From contig CM119371.1 in the NCBI GenBank assembly GCA_051294905.1, forward strand, positions 6,138,001 through 6,202,000: a stretch of 64,000 nucleotides of DNA, in the 5' to 3' direction. The first letter of the stretch is position 1; every line of letters starts with the position of its first letter. This DNA is from Botryllus schlosseri. Lineage: Eukaryota. The notes under the pieces are model-generated. The model had not been told where the DNA came from and searched no databases. It was given only the letters and a program-made list of their open reading frames with translations. Position numbers and translations under genes: made by a program. Positions 1 to 64,000 of the stretch are shown here, one piece after another.

Positions 1-662
1 CCTTTTTTTTTAGTCATCCACCTAGCAATGTAGAGTAAAAAACGTTATTTTGAGATCTGAGCGGAAGTGATGACCTTTTTTTTTTTTTTTTTTTTTAGTC
101 AACCGACCGCAAAGTGGGGAAAATTCACCGGTTTTTGAGAATTCTACTCCGGTTTTGTATCTTGCAAATTTCTGAAAAAGTGTCCTCTTTTGGCATTTTC
201 AAAATATGGTAAGCCTATGTGAGCCCACACACACTGGGTGATGTAGGTATACAATGGTGGGTACAAACACGATATGAATTTAAATAGTTTAACGCAGAGC
301 GAATGTTTGTAGTTGTATAATTGTATATCTGACTCCAAGATGTATTATTGACTCCAAGAAGGTCTTCTTGGCCTTCACATAATTAGTCTCAAACGAATTT
401 TAGGCCACTTTCAAGCAGTTCGGTGTAACACTTGCAGCATCGTGTCACATAAGAATGCGTTTCGAGTTCTTTTCTAAATATATGAATCGGTTTAAAATTT
501 GGTGTTGTATCTCTAATGAATGGACAAGACTTTGCCCTCTTACATTCTGGAATTTAGAATAAAATTAAAATGGATATTTTGGACTGTCGAGAAGATTGAC
601 GTTGAACGGTACGGCATGGCGACTGAGAACCCCTGATACAGCCTATAGACTAGCAACAATAC

Positions 663-3600
663 CTCTTCGCGTACAATTTTCGAGACAGTTTGCACGTTTG
701 TAACCAGAGTCGGAGGATAATACAAGCCAGATTCTTGAGTTGGACAAGGGGCTTGGTAGATCTCGGCACCTTCTGCCCTTGCTTCCTCAACAAATTCGTT
801 GATCGTTTTCAGCTGAGACTCACTCACGATTGCACCCATGTCAATTGTCTGAAATCAATGCATTTGATGATGCTGTAGTAACACCAAAGATGATTCCCTA
901 TCAGAATTCAAGCAGAGACTACATTCTAGGGCTGAGCTCGTAATGAGTCGAGGACGCCTTGAACCCTGATTTGTTGTGTCACATCATTCAACTCATTAAG
1001 CACAAAGCTATGTAATTGAGTAAAATACCATGACTGTGAAAACGTGATCAACGCACAGCATGATCACAAAGCGAAATGAAATAGTTGTGATCGAAATTGT
1101 GCCAATTTAGCTTTAATGTGGCGTAGAACTAGTAAGGTTTCCATTGAGACAAATGCCGTCATAATGAGTGATACTTGAATGCTAGGATCAGAGCAAAATA
1201 CTCGATTCGGCATCTCATCAACCAGGTGCTTGATTTTGCTCGGCCCTTTCAGGGGTATAAGAACTCGCATAAATAAGTCAAAAACCACAAGAAGAACGTT
1301 TACCGACATTCATGCTTCAATATGAATTTAAACTCTTGGAATCTTAGGAATATCAGAGCATCAGATCATTCGAAACCAGACTCATACCTTGTCCAGTGAA
1401 TGACCAATTCGAAAATGAGTCAACCGCTCCTTGATGCGATTGATCACTTCGGCATAGATATTTTCTTGAATTAGAAGTCTGGAGCCAGCACTACACACCT
1501 AAAAAGATGTCCCCTGATCAAAAATGGTTCATTGATTTTGCATGTGTGATGTAATGATGTCAAAAACAAACTACCAGTAGTCGATTTGGTAAACAACAAA
1601 TTCGGTTATACGCAGCAAGGAACATTGGCGAATAAGCAAAAATACCTGTCCTTGATTGAACCAAACAGCATCAACAACTCCTTCCACAGTACTATCCAAG
1701 TCGGCCGAGTCAAAAACAATGACAGGAGACTTGCCTCCAAGTTCTAAAGACAACTTCTTGCCAGAGCCTGCTGTCAAACGTCTCAGAGTTTGTCCAACCT
1801 ATTCATCAATCAAAATATTCACAGCAATGTAATATAACCAAATCTTTTCATACAGAAAAGTAAACGAAGAAGATGATTATCAAACCATGAACATAAAGAG
1901 GTTTCATGGAGATAATACTCTTCAGTCATATTATTGTCAATTGTCGTCAATTTCATGTTCATCTAGCATAGGCGCAGAACGCTAATTTTCCTTAGGTATG
2001 CGGGTTCGATGACGTTCAAGGAATGACGTCATAATCTGACGGAATTGATAATTAGGGTTAATATAGCATCAATTCATGGGGGTTAAGTGCATGCGTGAAT
2101 GCCAATTATACAATCTCCTCGTGTTAACGAACCTGTGCGTATGTTAAGCTTTTTAGCGAGCCTGGAAGTGCTGTCAATTAGCGAGTCCCTGATCGCTCGC
2201 GTACAATTAAATACGCTGCATATCAACGCGTATGACGTAACCTCGGCGACGATTTGCGTAAGGCAAAATGTCCGAGTTGTTATGGACTCTGTTCTATAAT
2301 GGCACAGATTTCAGGTTGTTCAAACCTTTCTCGTCTTTTACAACTCAAGCCTTGACAGTTGACACACATCATCTGATGGTTATGTTTAAGTATTAGCGGA
2401 ATTCAATTACGCATGCACGGCGCACGCACAATCGCATATGTGTGCGGATATTCGATGTCATACAGTTTAGCGATGTCACTCTCGCAAATCAGTAGACACC
2501 TAACTGCATTGTCTTCAAGCCATCGAGAGATTGCAGCCAGCGCATGGTAGGCTCGAGACGCGGTGGTTGGCCACAGGCCAGCGATGATATCTTTCGTACC
2601 AGGCCCGTTGCAGATGATATCGTGCGCGTCAATGCAGATTTGATAGTGCAGGCTAGCGATGGTGATGTGATTGTTCAAGCCAGTGAAACCAGGCTTATTG
2701 GAGCAGCGGGATATCGCGCCGCGTTACATTGTGCACCGACGAATCTCGCTAATTGGCAACACGCTTCTCGCTAATTGCCCACTCGCAACGGGTTACCTCG
2801 CTCCCATAAGCGGCAGCAGGTAATGTCACAAACGGAAATACATTGCGATTTGTTCTAAATAACACATTCGGGGTCTATGCCGATACAAGCCAAACCGAAT
2901 TCTAGGTATGCCGCATACCTAAAAAAATGTCTAGGTATGCGTGGCATACCTTGCATACCCAGGTTCGGCGCCTATGTCATCTAGGGTAAGGTTTATATAC
3001 CAATTGCAGAATGCAAGTTTGCCGCCCATTAATTTGAGAAATTGAACATCAAATTTAGAAGTAACGTAGCAAATTTAAAACATAATTATCTGCATATAGA
3101 CTGTAGAGTTCATGGTCCACTGCCGGCACGGGTGTATATATTTTGTTAATGTCGATAGCTATTCCACGCGAGTAGCATTATAATTATAATTATTGCTGCA
3201 CAATACAGAATTAGATCAGAATTATCGTAAAAGCATAGAAACATTTCACAAGTTAGATTATAATTAGATTGCCGGCATCTCACTCTAATTATAGTCTAAT
3301 TGGACAGTTGGAATTATCTAGTTGTCCAAGCCTACCTCTAAGAATAAGTCCATTATTCGGGGGTTCAAATTTCTTCTGCTCGACTGCACAAGGGCAGGGC
3401 ACAGCAAGCAGGCAAAAGAGACTCGAGGCTTGGTGTGTGGCCTATTGCAGTTAGCATTGTTCATACGTACTGTTATCAATGGCAAAATTTCGCATAAAAA
3501 TTAATAACAATATCAGCGAGAGATGTGCACAGTCGATTCCCGCTAATTGGCAGCACGCTAAACTTGAAAAAGAGCGCTTTTGACCCCCGACCCCTATAAA

Positions 3601-6600
3601 TGGAATATAACGAAAGCGAGATGCCAGTAATCTAATTCTAATCCAATATCTTTTTCCAATCGAATTTGGAAAAACTTGTGCAGCAAAACTTGTGCAGCTA
3701 TAAGTCTAATTCGACCCCGTAACCCAACCCTAGAATAGTTGTACACATTGGTAAGCTCAGAAGACTTGTTTACTTTTCGACAGAACAATTTAGCAATATT
3801 TGACATTTCTTTCAACACACCATACAGCATAAAATTTAGTTAGTGGCGTTTAACATGACTTCACCTTACCGAACCTTCAATATTTACAACACATGTAATA
3901 TCAAAAAGACAGCAGTGAACTTTCTCAATAAATAACAGTGTTAAATATTAGTTTTAAAGTTTGATGTAAGAAATTTTAGGTTGATTTCAACTGTTGATGG
4001 TTCTCCGCAAAATTCACTTGAAAGGTTATAGCCGATCGCCATGCTAAAAAAGTTGAGAGCCACTAATCTAGACCAGCAGCACCTTTTAGACTCAATGGAT
4101 AAATTAATTACAAATAGCCGGTGAAGTAGTTCCTAAGTTGAATAAAAGGTAGGGAAAGTAGTTCCGTACCTGCGTAGATCCCGTGAAAGCAACTTTATCC
4201 ACATCTTCATGAGCAGCCAGCATGGAACCAAAAGCTCCATTACCAGTAACAACATTGAAAACTCCTGAAATTTTTTAAATACTAGGTCTTGCACAATCGA
4301 ATGATACAAAGATAGCTACCGGTAAGTTGCTTGTTCACTGAAAGTACCGTGAGTGTCAGTGTGTATGAAGAGTCAGTGCTATCTGCATATTCTGACAGAG
4401 GCGGCCAACCCGCGGCCTGCGAGAAGGCTTGGTAATTTTCGAAATTAGTTGTATTATGAACAACGGATTGCCATGATTGTGAACTTGCAAAGCCAACCAA
4501 AATTCCCTGCAAACTGAGCCCAGCGATATGCAGCAGATCCACAATATACCCAAGTATAAGTACTTTACAAGTAACCATATAATTGACCAAGTGCGTGTGG
4601 CCCTTTGGCTGAAAAGGTTGCCGCCCCCCCCCCTTGTTCTAGGACCATGTCAACCTCTATCACTGACCTGGTGCAATCCAGCTTCATGGCAGATTTCGGC
4701 CAACAAGAGTGCACTCAACCTCGTGAAGGTCGCTGGCTTCAGCACCACTGTATTTCCCATAGCCAGAGCGGGGCAGACCTAAATAAAAATCGAAGATAAG
4801 AAACTATTTATGAGGAGTATATGCAGCTGAAAAAAAAAGGCGTGTTTGAGAATATTCCAAATTTACTAACGCGTGCATGATGCTGATAATATAAGGATCA
4901 GCTACCTTTTCTCCCGCTGACGAACTTAGGCGTAACATGTATGCATGTTGGTGAAAGATCCAATTTTACATGCCACGATTAGGATCGCAGGGAAGCACAG
5001 CTGTTACATCTATCACATCGCACCAGAAGATGTCAATTGTCAATCGCTCAATTTTGCATACAAATAAATATGTAGCCTCAGCGGTAGGTCGTGGACCACA
5101 GTGCACTTTCTCCGCGACCCCGGAAAATAGGCAAACAACCTCATTGGAGACGCGACCCCCAGTTTGGGAACCTCTGGCTTAAGGAATTTTGAAATGCTGA
5201 AATTAATTGTGGTTTAAAAATATTATTGTTGTTCAAAATTAGTTATACTCCCGTGCGCAACATCACTATTCCTCACTAGCTGGCATCGATACAGCTTTGT
5301 CGATGGTAAAAGCATTCCATGGACGAAGAATTAGTTTGTATGAATGACCTTATTGCCTTGACGTGAAACGGTACAGACACTACCAAGACCAAGATGCTTT
5401 GATAACAACTTGTGGCTTCGCCACAACATTAAGCTTTACGAGGAGATAGGTTTCCAGCAAATACCGTGTCTAGCTAACCCCAATCTCTATTCTTCAGTCG
5501 CTAAAACTGTTGTCAGGTTTCGTGCGTGGCTCATATTTTGTAAAATACAATAAAAGTGATGATCACCATATTTTTGTTGATTTGTTTTCTTTGATTTAAT
5601 ATTATTTCTTTTGTGGTAACTAGTGTAACTGCGTCGGTCACCCATGTCAGAGAGCCCAACGTTGTACTGACGTAAAGTTATAAAATCTTGTTTGGAAAAC
5701 TGTACGGTCTATTTTATGTTGGTATTGAATTCATGAGGTGGTCCGCGACCCGTTTTGAGTTGGCGAGCCCTGCCCTAAACCCACACACAACCAATTAAGT
5801 ATACCTAAATTGTTATACAAATTATTCATCACATATTCATAAACCCAACTTCAGAATGGGAAAGAGCTTCATATTGTCTCATCTTACCTTCCACGTGAGT
5901 AGCATCAATGGGAAATTCCACGGCACAATAGCTCCAACCACGCCTGAAAGTAAGATAATGTATTCAGATTCACCACCATGCCAGAGTCCACCGACACAGG
6001 GATATAAACATCGATTGGTCCAAATATGTATATTCATAATCAGCAGTTCTTTGATTCTCATCCGCTCAAGGCAAACGTTTGGCAATGCGACACACACTAG
6101 ACCACTGGTTCTTAACCTTTTGAAGGGGGCGGAAACACTCAGGGGGCGATATGGGGGGGGGGGGGGCGGGCGCTGAGAAAAATGGCTTCGCAGTAGATGA
6201 TGTGGTAGTATGACATATCATTAATGAGTATTTAGAGCAAATTAACATTCAACAAAACATGTCAAATCCCGAAATGTTTGGTTGCGCTATGCGACGATGT
6301 TTGCTGCATATATATTTTCACAAATGTAGTGGGTTATTCTAATTCATGTAAAACGAATTGCGCGTACTTTTAGATCGCCAATTTCCCGTTAAAATGCTGC
6401 TGTCACGCTTGCTAGGGTTATTTTCAACTAAATGTTTCGAATTAGGTATTATATCTCGCAGCGCACAGCGTGTGGAAATCTAAGAAGGAGGCACTGTATA
6501 TCACTTTTGAGAGTTTTGAAGCTTTGTGCACGAAATGAATAACTAAATATAATTGTAGTTATAGGAGAACTACAAAATGAAATCGTCAGAATATTTCTTC

Positions 6601-9600
6601 GTCGTATCATAAAGGATGATACTATCCACTGTTGTGGTTCACAACCTCCATGAACGTCATATAATACGAGTGGCTTTGTTTGGAATGAATACATTCATGT
6701 TAAAAATAATTACCGAGTACAGCACTAAATTAAATGTGAGCAGTTATGTGCATCCCATTCTCAGTTGACTTACTTATAGTTACACAAAGCACTAAGACAA
6801 AATCCAATACTATTAATTTCCCGGTATTGACAATCGCAGATGTGAATTCGCGATGGTTCGAACCAAAGAGTATGGGACCGTACCCGATTGTTGTTATATC
6901 AACCTTTATTTGACCTTGAATACACCACACACAATTAGGCTATTATATGGCCTGTTATAGTCTGTTATATGGTCCTCGAGCGCGATTAAAGCGCGAAATA
7001 TTTACAATACTAAAGTTCCGAAAAAACCGACTGGACTTTGACGTCTTACCAGGACTAAAACTGCTGCAACCCAAACCCCCAATCGGTGAGCTCGAAGGGT
7101 GCCCTAAATTATTTCGGTGAATGAACATAAATTACAAATCATGTTTTGACGACACCCACACGGAATACGCATAATTATATAAAATAAAAATAGGCATATC
7201 GGTGTCGGCTATTACCACGCCACGAAGCACGAAGACATATGTAGTTCCGGTCAATATGGGACTCTTTTGAATATATAGCGGACGAGAGGTGACAAAATAA
7301 ATGATTGTACCAACGGGCACGCCCGAATGTGTTAAATTATTAATTACGTGGCCTTTATTTTCCAATACAACAGCTCACTCAGCGCTACTGGTAAATCTGA
7401 TTACGTGGGCTGAGGATAAAAAGTTCATAGCGACATTTATATGCAATTACCACCTATTCATTCATTCATTCATTCATTAATTACAGAAAATTTTTGGCTT
7501 CTAGGGCGATCAGGCCACACGAACTTTGCTGACCATCAAAATAGCGCGACGGGGTTCTTGGGAGCGAAGCCCTCAGAAGTTTGGTTTATGACGCTATGGG
7601 TGCGCAAGACAATCGTTTTTTTAGGGGGGCTGTTGAAGTGGTCACGGCCGGCCCTCCCTCCCATTCATTAATATGGCAGTCGCCTTGGCCTAGCTCGTGA
7701 CAGCGCTGCGTTCTTCTTTTTCAGACTAGGTGGGCCAATCTGTCTGCTACTATTGGTATTGACTATTCATATCAGTATTTGAAAATCTATTTACAAAAAA
7801 CACTGATTTGATTAAGAAATTGTACCGCGTCACAGTGGCGTGGACAGATGGGTTTGGGGTTCGAAACCCATTTCCTTTAAAACTCAAAATCATGTCAATT
7901 GATTGTGACGCGGTCAATTGGTCAACCATGTGCAATAAGTTCGAGAAACAAAATACGTCTTGGCAGGCGCGTAGCAAGAGGGTGGTTTTGCGGGTTGAAG
8001 CCCCGTCCTTTTGAAATGACCGTTCTGACGTTAATACTCGGTTGCAATTCAATAAGTCGTATTGTTGGTGTTGCGCGCAGCCAATTAGCGAGAGGCGTGT
8101 TGACAATTGGCGAGATCCGGCTGTGCACACTGTAACACGACGCGATCTCCCGCTGAGATGATTGAGAAATTAGGTCATAGTGTACGGCAATCGCTGCTGG
8201 CCTGATTTATCGCGTCTTCAACAAGCCTAGTTGGCGCTAACTTGAAGAATCGCATCTGTAATAGGCCCGGTGCGCACTATACCATCGATAGCCTTTACAA
8301 TTGCACCTGCATTTGTCTGGTGCGCACGATATCATCGCTAGCCTACACAATTGCATCTGCAATAGGCCTGGTACGAAAGATATCATCGCTAGCCTACATA
8401 ATTGCATATGCAATAGGCCTGGTACGAAAGATATCATTGCTGGCCTAACATGGTTTGGCTGCTATTTCTTGGTGGCTTGGAGACAATTCCGTTACGTATA
8501 TGCTGATCAGCTATTGTGAATAAAGAGTGACAACGCGAAACTGAACGACATCGAAGGTCCCCAAACATGTGCGACGTGTACATGCGCATGCGCAATTGAT
8601 TTTCGCTAATACTTAAACAGAACCACCAGAAGATGTGTGTCAAGGCTTGAGTTATAAAAAAGAATTGAACCACCTGAAATTGGCGTCATTATAGCACATA
8701 TTCCATAAAAACTCGGACATCGCCGAGGCTACGTAAGACGCCTCGATAAGCGCACGTATTCAATTGTTCGGCGCGTTGATAAGCGCTCGTATTTAATTGT
8801 TCACGACGGATCAGGGAGTCGCTAATTAACAGCACTTCCGGAGTCGTCGACAAGCTTATCATACGCATATAATTGTAAACACTAGGAGATTGTATAATCG
8901 TCATTTACGCATGTACTTAACGCTAATGAATTGATGGTATATGAGTAAATTTGGGAAAAATTAAAACCCCTCCCTTTTTATTTTATTTCAAAACCCATGT
9001 ATTGTACGCACCCTGCATTCGCAGTACATGAGTACATGAATAGTTGCGGTTTAGTATTCGATGTTGTTCTGTTTTGCGATGTCACTGTCGAACAATCATG
9101 ACATGATGATCGCTAATCATAATACAATTAACGGCATTGTCTCTAAACCAGAGTAGATAGTAGCCAAAGCCTGTGAGGTCGGCGACGCGATAGCTCAGGC
9201 TAACGACACACGACATCTTGCGCACGAGGCGTATTACAATTACAGATGCGATTGCTCAGGCCAACTGTTATGTCGGGCGCACCAGTCCTGTTGGAGATGC
9301 CACTGATTACGAAAGCGATTATATCTTGGGAAAATGGCCTCTTGTGTATGCGATTGTTAAGGCCTCTCGTTGACGCGATGAATCAACAAGGATTGCCGCG
9401 CACGCTTGTAGCAATCAGCGACCTGATCTCGCTCGCGTACAAACGGCAAACCAACTGAGCAAGAGATCGCATGCTTTGCAGACGACTCTCGTTAATTAGA
9501 AACGCTTTTTGTTAATTGGCAACACCCAACACGCTTCTCTATTTGGCAGCTCGTTTCACTCTATAATACGAATTACGTGACCCAATGGCTAGAGGTGATG

Positions 9601-12600
9601 CGTGATTCAAGCAAATATGAAGAAAGGTGTGATTTCAAGTTCTTGATCGAGGGATTATTTTTCAAGGCTTGCTGTACCCATGTCTAATACGCACCCCCCT
9701 ATTGTAGGGCAAAAAATCGGTAAAATTTTGCGCATTATACATGGAAAATTACGGTAGTAATATACATTGAAATGATGATTCTTCATTTTGCTCAGATATT
9801 GCTCAATAGAACAGTGGAAATACATTGCGATTCTTTTTCCAACCACACAATTCGAGAGGCGTCTGTGGCTTTATAATACACCAGACAGTTGTTTGCAGTA
9901 TTTGTTGCTGACTGTAACATGTTATCAGTCATGTGGCAGAGAGCATATCAGAACATCCGCAAAAGAAACCAGACAGAAGAATGATGTGAACTAGTTGCAT
10001 GAACCTACTCACCAACATCAAGGCAAACTTGGAGCCCATGCAACCTAATTGACCACCGAACAGTTCCACAGAATAAATAAATCTCCTCTTCAATAAATGT
10101 ACCTTGCACGGACATGCGGTTGCAGTTCACTCCAAGACTTGAATGCATTGCGCGCACATTTCACGGCATAATCAACGTCTTCCAGGTTACCCTGGAACAA
10201 AAGTAATTCATTGCCTGTAGTTGATTCTTCTGCTGAAGGTGTAACTCCCCGCAGTGTGTCATTAAGGCACAAATACTCTTACAATGCAAGAAGAATAAGT
10301 AGTTACAGATTTCATACAATGAGTTCCGTATAGTGAACAACATCAACAAAATAGATTGTCATAAGTACACTACATATTTCATTAGATCTTGATCTGTTTG
10401 ATTCTAGTCCAACTTTTGTTAAATTAGAAAATTCTGCCTTGAGTGCACAATTATATATATACATACAATATCTTGACAATAAAATGAACGAACTCTAGTA
10501 CCGATAAATTAATGGAGGGGGTCAATTTCGTCAAAATTGATGGCCAATAAACTTCTTACAGCCAAACATAGATAGCATGTGATTCATAGATTCAAAACTT
10601 GGCAGCAGATACCTCTAAGTAGTCTTAATCCATGGCCAAAATCTCAGTGGTCTCACCCTTAGATCAATACAAGAAAATGTGATGTCCAAAGTTACCCCGT
10701 CAAATTTTATCAGAACGGGGCAACTTTGGACGGTGAAAAATGTGATATTTAGAGCTCTGGAAAGTGGCTGCTTCATCTGTGTCAAAGGGTATCGTCAACT
10801 TTATTCCTTATGACCGGCCTGATGGCTTCTTAAAATGGAATGAGAAGGTTAATAAATTAGGAGTTTGCCAAAATATGAAAAAATGGGTAGGCAATGAGCT
10901 GAGAGATTATAATCGGGTGTAAGCTACTTGAAAAACTTATCACATACTCCTAAAGAAGCGCCTGCTGAATATGGGATATCGTAAATTACGACAAATATAT
11001 CCATCAGAGGACATAGGAAAGGGAAAATATATCTTTTCGAGAACAGTAAATATATTCGAAATCGGCAATAAATCACGCTAACATACTTAGCCTAATGTTT
11101 GCTGTCGATTGCTGACACTGCCAGTGGGATAACCCATTGTCACCATACGTTATTATAAGTCCCAATTGGTGAAGGCATGAGGGAAAATTGAGGAAAGGGA
11201 TGAATAAGGGGGCATTAGCCTTCATAAACTACCTAATTTTTTTTTTTTTTGGGGGGGGGGATTAGGTAAAAATCATGCAATAGGCCAGACATATACTATT
11301 TTGTTTCAGTTTTAGTCACTGCTCTCATCAACTCTTACCAAATAAGCCTCATTTACGAGGTTTCATAAACAATAGAGGGTAAAGGCATACAAAAAACTAC
11401 AAAAATTTACAAAAATAAGGTACTTATTTATGACCATGAAGATTTTGGATTAGTTAATTCTAATCTTTGCTCCATGACTCTAAAAAAACACAAAACTTGC
11501 CTCCCCTACACCCTAGCATGTCCAAGATACAAAGCGAAATTGTTGAGAATTGTCCAATGTTACCCCGGTTTACGGTAGTGTCATTGATCATTTTTGTGTT
11601 ACTCCAGAGATGCATCTTGCATCTTCGAAATTTGCCGGCTTCGACTAACCCTAGAAGTATGCTGGCGCACATCCAAACCTGCTTTTTCAAACTACTCACT
11701 TGAGAACTTTTCATACCTTCATTTTCTAATTCAACTTGAAGTAGTTCCGATATCTCAGAAATTGCTGTTTGTACTTTTCATTGAGTAAAATTTCCTGATA
11801 ATTATACTTCTACTTTGACCAGCTCCTGCTCTAACATGGTATGGAGTCGGTAGTATTGTAACATTTATTTACTTATCGTAAAGGCCTTGAGGTACATTTG
11901 TCACAAATATTTGTTGGAGTAACGATTTTGCACTCTTGGCAGGAATGAATTATAATTCACAGGCATGAACCCATCCATCACAGCTGGAAAACCAAACAGT
12001 CCTATCTCAACTTCCCATTTTAGACTTTTCGATTTAGGCCCATGACATGGAAAATGTACAATCTTAAGCTCCAATTAACCTCAGTAAATCAACAAGGAGA
12101 AATTTAATAAATGGTAAAATGAAACTAATGTGCATTTCCATAAAATAGGAGGCCTTTACTCCATTGTTTGGAGAAGACTGATATCCTGGGCTGGTCGAAT
12201 ATGCAATCGGGTCCAGTCTGTCGAGATGTACCAACGATATAATCTGCTTTATAAGACTTCTTTCATTAAAATTTTTGGAAAGTTTTGATACACAGCTAAC
12301 AGTAGCCTAGTTCCATTTATATACTTAAAATACTTCATTCATGATAGTACCGTATTGTTTTGGGTCTGTCAACATAATTTTATTCGCACACGTTTTCATT
12401 ATTATGACTATGACAGAGTTACTATGACACTTGACTTCATCTAGCTTTCTTTCCAAAATTGGATTGCTAGATCATACTTTGCCAAATTGGATTTAATTTT
12501 ATTCTCTGTTTACATGCTTAATATTGTGCCGTCAACTCTTGGATTTCACGGATCTGCTCTGAGTGAAATAAATTATACTGCAATGAATTTAGTCTTGAAA

Positions 12601-14652
12601 GCAATTTAGTCAAGTTTAGTATCACCAGTCTCTTATTCAACTCGAGGATCCAACTACCGTATTCAGCTTTTTGGCTTCGGCCTTCCATTTCATTCAATAT
12701 TTATTTGTAAATATTGGAATAAAAAATCTGTGTTAAGTAATCCTAATTAATAAATGCTTACTATATCTCGGTGCACGGGTTCGACATATCAATCAGTAAC
12801 AAATCATCACCGACTTAAGAAGCCATAAGATAAGACCACATGTTGGGCATTAACTGAGCAATCATAAGGCCCACGTACCTGAATGGTTGTAGCCAACTTT
12901 GCCAGTTGCTGGACATTTTGTGTCATACGTATTTCTACCTTCTGGCTTGTACCATTTTCCATCAACAAAATGGCCCAGATTGTTATCATGTTGTTGAAGC
13001 CATGCCTGGAAGATTCACGCGATTGTAGACAGGGATCACATTACTAATAGGCTGCACAGTTCAGACGATATCAAACTATATTGAAATATCGATGTGTAGT
13101 GAGAAAAAAATATATATACACAGCCTACAGAGAGAGAGAGAGACATGATATTCTTTTTCGTCTGCACCATCGAGATGCTTTGAAGTTGCGATACGGCCAT
13201 GAGGTCATCTAGTCTGCGCCCCCGTTTTTTCTCCTCCATGCTATCCGTGATTGCTGAGCGCCTAGCAGGATGGCTGCGGATACCAATTTTCGAGTCTTAG
13301 GTATGACCCGGCCGGGGATCGAACCCACGACCTACCGCACGAGAAGCCGGACGCATAACCATTACACTATCTCGTTCGGCAGTTTATGAAAGGTGACATA
13401 CATCCAGAAATTGTTGGTAGGCTATGAAGTACTGTAGCCTACATTTTGAGAGCACTTTGGTCGATGTTGTCTAATTAATGAGAGAGAGAGAGAGAGAGAG
13501 AGAGTCTTCATTTTCATCAACCAAAATAGATAACAAACGGCAGTGTTGGTGGTACAGAAGATATGCACGCACAGCATTCGGTATTTAATAGGAATGATCG
13601 ATAAGACCGTGAAGGTCATCTAGCCTGATCACACCAGCATCAACCAGGTACTCTTGACTCTGATCAGTCTGGCTGTAAAAAATGTTCAGTTAAAAAAGGA
13701 AAATAGAAGAAAAATTAAACTATGGTAGCAAATGATCAATGAAGCAATGTCTGGGCGAGGTAGGGCAACTGCGTTAGTATAACGACAGGAGGTGATCAAG
13801 CAGATCTTTTTTGAATCTATTATAATTCAATTCACGGATATGTGGTGGTAATGAATTCCAGATGATAGGCCCAGAGTAGTCGATAGATCTCTTAGTTAGG
13901 TTGCTTTTGGGTGGGGGTAAGTAGATATTTTCCTTTGACGAGGATCTCGTGTAATGGGAATGGACATTTAAAGCAGGTATAAAAAAAGTCATCAAACACA
14001 GGAGGCAGAAAAATATTCGTGAATAATTGTTGATACTTCGAAGCGATACAGTTCGTCAACTCGCAAAATTCGATGCTTACGGTAGTAAGGTGATAAATTG
14101 GTACGTAATTAATGAAATATTGACGTTTTGAGACTGCGCCCTCCACTGAACCTTGCTAGGCCAGAGTGAAATTGGCGACAAGTGACAACGTCAGGCTCAA
14201 CATTTCGTTTCATTACTTGATTATGCTATGCAAGCAACTCTTCAGTTTCGTGCAACGAAACTTGTTTAGTATAAACACGCCTTCGTCCTAATTTTACATC
14301 AGGCAGCTTTGACATGTTTTGATAATTAGCCAAGTTGGAATCCGGGAACGTTTAACGTAATATATTTGGTGTGCCAAGACACTTCTGAGCGTCACACCCG
14401 TGTGTAGTCAGTAGAATCTTTGTGCACGAGACACCGATTCCTGGATAATTAGCACTTCTACTTCTACCTCTGGCTCCTTATATGACTCGAATAACTCGAG
14501 TATCACCAAACCACGACTTCTTTAACAGCAGTCATACTTGATATTCCGGTCATTCTCACCTTGACCACATTATCTGTTTCCGGAGCAGCCCCGTACTCAA
14601 TGGAATCGAAGAAATTCTTGACGATATTTTCCGACTTGACTCGAGCACTCAT
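663..14652 (-). CDS. ALDH16: ALDH16-family aldehyde dehydrogenase, multi-exon, 3' part runs off the window, possibly pseudogenised
   Basis: GT-AG exons: 14652-14560 ([20 protein letters not shown]), 13005-12879 ([24 protein letters not shown]..), 10191-~10103 ([21 protein letters not shown]), 5943-5888 ([19 protein letters not shown]), 4778-4668 ([16 protein letters not shown]), 4264-4170 ([15 protein letters not shown]), 1798-1646 (LELGGKS..WFNQGQ), 1498-1388 (VCSAGSRLL), 848-663 (PPTL..REE). The N-terminal EYG..AWL..GH.V.GKW.KP and VEGVVDA.W motifs match ALDH16 as I recall it. Confidence 0.85.
1967..2976. mobile_element. Non-autonomous hAT-type element with internal cargo
   Basis: TIRs CATAGGCGCAGAAC / GTTCGGCGCCTATG (13/14) and a perfect 8-bp TSD TCATCTAG at 1959-1966 and 2977-2984. 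Confidence 0.8.
8040..8940 (-). repeat. Diverged inverted copy of the ~2070-2830 segment, with four ~51-bp tandem units at ~8250-8450
   Basis: Shared blocks in opposite orientation (ATTATACAATCTCCT..GGAAGTGCTGT..AATTAGCGA.TCCCTGATC; AGGCC.GGTACGAAAGATATCATCGCT; GCTAATTGGC motifs). Confidence 0.6.
13128..13380 (-). mobile_element. tRNA-derived SINE
   Basis: Minus strand: A box TAGTGTAATGG, B box GGTTCGATCC, then GGCCGGGTCATACCTAAGACT..CCTGCTAGGCGCTCAGCA body and a (TC)n tail. Confidence 0.65.
13774..14160 (-). mobile_element. 3' fragment of a CR1/L2-like LINE ORF2
   Basis: [33 protein letters not shown] is the typical C-terminal ORF2 motif; the frame is disrupted. Confidence 0.6.
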
Positions 14653-16311
14653 CCTATCACTTGGTAAGGAGTATCTGTGCGCTTGCGTACTGTTATTACA
14701 ATTTGACGCAGGAAAACGATTTCAATTTAAACTACACCTGTGTATTCAAAATTCGCAGTGGTTTAATGAATGCAGTCATCGTGGAGGACCCGGTTCGAAT
14801 CCCGGCACTATTAGCGTAACTGTAAAATATATTACAAATATATGGTGTGCTAAGATAGTTCTCAGCGGCATGGCGGCAGCGTCACACAGTTTGTGTTCAG
14901 TCAGTAGAATGTTTGGTGTCCACAAGACACCGATTTCATATTGGGTGGCATGAATCTGTGCACGGACATGAAACCAGGGATGCCACTGGGATATTTCGGA
15001 AAAACCCAGATATTGCCGCTAAATAAACCCAGAAAAATTAAGATCATATATTTTCACTAAAATTTCCATGCGATAAAGATAACTGTGAAAATAGAAACTC
15101 ACAGTCACTTATTATAATCATACAGTCATGGAAGTAAGTTCTCATAGCCCTTGATATTGAAATTCCAACAGTTCATACAATAAATTTTGCTCGGTTAACA
15201 CCCACAAAAATATGCCGCGGTGCGCAGTGCGCCACTGTAGACCAAAGTCACTCAACTATACTATGTAGTATGTACATTGTACATTAAGACCAGTTTCATT
15301 ACATATCAGCCCTCGGCTCGCAAGCTATAACTTCACCAATTATGCTGCTTTTAGATTGCTCAGCAACAAGTGTAACTGCTTGCCGGAGCGTAACGACGGG
15401 ACTTGCATATCTATCCGTAGGTTAGTAATCTATAGTGGTGGATGATTCGTAACAAAGTCACTCAACTATGACAAGTCGTCCGACTACCGGTAATAAGCAC
15501 AATGTTATGAGAGTACTGAAGCGCAAAATGTTGCACAAAAGTCCGTCGGCGCTAAGCTAACCTACGGCAATGTAAATCCCTGCTTGCCGACCTTATATTT
15601 CGACTTTTAACGGTTATTTCTCGGGAATTCTTTGGCTGTGTGTGATTTCAAGCAGCGTAGTATGTATTTCAACGACATTAAAACGAAATATATATAAATA
15701 GACGACCTTCAAACGAAATATACATTATTATGCTGCAATAAAAATTTTGGCTTGGAGCGAAAATATTTCTAATCGGGATACGGGATTATTGCTGGCCGGC
15801 CATGGCCTACCAGTTATACCAGAGGTCTCAAACACGCGGTCAACTTTCCGCTCAGAGCTCAAAATAACGTTTTTATCTCGACATTGCTAGGTGAGTGAGT
15901 GACTGACTGACTAGAAAAAAGGTCATTTCTTCGCCCATCCGGAGCGTCACTCACTTCTGTGCCAATTTACGGCATATCACTCGCATTTTGCTCTAAATAT
16001 GACCTAAATTCTAAAAAAAAGAGGACAAAAGGGCGTCCTCCGAGGACACTTTCAAAAAAGAGGACGTATGGTAACCCTAAGTAACAATAGCCTATACTTA
16101 TCACGACTATATCATAATCAGGATTAGGCTACACCGCTGATATGCTTTGATATCAGATCAATCTTCAGTAGAATATAAAATATTCTACATGAAATTGTGG
16201 CACGTCAAGCTGCAATGTTATAACCCGACAGTTTTACGATGTCATGATGCATCCCCTCGCATGATGACTATAACTCATCAACCAAAACAATCACCAGCGA
16301 GGCAGGTAGGT

Positions 16312-16346
<35 letters not shown>

Positions 16347-16469
16347 CACAATGAAATATTATAAAGAAATGTTGCTTTTCAGAAAATGCGTATTTGGCTA
16401 TTTACATAACATGACAGGAGGGCACAATGAAATAATTGAACAAAGAAATATTGTATTACAGATGTCACT

Positions 16470-17301
16470 AATTCCTCAATTGTCCAAGTTCTAATCTATA
16501 TTTTTCAATTTTTATCGCATGTTCTTCAATACGCATTTCGAATTCTTGCTTTCTGAAATATCTTTCTTCGTCTCTCATCTCTTTTCTTTCTTTGAGGTCC
16601 TCAATCTTGGACACCATCAGTTCAGTTCAATTCTCAGCTCATTGTTTTTCTGAATTAAAAGAAGTTCATATTGACTCTGCGATAAGGTAGTAATCTATGA
16701 TTAAACTAGAACTTGAATTAGGAAGCCAATCACAAAGAAATAATTTGTAAATTCTCCTTGCCTTGTTGGCTGATATTTTTTCCTCTAATGGCTGATATCA
16801 ATATCTGTTTCCAAGTGTGTGTATCCATTCGATATGAGCGGTGAACCAACAATCTGTCAGTCTCTAGTCATTAAAAATTTGTATTCTGCAACCAGCTGAT
16901 CACGAAGTGCAGAATTGGTAGTTTTAATTACATTGCATTGTATTTGCATACTAGAGCCCGACTGATGTTGGAGCTTCGGGCCGATACCGATAAAACCAAT
17001 ATGGCAATATCCAATTCCTTCACCGATAACTAGGGCTGGGCAAAATCTACCTGACTAGAACTCTGCAACTGCAAGTACTCAATTTCAAAATCAGCAACTA
17101 TAAAACTACTCAAAAAACCATTAGTGAGACTCAAAAAACCATTAGTGAGTGGACCATCAATCCACTAAATATTTAGTTCGTTAGTTCGTTTGTCTGTCCG
17201 GGTCATGCCAAGCATCTCTCTACTCACCTCTGGTGTCTGTTTAATATCCTTTCTGATCGTGTCATATTTCTTGTTGTTTTTGCTTCCAAATCTTCTTCTA
17301 A
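16470..17301 (-). other. Possible exons of an unidentified coiled-coil gene (17301-17228; ~16660-16470 with a 5-nt duplication)
   Basis: AG/GTGAGT-bounded purine-rich segment and an E/K/R-rich frame (MVSKIEDLKERKEMRDEERYFRKQEFEMRIEE). No recognisable homology. Confidence 0.25.
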
Positions 17302-18421
17302 CTGGAAGCAAGTGGAACGCCACAACGGCTGTGGGATTTGCCCTTCGCAGTCCAGGGCTCGTTATCAGCAGTCATATGTCATTATATATTATATATAAGC
17401 TATTCATTTATTACCGTATGTAGAGGTAGGCTATAATACTTGTCAAAAACCTGCCTTTATCAAAAAATCAAATGTACTTCTCATATAAATTCAGTGATGA
17501 GTGATGCCTCACAGGATGATAGGAACTGTCTCGGCACACCAAAAATATAACGCTAAACGTATCAGGATTCCCACCTGACTGTAAATCTATAGATTATTAA
17601 CCTACGGATAGATACGCAACTCCTGTCGTGTCGTTATGCTCGTGCAAGCAGCCGGTGAAATGGTTTGCTCAGCGATGCTATCCGCGACCTTCAGACAAGT
17701 GAATTTCAAAATATAACCCAAAAATAACCAAAAATTGCAGAATCTCTGGCTGTTTTGCCTGATATATCAGGTGATGATTCTCTAAGTTAAAGTAATTCAA
17801 TGAAAATTGATAAAAAGTCGATTTCATACAGAATCTCAGAAATTATGGAAAAGTCAAATCAGCAATTAAAAACATTGAGAATGGATGGACGATTTTTTTC
17901 ACCTTTTCAAAAATTGCAAAAGTCTGGAGATGATCTCAAGACGGCCTTGTTTGGAGGATATTGGCAGTCAACAAAAATGGAACTCCGCCGCCGCCGGGCG
18001 AAAATGAGGTGATAGGTTACGAGAATAATTCTGGTTACTGAACAATGTGATAAACAGCCGCCATTCAGCAATTTTTTCATCTCTTTGGCAGTCGTATAAA
18101 TCAGAACATCCTATTTTCGTAACAAAACAACCGTTTCCAGTGCATATAGCTTATACGGATATAGTGTTTGATGTTTAGTGTTACAACTGCAGGCTAAAGC
18201 TGCAAGATAAAACTGGCATTATTAGGGAACAAATAGCGTGCGGCGGCAAGCAGTGGTAACACCTTTATATATCCAATCACACATATAAGCAATAAGAATG
18301 CAAACAATAGTGTGGTTATGCTGCCCAATGGACTGCACTATAAGTGATTCTGTCTCACATCAGTAGATAACGTCGGTTATAAACACCGTGACTCGAATTT
18401 GAAACTTCAGTGATACAGCTG

Positions 18422-18465
<44 letters not shown>

Positions 18466-19386
18466 CCACAGGTCCCCCTTTCTTACCTACCCGAAAAATG
18501 CCAAATACCTCCATTAGGGTTGTTCAGAATTGACCGACTTTCAAAAAGTCTAGGTTTTCAGTCCGTTTCCCATGCCTTATACCTTAAAAACAAATTCTGG
18601 CAACTTTTTTTTGTAATTCACCCCCTGCATCCGTGTGCACATTGCCGTTTTTCATGCACCTAAAAATTTCTTCGGAATTAGGGGATTCCCCCGTTGTCAG
18701 TGACTTGACAGGAATGGCGTGTGTTCTCACTGACGTGACGCGTATGTTCTAGCGCTGATGAAGCGCTGAGCACGGCTGTGAAACGGGGATCATTGATTAG
18801 TCAGGGGCCTTGCTGCTTTGTTGTTGATGGACTGTGTTTACGATTGAAGTGCAGGACTTATCAGGCGGCGTTTTGACTCATGCTATTAGCGAGTTTAGCG
18901 CGTGATTAGTGAACATAGTATTATAGCAGTATACAACTATTTGATATAATAGACCTGATACTCTTTTCCTTTCTACTGGGATAGAAACAAAGCTTGCAAA
19001 TGTCTATTCCAGTGACTGGGGAAAACCGCCAGTCGGTTGCTCTAAATTTTTTGTTTTATCCCAAGATATCAATATACTGGTATGAGTTTTTCCAATTTAG
19101 GAATAACTATCTTCGATAATCTATAACTAGATCTAATCTGGCTACTCCTGTGCAAGTTATGCAGTATGTGTTCGACCTAAACTCTAAAAGAACTGAAATG
19201 TTTTCCACTATTCTTTGTTGCTTGACTGAGTTTATGTATATCTGTTTTTCTAGGATTAGCTGTAGTGCGAAATGTCTGAAAAAAAAATAATCGCCATCTA
19301 GTGCAGCAGTACCGAAGAAAGCTAGAAGAACACGATCGCAGACACAGCATTTCTTAGTTGGGCCATCTGAGGAAGCCATTACGGGA

Positions 19387-21632
19387 TTGAAGTTGCCCGC
19401 TCTGAGGCAAGTTATGCAATATGTGCTACACCTGAGAGAGCATTCATTTTTAAAAAATGAACCAGTCAAGTCACACATCCAGATCGCAGTAGATGAAGTG
19501 ATCGGTTTTTGGTTACTTGCTGGCATAAAGACTATCACAAAAGTCAATGCCACCAAAAGATTGGAAACAGTATGGAAACAATGGCTGTCACTAAAGAAAA
19601 CTGCAGGCCGGCAATATGTATCAAAAAAACAAAGCGACTTTGAAGCCAAACTGAGTAAGCTATGGGATATAGGAGCCCCTGACGCGATAGCGACAATTGA
19701 AGCAAGTAGACTTCTTTCTGACGATAAAAAACGTGAAGACATAGCATTTTATCAGGATCAAAGGGGTCCGAGATTAGCAACGATAGGTGGCAAAGATAAC
19801 GATCGGTGGCAAAGATAAAGTGTTGAAAGCGAAAATCATGCAACAAAAGAGACGGACCATGAGTGCAAGAGAGTCTGCACCAGCATCAAGTAGCGAAGGT
19901 GAATTTACAGAGAGCTCATCTATATCTTCACAGGTAGCTGACACTTCTCACAGCACTGATTTTGAACTTGCACAGTCGACATCTGGTCATTCCGCTAAAT
20001 TTGTGACTCTAAAAGCTCCTGTAACCTATTCAGCGACGAAGATCTATGCCAGGTTTTTGATCGCTTGAAAGTCAGTGATAATGCCGCTACCATGATAACT
20101 GCAGCACTGATTAAAGCTTGCGATGGCAACCCTAATGACTTCCATCTTTCAAGATCTGGGACCTATCGACGACGCATTGCAAATCGTTTGAAAATTTCCG
20201 AATCTATCTTTGAAAAAATATCCACCAATCCCCAGAGCACATTGCATTGCACTGGGATGGAAAGCGCACTAAGAGTCGTCTAGGATATCAATTTGAGGCC
20301 TTGGCAGGGCTCGCATCGTCTGCGTATTCCGGCGCATTTAAGAAAGGGAAACTTCTTGGCATTCAAACTCTGGAAAGTGCTACAGGAAAAGCACAGGCTG
20401 ATGCATCATTTGAACTGCTGGAACTTTGGAATTTAACAAAATCTGGTAGAGCTCTTGTGTTTGACACAACATCCTCAAACACTGGTAAAAACAAAGGTGC
20501 GGTTCCGTTACTTGATGAATTGATTAACAGGAAAGTTTTCTACAATGCCTGTTGCCATCATATTTATGAACTGGTCATTCGAGAGGTTTGGAAGTGGTTG
20601 TTTGGATCGACAACCACAGGCCCTGAAAACACGGATTTTAATACCTTCAAGAAGAAGTGGAAACATATTGATAAATCAAGAAGCTATAAAACGCTGAAGT
20701 TTATTGAAGGCAGCTGGTTGGCGATGAAAGCTGATGAAGCAAAGCAAGAAATAATTCCACTGATGAAACCCAATGATGGAAAGCAGAAAGAAGTCTTGAT
20801 AAGAGATGACTACAGAGAATGTGCAACAGGCACCTTGGCGATTTTGGATGACAAATATGTTGATCATCGTTTTCGCAAGCCTGGTGCTACTCATAGCGCT
20901 ACATGGATGAGTCAAGTCCTGTACTGTCAAAAAATGTTCATGTGGAGTGAGCAAATGGACTATTCTGAAGAGTTCATTGAAAAGTTCGAACGAATCAATA
21001 CATTCATTGCTTTGTTTTATGTTCCAGCTTGGTTGAAAACTGGTATTGCATGTGACGCACCTTGGAATGATCTCAAATTCCTTCATGACATGAAAAACTT
21101 TTCATTATGCGATCTCACTGTTGCTGATGTGGCATACAAGAAATTGCAAAAACATCATTGGTATCTAACTGAGGAAAAGGTGGTATTTACCACGTTCTCG
21201 GCTAATCCAACGATTCCTGACAAACTGAAGGAAGCGATGGCTGCTAAATTGCTGAAAATGCCAATCCCTGAAAAATATCGCAGATGTATGCCTCTCAGTC
21301 TGAGCTCTGACTCTGTCTCTGAGTCAATGAGTATGGTCGATTTGATTGGGCCAGAATCGTGGTTTCTATTTGATGCTATACATGTGGAACATGATTGGTT
21401 GAGTCTTCCAGTTTCGGAATGGCATGCTGATCCGGATTTCGTGACTGCTCAAGAATTTGTGAATACTGTTGAAGTAGTCAATGATGCAGCAGAGCGTATG
21501 GTAAAATTGAATACCGACTATGCTGCGTTCATAACGGATGACAAAAAACAGCGAGCGAGCCTCCTACAAGCTGTGGAAGATCACCGGAACAGATATGCAG
21601 ATTTCTCGAAAGCAACCATTTCATCCACCTGA
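19387..21632 (+). pseudogene. hATm transposase, frameshifted (pieces 19387-19818, 19787-20068, 20065-20283, 20247-21632)
   Basis: HWDGK, FDTTSSNTG, CCHHIYEL, KPGATHSATWM and NDAAERMVKL motifs; a short duplication near 19782-19818 shifts the frame. Confidence 0.8.
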
Positions 21633-21814
21633 TTTATGTAATATTTTGCCAAGTTGATCTCTTTCTTTGCCTTATTTTTTCGTTTCCTGTGATGTTTATT
21701 ATGTGGCTGTGAGTGGATGTTACATTTACAGTTGTATTCTTGCACATGGGGATCCAGGAAATTGATGAACAGTGCCGGGTAGGTTTGAGGGGTGTAGGAT
21801 ATGTGATCCAACAA

Positions 21815-22705
21815 AATATATATATATATAGGTCTAGCTCTGTCTGCATTCAGACTAAGAGCACCATCACCGAGGTGATGGAAGAATCCATCGAAAAAAG
21901 ACACAGCATTAAAGATTTCAAATATAAATTAAATTTCGCGTGAAAATGCTGCTTTCGAAAATGTCCTGATGTCGGTATCGTTCCGATTAAGGACATTGTT
22001 CATCAGCGTTGCAGAGGGTCTTCCTTTTTTGGTTCTCCTTTCATCTTCAAAGGTTATTGACTTCACGACACTATCATTAGGTTTTCGAATTATATGGGCA
22101 AGAAATTTAGCTTGTTGGTGATCAATAAATGATGAGAGATCTTCGGTGCGACAGATTTTATGAAGATTTTTATTACTAATTTTGAAGGCGTGGTCGGTTC
22201 CCTTTCGAGTGTAGCCTCCATGTATCATTTTTCGCAAAAATTGTCTGTAGCAGACATCCAGGACGTTTCTTTGATTTTCTGAAAGAGACCATACGCTGCA
22301 GCCATATGTGAGTCGACTTCGCACAAAAGCATTTAAAAATTTTATTCTTGTACCAATCCAAATTCTGAAGTTTCGAAGCAGATATTTATAGGATTGGAAA
22401 GCTGCATGAGCCGAACTGATCCTATTATTGATTTCGGATATTCCCACATTCGTTTCCTTATAGTGAATGATACACCCAAGGTATTTGAAGGTTTTCACGT
22501 TTTCAATATGATGATTATGCAGAGAGCAGATTGAAGTCGGGTAAGCCAGTTCTTCAGTGTGGTTAAATATCATAGTTTTTGTTTTCGACTCATTAATTTG
22601 TAATCCAAACTCAGTAAGAACTTCTGATAGCAGTTTCAGGCCTTCCTGGAGAGAAGATTGGTCTTTGAAAAAGAATTCAAGATCGTCCGCATAGCCTGAG
22701 CCCAT
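21815..22705 (-). mobile_element. 5'-truncated RTE-like non-LTR retrotransposon nested in the hATm element
   Basis: ORF 21929-22705: YADD, GLQINESKTKTM, FKYLG, SRLTYGCSVW; (TA)n tail near 21815-21830. Confidence 0.8.
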
Positions 22706-24033
22706 GTTGACAGCTGACTATCAGTTTTAGGTAGTTTTGAGCAGTTCTAAGGCTGGGTGGGACATGGAAATGATATCCTGAACTAGGAATGCCTTATATA
22801 GTGGGGTTTTGTAGCACTCCAAACCGCAACAGCTGCATAAATCCATGTTATATGTCACTTTAACTAGGCTAGGTAAAATCGTGACACTCAGATTTTAGGG
22901 GAATCCCCTATTTTCAGCTGCTATTCTTCCAGCTCAATGTGCACACGGATGCAGGGGATGAATTACAAAAAAAAGTTGCCAGTAAGGTATAAGGCATGGG
23001 AAACGGACTGAAAACCTAGACTTTTTGAAAGTCGGTCAATTCTGAACAACCCTAACCTCCATGGATGATTGTACTGGACACGACTCGAACATTTCCTCGA
23101 AGATTCCGATACCGTTGCACGAAGCTAAAACCCGTCCCCGAACCCGGACCGTCAAACAATCCAGTTTCTAGATGCGACAATGAATTTATTGAATTCGCAG
23201 GACTGTGTTGGAAATGTGCATATTGGAACAGATATTATACGAGAAAAACAAATTATTTTCACCGTAAATAGCCGTTTGAACCTTTCGCTATTGAAAATGA
23301 TTCTAAATTCTAATTAAACATTTATGAAAAATAGTGCAGGTCCGCCGATCTAATTGGCGAACCTACGGGGCTCGTTCACTTTCGGACCAAAAATCAATTT
23401 TCTCCATGAGGCTGTGGTAGATTTGGTCCTGAAGTGAACGAGCCCCGTCCCGGTCCGTATTGAGGCGCGTCGAGTCGCGTCGGTCGCAGGCGGACAGGGC
23501 TATCGGCGGCGGCTGTTTTATTTTTTGATTCGTACTCGTTCGGGTCGGATTCCGTCGCATGTTTTGTTTGTGATTTTGTTGTGGGTAGTTGTGTGACCAG
23601 ACGTGAGTTTTGACTGTAAAGTCGTTTTGTCAAGTGGGTCCGAGCCAGTATATACGTTACGTCAGATAACCCTAACCTTGGCCTTTGTAAATACTAGTCT
23701 GCTCAGATGTACGATTAGGATTCTTCGGCACACGGTTGTTCGATTCCGATTCCGAACGGCATTATTCGGATTAGCGTGGATTTTTGGTCGAGATTGTTCG
23801 GCTTCGGGCGGATAGTTTCTCAGAGACTCGAGCTGTTGGACGGACGCGGATTGTCAGAAATCAATATCCGCTGATCGATCTCTGATTCGTTGTTGAAATT
23901 CCTGTTTATACTGTACTTCACCCCGGTCGACACCAATATTCGACTGAAGCAGAAATCTCGAATAAATATCCTGGCGCAGCGCTTTCTGTGACGACAAAGT
24001 AGTGCAACGCGCGCACGCGTCGCTTTTCACCGT

Positions 24034-24285
24034 CATTCTAGGCAGGTCGTAACCGTGCCGGGACTTGTTAATGCAAGCCCTTTTTATTCTTTATCCACGT
24101 AGCTTTTTATCAGCATTCTAGGCAGGGCGTAACCGTGCCGGGACTTGTTAATGCAAGCCCTTTTTATTCTTTATCCACGTAGCTTTTTATCAGCATTCTA
24201 GGCAGGGCGTAACCGTGCCGGGACTTGTTGCTATAAGCCCCTATTCGCTTCTTTCACCATCATCCTAGGCAGGGCGTAACCATAC
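24034..24285. repeat. 80-bp tandem subrepeat in the spacer (also ~36901 and ~44604)
   Basis: CATTCTAGGCAGG(T/G)CGTAACCGTGCCGGGACTTGTT at 24034, 24114 and 24194, partial at 24261. Confidence 0.85.
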
Positions 24286-25995
24286 CGTATTCTTTCGCTC
24301 TTCTTTTTCGCCTTTGGTGGGATTCGAAGCCCGTCTCTTCTGGGCGGCGCGGCGAGGCAAGCGCAGTGCTCTTACCCATTAGGCCACGACGCCCTCGAGA
24401 ACGGTAGACGATACGCGGCAATTCGTTTTCACACGCTCGCGTCATCCGCTGGGGGTCTCTCGCGTTTGCGCGCTCCCACCATCCGCGAACGGGCGGGCGG
24501 GCGGGCGGGCGGGCGGGCTCGCTCGCTCGCTCGTAGTTGGGTTCCGAGCGTGCACGATGGCACGGGCACTCAAAAATGAATCGAGTAACGATTTTCAAGA
24601 TTCGAATCGTGTAGTGATACATGACTTCTTAGCGTACTGAAATTATACGATCTTGTCGCTACGCTAAAAGTTGAATTATAGTTTCGTTGCAATTTCCCAA
24701 TTTGTTACTTTTAAAAACTCGATTGGTCGCGTTGCGGCATACGAAGCCGGGTGCGTCATTGTATATGAGATATCAATGAAGTCGTGGTCGAGCCGCGGCA
24801 ACAGTGACAATGCATGCGCAATAGGACTGTTGAAAAATAACCTTAATTCCTGAATCTTGCTGGTTACGTGATTAAATCGTTAGGTTGCCTTGAAAAACGA
24901 CGTACACCAAATTTGAATTCATTCTAACCGATATTCGCGGATTTCGTACAGCATGAAAATTTTGAATTTGCCTAAAAATGCAAAAAAAAATTTTTTTCAA
25001 ATCTTTCTTTTTGCCAACCAACCCCATGAAATTGTTGCGCTGTCTTCAAAAATGATGATGATTTGACTCAATTCCAAGCCGTAGAAGTGGAGTTATTTCA
25101 GTTTTTCTTTGATAATTCTGGGATTATCCTTGATCGGTGGATCATCCCAGAATTATCATCAAAAATGCGCAATTAAACGGGTACGCTCGAAAATATGCCT
25201 GGCTGCCCTGCCGCAATAACATTTAATCCGACGCGAAATTGACATTTTATTCGCTGTGGCCACGCTACATGTATCATTTGTATACATTTAAATTTCCACG
25301 TCGTTCTCATTGATAATCGAACAGTCGACACGTCTCGAAGTCCAATACACATTTTCGTCTACTTATGACTGACCCGTCGTTTCCGATTGCCTATCGCTCT
25401 TTTAATTTAGAGTCCCAATTTCCGGCGCGGCGCTCCACGCTCAGGCTCTCGCTCTCCCCCGTGGCGAGCGACGGCCGATCAATGGGCTTTTGCCGCGTCG
25501 TAGTACTGGCTGGCGACGTGGCAGAACCGGGCTGCGTTCACCGCCTGACAGGTCTGAACTGCCCCTCGGATGAGCGCGGGTCCGATAGGGCTGCGGGTCT
25601 TGCTAGCTCCGCGAAACGCGGCTTTAGGAAGTAGAAGTGTTGATTTTGCACAGCTCGATCGAGCCGCCCCGCCGTCGAAAACCGGTCGTTTACGCAGCCG
25701 CGACGTCTCGCGCGGATCCGGAACGGGCGCGCCGGTCAGCGCGCGAACACGCTCCGCCCCGCGAACCCATTCGGGTCGGTCGGCCACTTCCGGGGTCGGC
25801 ACCACGGCCCCGGTCACGACGAACACTAGCACAGAAAGCCGTGCCCCGACCGGCGTCGGCCGTCGCCGAGAGCTTCTTCGTTTCGTTCGCGTCTGCTCGT
25901 TCGGCAGACGTTGGTTATATAGTAATTTGCGCCGTTTCCCGATTTCTACAACAACTGCTGAAATATTTACCGTTCTATTCGTACGTACAAGCACG

Positions 25996-26532
25996 ATGTC
26001 AGCCGCCAAGAAAACTACGACGACGCCGAGTCACGCTCCTTTCAAGGACATGATCGTCGCCGCCATCAAGAAGCTGGGCGACAAGAAAGGCTCCTCGCGT
26101 CAAGCCATCAAAAAGCACGTTTTGAGCAGCAACAAAGTCACCGAGCAGTCGACTAAAACCAACCTGAACCGGACTCTCGCAAAAATGCTCGCGTCCGGCC
26201 AGCTCGTCCACCCGAAGAACAGCACGGGACGGTACAAGCTCGCCGCTCCGAAGGCCCCGGCCCAGCAGGCAGCCAAAAAGAAGACCGTCGTCGCCAAGAA
26301 GAAGAAACCGGCCGCCAAGAAGGCCGCCGTCGGCAAGGAATCGACCAAAAAAACTACGGCCAAAAAGCCCAAAGCGAAGAAGACTCCCGTCAAGAAAGCA
26401 GCGGCCAAGAAATCGGCAACGGTCAAGAAGAGCGCCGCCAAAAAGCCGGCTGCCAAGAGACCCGCTTCGAAAAAATCGCCGAAAAAAGTGGTCAAGAAGG
26501 CTGCCAAAAAGACCTCAGCCAAGAAGAAGTAA
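25996..26532 (+). CDS. H1: Linker histone H1 (178 aa)
   Basis: SHAPFKDMIVAAI..KKGSSRQAIKK..GRYKL globular domain, K/A/P-rich tail, TATA ~25915, stem-loop 26569-26584. Confidence 0.93.
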   Translation: MSAAKKTTTTPSHAPFKDMIVAAIKKLGDKKGSSRQAIKKHVLSSNKVTEQSTKTNLNRTLAKMLASGQLVHPKNSTGRYKLAAPKAPAQQAAKKKTVVAKKKKPAAKKAAVGKESTKKTTAKKPKAKKTPVKKAAAKKSATVKKSAAKKPAAKRPASKKSPKKVVKKAAKKTSAKKK

Positions 26533-26948
26533 ACGCTGGCGTGTGTCGTCAACACCTCCACTATTAACGGCTCTTTTCAGGGCCATCCAAAGTTGATGTT
26601 TACGCTCATAGAGTACGGACAGGCTGCCGCAGTTACGCGACGGCCGGCCAGACTTGTAGTACAAATTGCGCATTTAGTTAGTTGACGGTTCAATTTGTTG
26701 AGCAGTTCTAGTTTTAGCCGCGCACTTGGTACAAGTCGGGTGGTTTATAGAAAAAGTAATTGGAGTCGGTTGATCGGGAAGGAAGTAAGTAAGTAAGTAA
26801 GTAAGTGAGTAACTAACTAACTAACTAACTTGATTAAATACTATTCGATCGACCAAAATAAGGCGGCGATATCCTCTGCTAATTTTCAACAAGTTCGGGT
26901 GGCTCTGAAAAGAGCCGTTTTCGTCTTGTGATCGCAGTAGCGAGTCGC

Positions 26949-27305
<357 letters not shown>

Positions 27306-27588
27306 TCAATAGCGAATGGCACGCTTCGGCACTCAACGCATTACGTGAAGGTCGCCAGCGGACGTTCTCGAAACGCGTCTAGCGCGCCAATTTCGACGGC
27401 CGAGTATAAATAGCCTCGCGTGACACGCCGGACGATTACTAGTGGCATTCAGCGACGACCGAGAATTTTAGAAATTTCGTACGTAAATCGGAGAGAGAGA
27501 CAGTGACAGTATGGCAAGAACAAAGCAAACCGCGTTGTTGAAATAGACATTTCACATTTCTACTGCACGTCAGTAACGATCGAAAAAA

Positions 27589-27654
27589 ATGTCAGGAAGA
27601 GGGAAGGGTGGTAAAGGACTGGGAAAAGGAGGCGCCCGCAAGCAGCTCGCTTAA
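27589..27654 (+). other. Upstream micro-ORF in the retroelement leader, [21 protein letters not shown] (H4 1-15 + H3 17-21)
   Basis: Direct translation of ATGTCAGGAAGAGGGAAGGGTGGTAAAGGACTGGGAAAAGGAGGCGCCCGCAAGCAGCTCGCTTAA. Confidence 0.8.
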
Positions 27655-27659
27655 GGAGT

Positions 27660-29198
27660 ATGTCTGCGACGGGTGTAGAGAGGGGTACGGCCCCAATGGA
27701 TTATGCCAATGCGGCAGGAGCAACCATGCCAATGGATAGATCGTGTGATCTGAAGGTCAAACTGGACAAACCGCCAACGAGCAAAGAGGTACTGAGTTTC
27801 TTTAATAAAGTAGGAATCAATAAGGAAGAAGTTGATGGACTAATTAGATTTCCAAACGGACAATGTGATATCACATTCCGAACTAGAGCGATGGCGGTAA
27901 TAGCAGACAGGAACATGAGAAAAATGAAATCGGAAGGGATATCCCTTCCGTTCCACAATTTATACATTGCAGAAAATGTGGCAATTTACCTCAGCTGGGT
28001 GCCGGCCTGCATGGGGAATGGATTAATAGCACAGCACTTTGAGAACAACTATGGACCGGTAAAAAGTATATACGAACAAAGGGATGACCTGGGATACAGG
28101 AATGGTATAAGAAGTGTACTCATTGAGAAGAGGTATGTGGATGAAAACCCCATTAAATCCTACATATACATAAACAGGTTCAGAATCGCTGTCAAATATC
28201 GGGGGCAAACGCAAACTTGTGCACTATGTGAAGGGCCGGGACACATTGCCAGAATGTGCCCGGAAAAACTACGCCAAACTACCCAGCAACAGGGTAACCA
28301 AAGAAGGCAGCCCTTCAGGAATCCGCTTTACGATTACGTGAAGCCGGTTGTCCCGCAAGAGGCTGCTAGAGAGCAAGCGCCGACACCCACGCGTCCAAAA
28401 GGACACGACGATCTATCGCAGGACCGCTACAGCGACCAGCCACCAGAGGGAGACGCTAAGTCGGAAGAAATGACGTCGCCGAAAGCGTCAGAGGCCGGGA
28501 GCCAATCAGAGAGCGAGGAACAACGAGAGGGATCAGCTGCTAGTGGCGTGATGCCCATACATGGAGGTGAGAGACGAGAGACAAACTCTGACGATGAGCA
28601 GGAGGAGAAACCAGACGCCGGAACGGCCGAGCAGCAAGGCGCGGCTGCAAATTCATTCAGCGAAGAGCTGCGGCCAGTGAAGGATGTTGTTGCGGATCTC
28701 AAAGACGTACTAACCAAGTCGCAAAGTTCGGAAGACAGCAGTTCGGTATTTCAGAGTGAGCAGGCTAACTGGTTAATTCAATCTGAACCTTTTTTCAACA
28801 GCCCTAAGATCAGAGACAATAAGAGAAGCCATAAAAGCACGGACTCTGAGGAAAGCGCAACACTCATAAGACATTTCAGCTATGCGGGAGAGCGAAAAGG
28901 AACAATCGCATGTCAAGGATGTGGAAGGCCCGTAGCCTACCTAGCAAACTCGAAGGTATGCACATGCATGGTGTGTAACATTGAACATTCTTTTATACAG
29001 TCATGCTGCGACGAAAAGGAAATCTTGATAATCACGGGAGAAGCGCTAAACAGAAGACACACTATAAGCTGCGGGATATGCAACAGGGCGTGCATCATCA
29101 CCGACTGCTGTGGCATGCTGGTAAGCGAGGCATCTGCCAAGCTATACAAGAAATGCAAAATATGCAGGAAGCCAAAAATAAAAAGAAAAGACAACTAG
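27660..29198 (+). CDS. Retrotransposon ORF1 (512 aa): RRM-like region, CCHC knuckle, acidic linker, Cys-rich C-terminus
   Basis: CALCEGPGHIARMC (CX2CX4HX4C) after a KYRGQ motif, as in Tx1-type ORF1. Confidence 0.88.
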   Translation: MSATGVERGTAPMDYANAAGATMPMDRSCDLKVKLDKPPTSKEVLSFFNKVGINKEEVDGLIRFPNGQCDITFRTRAMAVIADRNMRKMKSEGISLPFHNLYIAENVAIYLSWVPACMGNGLIAQHFENNYGPVKSIYEQRDDLGYRNGIRSVLIEKRYVDENPIKSYIYINRFRIAVKYRGQTQTCALCEGPGHIARMCPEKLRQTTQQQGNQRRQPFRNPLYDYVKPVVPQEAAREQAPTPTRPKGHDDLSQDRYSDQPPEGDAKSEEMTSPKASEAGSQSESEEQREGSAASGVMPIHGGERRETNSDDEQEEKPDAGTAEQQGAAANSFSEELRPVKDVVADLKDVLTKSQSSEDSSSVFQSEQANWLIQSEPFFNSPKIRDNKRSHKSTDSEESATLIRHFSYAGERKGTIACQGCGRPVAYLANSKVCTCMVCNIEHSFIQSCCDEKEILIITGEALNRRHTISCGICNRACIITDCCGMLVSEASAKLYKKCKICRKPKIKRKDN

Positions 29199-29219
29199 TG
29201 AGGTACTTTAGATAGGGAA

Positions 29220-32200
29220 ATGGCTAATGGGGATATTAGGATTTTGACGCTTAACGTCAACGGGATGGGAAATGGGCGGAAACGACAAGTAATCTATGAT
29301 TTCATTAAAAAGACAGGTGCAAACATTACGTGCCTGCAGGAAACGCACTCCGCATTAGAGACGGAAGATATCTGGGCAAAGGAATGGCATGGGAAGTCCT
29401 TCTGGAACTCACAAGACGGCGCCACGGCGGGAACTGCAATCCTGCTCAACACGAGAAACAAGAGAGCCATGCGAACCCTGAACGTGACGAAAGACATGGA
29501 AGGGAGAATGACACAGCTAAGAGTGCAAGTGGGTACCCATAAACTAGATATAACTTCATACTATGGTCACAATGACAGAACCAAAAGAAGAATGCAGCTA
29601 CGACAACTAGCTACAAGGGTAAGAGGTACAAAGTACCAAATTATAGCAGGAGACTTTAACTGTGTAGACTCTTGTGAACTCGACCGGCAACCTGTTGACC
29701 AGAGAAGGGAAGAAGCCAACCGACACGCGAACACGATGAAAACAATCGGCGTAGAGGATGCGTTCAGGAGGGCCAATGGCAATAGAAAGGAATTCACCTT
29801 CTTCTACAACAAGGGCAAATCACGGCTCGACAGGATCTACACCACGCCCAACATCCAAACGGTAAACTGTAAACATGTGCCTTGCGCTTTTTCAGACCAT
29901 GACGCCACCGTGGCCACGGTAAAGCTGGATCAACAACAGGACACGAAACGCACGATCTGGAAAAACAATACCGACGTCTACAAGCAAGAAACGTTCATGA
30001 GGGAGCTAGAAAATAAATGGAAAATGTGGGAAACCCTATACGACACCGTGTACACGAGCAGAATAGAATGGTGGGAAGCCGTGAAGCGAAGGCTAAAGCT
30101 CCTAAACATCCAATACGCCGCCAGGACGCGAAGGCTAGAAAAAGAGCGGCATAAAGAGGACGAAAAAGAATTAAAAATAGTAAGAAACCGTGTCATTCAT
30201 AATATTACTCTTTTGCCAGAATACAGAAGAGTGAAAAGGAAAATATGGAAAAACAAGGAGGAGAGCATCCAAAAACTCCAGAAAGAAGCCAAGGCCGAGG
30301 CGGAAGAAACGCTAGCTCAAAAACCGTACATGCTCTGCGAAACCATCAAAAAACGGAGAGATGTGGCTTCAATCAGCGCAATCAGAAACAAGGTCGGCGA
30401 TATCACCACAGACACCAGGGAGATCCGGAAAACTGCCGAAGATTACTACGAAAATCTATATAGTAAGAAGGGTACGGATACCAATATTGCAGACTCCTTT
30501 TTTAGATCGCAGGCTGGACAGCTGACGCAAAACCAGACGAAGGATATAGACCGGCCCATCACCGAAGATGAGGTGCGACAGGCCATTCTCCAGCAAAAAC
30601 GAAATCGAACGCCCGGTAAGGACGGCATAAGTGCCGAGTTCTACGTACAAGCCCTAGACCTAATAGCGAAGGACCTAACCGCGGTTTTTGATGAACTCTA
30701 CTCAAAGCACACCGCCACGAGTAATTTTGCAGGTGGAATAATAAAGACAATCCACAAGAAGGGCGACGACAAGGAAATGAAAAACTACCGCCCAATAACA
30801 TTACTCAATGTAGACTACAAGATCATCAGCAAAATCCTGACGAACAGGCTGAAGAAGACCCTGCCAGATATTACGCACCACCACCAGCACGTAAACCCAC
30901 CAAATAATATCGGAAATCTCAACCTTGTTTTAAGGGAAATTGCGGCAGAAATGCGAGAGAGGAATCAGGGAGCCATCGTCTCGATAGACTTCCGCAAGGC
31001 GTACGACACAATCGACCACCAATTCTTACACAGAGCGCTGGAGGAGACAGGCCTAGGCAACAACTTCCGACGCTTCATCCGATCAATATACGAAAACGGA
31101 GAGGCCACCATATCAATAGGCGGCGCAATCGGTGAAAATATCAGAATCCAGGAAGGTATCAAGCAAGGCGATCCGATTTCTATGTACCTTTTTACCATAG
31201 TGACGGACACGCTCCTACAGAAGCTTAACAGTTCTATTGCAGGCTTCAAACTCTCTGGCATGAAAGGGAAAATAGCCACACCCTCATACGCAGATGACAT
31301 CACCGTTACGCTGGCAAGGGAAGGTGACAGCAGCAAGGCAATCAATGTAATAGAGGAATTCGGCAAGGCGAGCGGTCTACGGATCAATCAGGAGAAAACG
31401 AGGGGCATAACGTTTGAGCGTAAAAGATGGAGACAACCCACCACGAAATTCAAATGGACCAACAAGCTAACCGCCCTTGGGCACACCATAGCACATGAAG
31501 AAAAGGATGAGACGGAGCCATGGACCGAGGCGATCCACAAAACGGTCGACAAGCTCAACGAGTGGAGAACACTCCACCTAAAAAGGCATGAAAAGGTGAG
31601 CATATTGCGCACTAACATTCTACCTCTTTTCACATATACGGCCTCCAAGAACAGGATGCCGCCACCGATCAAGAAGAAGCTTAAATCAGAAGCAGCAGCA
31701 TTTGTGATGGGACTGGACGGCAAAATGGAATATGAGAAAATCATACAGGCCAAGGAAATGGGTGGACTGGACCTAGTGGATATCCCGACCATGACCGATC
31801 TCGCGTTCATCAAACCGGCGCTGAAATACCTTGAAAAAGAAGCGAAGCCCGAAACGGAATGGGAAAAAAGAATAGAAAACCAGCTGGCTCTCACCATGAG
31901 AAGGTATGGGAAACACAAAATCGATAACACCATACCTCATGTTTTGCAGCCGCTAAAGCACTGGCGAGAAACCGCAAAAACCATGGAGGGAATAAAATTC
32001 AACCGGCAGGACATCAAATTGAAGCGGCAGGAAAAATATCGAGCGTTTATCACAAGGAACAACGCCAGACAACTGAGGGAGATGGAAGGACCAAATTGGA
32101 GGAACATCAACAACCGCTACCTCACGCACGACCAGAGGAAGTTAAACTGGGACATAGCAAACAGACTGCTCCCAACGAATAACAAACTACGAGCGACACT

Positions 32201-32600
32201 GGCTTCCAGAACGTGGGACTGCCCGCTGTGCGGAACAGAAATTGAGGATCACGAACATCTGTTCATAAAGTGCAGAAAGGTAAAACCGCTCATACTTGTT
32301 TTCATAGATGCATGGAACAAAGTCACGGGGAGGACAGCAAGACAGCCAGGCCTGCAGGAAATGATCGATATGAACCCAGAAACTCCAATGACGCAGGAAC
32401 AACTCCTGGCCTACCTCAAAATAATCTCGACGCTCAAGCAGACCACATGGGATGCAAGAAACCTAAAGAAACACGAGGGTAAACAAATAACACATGTTTG
32501 GCTTTTAAGATCATGTAACAGAAGATTAAAAGGGAGGAGAAAACAAGAGATGGAACCCAGGGCGGAAGAAATACTGGACAAGATCTTGGAGGAAATCTGA
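29220..32600 (+). CDS. Retrotransposon ORF2 (1126 aa): APE endonuclease, reverse transcriptase, C-terminal CCHC finger
   Basis: LTLNVNG, LQETH, AGDFN, SRLDRIY, FSDH; YRPITLLNVDYKI, DFRKAYD, GIKQGDPIS, YADD; CPLC..EDHEHLFIKC. Confidence 0.97.
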   Translation: MANGDIRILTLNVNGMGNGRKRQVIYDFIKKTGANITCLQETHSALETEDIWAKEWHGKSFWNSQDGATAGTAILLNTRNKRAMRTLNVTKDMEGRMTQLRVQVGTHKLDITSYYGHNDRTKRRMQLRQLATRVRGTKYQIIAGDFNCVDSCELDRQPVDQRREEANRHANTMKTIGVEDAFRRANGNRKEFTFFYNKGKSRLDRIYTTPNIQTVNCKHVPCAFSDHDATVATVKLDQQQDTKRTIWKNNTDVYKQETFMRELENKWKMWETLYDTVYTSRIEWWEAVKRRLKLLNIQYAARTRRLEKERHKEDEKELKIVRNRVIHNITLLPEYRRVKRKIWKNKEESIQKLQKEAKAEAEETLAQKPYMLCETIKKRRDVASISAIRNKVGDITTDTREIRKTAEDYYENLYSKKGTDTNIADSFFRSQAGQLTQNQTKDIDRPITEDEVRQAILQQKRNRTPGKDGISAEFYVQALDLIAKDLTAVFDELYSKHTATSNFAGGIIKTIHKKGDDKEMKNYRPITLLNVDYKIISKILTNRLKKTLPDITHHHQHVNPPNNIGNLNLVLREIAAEMRERNQGAIVSIDFRKAYDTIDHQFLHRALEETGLGNNFRRFIRSIYENGEATISIGGAIGENIRIQEGIKQGDPISMYLFTIVTDTLLQKLNSSIAGFKLSGMKGKIATPSYADDITVTLAREGDSSKAINVIEEFGKASGLRINQEKTRGITFERKRWRQPTTKFKWTNKLTALGHTIAHEEKDETEPWTEAIHKTVDKLNEWRTLHLKRHEKVSILRTNILPLFTYTASKNRMPPPIKKKLKSEAAAFVMGLDGKMEYEKIIQAKEMGGLDLVDIPTMTDLAFIKPALKYLEKEAKPETEWEKRIENQLALTMRRYGKHKIDNTIPHVLQPLKHWRETAKTMEGIKFNRQDIKLKRQEKYRAFITRNNARQLREMEGPNWRNINNRYLTHDQRKLNWDIANRLLPTNNKLRATLASRTWDCPLCGTEIEDHEHLFIKCRKVKPLILVFIDAWNKVTGRTARQPGLQEMIDMNPETPMTQEQLLAYLKIISTLKQTTWDARNLKKHEGKQITHVWLLRSCNRRLKGRRKQEMEPRAEEILDKILEEI

Positions 32601-32631
32601 AGCAAGAGCAACTTACCAAACCGCTACGTGA

Positions 32632-33087
<456 letters not shown>

Positions 33088-33517
33088 TAAGCTGCTGGCG
33101 ACTAGCACGACGCAAAATAAACGGCTCTTTTCAGAGCCACCCGAACTTCACGGTATCGAGAGAGTTTAGAATCAGCGCGCTGTTATCAGTTTTATAATTA
33201 TTGTCATCGCGGCATGTTGCCTTCCGCAGCGTCCGTTTCACAGCGCGCGCGCTACTTTGTAATACACAAACCAGTCTGGAAGATTCGCATCCCACGAACC
33301 TCTCACGGCAGATAAGCTACCCATGTAATACACGAACCCGTCTCGTTCATCGCACTGCAGGTACCGGAAACGCAACTTACCACCTGGCGTAAATAACAGA
33401 GTACGGCATAACAACTGAATTGATAACGCTTGCGAGAGCAAGCAAGTCAAAACGCACAAGAGCGGGTGGCCCTTACAAGGGCCGTTGTTTGCGATTTTCG
33501 GCGTCGAGCACAACCAT

Positions 33518-33877
33518 CTACTTAGAGCTGGTGTACTTGGTGACGGCTTTGGTGCCTTCAGACACGGCGTGCTTGGCCAGTTCGCCGGGCAGCAAGAGCC
33601 TGACGGCGGTCTGGATCTCGCGGCTGCTGATGGTCGAGCGCTTGTTGTAGTGTGCGAGACGAGACGACTCGCTGGCGATCCTCTCGAAGACGTCGTTGAC
33701 GAACGAGTTCATGATGCTCATGGCCTTGCTGGAGATTCCAGTGTCGGGATGCACCTGCTTCAGCACCTTGTAGATGTAGATGCTGAAGCTTTCCTTTCGC
33801 CTCGACTTTCTTTTCTTCTTGCCGTCTTTCGGCGTTTGCTTCTTTACGAGCTTCTTTGAACCTTTGCTGGCGACCAT
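33518..33877 (-). CDS. H2B: Histone H2B
   Basis: [35 protein letters not shown]; stem-loop 33468-33483. Confidence 0.98.
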
Positions 33878-34150
33878 TATGCTATTCTGTAGTTTTGCCG
33901 CGATGAGCTGCTTGCACGTGAGTATATACGAATTGATTCTGGCGCCAAGGCGCAGAACGTTTATATAGTCGGGCGTATGCTAATGAAGCGAACAGCGAAT
34001 GCACGAAACGAGACAGCTGCGTCACGGATTATTTTGGCGCATGAATTAGCCGTCTCTCGTTTCATGTCACAATGCTGTGACACGGGCGAGCTATAAAGCG
34101 CCAGTTGTGCGCCCTCGAATTCATTTATCGAAAAGATACTACCTATCTAG

Positions 34151-34543
<393 letters not shown>

Positions 34544-35354
34544 GCGCATCGCAAAAGCCTTCATCATCACAAACGGCACTTTTCAGTGCCACCCGATCGA
34601 GCAGGTTTTACGAAATTGTATACACACTTACATGTCATTGCGCGCGCAGTATAATCATAAGACTGAGACTCGAGCGAGCCTAGAGTACAGCGTTTTCAAA
34701 GCAATACTTGTATGGTTACGGCGATGTACATTGTCGAACAATTTTGTCTGGAATTGAATAGAATAGTGTTTACGGTGGCCAACTAGAATTAGACGCGCTC
34801 GACGGGTGGCGGGCGGTACGGCGGCGGCGCCGCCTTGATTGCTCAGCGGGTGTCTGTCACCGCTATTGCTTGCAAACGACTTGCTGAGGCGAGCGACGCA
34901 ATACACAATTCCCAATACACAAGCCGGTATGCCTGATGCGTGAATCAAAAAAAGGCTGAGCGCACTCAGCCGCCTCTGTCAAGAGATACGTACCTTCAAA
35001 TACAACCAAATACTCCAATGTCTGGGTCGTACGGAGCAGGGGCGTACTAGTACTTGGAGAGTCGTAAGTACTGGTGCGGGTAGAAAGGATCTCGTATGTT
35101 ACGTCTTACAGTTGGGACCTGCCGTCGCTTGGAATTTTGTTGTTCGGCGCAATTCCGTTGTTCGCGCAAAGTTACAGTGTAAGTGTCGAGGTTCGGGTTT
35201 CGACACGATTAGGTACTCGGGCGATACCAAACCAAGCGCCGTTCTGTTCTGTGACGTCGCAGCGAGTGGGTGATCCCGCCGGCGCCCAACGGTTTTGTTC
35301 GTGACGCGCCGACAAAGTGTTTCAATGTACTGCGCAGACTCTTTACTCCCTAGT

Positions 35355-35420
35355 GACGACGACGACGACGATGATGACGATGATGATGATGATGTGTGAT
35401 GATGATGATGATGTGTGATG
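35355..35420. repeat. (GAC/GAT)n microsatellite just downstream of U2 (also ~43058-43123)
   Basis: gacgacgacgacgatgatgacgatgatgat.. Confidence 0.85.
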
Positions 35421-35445
35421 AATACTCCGACACGTCGGAGCGTGC

Positions 35446-35632
35446 AGGCCAAACTTGGAGGTGCTGCAATACCAAGGTGACCCACGGCGGAGGCGCAGCA
35501 AGCCGCAAACTCTCCACCAACGCTGCAAAAATCAAATTAATACACAGAGGGGGTCGATGACCCCCGTTACAGGTATTAACCTATAAAGAACAGATACTAC
35601 ACTTGATCTTAGCCATAGGGCCGAGAAGCGAT
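35446..35632 (-). ncRNA. U2: U2 spliceosomal snRNA
   Basis: Minus strand starts ATCGCTTCTCGGCCCTATGGCTAAGATCAAGTGTAGTATCTGTTCT; stems IIa and IIb, Sm site GATTTTTG, stem III, loop IV TATTGCAGCACCT; ~187 nt. Confidence 0.95.
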
Positions 35633-38600
35633 GGGGAGGAAGGGCCCCGTGACACTCATATTCAGTGAATTTTCAATTTTTTCTCACCCGATTTCGTAAA
35701 CAGAAAAATTTCGCGCTTGAAAATTATCGCCACCGTAATTATGGTCACCGTAAATACTATATTATTGAAATCCAAATTTTTCTACTGCAATAACTGGGTT
35801 TCTAGCGGTTGGAGTGGAGAGCAAAGTGGGTGTGCAGCGGTTTACGAAACGTGTCGGAGTGCACATCGAACATCATCCTCAGAGGGATCAGGATCGGGAT
35901 TGGCTGGAAGAAAAGAAAACACATTTTCTGCATATTGAAAAATTGCTAACCCGTTGGTGCCCGCCCGCCCGCCCGCCCGCCCGCCCTACGATCGAGATCG
36001 CCCGATGCTACAGTTGCAGTGCAGAACGACACTTGGTGTGCTATCGCCGACTACCTAAGCCTGTCGAAGCACGTAATACACTGTCGCTCGTGCAAGAGAA
36101 GGTTGGCAGAGCCGGTATTGCGCGAATTTCAAGCGACGGGTGGTCGCGACGGGTGGTCCTTTTCAGACTAGGGCGAGTGCTGATAATTCTCCAACTACTA
36201 GTAGTCCCTCTACCTTTCATATTTATTGGAGTTTTGGTTGTTATAAGGTTGGTATGCCTCCCTTTCTCTCGTTTGCTGAGTGCGCTCGGCTCTTTTCCGA
36301 CAAATGACAAGTAAACCCGGTCCGTATTGAGGCGCGTCGAGTCGCGTCGGTCGCAGGCGGACAGGGCTATCGGCGGCGGCTGTTTTATTTTTTGATTCGT
36401 ACTCGTTCGGGTCGGATTCCGTCGCATGTTTTGTTTGTGATTTTGTTGTGGGTAGTTGTGTGACCAGACGTGAGTTTTGACTGTAAAGTCGTTTTGTCAA
36501 GTGGGTCCGAGCCAGTATATACGTTACGTCAGATAACCCTAACCTTGGCCTTTGTAAATACTAGTCTGCTCAGATGTACGATTAGGATTCTTCGGCACAC
36601 GGTTGTTCGATTCCGATTCCGAACGGCATTATTCGGATTAGCGTGGATTTTTGGTCGAGATTGTTCGGCTTCGGGCGGATAGTTTCTCAGAGACTCGAGC
36701 TGTTGGACGGACGCGGATTGTCAGAAATCAATATCCGCTGATCGATCTCTGATTCGTTGTTGAAATTCCTGTTTATACTGTACTTCACCCCGGTCGACAC
36801 CAATATTCGACTGAAGCAGAAATCTCGAATAAATATCCTGGCGCAGCGCTTTCTGTGACGACAAAGTAGTGCAACGCGCGCACGCGTCGCTTTTCACCGT
36901 CATTCTAGGCAGGTCGTAACCGTGCCGGGACTTGTTAATGCAAGCCCTTTTTATTCTTTATCCACGTAGCTTTTTATCAGCATTCTAGGCAGGGCGTAAC
37001 CGTGCCGGGACTTGTTAATGCAAGCCCTTTTTATTCTTTATCCACGTAGCTTTTTATCAGCATTCTAGGCAGGGCGTAACCGTGCCGGGACTTGTTGCTA
37101 TAAGCCCCTATTCGCTTCTTTCACCATCATCCTAGGCAGGGCGTAACCATACCGTATTCTTTCGCTCTTCTTTTTCGCCTTTGGTGGGATTCGAAGCCCG
37201 TCTCTTCTGGGCGGCGCGGCGAGGCAAGCGCAGTGCTCTTACCCATTAGGCCACGACGCCCTCGAGAACGGTAGACGATACGCGGCAATTCGTTTTCACA
37301 CGCTCGCGTCATCCGCTGGGGGTCTCTCGCGTTTGCGCGCTCCCACCATCCGCGAACGGGCGGGCGGGCGGGCGGGCGGGCGGGCTCGCTCGCTCGCTCG
37401 TAGTTGGGTTCCGAGCGTGCACGATGGCACGGGCACTCAAAAATGAATCGAGTAACGATTTTCAAGATTCGAATCGTGTAGTGATACATGACTTCTTAGC
37501 GTACTGAAATTATACGATCTTGTCGCTACGCTAAAAGTTGAATTATAGTTTCGTTGCAATTTCCCAATTTGTTACTTTTAAAAACTCGATTGGTCGCGTT
37601 GCGGCATACGAAGCCGGGTGCGTCATTGTATATGAGATATCAATGAAGTCGTGGTCGAGCCGCGGCAACAGTGACAATGCATGCGCAATAGGACTGTTGA
37701 AAAATAACCTTAATTCCTGAATCTTGCTGGTTACGTGATTAAATCGTTAGGTTGCCTTGAAAAACGACGTACACCAAATTTGAATTCATTCTAACCGATA
37801 TTCGCGGATTTCGTACAGCATGAAAATTTTGAATTTGCCTAAAAATGCAAAAAAAAATTTTTTTCAAATCTTTCTTTTTGCCAACCAACCCCATGAAATT
37901 GTTGCGCTGTCTTCAAAAATGATGCAAAACAAATTTGACTCAATTCCAAGCCGTAGAAGTGGAGTTATTTCAGTTTTTCTTTGATAATTCTGGGATTATC
38001 CTTGATCGGTGGATCATCCCAGAATTATCATCAAAAATGCGCAATTAAACGGGTACGCTCGAAAATATGCCTGGCTGCCCTGCCGCAATAACATTTAATC
38101 CGACGCGAAATTGACATTTTATTCGCTGTGGCCACGCTACATGTATCATTTGTATACATTTAAATTTCCACGTCGTTCTCATTGATAATCGAACAGTCGA
38201 CACGTCTCGAAGTCCAATACACATTTTCGTCTACTTATGACTGACCCGTCGTTTCCGATTGCCTATCGCTCTTTTAATTTAGAGTCCCAATTTCCGGCGC
38301 GGCGCTCCACGCTCAGGCTCTCGCTCTCCCCCGTGGCGAGCGACGGCCGATCAATGGGCTTTTGCCGCGTCGTAGTACTGGCTGGCGACGTGGCAGAACC
38401 GGGCTGCGTTCACCGCCTGACAGGTCTGAACTGCCCCTCGGATGAGCGCGGGTCCGATAGGGCTGCGGGTCTTGCTAGCTCCGCGAAACGCGGCTTTAGG
38501 AAGTAGAAGTGTTGATTTTGCACAGCTCGATCGAGCCGCCCCGCCGTCGAAAACCGGTCGTTTACGCAGCCGCGACGTCTCGCGCGGATCCGGAACGGGC

Positions 38601-38867
38601 GCGCCGGTCAGCGCGCGAACACGCTCCGCCCCGCGAACCCATTCGGGTCGGTCGGCCACTTCCGGGGTCGGCACCACGGCCCCGGTCACGACGAACACTA
38701 GCACAGAAAGCCGTGCCCCGACCGGCGTCGGCCGTCGCCGAGAGCTTCTTCGTTTCGTTCGCGTCTGCTCGTTCGGCAGACGTTGGTTATATAGTAATTT
38801 GCGCCGTTTCCCGATTTCTACAACAACTGCTGAAATATTTACCGTTCTATTCGTACGTACAAGCACG

Positions 38868-39404
38868 ATGTCAGCCGCCAAGAAAACTACGACGACGCCG
38901 AGTCACGCTCCTTTCAAGGACATGATCGTCGCCGCCATCAAGAAGCTGGGCGACAAGAAAGGCTCCTCGCGTCAAGCCATCAAAAAGCACGTTTTGAGCA
39001 GCAACAAAGTCACCGAGCAGTCGACTAAAACCAACCTGAACCGGACTCTCGCAAAAATGCTCGCGTCCGGCCAGCTCGTCCACCCGAAGAACAGCACGGG
39101 ACGGTACAAGCTCGCCGCTCCGAAGGCCCCGGCCCAGCAGGCAGCCAAAAAGAAGACCGTCGTCGCCAAGAAGAAGAAACCGGCCGCCAAGAAGGCCGCC
39201 GTCGGCAAGGAATCGACCAAAAAAACTACGGCCAAAAAGCCCAAAGCGAAGAAGACTCCCGTCAAGAAAGCAGCGGCCAAGAAATCGGCAACGGTCAAGA
39301 AGAGCGCCGCCAAAAAGCCGGCTGCCAAGAGACCCGCTTCGAAAAAATCGCCGAAAAAAGTGGTCAAGAAGGCTGCCAAAAAGACCTCAGCCAAGAAGAA
39401 GTAA
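38868..39404 (+). CDS. H1: Histone H1, copy 2
   Basis: Same protein as 25996-26532. Confidence 0.93.
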   Translation: MSAAKKTTTTPSHAPFKDMIVAAIKKLGDKKGSSRQAIKKHVLSSNKVTEQSTKTNLNRTLAKMLASGQLVHPKNSTGRYKLAAPKAPAQQAAKKKTVVAKKKKPAAKKAAVGKESTKKTTAKKPKAKKTPVKKAAAKKSATVKKSAAKKPAAKRPASKKSPKKVVKKAAKKTSAKKK

Positions 39405-39440
39405 ACGCTGGCGTGTGTCGTCAACACCTCCACTATTAAC

Positions 39441-39456
39441 GGCTCTTTTCAGGGCC
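39441..39456 (+). terminator. Histone 3' stem-loop (H1); also 26569, 47144
   Basis: GGCTCT-TTTC-AGGGCC. Confidence 0.9.
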
Positions 39457-39772
39457 ATCCAAAGTTGATGTTTACGCTCATAGAGTACGGACAGGCTGCC
39501 GCAGTTACGCGACGGCCGGCCAGACTTGTAGTACAAATTGCGCATTTAGTTAGTTGACGGTTCAATTTGTTGAGCAGTTCTAGTTTTAGCCGCGCACTTG
39601 GTACAAGTCGGGTGGTTTATAGAAAAAGTAATTGGAGTCGGTTGATCGGGAAGGAAGTAAGTAAGTAAGTAAGTAAGTGAGTAACTAACTAACTAACTAA
39701 CTTGATTAAATACTATTCGATCGACCAAAATAAGGCGGCGATATCCTCTGCTAATTTTCAACAAGTTCGGGT

Positions 39773-39788
39773 GGCTCTGAAAAGAGCC
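39773..39788 (-). terminator. Histone 3' stem-loop (H4); also 26901, 47476
   Basis: GGCTCT-TTTC-AGAGCC on the minus strand. Confidence 0.92.
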
Positions 39789-39820
39789 GTTTTCGTCTTG
39801 TGATCGCAGTAGCGAGTCGC

Positions 39821-40177
<357 letters not shown>

Positions 40178-40278
40178 TCAATAGCGAATGGCACGCTTCG
40201 GCACTCAACGCATTACGTGAAGGTCGCCAGCGGACGTTCTCGAAACGCGTCTAGCGCGCCAATTTCGACGGCCGAGTA

Positions 40279-40286
40279 TAAATAGC
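40279..40286 (+). promoter_or_regulatory. H3 TATA box in the H4/H3 divergent promoter; CATTC cap-site motif ~40318
   Basis: TATAAATA about 100 bp upstream of the H3 ATG; retained upstream of both retroelement copies. Confidence 0.6.
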
Positions 40287-40358
40287 CTCGCGTGACACGC
40301 CGGACGATTACTAGTGGCATTCAGCGACGACCGAGAATTTTAGAAATTTCGTACGTAA

Positions 40359-40793
<435 letters not shown>

Positions 40794-40825
40794 GCTGCTG
40801 GCGACTAGCACGACGCAAAATAAAC

Positions 40826-40841
40826 GGCTCTTTTCAGAGCC
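40826..40841 (+). terminator. Histone 3' stem-loop (H3); also 33123
   Basis: GGCTCT-TTTC-AGAGCC followed by ACCC. Confidence 0.92.
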
Positions 40842-41170
40842 ACCCGAACTTCACGGTATCGAGAGAGTTTAGAATCAGCGCGCTGTTATCAGTTTTATAA
40901 TTATTGTCATCGCGGCATGTTGCCTTCCGCAGCGTCCGTTTCACAGCGCGCGCGCTACTTTGTAATACACAAACCAGTCTGGAAGATTCGCATCCCACGA
41001 ACCTCTCACGGCAGATAAGCTACCCATGTAATACACGAACCCGTCTCGTTCATCGCACTGCAGGTACCGGAAACGCAACTTACCACCTGGCGTAAATAAC
41101 AGAGTACGGCATAACAACTGAATTGATAACGCTTGCGAGAGCAAGCAAGTCAAAACGCACAAGAGCGGGT

Positions 41171-41186
41171 GGCCCTTACAAGGGCC
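41171..41186 (-). terminator. Histone 3' stem-loop (H2B) with atypical loop; also 33468
   Basis: GGCCCT-TGTA-AGGGCC then ACCC on the minus strand. Confidence 0.8.
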
Positions 41187-41220
41187 GTTGTTTGCGATTT
41201 TCGGCGTCGAGCACAACCAT

Positions 41221-41580
41221 CTACTTAGAGCTGGTGTACTTGGTGACGGCTTTGGTGCCTTCAGACACGGCGTGCTTGGCCAGTTCGCCGGGCAGCAAGA
41301 GCCTGACGGCGGTCTGGATCTCGCGGCTGCTGATGGTCGAGCGCTTGTTGTAGTGTGCGAGACGAGACGACTCGCTGGCGATCCTCTCGAAGACGTCGTT
41401 GACGAACGAGTTCATGATGCTCATGGCCTTGCTGGAGATTCCAGTGTCGGGATGCACCTGCTTCAGCACCTTGTAGATGTAGATGCTGAAGCTTTCCTTT
41501 CGCCTCGACTTTCTTTTCTTCTTGCCGTCTTTCGGCGTTTGCTTCTTTACGAGCTTCTTTGAACCTTTGCTGGCGACCAT
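41221..41580 (-). CDS. H2B: Histone H2B, copy 2
   Basis: Same protein as 33518-33877. Confidence 0.98.
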
Positions 41581-41853
41581 TATGCTATTCTGTAGTTTTG
41601 CCGCGATGAGCTGCTTGCACGTGAGTATATACGAATTGATTCTGGCGCCAAGGCGCAGAACGTTTATATAGTCGGGCGTATGCTAATGAAGCGAACAGCG
41701 AATGCACGAAACGAGACAGCTGCGTCACGGATTATTTTGGCGCATGAATTAGCCGTCTCTCGTTTCATGTCACAATGCTGTGACACGGGCGAGCTATAAA
41801 GCGCCAGTTGTGCGCCCTCGAATTCATTTATCGAAAAGATACTACCTATCTAG

Positions 41854-42246
<393 letters not shown>

Positions 42247-42277
42247 GCGCATCGCAAAAGCCTTCATCATCACAAAC

Positions 42278-42293
42278 GGCACTTTTCAGTGCC
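42278..42293 (+). terminator. Histone 3' stem-loop (H2A); also 34575
   Basis: GGCACT-TTTC-AGTGCC. Confidence 0.88.
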
Positions 42294-43148
42294 ACCCGAT
42301 CGAGCAGGTTTTACGAAATTGTATACACACTTACATGTCATTGCGCGCGCAGTATAATCATAAGACTGAGACTCGAGCGAGCCTAGAGTACAGCGTTTTC
42401 AAAGCAATACTTGTATGGTTACGGCGATGTACATTGTCGAACAATTTTGTCTGGAATTGAATAGAATAGTGTTTACGGTGGCCAACTAGAATTAGACGCG
42501 CTCGACGGGTGGCGGGCGGTACGGCGGCGGCGCCGCCTTGATTGCTCAGCGGGTGTCTGTCACCGCTATTGCTTGCAAACGACTTGCTGAGGCGAGCGAC
42601 GCAATACACAATTCCCAATACACAAGCCGGTATGCCTGATGCGTGAATCAAAAAAAGGCTGAGCGCACTCAGCCGCCTCTGTCAAGAGATACGTACCTTC
42701 AAATACAACCAAATACTCCAATGTCTGGGTCGTACGGAGCAGGGGCGTACTAGTACTTGGAGAGTCGTAAGTACTGGTGCGGGTAGAAAGGATCTCGTAT
42801 GTTACGTCTTACAGTTGGGACCTGCCGTCGCTTGGAATTTTGTTGTTCGGCGCAATTCCGTTGTTCGCGCAAAGTTACAGTGTAAGTGTCGAGGTTCGGG
42901 TTTCGACACGATTAGGTACTCGGGCGATACCAAACCAAGCGCCGTTCTGTTCTGTGACGTCGCAGCGAGTGGGTGATCCCGCCGGCGCCCAACGGTTTTG
43001 TTCGTGACGCGCCGACAAAGTGTTTCAATGTACTGCGCAGACTCTTTACTCCCTAGTGACGACGACGACGACGATGATGACGATGATGATGATGATGTGT
43101 GATGATGATGATGATGTGTGATGAATACTCCGACACGTCGGAGCGTGC

Positions 43149-43335
43149 AGGCCAAACTTGGAGGTGCTGCAATACCAAGGTGACCCACGGCGGAGGCGCA
43201 GCAAGCCGCAAACTCTCCACCAACGCTGCAAAAATCAAATTAATACACAGAGGGGGTCGATGACCCCCGTTACAGGTATTAACCTATAAAGAACAGATAC
43301 TACACTTGATCTTAGCCATAGGGCCGAGAAGCGAT
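43149..43335 (-). ncRNA. U2: U2 snRNA, copy 2
   Basis: Same sequence as 35446-35632, offset 7703. Confidence 0.95.
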
Positions 43336-46300
43336 GGGGAGGAAGGGCCCCGTGACACTCATATTCAGTGAATTTTCAATTTTTTCTCACCCGATTTCGT
43401 AAACAGAAAAATTTCGCGCTTGAAAATTATCGCCACCGTAATTATGGTCACCGTAAATACTATATTATTGAAATCCAAATTTTTCTACTGCAATAACTGG
43501 GTTTCTAGCGGTTGGAGTGGAGAGCAAAGTGGGTGTGCAGCGGTTTACGAAACGTGTCGGAGTGCACATCGAACATCATCCTCAGAGGGATCAGGATCGG
43601 GATTGGCTGGAAGAAAAGAAAACACATTTTCTGCATATTGAAAAATTGCTAACCCGTTGGTGCCCGCCCGCCCGCCCGCCCGCCCGCCCTACGATCGAGA
43701 TCGCCCGATGCTACAGTTGCAGTGCAGAACGACACTTGGTGTGCTATCGCCGACTACCTAAGCCTGTCGAAGCACGTAATACACTGTCGCTCGTGCAAGA
43801 GAAGGTTGGCAGAGCCGGTATTGCGCGAATTTCAAGCGACGGGTGGTCGCGACGGGTGGTCCTTTTCAGACTAGGGCGAGTGCTGATAATTCTCCAACTA
43901 CTAGTAGTCCCTCTACCTTTCATATTTATTGGAGTTTTGGTTGTTATAAGGTTGGTATGCCTCCCTTTCTCTCGTTTGCTGAGTGCGCTCGGCTCTTTTC
44001 CGACAAATGACAAGTAAACCCGGTCCGTATTGAGGCGCGTCGAGTCGCGTCGGTCGCAGGCGGACAGGGCTATCGGCGGCGGCTGTTTTATTTTTTGATT
44101 CGTACTCGTTCGGGTCGGATTCCGTCGCATGTTTTGTTTGTGATTTTGTTGTGGGTAGTTGTGTGACCAGACGTGAGTTTTGACTGTAAAGTCGTTTTGT
44201 CAAGTGGGTCCGAGCCAGTATATACGTTACGTCAGATAACCCTAACCTTGGCCTTTGTAAATACTAGTCTGCTCAGATGTACGATTAGGATTCTTCGGCA
44301 CACGGTTGTTCGATTCCGATTCCGAACGGCATTATTCGGATTAGCGTGGATTTTTGGTCGAGATTGTTCGGCTTCGGGCGGATAGTTTCTCAGAGACTCG
44401 AGCTGTTGGACGGACGCGGATTGTCAGAAATCAATATCCGCTGATCGATCTCTGATTCGTTGTTGAAATTCCTGTTTATACTGTACTTCACCCCGGTCGA
44501 CACCAATATTCGACTGAAGCAGAAATCTCGAATAAATATCCTGGCGCAGCGCTTTCTGTGACGACAAAGTAGTGCAACGCGCGCACGCGTCGCTTTTCAC
44601 CGTCATTCTAGGCAGGTCGTAACCGTGCCGGGACTTGTTAATGCAAGCCCTTTTTATTCTTTATCCACGTAGCTTTTTATCAGCATTCTAGGCAGGGCGT
44701 AACCGTGCCGGGACTTGTTAATGCAAGCCCTTTTTATTCTTTATCCACGTAGCTTTTTATCAGCATTCTAGGCAGGGCGTAACCGTGCCGGGACTTGTTG
44801 CTATAAGCCCCTATTCGCTTCTTTCACCATCATCCTAGGCAGGGCGTAACCATACCGTATTCTTTCGCTCTTCTTTTTCGCCTTTGGTGGGATTCGAAGC
44901 CCGTCTCTTCTGGGCGGCGCGGCGAGGCAAGCGCAGTGCTCTTACCCATTAGGCCACGACGCCCTCGAGAACGGTAGACGATACGCGGCAATTCGTTTTC
45001 ACACGCTCGCGTCATCCGCTGGGGGTCTCTCGCGTTTGCGCGCTCCCACCATCCGCGAACGGGCGGGCGGGCGGGCGGGCGGGCGGGCTCGCTCGCTCGC
45101 TCGTAGTTGGGTTCCGAGCGTGCACGATGGCACGGGCACTCAAAAATGAATCGAGTAACGATTTTCAAGATTCGAATCGTGTAGTGATACATGACTTCTT
45201 AGCGTACTGAAATTATACGATCTTGTCGCTACGCTAAAAGTTGAATTATAGTTTCGTTGCAATTTCCCAATTTGTTACTTTTAAAAACTCGATTGGTCGC
45301 GTTGCGGCATACGAAGCCGGGTGCGTCATTGTATATGAGATATCAATGAAGTCGTGGTCGAGCCGCGGCAACAGTGACAATGCATGCGCAATAGGACTGT
45401 TGAAAAATAACCTTAATTCCTGAATCTTGCTGGTTACGTGATTAAATCGTTAGGTTGCCTTGAAAAACGACGTACACCAAATTTGAATTCATTCTAACCG
45501 ATATTCGCGGATTTCGTACAGCATGAAAATTTTGAATTTGCCTAAAAATGCAAAAAAAAATTTTTTTCAAATCTTTCTTTTTGCCAACCAACCCCATGAA
45601 ATTGTTGCGCTGTCTTCAAAAATGATGCAAAACAAATTTGACTCAATTCCAAGCCGTAGAAGTGGAGTTATTTCAGTTTTTCTTTGATAATTCTGGGATT
45701 ATCCTTGATCGGTGGATCATCCCAGAATTATCATCAAAAATGCGCAATTAAACGGGTACGCTCGAAAATATGCCTGGCTGCCCTGCCGCAATAACATTTA
45801 ATCCGACGCGAAATTGACATTTTATTCGCTGTGGCCACGCTACATGTATCATTTGTATACATTTAAATTTCCACGTCGTTCTCATTGATAATCGAACAGT
45901 CGACACGTCTCGAAGTCCAATACACATTTTCGTCTACTTATGACTGACCCGTCGTTTCCGATTGCCTATCGCTCTTTTAATTTAGAGTCCCAATTTCCGG
46001 CGCGGCGCTCCACGCTCAGGCTCTCGCTCTCCCCCGTGGCGAGCGACGGCCGATCAATGGGCTTTTGCCGCGTCGTAGTACTGGCTGGCGACGTGGCAGA
46101 ACCGGGCTGCGTTCACCGCCTGACAGGTCTGAACTGCCCCTCGGATGAGCGCGGGTCCGATAGGGCTGCGGGTCTTGCTAGCTCCGCGAAACGCGGCTTT
46201 AGGAAGTAGAAGTGTTGATTTTGCACAGCTCGATCGAGCCGCCCCGCCGTCGAAAACCGGTCGTTTACGCAGCCGCGACGTCTCGCGCGGATCCGGAACG

Positions 46301-46570
46301 GGCGCGCCGGTCAGCGCGCGAACACGCTCCGCCCCGCGAACCCATTCGGGTCGGTCGGCCACTTCCGGGGTCGGCACCACGGCCCCGGTCACGACGAACA
46401 CTAGCACAGAAAGCCGTGCCCCGACCGGCGTCGGCCGTCGCCGAGAGCTTCTTCGTTTCGTTCGCGTCTGCTCGTTCGGCAGACGTTGGTTATATAGTAA
46501 TTTGCGCCGTTTCCCGATTTCTACAACAACTGCTGAAATATTTACCGTTCTATTCGTACGTACAAGCACG

Positions 46571-47107
46571 ATGTCAGCCGCCAAGAAAACTACGACGACG
46601 CCGAGTCACGCTCCTTTCAAGGACATGATCGTCGCCGCCATCAAGAAGCTGGGCGACAAGAAAGGCTCCTCGCGTCAAGCCATCAAAAAGCACGTTTTGA
46701 GCAGCAACAAAGTCACCGAGCAGTCGACTAAAACCAACCTGAACCGGACTCTCGCAAAAATGCTCGCGTCCGGCCAGCTCGTCCACCCGAAGAACAGCAC
46801 GGGACGGTACAAGCTCGCCGCTCCGAAGGCCCCGGCCCAGCAGGCAGCCAAAAAGAAGACCGTCGTCGCCAAGAAGAAGAAACCGGCCGCCAAGAAGGCC
46901 GCCGTCGGCAAGGAATCGACCAAAAAAACTACGGCCAAAAAGCCCAAAGCGAAGAAGACTCCCGTCAAGAAAGCAGCGGCCAAGAAATCGGCAACGGTCA
47001 AGAAGAGCGCCGCCAAAAAGCCGGCTGCCAAGAGACCCGCTTCGAAAAAATCGCCGAAAAAAGTGGTCAAGAAGGCTGCCAAAAAGACCTCAGCCAAGAA
47101 GAAGTAA
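46571..47107 (+). CDS. H1: Histone H1, copy 3
   Basis: Same protein. Confidence 0.93.
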   Translation: MSAAKKTTTTPSHAPFKDMIVAAIKKLGDKKGSSRQAIKKHVLSSNKVTEQSTKTNLNRTLAKMLASGQLVHPKNSTGRYKLAAPKAPAQQAAKKKTVVAKKKKPAAKKAAVGKESTKKTTAKKPKAKKTPVKKAAAKKSATVKKSAAKKPAAKRPASKKSPKKVVKKAAKKTSAKKK

Positions 47108-47523
47108 ACGCTGGCGTGTGTCGTCAACACCTCCACTATTAACGGCTCTTTTCAGGGCCATCCAAAGTTGATGTTTACGCTCATAGAGTACGGACAGGCT
47201 GCCGCAGTTACGCGACGGCCGGCCAGACTTGTAGTACAAATTGCGCATTTAGTTAGTTGACGGTTCAATTTGTTGAGCAGTTCTAGTTTTAGCCGCGCAC
47301 TTGGTACAAGTCGGGTGGTTTATAGAAAAAGTAATTGGAGTCGGTTGATCGGGAAGGAAGTAAGTAAGTAAGTAAGTAAGTGAGTAACTAACTAACTAAC
47401 TAACTTGATTAAATACTATTCGATCGACCAAAATAAGGCGGCGATATCCTCTGCTAATTTTCAACAAGTTCGGGTGGCTCTGAAAAGAGCCGTTTTCGTC
47501 TTGTGATCGCAGTAGCGAGTCGC

Positions 47524-47880
<357 letters not shown>

Positions 47881-48234
47881 TCAATAGCGAATGGCACGCT
47901 TCGGCACTCAACGCATTACGTGAAGGTCGCCAGCGGACGTTCTCGAAACGCGTCTAGCGCGCCAATTTCGACGGCCGAGTATAAATAGCCTCGCGTGACA
48001 CGCCGGACGATTACTAGTGGCATTCAGCGACGACCGAGAATTTTAGAAATTTCGTACGTAAATCGGAGAGAGAGACAGTGACAGTATGGCAAGAACAAAG
48101 CAAACCGCGTTGTTGAAATAGACATTTCACATTTCTACTGCACGTCAGTAACGATCGAAAAAAATGTCAGGAAGAGGGAAGGGTGGTAAAGGACTGGGAA
48201 AAGGAGGCGCCCGCAAGCAGCTCGCTTAAGGAGT

Positions 48235-49773
48235 ATGTCTGCGACGGGTGTAGAGAGGGGTACGGCCCCAATGGATTATGCCAATGCGGCAGGAGCAACC
48301 ATGCCAATGGATAGATCGTGTGATCTGAAGGTCAAACTGGACAAACCGCCAACGAGCAAAGAGGTACTGAGTTTCTTTAATAAAGTAGGAATCAATAAGG
48401 AAGAAGTTGATGGACTAATTAGATTTCCAAACGGACAATGTGATATCACATTCCGAACTAGAGCGATGGCGGTAATAGCAGACAGGAACATGAGAAAAAT
48501 GAAATCGGAAGGGATATCCCTTCCGTTCCACAATTTATACATTGCAGAAAATGTGGCAATTTACCTCAGCTGGGTGCCGGCCTGCATGGGGAATGGATTA
48601 ATAGCACAGCACTTTGAGAACAACTATGGACCGGTAAAAAGTATATACGAACAAAGGGATGACCTGGGATACAGGAATGGTATAAGAAGTGTACTCATTG
48701 AGAAGAGGTATGTGGATGAAAACCCCATTAAATCCTACATATACATAAACAGGTTCAGAATCGCTGTCAAATATCGGGGGCAAACGCAAACTTGTGCACT
48801 ATGTGAAGGGCCGGGACACATTGCCAGAATGTGCCCGGAAAAACTACGCCAAACTACCCAGCAACAGGGTAACCAAAGAAGGCAGCCCTTCAGGAATCCG
48901 CTTTACGATTACGTGAAGCCGGTTGTCCCGCAAGAGGCTGCTAGAGAGCAAGCGCCGACACCCACGCGTCCAAAAGGACACGACGATCTATCGCAGGACC
49001 GCTACAGCGACCAGCCACCAGAGGGAGACGCTAAGTCGGAAGAAATGACGTCGCCGAAAGCGTCAGAGGCCGGGAGCCAATCAGAGAGCGAGGAACAACG
49101 AGAGGGATCAGCTGCTAGTGGCGTGATGCCCATACATGGAGGTGAGAGACGAGAGACAAACTCTGACGATGAGCAGGAGGAGAAACCAGACGCCGGAACG
49201 GCCGAGCAGCAAGGCGCGGCTGCAAATTCATTCAGCGAAGAGCTGCGGCCAGTGAAGGATGTTGTTGCGGATCTCAAAGACGTACTAACCAAGTCGCAAA
49301 GTTCGGAAGACAGCAGTTCGGTATTTCAGAGTGAGCAGGCTAACTGGTTAATTCAATCTGAACCTTTTTTCAACAGCCCTAAGATCAGAGACAATAAGAG
49401 AAGCCATAAAAGCACGGACTCTGAGGAAAGCGCAACACTCATAAGACATTTCAGCTATGCGGGAGAGCGAAAAGGAACAATCGCATGTCAAGGATGTGGA
49501 AGGCCCGTAGCCTACCTAGCAAACTCGAAGGTATGCACATGCATGGTGTGTAACATTGAACATTCTTTTATACAGTCATGCTGCGACGAAAAGGAAATCT
49601 TGATAATCACGGGAGAAGCGCTAAACAGAAGACACACTATAAGCTGCGGGATATGCAACAGGGCGTGCATCATCACCGACTGCTGTGGCATGCTGGTAAG
49701 CGAGGCATCTGCCAAGCTATACAAGAAATGCAAAATATGCAGGAAGCCAAAAATAAAAAGAAAAGACAACTAG
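48235..49773 (+). CDS. Retrotransposon ORF1, copy 2
   Basis: Translation identical to 27660-29198. Confidence 0.88.
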   Translation: MSATGVERGTAPMDYANAAGATMPMDRSCDLKVKLDKPPTSKEVLSFFNKVGINKEEVDGLIRFPNGQCDITFRTRAMAVIADRNMRKMKSEGISLPFHNLYIAENVAIYLSWVPACMGNGLIAQHFENNYGPVKSIYEQRDDLGYRNGIRSVLIEKRYVDENPIKSYIYINRFRIAVKYRGQTQTCALCEGPGHIARMCPEKLRQTTQQQGNQRRQPFRNPLYDYVKPVVPQEAAREQAPTPTRPKGHDDLSQDRYSDQPPEGDAKSEEMTSPKASEAGSQSESEEQREGSAASGVMPIHGGERRETNSDDEQEEKPDAGTAEQQGAAANSFSEELRPVKDVVADLKDVLTKSQSSEDSSSVFQSEQANWLIQSEPFFNSPKIRDNKRSHKSTDSEESATLIRHFSYAGERKGTIACQGCGRPVAYLANSKVCTCMVCNIEHSFIQSCCDEKEILIITGEALNRRHTISCGICNRACIITDCCGMLVSEASAKLYKKCKICRKPKIKRKDN

Positions 49774-49794
49774 TGAGGTACTTTAGATAGGGAA

Positions 49795-52700
49795 ATGGCT
49801 AATGGGGATATTAGGATTTTGACGCTTAACGTCAACGGGATGGGAAATGGGCGGAAACGACAAGTAATCTATGATTTCATTAAAAAGACAGGTGCAAACA
49901 TTACGTGCCTGCAGGAAACGCACTCCGCATTAGAGACGGAAGATATCTGGGCAAAGGAATGGCATGGGAAGTCCTTCTGGAACTCACAAGACGGCGCCAC
50001 GGCGGGAACTGCAATCCTGCTCAACACGAGAAACAAGAGAGCCATGCGAACCCTGAACGTGACGAAAGACATGGAAGGGAGAATGACACAGCTAAGAGTG
50101 CAAGTGGGTACCCATAAACTAGATATAACTTCATACTATGGTCACAATGACAGAACCAAAAGAAGAATGCAGCTACGACAACTAGCTACAAGGGTAAGAG
50201 GTACAAAGTACCAAATTATAGCAGGAGACTTTAACTGTGTAGACTCTTGTGAACTCGACCGGCAACCTGTTGACCAGAGAAGGGAAGAAGCCAACCGACA
50301 CGCGAACACGATGAAAACAATCGGCGTAGAGGATGCGTTCAGGAGGGCCAATGGCAATAGAAAGGAATTCACCTTCTTCTACAACAAGGGCAAATCACGG
50401 CTCGACAGGATCTACACCACGCCCAACATCCAAACGGTAAACTGTAAACATGTGCCTTGCGCTTTTTCAGACCATGACGCCACCGTGGCCACGGTAAAGC
50501 TGGATCAACAACAGGACACGAAACGCACGATCTGGAAAAACAATACCGACGTCTACAAGCAAGAAACGTTCATGAGGGAGCTAGAAAATAAATGGAAAAT
50601 GTGGGAAACCCTATACGACACCGTGTACACGAGCAGAATAGAATGGTGGGAAGCCGTGAAGCGAAGGCTAAAGCTCCTAAACATCCAATACGCCGCCAGG
50701 ACGCGAAGGCTAGAAAAAGAGCGGCATAAAGAGGACGAAAAAGAATTAAAAATAGTAAGAAACCGTGTCATTCATAATATTACTCTTTTGCCAGAATACA
50801 GAAGAGTGAAAAGGAAAATATGGAAAAACAAGGAGGAGAGCATCCAAAAACTCCAGAAAGAAGCCAAGGCCGAGGCGGAAGAAACGCTAGCTCAAAAACC
50901 GTACATGCTCTGCGAAACCATCAAAAAACGGAGAGATGTGGCTTCAATCAGCGCAATCAGAAACAAGGTCGGCGATATCACCACAGACACCAGGGAGATC
51001 CGGAAAACTGCCGAAGATTACTACGAAAATCTATATAGTAAGAAGGGTACGGATACCAATATTGCAGACTCCTTTTTTAGATCGCAGGCTGGACAGCTGA
51101 CGCAAAACCAGACGAAGGATATAGACCGGCCCATCACCGAAGATGAGGTGCGACAGGCCATTCTCCAGCAAAAACGAAATCGAACGCCCGGTAAGGACGG
51201 CATAAGTGCCGAGTTCTACGTACAAGCCCTAGACCTAATAGCGAAGGACCTAACCGCGGTTTTTGATGAACTCTACTCAAAGCACACCGCCACGAGTAAT
51301 TTTGCAGGTGGAATAATAAAGACAATCCACAAGAAGGGCGACGACAAGGAAATGAAAAACTACCGCCCAATAACATTACTCAATGTAGACTACAAGATCA
51401 TCAGCAAAATCCTGACGAACAGGCTGAAGAAGACCCTGCCAGATATTACGCACCACCACCAGCACGTAAACCCACCAAATAATATCGGAAATCTCAACCT
51501 TGTTTTAAGGGAAATTGCGGCAGAAATGCGAGAGAGGAATCAGGGAGCCATCGTCTCGATAGACTTCCGCAAGGCGTACGACACAATCGACCACCAATTC
51601 TTACACAGAGCGCTGGAGGAGACAGGCCTAGGCAACAACTTCCGACGCTTCATCCGATCAATATACGAAAACGGAGAGGCCACCATATCAATAGGCGGCG
51701 CAATCGGTGAAAATATCAGAATCCAGGAAGGTATCAAGCAAGGCGATCCGATTTCTATGTACCTTTTTACCATAGTGACGGACACGCTCCTACAGAAGCT
51801 TAACAGTTCTATTGCAGGCTTCAAACTCTCTGGCATGAAAGGGAAAATAGCCACACCCTCATACGCAGATGACATCACCGTTACGCTGGCAAGGGAAGGT
51901 GACAGCAGCAAGGCAATCAATGTAATAGAGGAATTCGGCAAGGCGAGCGGTCTACGGATCAATCAGGAGAAAACGAGGGGCATAACGTTTGAGCGTAAAA
52001 GATGGAGACAACCCACCACGAAATTCAAATGGACCAACAAGCTAACCGCCCTTGGGCACACCATAGCACATGAAGAAAAGGATGAGACGGAGCCATGGAC
52101 CGAGGCGATCCACAAAACGGTCGACAAGCTCAACGAGTGGAGAACACTCCACCTAAAAAGGCATGAAAAGGTGAGCATATTGCGCACTAACATTCTACCT
52201 CTTTTCACATATACGGCCTCCAAGAACAGGATGCCGCCACCGATCAAGAAGAAGCTTAAATCAGAAGCAGCAGCATTTGTGATGGGACTGGACGGCAAAA
52301 TGGAATATGAGAAAATCATACAGGCCAAGGAAATGGGTGGACTGGACCTAGTGGATATCCCGACCATGACCGATCTCGCGTTCATCAAACCGGCGCTGAA
52401 ATACCTTGAAAAAGAAGCGAAGCCCGAAACGGAATGGGAAAAAAGAATAGAAAACCAGCTGGCTCTCACCATGAGAAGGTATGGGAAACACAAAATCGAT
52501 AACACCATACCTCATGTTTTGCAGCCGCTAAAGCACTGGCGAGAAACCGCAAAAACCATGGAGGGAATAAAATTCAACCGGCAGGACATCAAATTGAAGC
52601 GGCAGGAAAAATATCGAGCGTTTATCACAAGGAACAACGCCAGACAACTGAGGGAGATGGAAGGACCAAATTGGAGGAACATCAACAACCGCTACCTCAC

Positions 52701-53175
52701 GCACGACCAGAGGAAGTTAAACTGGGACATAGCAAACAGACTGCTCCCAACGAATAACAAACTACGAGCGACACTGGCTTCCAGAACGTGGGACTGCCCG
52801 CTGTGCGGAACAGAAATTGAGGATCACGAACATCTGTTCATAAAGTGCAGAAAGGTAAAACCGCTCATACTTGTTTTCATAGATGCATGGAACAAAGTCA
52901 CGGGGAGGACAGCAAGACAGCCAGGCCTGCAGGAAATGATCGATATGAACCCAGAAACTCCAATGACGCAGGAACAACTCCTGGCCTACCTCAAAATAAT
53001 CTCGACGCTCAAGCAGACCACATGGGATGCAAGAAACCTAAAGAAACACGAGGGTAAACAAATAACACATGTTTGGCTTTTAAGATCATGTAACAGAAGA
53101 TTAAAAGGGAGGAGAAAACAAGAGATGGAACCCAGGGCGGAAGAAATACTGGACAAGATCTTGGAGGAAATCTGA
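49795..53175 (+). CDS. Retrotransposon ORF2, copy 2
   Basis: Translation identical to 29220-32600. Confidence 0.97.
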   Translation: MANGDIRILTLNVNGMGNGRKRQVIYDFIKKTGANITCLQETHSALETEDIWAKEWHGKSFWNSQDGATAGTAILLNTRNKRAMRTLNVTKDMEGRMTQLRVQVGTHKLDITSYYGHNDRTKRRMQLRQLATRVRGTKYQIIAGDFNCVDSCELDRQPVDQRREEANRHANTMKTIGVEDAFRRANGNRKEFTFFYNKGKSRLDRIYTTPNIQTVNCKHVPCAFSDHDATVATVKLDQQQDTKRTIWKNNTDVYKQETFMRELENKWKMWETLYDTVYTSRIEWWEAVKRRLKLLNIQYAARTRRLEKERHKEDEKELKIVRNRVIHNITLLPEYRRVKRKIWKNKEESIQKLQKEAKAEAEETLAQKPYMLCETIKKRRDVASISAIRNKVGDITTDTREIRKTAEDYYENLYSKKGTDTNIADSFFRSQAGQLTQNQTKDIDRPITEDEVRQAILQQKRNRTPGKDGISAEFYVQALDLIAKDLTAVFDELYSKHTATSNFAGGIIKTIHKKGDDKEMKNYRPITLLNVDYKIISKILTNRLKKTLPDITHHHQHVNPPNNIGNLNLVLREIAAEMRERNQGAIVSIDFRKAYDTIDHQFLHRALEETGLGNNFRRFIRSIYENGEATISIGGAIGENIRIQEGIKQGDPISMYLFTIVTDTLLQKLNSSIAGFKLSGMKGKIATPSYADDITVTLAREGDSSKAINVIEEFGKASGLRINQEKTRGITFERKRWRQPTTKFKWTNKLTALGHTIAHEEKDETEPWTEAIHKTVDKLNEWRTLHLKRHEKVSILRTNILPLFTYTASKNRMPPPIKKKLKSEAAAFVMGLDGKMEYEKIIQAKEMGGLDLVDIPTMTDLAFIKPALKYLEKEAKPETEWEKRIENQLALTMRRYGKHKIDNTIPHVLQPLKHWRETAKTMEGIKFNRQDIKLKRQEKYRAFITRNNARQLREMEGPNWRNINNRYLTHDQRKLNWDIANRLLPTNNKLRATLASRTWDCPLCGTEIEDHEHLFIKCRKVKPLILVFIDAWNKVTGRTARQPGLQEMIDMNPETPMTQEQLLAYLKIISTLKQTTWDARNLKKHEGKQITHVWLLRSCNRRLKGRRKQEMEPRAEEILDKILEEI

Positions 53176-53206
53176 AGCAAGAGCAACTTACCAAACCGCT
53201 ACGTGA

Positions 53207-53575
<369 letters not shown>

Positions 53576-53576
53576 A

Positions 53577-53676
53577 NNNNNNNNNNNNNNNNNNNNNNNN
53601 NNNNNNNNNNNNNNNNNNNNNNNNNNNNNNNNNNNNNNNNNNNNNNNNNNNNNNNNNNNNNNNNNNNNNNNNNNNN
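53577..53676. other. Assembly gap (100 N)
   Basis: Run of N; continuity across it is not guaranteed. Confidence 1.
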
Positions 53677-54044
53677 CACAGAACACCTTACAAGTCTACT
53701 TCTGATGTTCTGGCAGAATTTCTGACTATATTTCCTACTCGGAAAATATCTGGAAATTTTGGGTGATAACCACTTTTTTAGGCATAAGTATTTTCGGCCG
53801 AACTCCTCACGTAAGATCGCCGGTTCTCGAAAATTGTCATGCCTTATACCTTCTAATTAGGTATCATAAGAATCAGAAGATTGCTAGCTTTCCCTACAAG
53901 CAAAAATGAAGCGTCTAGGACGTAGACAAAAAAATATATGGTCAAATGAAGTAGCTGATATCACAGGTGATATCCGATTTTAACGGGGTTAAGCAAGTTG
54001 TGTTTTGTCAGGAATGAGTTTTTGATTTGATTTTTGAATTTCAG

Positions 54045-55814
54045 AAAACAATTGAAAGGAAAAGAGGAAGATGTTGAAAAGATGAAAAAGGACCTCGCCA
54101 GCGCTAATGAGAAAGTAATTTTCTTATTATTCTTTGTTTAGTTTGTTTTGGATGTCATACCTGTGTTCCATGTAGGCCCCTACTTACTGTGTTATTATCA
54201 TTTTTGGTTCTGTTGTGGTGATTGATCGATGTGAGAAGAAATTATACACATTACGATTTTATTGTTTACCGTTCCCATAATTGGTTCTCAAGTAGAAGTA
54301 ACAACGTATATTTCTGCTCAGTACAAATTGGAGAAGCAGCTTCCGAGTAAGTATAAAAGCAAGTATTCTAGGCCTATCTTTGCCCAAAAACTGAAATAGA
54401 AGTATTCCAAAGTCATGACCATTTGAGGAAGTAGTGCAGGTACTTTGTTATTGATCACCTCTAGTGTTGTATTTATTGAAGCAATTCCTTATTTGAATAT
54501 TTTCATTATTTTATAACCACGCATACATATTTTACACAAATGTGAGGGTTTTAACACTCAACTATATTTCTTAGGCCAATCACGAGGTATCATGAAAACC
54601 CTGTTGTGTGATCGTTTCATGGTAGGTGATTGCTAATCATGTTTAGAGCAGTGGTTCTTGATCTTTTTTGATCTCATACCCCAAAAATTTCAGAAGCCGA
54701 ATAATGGAACGTCATCATATCAAGCTCGACAATATTCAGGCTATTCTATGCCTAAAATAAGATAACTGATGACTAGACAAGGTGGATACAGTTCCTCTCG
54801 TGACGTCACCCTCAAAGGATGATGTTTTTGTAGTTTCTTGATGACGTTTTGTCCTTTTGCGGACCCCTAAAAACTAGTTCACTGACTCCCAAGTTTAAGA
54901 ACCCTGGTTTAGAGATAATGCTTGGGAATTGGTCTACTGGTACATTTACTTCATTATACTCTATGCTTGACTATAACACAAAATGTCATGACTTTGTTCG
55001 AGATCACCATGATGTAGTCTGTGATAACCACCCTAGTATGAAGCATTCAAATTGGCCTGAGATTTGAATATTCTCTGAACATCATCCCGCAGAGTTGGTC
55101 AAAGTAGTCATCATTGGGACTAAAGTAGATGTAGTGTCGTAAATTGCTACTCTACTACAAATAGAAGTGGTAATTCCTAGAAATATTCTACGCCTCATTT
55201 TGCCTAAAAACTGAAGTAGAAGTAGTTTAAAATCATAACCACTCGAGCAAGTAGTGCTGCTTGAGTACTGAAAAGTAGAAGTACTTCGTTACTGACCACC
55301 TCCACCGTTCCATAGGTGACAGAGCTGTTAGGCTCCCGGCAGTCGTTTGAAGATGGGTTGAGAAAGAAAATGCAGCAGCTGGAACAGGAGAAAGGCGACA
55401 TACAAAGCAAAGCGACCAACCGCGACAACAGCGTCACCAAACTAAGAAAAGAAGTCGAATTTCTCCGACAGCATCTGGTCTGTTGTTTCGCCGTACATCA
55501 CTTCAGTTTGTGTACTTACCTTGACTTGTTGCCATCTGCAGAGAGACACGGAGGACCTGCTCAGTATGGAGGGGGGCAAAGTTAAGACCAAGGACGAAAT
55601 GGATAAGTGCAGGAACGATATCGCCGATCTTGAGTATGCAGTTGGGAAAAAAGAAATCCGAATTCAAGAGCTTGAGAAAATGGTGAAGGAAAAGGAAGTG
55701 CGAATATTGTCGCTTGCCGGAGCCGCTAAGCCGACCCCATTGAAGGTAAACGATTGGACAGCGGTTTTCGAGCTTTTGGTCAGACACCCATCTTGGCTTA
55801 GCAAGAGCATGTAG
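54045..55814 (+). CDS. Exons of an unidentified coiled-coil protein gene (54045-54114, 55316-55477, 55542-55745 or 55814)
   Basis: GT-AG boundaries with matching phase 0 joins; heptad-like text (KQLKGKEEDVEKMKKDLASANEK / LRKKMQQLEQEKGDIQ / IRIQELEKMVKEKE). 56618-56850 may be a further exon. Confidence 0.6.
54649..54906. mobile_element. hAT-type MITE
   Basis: Ends CAGTGGTTCTT / AAGAACCCTG; 8-bp TSD GTTTAGAG at 54641-54648 and 54907-54914. Confidence 0.78.
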
Positions 55815-57061
55815 ATAAGAGGCATGCTCACTGAATGAAAAGTTGCGAGATAGCATAAGACGGATAAGCTATGAAATGCAATGGCATATGACAGTAGGTG
55901 AAGTGCATGTCAGATCCTGGTCAGGTAATCTGGAGCGTTGACTAGTTTTGGTCGAGATTTAGCTCAGTTATCCTGCAGCTGTGATCTGCGTTGTGCAGTA
56001 GGCCAGTGTGTACTGCGAATTTGAAAATATTATCATATTGTGAAGAATTTTATTGTTCTGAAGCCAATTTAATTGATAATATTTCTGCTGCTGCGTGTCA
56101 TAATACGTCAAATACGAGTTCTTGACTTGGCCTGTCCTTACTATTACATAGGTTGGACACAATAATTAGTTGCGTTCGGATAATGCTGCCTGGTCTTGAA
56201 CAGTTATCACTTGGCACGACAATTTAGGCCTACCGTTGGCTAATGGATTACAGGCAATTAAAATGAGTTTGCACAGTAGGATATTTTATCCCCGGCAGAC
56301 ATTCCATGATGTGAGCCCTGGCGGTTTAGCAGTTATGAAGAAGACCATCTTTGTATGATTTACCCTCAAAGAACCTTGAATAAGTTAAAAATCATGTCAC
56401 AAAGTGTCGCAGAACCCCTTAAAATACTTTGCGGACGTCCGGTTGAGAACTGCTGCGAAAAGAATCATAGGTTCATTCATATGTGGATCATATGTCATCA
56501 TATGTCGATCCGAAATCACCAAAGCATATTAAGAAACGGCGTAAGCCTGACATCTTTGATACGACGATAGATCAACTGCTAAGCGAAGTAACTGCACATT
56601 TTGCGCTTTATTAACAAGTGAACCATTTGAAAATGCTACAATCACAGATATCGTTTGGATCGTCACCAGCGAAGGACTTGTACCGACGAACACCGCCGTT
56701 GGTCTCCTCGACACCAAAAGTGTGCGCGCAACCATCAAAACCACATGGGAAACCCAAACCGTACGCTAAGGTCCGAGCAAAAGTCACTCATAAAATGGCA
56801 AACAACGGTCAGAAAAGGCCCAACAAATACGCACAGCCTCGAAGAACCAAAGTAAGTGATTTCAAAAGCCGACAGGCCCCGGCCAAAACTGACATGCTCA
56901 TATACTTCAGGCGAATATGGTTAAAACCGAACCAAAACAATTTTAAGACACTTATGAGTTTCATGGATGAGAACAAAGACGAAATATGCTTCCATCTCGT
57001 GAGCGTTCTTCAATTTGCTTCTGCACCCGCGTTATTCAATTTGTATTCAATGAAATTTCTT

Positions 57062-58315
57062 TCACTGTTGGTGTACTGTTGGTGTTGGTGTACTGTGTTG
57101 GTACTGCTGCTGGGCTGCTGCCTGTAGCAAAAAATATTTATCATGATTGATATTTTTTTCTTCCAAAATATACTCAATTCTTGCCTCTGCTGGCTTTTGT
57201 TGATAGTTCCAGTAGTTCTGGTAGTATAAACTCGTAGCGTCCCCGGTGGCAGCTTGTTGATACGCTTGGGCGGTTGCTTGTGCCGTCGCCGCTTGCTGCA
57301 CGGCGGTTTGAGTTGTGTAGCTTCCGTTGGTGGTCGGTTTTGCTGAATATCTGCTCAAAACAAAAACATTAGTGAAACTGTCGGAAAAAGTGATGACAAG
57401 ATCTCACGTTTGTCGTGCCCCGGCTGTCTTACTGCCACTGGTCGGGCTGGAGGCCTCAGTCTTTGGCTTTTTGGATTGGGCCGATTCCGCCGCAGTCTGC
57501 AGCCTTTTCTTACGACTCCGGTACAGCTTCCGATGCTCGTCGTAGACATTTTGTACCATGTGCCAGATCAATCAAAATCATCACACTAGCCACTTTGAAA
57601 TCTCCACCACCGAAACCCTTACAGAGTGGCGTCCTTGCCAAAGTCTTCCATGTACTACTGCTTTCTTTGGGAAAACACAAACTTGCTCTCTTCGCCGAGG
57701 TGTTGACTTTCCAGCGCCAGGTCGCACGCCTTGCAGAAGCTCTCCTCGTCACCATGGGAATATTCCAACCCGACCAGATCCTTATACAGTTGCTCCTGAA
57801 CACATACAGAGAGGACAATGCGGCAAACGTCTTCCGCAAATTATGTTTTACATACCTCGTCGCCTATCTTGGAAATGGCGTCTTTCAGCACTTGCCTGGC
57901 CTCGCCGATTTTCTTGGACACATTGACCAGGAACCACACGTATTTTCGAATGAAAAAGCAGCGCTCTTCCACCTTTTCCAAAGCGGTCGAGTATTGTTTG
58001 AGAAGACTCTCGGCTTGCTGCAGCAAAACACCGGAGTTATCATATCGTCAAACAAAGACTTCTTACAAACTAATTGCTCACGTCGAAGCTTCACCATCAA
58101 CAAATTCGGTAAAGTCTTCTCCAATTCCACCAGAATCTTGGCAGCGCTATGATAATTACCTGTGGTATATAAAAACACACGCATAAAGTTACCATGCAAA
58201 CGTGATCCGCAAATGACATCACCTTGAACTTCCTCAAACGACGACCAGTGTATATGTATGTTTGGCTTCTTGGGCAATAGCATAAATATCGCTTTTGTCA
58301 CATCACGTTTACAAT
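57062..58315 (-). CDS. PRPF39: PRPF39-like HAT-repeat splicing factor, C-terminal exons only
   Basis: Exons 58315-58223 (LLPKKPNIHIHWSSFEEVQ), 58159-~58070 (GNYHSAAKIL..MVKLRR), ~58020-57856 (ARQVLKDAISK), 57795-57623 (LYKDLVGLEYS..FSQRKQQYMEDFG), 57563-57408 (NVYDEHRKL), 57350-~57160 (YYQNYWNY). Colinear with the PRPF39 C-terminal half as I recall it. Confidence 0.72.
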
Positions 58316-59262
58316 CTATTTATTGATCAGACATTCAAGGCCCTCTCGATCCACAATACAATTACCCGACGGGTCAGTTCTGGTCCACTGGCCATAAGTT
58401 TGACATCCTTTTTTCGTGCTAATCAAATTTCACTTTTGTCTGCAGTCTGCGGTACGGTAATTCACTTGACCCGATCTCGTATGTTGTGTAATGACTTCTA
58501 TTTTTTCGAATTACTCGAGTAGGTTTTGCCTACTCCTGCTGCTTATTCGAGTGGTTGTGTTTTCACACTGCCTTCACTGCTACCTAAAACCACTTTTTGC
58601 TATTTGATTTGAAAAAAGTATGCATAAGTTAACTTCACTAGCTGTCTCATTTAATATGAATGAATTTTCAGCAATTGTAGACCTACCTATTTGCGGTATT
58701 AGTCGTGAACAGAGATGGCCACAGTCCGGTTCAGGAGCCGGAGCCGGAGCAGGATTTTGATGAATTTTACTGCGGCCGGATCGGAGCCGGATTCTGAAAC
58801 TGCCATATGAGCCGGATTTAAACAGGATTTGATATTCATAACAAATATTGGGTGATAAAGGTTCAAGATATCTCATATTCAATGAAAAAAAGCTGCTTCG
58901 ATTATATTTCCGTAGGTAAATGCATTCATTGCTATGGATCAAGCCCAGGCTGGTTCCGACAATAAATGACAACGTTGACACCGGTGATACCGGTCACGTC
59001 GTTGAAATGCGTAAGCAACATAGAAAAGTTTCTCCAGTGATGAGATTACTGCTGGATGAGATCATAAGGACTAAGGCAGGCTCCAGCAAGCGAGCTGCAC
59101 AAGTGTTTGTTTTCGAATTCAGTTGTTCCTCAGATATTGATTCTTATCCTTCCTGTTCATCAGCCATTAGGGTACTTGATATCAGTTGTCAGGATGACAG
59201 AAGAGCGAGGTGTTGTTGCAGAGGTAACTGGTGGTTCTGAATTCTTTTAAATTTAAATAATT

Positions 59263-59957
59263 GGAAATTTAAACTGACAGATATTTTGAATGAAGATTTT
59301 GAACAGTCCGACCAATCAGGTGAAGTCTGGGAAATTACGAAAAACCAAATGGAAATTTAACTGACAGATATTTTGAATGAAGATTTTGAACAGTCCGACC
59401 AATCAGGTGAAGTCTGGAAAATTACGAAAAACCAAATGGAAATTTAAACTGACAGATATTTTGAATGAAGATTTTGAACAGTCCGACCAATCAGGTGAAG
59501 TCTGGAAAATTACGAAAAACCAAATGGAAATTTAAACTGACAGATATTTTGAATGAAGATTTTGAACAGTCCGACCAATCAGGAGAAGTCTGGGAAATTA
59601 CGAAAAACCAATTGGAAATTTAAACTGACAGATATTTTGAATGAAGATTTTGAACAGTCCGACCAATCAGGTGAAGTCTGGAAAATTACGAAAAACCAAA
59701 TGGAAATTTAAACTGACAGATATTTTGAATGGAGATTTTGAACAGTCCGACCAATCAGGAGAAGTCTGGGAAATTACGAAAAACCAAATGGAAATTTAAC
59801 TGACAGATATTTTGAATGAAGATTTTGAACAGTCCGACCAATCAGGTGAAGTCTGGAAAATTACGAAAAACCAAATGGAAATTTAAACTGACAGATATTT
59901 TGAATGAAGATTTTGAACAGTCCGACCAATCAGGAGAAGTCTGGGAAATTACGAAAA
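59263..59957. repeat. 88-bp minisatellite, about 8 units
   Basis: GGAAATTTAAACTGACAGATATTTTGAATGAAG..CCAATCAGG.. at 59263, 59351, 59438, 59526, 59614, 59702, 59790, 59877. Confidence 0.95.
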
Positions 59958-60117
59958 GGGCTTGCACACGAGTTCACGTGTAAAAATAACGATACCGGAC
60001 CTATTAATTCTCGGGCGGTACACAAAAATAGATAAAGTTGAACTTAATCAGTAATAAAGGGCGAAGTACGGTTCTCTTGTCGAGACAAGCCTGCAAGCAC
60101 GAAGAAAACGCGCAAAC

Positions 60118-60253
60118 CTGCTGCAGACAACACTCTGCGTCTTCGAGCTGCGAGCGTTTCTCGTTGTACAAGCGTGATACCGAATCGTATTTGGCCGTCT
60201 GCATCTCCGCCCTGTCCTGCCATTCTTTCAGCTGATGTTCCAAGGCAACGCAT
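60118..60253 (-). CDS. Isolated coiled-coil-like exon of unknown gene
   Basis: AG..GT bounded; CVALEHQLKEWQDRAEMQTAKYDSVSRLYNEKRSQLEDAECCLQQ. Confidence 0.35.
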
Positions 60254-60846
60254 CTTTAAAGCGATAGAAACCTCCAATCGTGATAAACCGCAAATTCAGA
60301 TTTGAAATGTGATAACGACGGTCAAATTAAGACAAGAAATATCGTACCAACTTTTAAACTGTTTCAATTATCACAGCAGTACAGCAGCGGTTCTCGAACT
60401 GGATTAGAACGAAATCTCTTCCAACCGATTATATCTCGATCCGATCAACTGCAGTGTTTCCCAAATGTTTTTCACACATTCATTCACACAGTTTTCTATA
60501 GCCTACAACATCCTTCAATCGCCCCATTTGTAAGTAGAGCCCCTTCAAAGCTGGTGGTTCTGAATTCTGATGTCATTTGGAATGATTGTGTGGTGCGGTA
60601 ATGTATGAATATATGCTGGCATGGTCAATTGATCATGTTTATGATTTCGGAAACACACTAGAACTGAAGTACCACCGGTACTCTCTGATTGATTGTGCAC
60701 ATCATCATGCTGATTATATATATTTCCTATTCATTGCTGCTCTATCAAGTGATCATTTTGATTGATTCATCCATTTTGTTTGATACATGTCTGTTCTGTG
60801 ACTGTGCCGCTTGTGAAAATTTAGTTCCATTCTTCAGTAGTAGATA

Positions 60847-60964
60847 GGCAGGCCGTGTTATTTTTGGCATTTCAGGAGCCAGATGCCAAACTGCCAAAAA
60901 TAAAAATTTGAAAATGCCAAAAATAAGCAATTTTTGGCATATGCCCAAAATAAAACGGCCTGCC
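60847..60964. mobile_element. Short MITE; related right-end copy at ~62076-62163
   Basis: TIR GGCAGGCCGT..ACGGCCTGCC with internal TGCCAAAAATA repeats. Confidence 0.55.
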
Positions 60965-61329
60965 AAATAGTGTATTTCGTTCATGGTGTTGTGTTAACAG
61001 GACCGCGTTACAAGCGAGGAGAGCGTCTGTGAAAGGCAGGTTTCTTAATCTGAGACCCACCCACCCATTAGGGGTGAAAGCATGGTGTCATAAATGGTGT
61101 GGGCACAGCGAGATTGAACGGCTGACTGTATTTGGTTTAGGTCATACTTTCCATTTGTCCAAAGGCAATTTTACGACCATTTTTGACCGGCTTGTCGAGC
61201 GCTAAATCTGATAAAACGGGTATCAATGAGATGCTGCCACAGTACTGATTATTAAAATACAAATTATATTCTGCTCATGGAACTGAAACCCCCAAAATCA
61301 ACAACGATTTTTGCATTGTGATCGAGTTG

Positions 61330-61810
61330 AACATTGTGACGCAACAAATTATCTGGCTATTTCTGAGCTGCATAGTCTCGTTTTGCCAGACAGTCTTGTT
61401 GCGTCAATGTTCTTAAACAAGCTAACCTTCCCAGGACTCTTCCATGCGAGTTTGTAACATTAAAGCCACCTGAAGTGAATATAGACTGAAGGAGAAATGA
61501 TAGTCGGGCTACTAAATAGAATGTGTTGAGAGACAACACAGGAAACTCCTGGAAAAGGATCGGGAAGACAATTCTTTCCGCGACGAGATCGATGGCACTG
61601 GCGAAGTGAACTCTTTTCATGATGCATGGAAGCCGGTTCGGCCTCAAAAGATTTGAAGCTCTGAAAACCTTTTGTGGATGACTGGCAACATTCTTTCCCT
61701 CAACGGCTACTGTTGAAGCCGATATGCATGAGAGAAATGAATTTAGGAGGAACTTAGCTGACCTGAGTTTGGAAGCACTGTTACAGTGCAAACGATTTAA
61801 GTCTATTCAA
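61330..61810 (+). pseudogene. Degenerate hAT transposase C-terminal (dimerisation) relic
   Basis: FEALKTFCG*LATFFPSTATVEAD..ERNEFRRNLADLSLEALLQCK, with stops and deletions. Confidence 0.55.
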
Positions 61811-64000
61811 CAGCTGTAACAATCAGCTGTTGAGCGTGTTTGTTAGGCTTCTCTTTTTTTTTGCTTATTGGCACCGATTCCGATGAATACTGCACATTTT
61901 GTGGTTTCGTTTGATATTATTAACCTATGAAATCGTTAGATTTTATCTTCTTCCTATTGTTTGTTGGTATACTGATTATAAGTGGATGCTGCACATTCTG
62001 TGGTGTCTTTGACAAACTAGTTCAAAATAAAGCGTTTCTGTGAATAATTCGAGGCTGAAACTATCTATTTAGAGGACGATGCCAAAACTGCCAAAAATAA
62101 AAATCAGAAAATGCCAAAAATAAGTTAGTTTTGGCATATGCCAAAAATAACACGGCCTGACTATAGGCCTAGTTGTCTTGGCCAAGTCACAATGCACAAT
62201 ATCTGATTTTGTTGTTGGAATCATGACATTCCGGGTTACTATGTTTACCCTCACCGTAAAGCAACTAATATTGCTTTCTCTGTTCTCATAGTCTTTTTAG
62301 CTCATTTCCCCTGCCTAGTTCCCACCACTCGCATATATATTCAAGATATATACCGTACCTAACATTACCGTATTGATTCGAGATGTGATATAAATAAATC
62401 CTTGTAAGGCATTACTTGATGCTAATTTGTAGATTATCCTGTATGGAATCGGTGTCCTGTGCTCACACTATGTTTTATTTTTTAAATATTTTTTATTAAA
62501 TTACTTTAACTTGGAAATTACTCCCTGGCTCACCTGATATATCAGGCAAAACGGCCAGCGATTCCAATCAGGTTGATTATAATGTTCATATCTGTTTTGC
62601 AGGCTATATTTAATGTGAAATAGCACTAAAGCAATAGCAGGATTTTTTCAGATCCTAATTTTGTTGCTCAACTGTCGGACTCCGAAATCCTATTTGACTG
62701 TCGGATCAGGACGGATACGGATTCCCAAAATCTGGAATCCGCCCATCTCTGGTCGTGAAGACACAGTAGGGATATCATTGCTGTGACGTCACAGTGCTGC
62801 GACAATCGTCATCGAAACCAATACGTCAATACGTTCTTGATATGTTGGTGCTAGCTCGGAGTATCAGATAAGATCGCATTCACTGCTGTACGACAGTATG
62901 TCGTACCGTACCGGTATCCTTGCCGATCAAATCGCGTAGTTGAGAAGGTTAGCATTGTTACCATTGTTTAATCATCAATCACATTTTTATATCTGTGTTT
63001 GAGCTCACAATTGAAACAAACTTTTCGGATTGATCTAAACGGCTATGCCTACTATCGTGCTATACATTATATATATATAGTATATAATATCAATTGTGCC
63101 TCACATCGGTTCTACAATGAAGAATAAAGTTTAGAATATTGCATTAGTGGACTTCCCCGTTATTTTTGATGCAATCAAAATCTGCGCGCAATCAAAATCG
63201 TGGTGTGGCCGTCGCCCACTCATATGAGTGGGTGCGGGTATTTCGGGAAGACAATCACCCACTCAAATGAGTGGGTCGGGGCTCAAAGAGTTAACTCATG
63301 TGCACTGCGTCATTGGGCGGAGAATGCTACATATCAGTTATATCTGCGGAAAGTCAACAGCGCTTTACTGGAGTATTAGAGGTTCGCGGTGTGATAAAAG
63401 GAGTTATTTAGCATCATCATTGTCAGGAAAAATTGCGGGCAGTTCTATTAAGTTGTCGCTGAGCTGCATGACTATTGTCACATAGGGCCTACCCGTTTCA
63501 CTTGTTATTCTGCTGATATGGTAATGTCATCCTCCAAATCACTCTTCTCTCGTTATGCCAGATTGTATCCTTGGCTAGGCCTGTTCTCTTGCCTTTTCAA
63601 ATTAGAGGATTCAAATATGCTGGTTCTGTGCTAGGTGCTAGCAATCTCTTGCTCAATTTGCCACCAATTCTACTGGCAACTTCCCCAAGTGCAGTCTGGA
63701 ATCCTGCCATCTCAAATAAATCCGAACACAATATCAGTAATATTGTTGTTGAATTAGCGCAATGTTCTTTAGGCATTCTGGTTTTTTCGAATAACCGGGC
63801 TCCCACAATTTGAAAATGGATGGATGCCAATATTGATGTCCAGAATGTGGACATCAGCCTCTCAAAATAAAAAAGATGGACATAAGTACAGTCCAACTAT
63901 GAAACTAGTGGATTTGGCCGCTTTGGCACCGTACCAGTGTGTAAGGCATGCTTAAGGCATGTGAGTGAATTGTGAAAACATGTCATGAGGTGCTTCAATT

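Follow-up and report, generated by a model that had tools for sequence, protein, structure and literature searches.

What are probably stacked H3 and H4 target-site relics head a histone-gene retroelement of Botryllus schlosseri

In a histone array of Botryllus schlosseri, a histone H3 gene is interrupted by a retroelement whose first open reading frame is preceded by a far shorter one, a micro-ORF encoding the tail of histone H4 joined to a piece of H3. How a retroelement could come by such a leader, and whether the peptide encoded there has a use of its own, are the questions raised by this locus, which lies in a stretch of 64,000 nt (assembly GCA_051294905.1, contig CM119371.1, positions 6,138,001 to 6,202,000 of the forward strand), hereafter the window; positions below are those of the window unless another contig is named. 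The reading considered probable here is that the leader represents stacked relics of H3 and H4 target sites, heading a histone-gene-specific L1/Tx1-like LINE.

The window contains tandem histone units of ~7.7 kb in which H4 and H3 are arranged divergently. The partner of the interrupted H3 is the local H4 gene (26949-27260, minus strand; recognized from the ORF list, its sequence and an H4 search), which served as the comparison for the leader; in its 5'UTR, CATTCG and TTGAAAT lie 58 and 49 nt upstream of the ATG, respectively. The H3 promoter and 5'UTR occupy 27405-27510 (plus strand), in which TATAAA and a CATTC cap-site motif precede the H3 ATG (27511) by 106 and 65 nt, respectively; the H3 transcription start is a prediction from these motif positions, and this promoter is presumed to be the driver of the element at the window site. 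The H3 frame is broken after codon 8, at 27534/27535, by an insert of 5151 nt (27535-32685). This insert is flanked by an 18-nt target-site duplication (TSD), AGAACAAAGCAAACCGCG, the left copy of which lies at 27517-27534 and the right copy at 32686-32703 (both plus strand), where the H3 coding sequence resumes and continues to its stop codon at 33088-33090; an H3 3' stem-loop follows at 33118-33158 (plus strand; Rfam RF00032, at 27.9 bits short of its gathering score of 34). In intact H3 the 18 nt occur once only, and the uninterrupted H3 at 40383 in the neighbouring unit, with its single AGAACAAAGCAAACCGCG, represents the empty site. The leader, like the element, lies between the two TSD copies and hence belonged to the cDNA that was inserted. 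Upstream of it, the H3 start codon and the eight H3 codons run into the element and reach a TAG (27511-27546, plus strand, by translation), which would be the first upstream ORF if transcription begins at the H3 promoter. Each histone repeat unit also carries a full-length U2 snRNA gene (35439-35632, minus strand, 159.7 bits), and a tandem repeat with a period of ~88 nt and copies 97-98% identical is found at 59259-59957.

A second, identical copy of leader and element lies at 48110-53260 (plus strand; leader at 48110-48234) in a duplicated unit of the array. The array duplication spans 9.5 kb at 99.93% identity, the two elements being 100% identical and the duplicated segments differing solely by an 8-column indel/substitution block at ~25057. 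As the second copy belongs to this duplication, the two window copies are one insertion event. Directly after the duplicated unit lies a gap of 100 N (53577-53676), and the histone array is collapsed or incompletely assembled. A collapsed and gapped array is where H4, H3 and element reads might be mis-joined, and the second copy may itself be an assembly duplicate. That the leader arose in this way is nevertheless scarcely credible: the entire insert lies within a clean TSD of 18 nt, none of the H4 genes available for mis-joining matches the H4 piece, and four runs of one sample (S25, perhaps the source of the assembly) hold 85% of the sampled sequence words across H3, leader and ORF1, junction words being found in S25 only and the other runs being too shallow to call absence.

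The leader itself is composite. Its first 54 nt (27535-27588, plus strand) are an H4-type 5'UTR relic, as seen from alignment to five H4 5'UTRs, of which the contig-8 type is the best match; the 5' end of the leader aligns with these immediately past the conserved CATTCG cap-site motif, the predicted cap site. There follow H4 codons 1-16, ending in GGCGCC (27589-27636, plus strand), which is also the family's canonical 5' junction at H4 sites, and H3 codons 17-21, CGCAAGCAGCTCGCT (27637-27651, plus strand), a canonical H3-site relic by comparison with a related copy, L005, and with H3 paralogues. The resulting micro-ORF comprises 21 codons and a TAA (27589-27654, plus strand, by translation), and this TAA and GGAGT (27655-27659) precede the ORF1 ATG at 27660. 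An earlier note on this DNA had described an H4/H3 micro-ORF ending 5 nt before ORF1, and the layout was confirmed from the sequence; likewise, the nine differences from the local H4 over 48 nt are all synonymous, with the same 16 residues encoded, CGCAAGCAGCTCGC matches the local H3 exactly over 14 nt, and TTGAAAT is found at a near-equal distance from the ATG in the leader (51 nt) and in the local H4 (49 nt). The 48 H4-type nt encode H4 residues 1-16 at 100% identity, the 54 nt before them line up with H4 5'UTRs from just past CATTCG, and the likeness is not chance. The micro-ORF is the host reading frame, truncated and closed by the element's own stop codon. The join that was placed at GGCGCC stood in part: the hexamer is indeed common to H4 and H3, but one base is missing compared with a clean crossover, the local H3 reading GGCGCC-A-CGCAAG and the A being absent at the leader join. 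It is because of this missing base that the H3 codons and the TAA are in frame.

Downstream of the leader, the element encodes two proteins on the plus strand. ORF1 (512 aa, 27660-29198) matches no Pfam family, and ORF2 (1126 aa, 29220-32600) combines an apurinic-type endonuclease with a reverse transcriptase and a zf-RVT module; the Pfam matches are Exo_endo_phos at residues 9-227, RVT_1 at 511-757 and, by a narrow margin, zf-RVT at 959-1021 (27.9 bits, cut-off 27.5). Residues 2-860 of ORF2 align to residues 4-880 of human L1 ORF2p (E 5e-75). A 3'UTR (32601-32685, plus strand) ends in ...ATCAAATGTT; the poly(A) or A-rich tail typical of L1 proper is absent, all copies ending in ...A(T/A)CAAATGT. 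No ribozyme was detected at the 5' end of the element in an Rfam search of 23000-37000 at E up to 1, which returned only U2 and histone stem-loops. The element is best read as an L1/Tx1-like, APE-type LINE of a histone-gene-specific family, a class assignment that comes from the ORF2 domains and the L1 alignment, membership in the Tx1 clade being putative. About 45 related fragments are present in the genome. Outside it, the nearest protein, an ORF2 on a 5209-nt Logan contig of SRR25569776 with 43 nt ahead of ORF1 and 84 nt past ORF2, shows 54% identity and the next ones 29% or less; the only close relatives found elsewhere were P0001, P0090 and P0091, all on Logan contigs, and P0002, at 28% identity, was set aside as too distant to inform.

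Comparison with these fragments revealed that the element is a recombinant. From 27637 to ~28600, and hence over the first ~950 nt of ORF1, it shares 98% identity with lineage B, represented by L005 and L006; past a breakpoint near 28600, the remainder, including ORF2, is ~72% identical to them (lineage A). A tree built on nucleotides 3000-4400, in ORF2, gave an H4-site copy on contig 6 as the sister of lineage A (support 100/99), and lineage B falls elsewhere. L008, a 5'-truncated copy of 1 kb located at a non-histone site, matches lineage A at 99.8-100% identity, and this near identity indicates that lineage A moved recently. L008 (contig 6, 559966-560989) is young, its flanks are inverted repeats of each other, and the target at its 3' junction begins AAGTCGAC. 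The other truncated copy of young age, L006 on contig 9, shares 99-100% identity with L005, and the target at its 3' junction opens with AGGCGCCA.

The relatives also indicate where the two histone pieces end and why. L005, on contig 8, sits inside the H3 gene of another H4/H3 array, in the order H3 codons 1-21, TGA, GGAGT and ORF1 ATG, with the 5' junction ...CAGCTCGCT|TGAGGAGTATG; past its 3' end, ...ATCAAATGT, comes a TSD of 22 nt that ends in CAGCTCGCT. Since H3 codons stand before ORF1 in L005, the H3 piece at the window locus is the tag of an H3-dwelling lineage, and the earlier suggestion that it is the relic of a former H3 target site is borne out by a related copy that occupies exactly that position in H3. 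The H4 sites are on contig 6. At 696.7 kb, an H4 5'UTR and 16 codons are followed by TTC TAG, 6 nt and ATG; at 630.3 kb, the 3' end of one element gives way to an H4 TSD of 17 nt that ends in GGCGCC, and TTC TAG AC ATG of the next element comes directly after; and at 388.9 kb, a 3' end precedes a 22-nt H4 TSD ending in GGCGCC, followed by AAC TAG. All four H4 pieces, that of the window included, end at the same nucleotide (codon 16, GGCGCC). Independent copies share a target nucleotide in both genes, H4 codon 16 at the three contig-6 loci and H3 codon 21 in L005 and the window relic; the histone-site junctions in the assembly number five, of which the three at H4 sites are old and clustered on contig 6. 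More broadly, contig 6 carries, at ~387-702 kb, a group of family members that are old and broken and without exception on the minus strand (L007, L009, L010, L013, L018, L020, L022, L024-L026 and L032). Some of these are arranged in tandem, separated solely by a 17-22-nt H4 remnant, and a downstream remainder of H4 was not seen in the contig-6 loci read.

A common rule of target choice can be proposed from the 3' junctions. These put the first nick at GGCAA^AG of H3, within the codons for GGK (K14), and at GGCAA^AGG of H4, again within GGK (K8), with the second cut ~22 nt downstream in both genes. The targets at the 3' junctions begin A-R-G, mostly followed by ..CC, and this applies to the off-target copies as well (L006, L008, L011 and L017). 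On this basis, the bottom strand would be nicked where GGK is encoded (GG-Y-A-A^A-G), a motif common to the tails of H3 (K14) and H4 (K8), and the top strand would be cut ~22 nt downstream, exactly past H3 codon 21 or H4 codon 16. The window H3 contains TGGCAAG twice, in codons 1-3 and in codons 12-14; the insertion used the first, and the unusual site is therefore explained, as is a TSD of 18 nt at the window element compared with 22 nt at L005. The idea that H4 genes of the arrays escape by synonymous changes in the nick motif was entertained and dropped, as the H4 of the leader itself has GGTAAAGG and GGCAA is not required.

The history built on the directly observed anatomy, TSD bracket, recurrent junctions, mosaic and tree, in which co-transcription at the window locus, reinitiation and the order of events are the inferred parts, would run as follows. 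Elements of the family would lack a promoter of their own and be transcribed from that of the histone gene in which they reside, such that the element RNA would open with the 5'UTR, AUG and initial tail codons of that gene. First, a co-transcript of lineage B at an H3 site would have provided the 5' kilobase of the element together with H3 codons 17-21. Second, this segment would have become joined to an H4 5'UTR and codons 1-16 at the microhomology CC/GGCGCC, either as cDNA joined to a cut H4 target by second-strand priming or through a switch between two co-transcripts. Third, the remaining part of the element would be contributed by lineage A, the nearest relative of which is at an H4 site. 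Fourth, RNA starting at the cap site of the H4 gene would have been copied into the present site, a further TGGCA^AG of H3 (codons 1-3). An earlier residence in an H4 gene is preferred because the H4 piece ends where the family's H4-site copies start and because the sister of its ORF2 is an H4-site copy. Against this model of stacked relics, the intermediate copy at an H4 site was not observed in the assembly, the RNA runs gave no read-through from H3 into ORF1, the histone-site junctions are few, with those in H4 old and clustered, and the join lacks a base.

The main competitor to stacked relics dispenses with that intermediate. In a one-step chimera, reverse transcriptase (RT), while inserting the element into H3 codon 8, would have left the H3-derived tag, jumped to a free H4 mRNA at GGCGCC and run to its 5' end, no copy ever having resided in H4. 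Template-switch chimeras are well known for L1, the U6/L1 chimeras among them. GGCGCC is the only sizeable identity between the tail-coding sequences of H3 and H4, and a homology-guided switch would land there; the leader extends to ~5 nt from the predicted H4 cap site; and the RNA reads confined to the leader bin (X11, X13 and X15), with a 3-nt variant in X15, would fit an expressed H4 mRNA, as far as binned depth can suggest. With the hexamer common to both genes, the join point alone does not separate a one-step switch from stacked relics. What speaks against the one-step route is that the H4 piece ends exactly at the family's H4-site junction, known from three further cases, that the ORF2 lineage is sister to an H4-site copy, and that a single event would have had to combine three templates, namely lineage A RNA, the lineage B co-transcript and H4 mRNA. 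A one-step origin is consequently judged unlikely. The earlier note had proposed capture of the 5' end of a foreign or older H4 mRNA; an origin of the leader from RNA begun at an H4 promoter is retained, as fits its alignment from just past CATTCG, and residence in an H4 gene with read-through from its promoter would explain the H4 piece better than would switching to an H4 mRNA that was free or foreign.

The source of the H4 piece was sought in the assembly. A DNA search with the leader, at E up to 10, matched the two window copies only, and no H4 gene with its 5'UTR and codons was recovered in the assembly by DNA and protein searches. Every H4 gene found by protein search differs from the leader at 8-11 of the 48 nt, all synonymously, and in the 5'UTR as well. 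Two H4 fragments without an N-terminus, on contigs 13 and 1, proved not to be element junctions. A third H4/H3 pair was noted at the very start of contig 6 (2044-2626, L040); its H3 reads GCGCCCCGCAAGCAGCTCGC and is the paralogue nearest to the H3 relic around the join. The earlier note had set its own reading against that of a one-off chimera free of selection, in which an identical H4 paralogue would exist and other family members would lack the leader: an identical paralogue is not present in the assembly, and the chimera, a single event or lineage there, occurs only in the two window copies.

These comparisons also bear on the peptide. On a further reading, the micro-ORF would be kept by selection for a product that serves as a histone-tail mimic or decoy carrying S1, R3, K5, K8 and K12 of H4. 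The frame is intact in the window copy, and every canonical insertion of the family would yield a tail peptide, either H3(1-21) or H4(1-16). Among themselves, though, the H4 paralogues of the genome show 6-10 synonymous differences over the same 48 nt, and the all-synonymous pattern equals the ordinary divergence between them and is no sign of selection on the peptide; the host gene from which the residues were inherited is extremely constrained, and paralogues are equally synonymous. In the old in-situ H4-site copy (contig 6, 696.7 kb), a tail residue has already changed from G to R, and the chimera is a single event in the assembly. Nothing was found in favour of a tail mimic, which is considered very improbable. 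The way of life of the element accounts for the micro-ORF, and a function of the peptide is not needed.

The suggestion of a role as a translation leader fared better, for it fits a pattern seen throughout the family, an in-frame stop with the ORF1 ATG a few nucleotides on. At all 5' junctions seen, the host frame is closed by the first bases of the element within two codons of the host sequence, and at five junctions, from copies 65-98% identical, the ATG of ORF1 lies 2-23 nt past the stop. Junctions of the H3 type have TGA or TAA as the stop codon and those of the H4 type TAG; between L005 (TGA) and the window copy (TAA), lineage B copies that are 98% identical there, the change is from stop to stop. 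Leaky scanning is unlikely because the histone AUGs are in strong contexts, and ORF1 is probably reached, we infer, by termination-reinitiation past a tail peptide of 17-22 codons. At the window locus, two upstream ORFs precede ORF1, that which begins at the H3 AUG and then the H4/H3 one, and the window copy may be poorly translated because two such ORFs should weaken reinitiation.

Most elements of this arrangement have precedents. Transcripts of R1 include 6-27 nt of the 28S sequence that lies upstream, as seen at junctions and in ectopic insertions (Stage and Eickbush, 2009; PMC2718515). As with R1 and R2, a site-specific LINE is established here in a tandem multigene family, and its RNA would carry upstream target sequence (PMC2718515); further likenesses are 5' junctions formed by annealing or microhomology and tandem copies separated by the TSD. 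Unlike R1 and R2, the host here is a protein-coding gene transcribed by Pol II, and the tag brings a host 5'UTR, AUG and codons, which create an upstream ORF, with H3 and H4 hosts stacked. Unlike R1, moreover, the ORF2 is L1-like and apparently not of the R1 clade, and no ribozyme was found. The SLACS, CZAR and NeSL elements sit in spliced-leader genes. They too insert a few nucleotides into a multicopy gene transcribed by Pol II, and their RNA starts with host sequence from the host promoter; they differ in having a restriction-like endonuclease and a non-coding host gene, with neither a host AUG nor an in-frame stop.

Among the targets of the Tx1 clade are the U2 snRNA genes, for Keno, and 5S rDNA, for Mutsu; Tx1L and Dewa are further target-specific members. 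The present family resembles this clade in its APE-type, L1-related ORF2, its C-terminal zinc-binding module and its sequence-specific insertion into multicopy genes, and differs in its histone-gene target; such a target did not turn up in the papers searched and is not known to us for a Tx1-clade LINE. Host sequence at the 5' end of a LINE, inside the TSD, is a feature common to L1 5' transductions and U6-L1 chimeras, but these are sporadic and have no specific target, whereas the host pieces here end at the family's insertion points. Termination-reinitiation operates between LINE ORFs, at UAAUG in SART1 and for human L1 ORF2. In those cases, as here, the downstream AUG is at or a few nucleotides from the upstream stop, the difference being that the upstream ORF here is a truncated host gene in place of ORF1, with a putative function. 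The known targets of site-specific LINEs are rRNA, snRNA, tRNA and spliced-leader genes and repeats. The Tx1-clade LINEs have been listed as a target-specific group, and the same review includes rRNA genes and microsatellites in the targets it gives for such LINEs, the word histone being absent from its text (PMC4640811). Topic searches returned no papers on histone-gene-specific LINEs, the literature coverage being incomplete and novelty not proven.

Target tags on transcripts, microhomology joins, template switching and coupled translation thus all have precedents, and what is new is the class of host and the use of the host AUG. It may tentatively be proposed that the family represents an undescribed L1/Tx1-like lineage specialized for protein-coding genes, which would nick the GGK motif shared by H3 and H4, have neither promoter nor poly(A) of its own, live on the promoter, 5'UTR and AUG of the histone gene, perhaps on its 3' stem-loop too, and reach ORF1 by reinitiation past the truncated tail peptide. 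If true, the stacked H4/H3 leader would preserve a legible trace of moves between two host genes, and homing to a histone coding region with use of the host AUG would be a new arrangement between host and parasite. It would link expression of the element to histone transcription in S-phase and the early embryo, provide a natural case of LINE translation coupled to an upstream ORF, and add to the few natural systems for targeted insertion an endonuclease of L1 type with sequence specificity (GG-Y-A-A^A-G).

Expression was examined by mapping four RNA runs to 27300-33200, with depth binned. Read-through from H3 to ORF1 was not seen in these four runs, which gave no coverage of 27694-28480; histone-type RNAs may be under-represented in the libraries. 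Most of the H3 reads come from other paralogues. The leader bin (27497-27693) attracted a few reads in X11, X13 and X15, and the next 800 nt none. All 11 of the X15 reads over the leader carry CTA>GAC at 27560-27562, and they could stem from a variant of the leader, or from an H4 gene with the leader 5'UTR that is absent from the collapsed arrays, expressed in another sample. The body of the element was covered in X13 only, from ~28680 on, within the lineage A part, and with fixed differences from the window copy. This coverage begins only beyond the A/B breakpoint, which implies that the copies of lineage A being expressed differ from the window copy in their 5' kilobase. Ten of the X13 RNA reads, with six start points, skip 61 nt within ORF1 (28740-28802) at GT..AG ends; removal of 61 nt would shift the ORF1 frame, and the skipped segment may be a cryptic intron or the mark of a variant copy.
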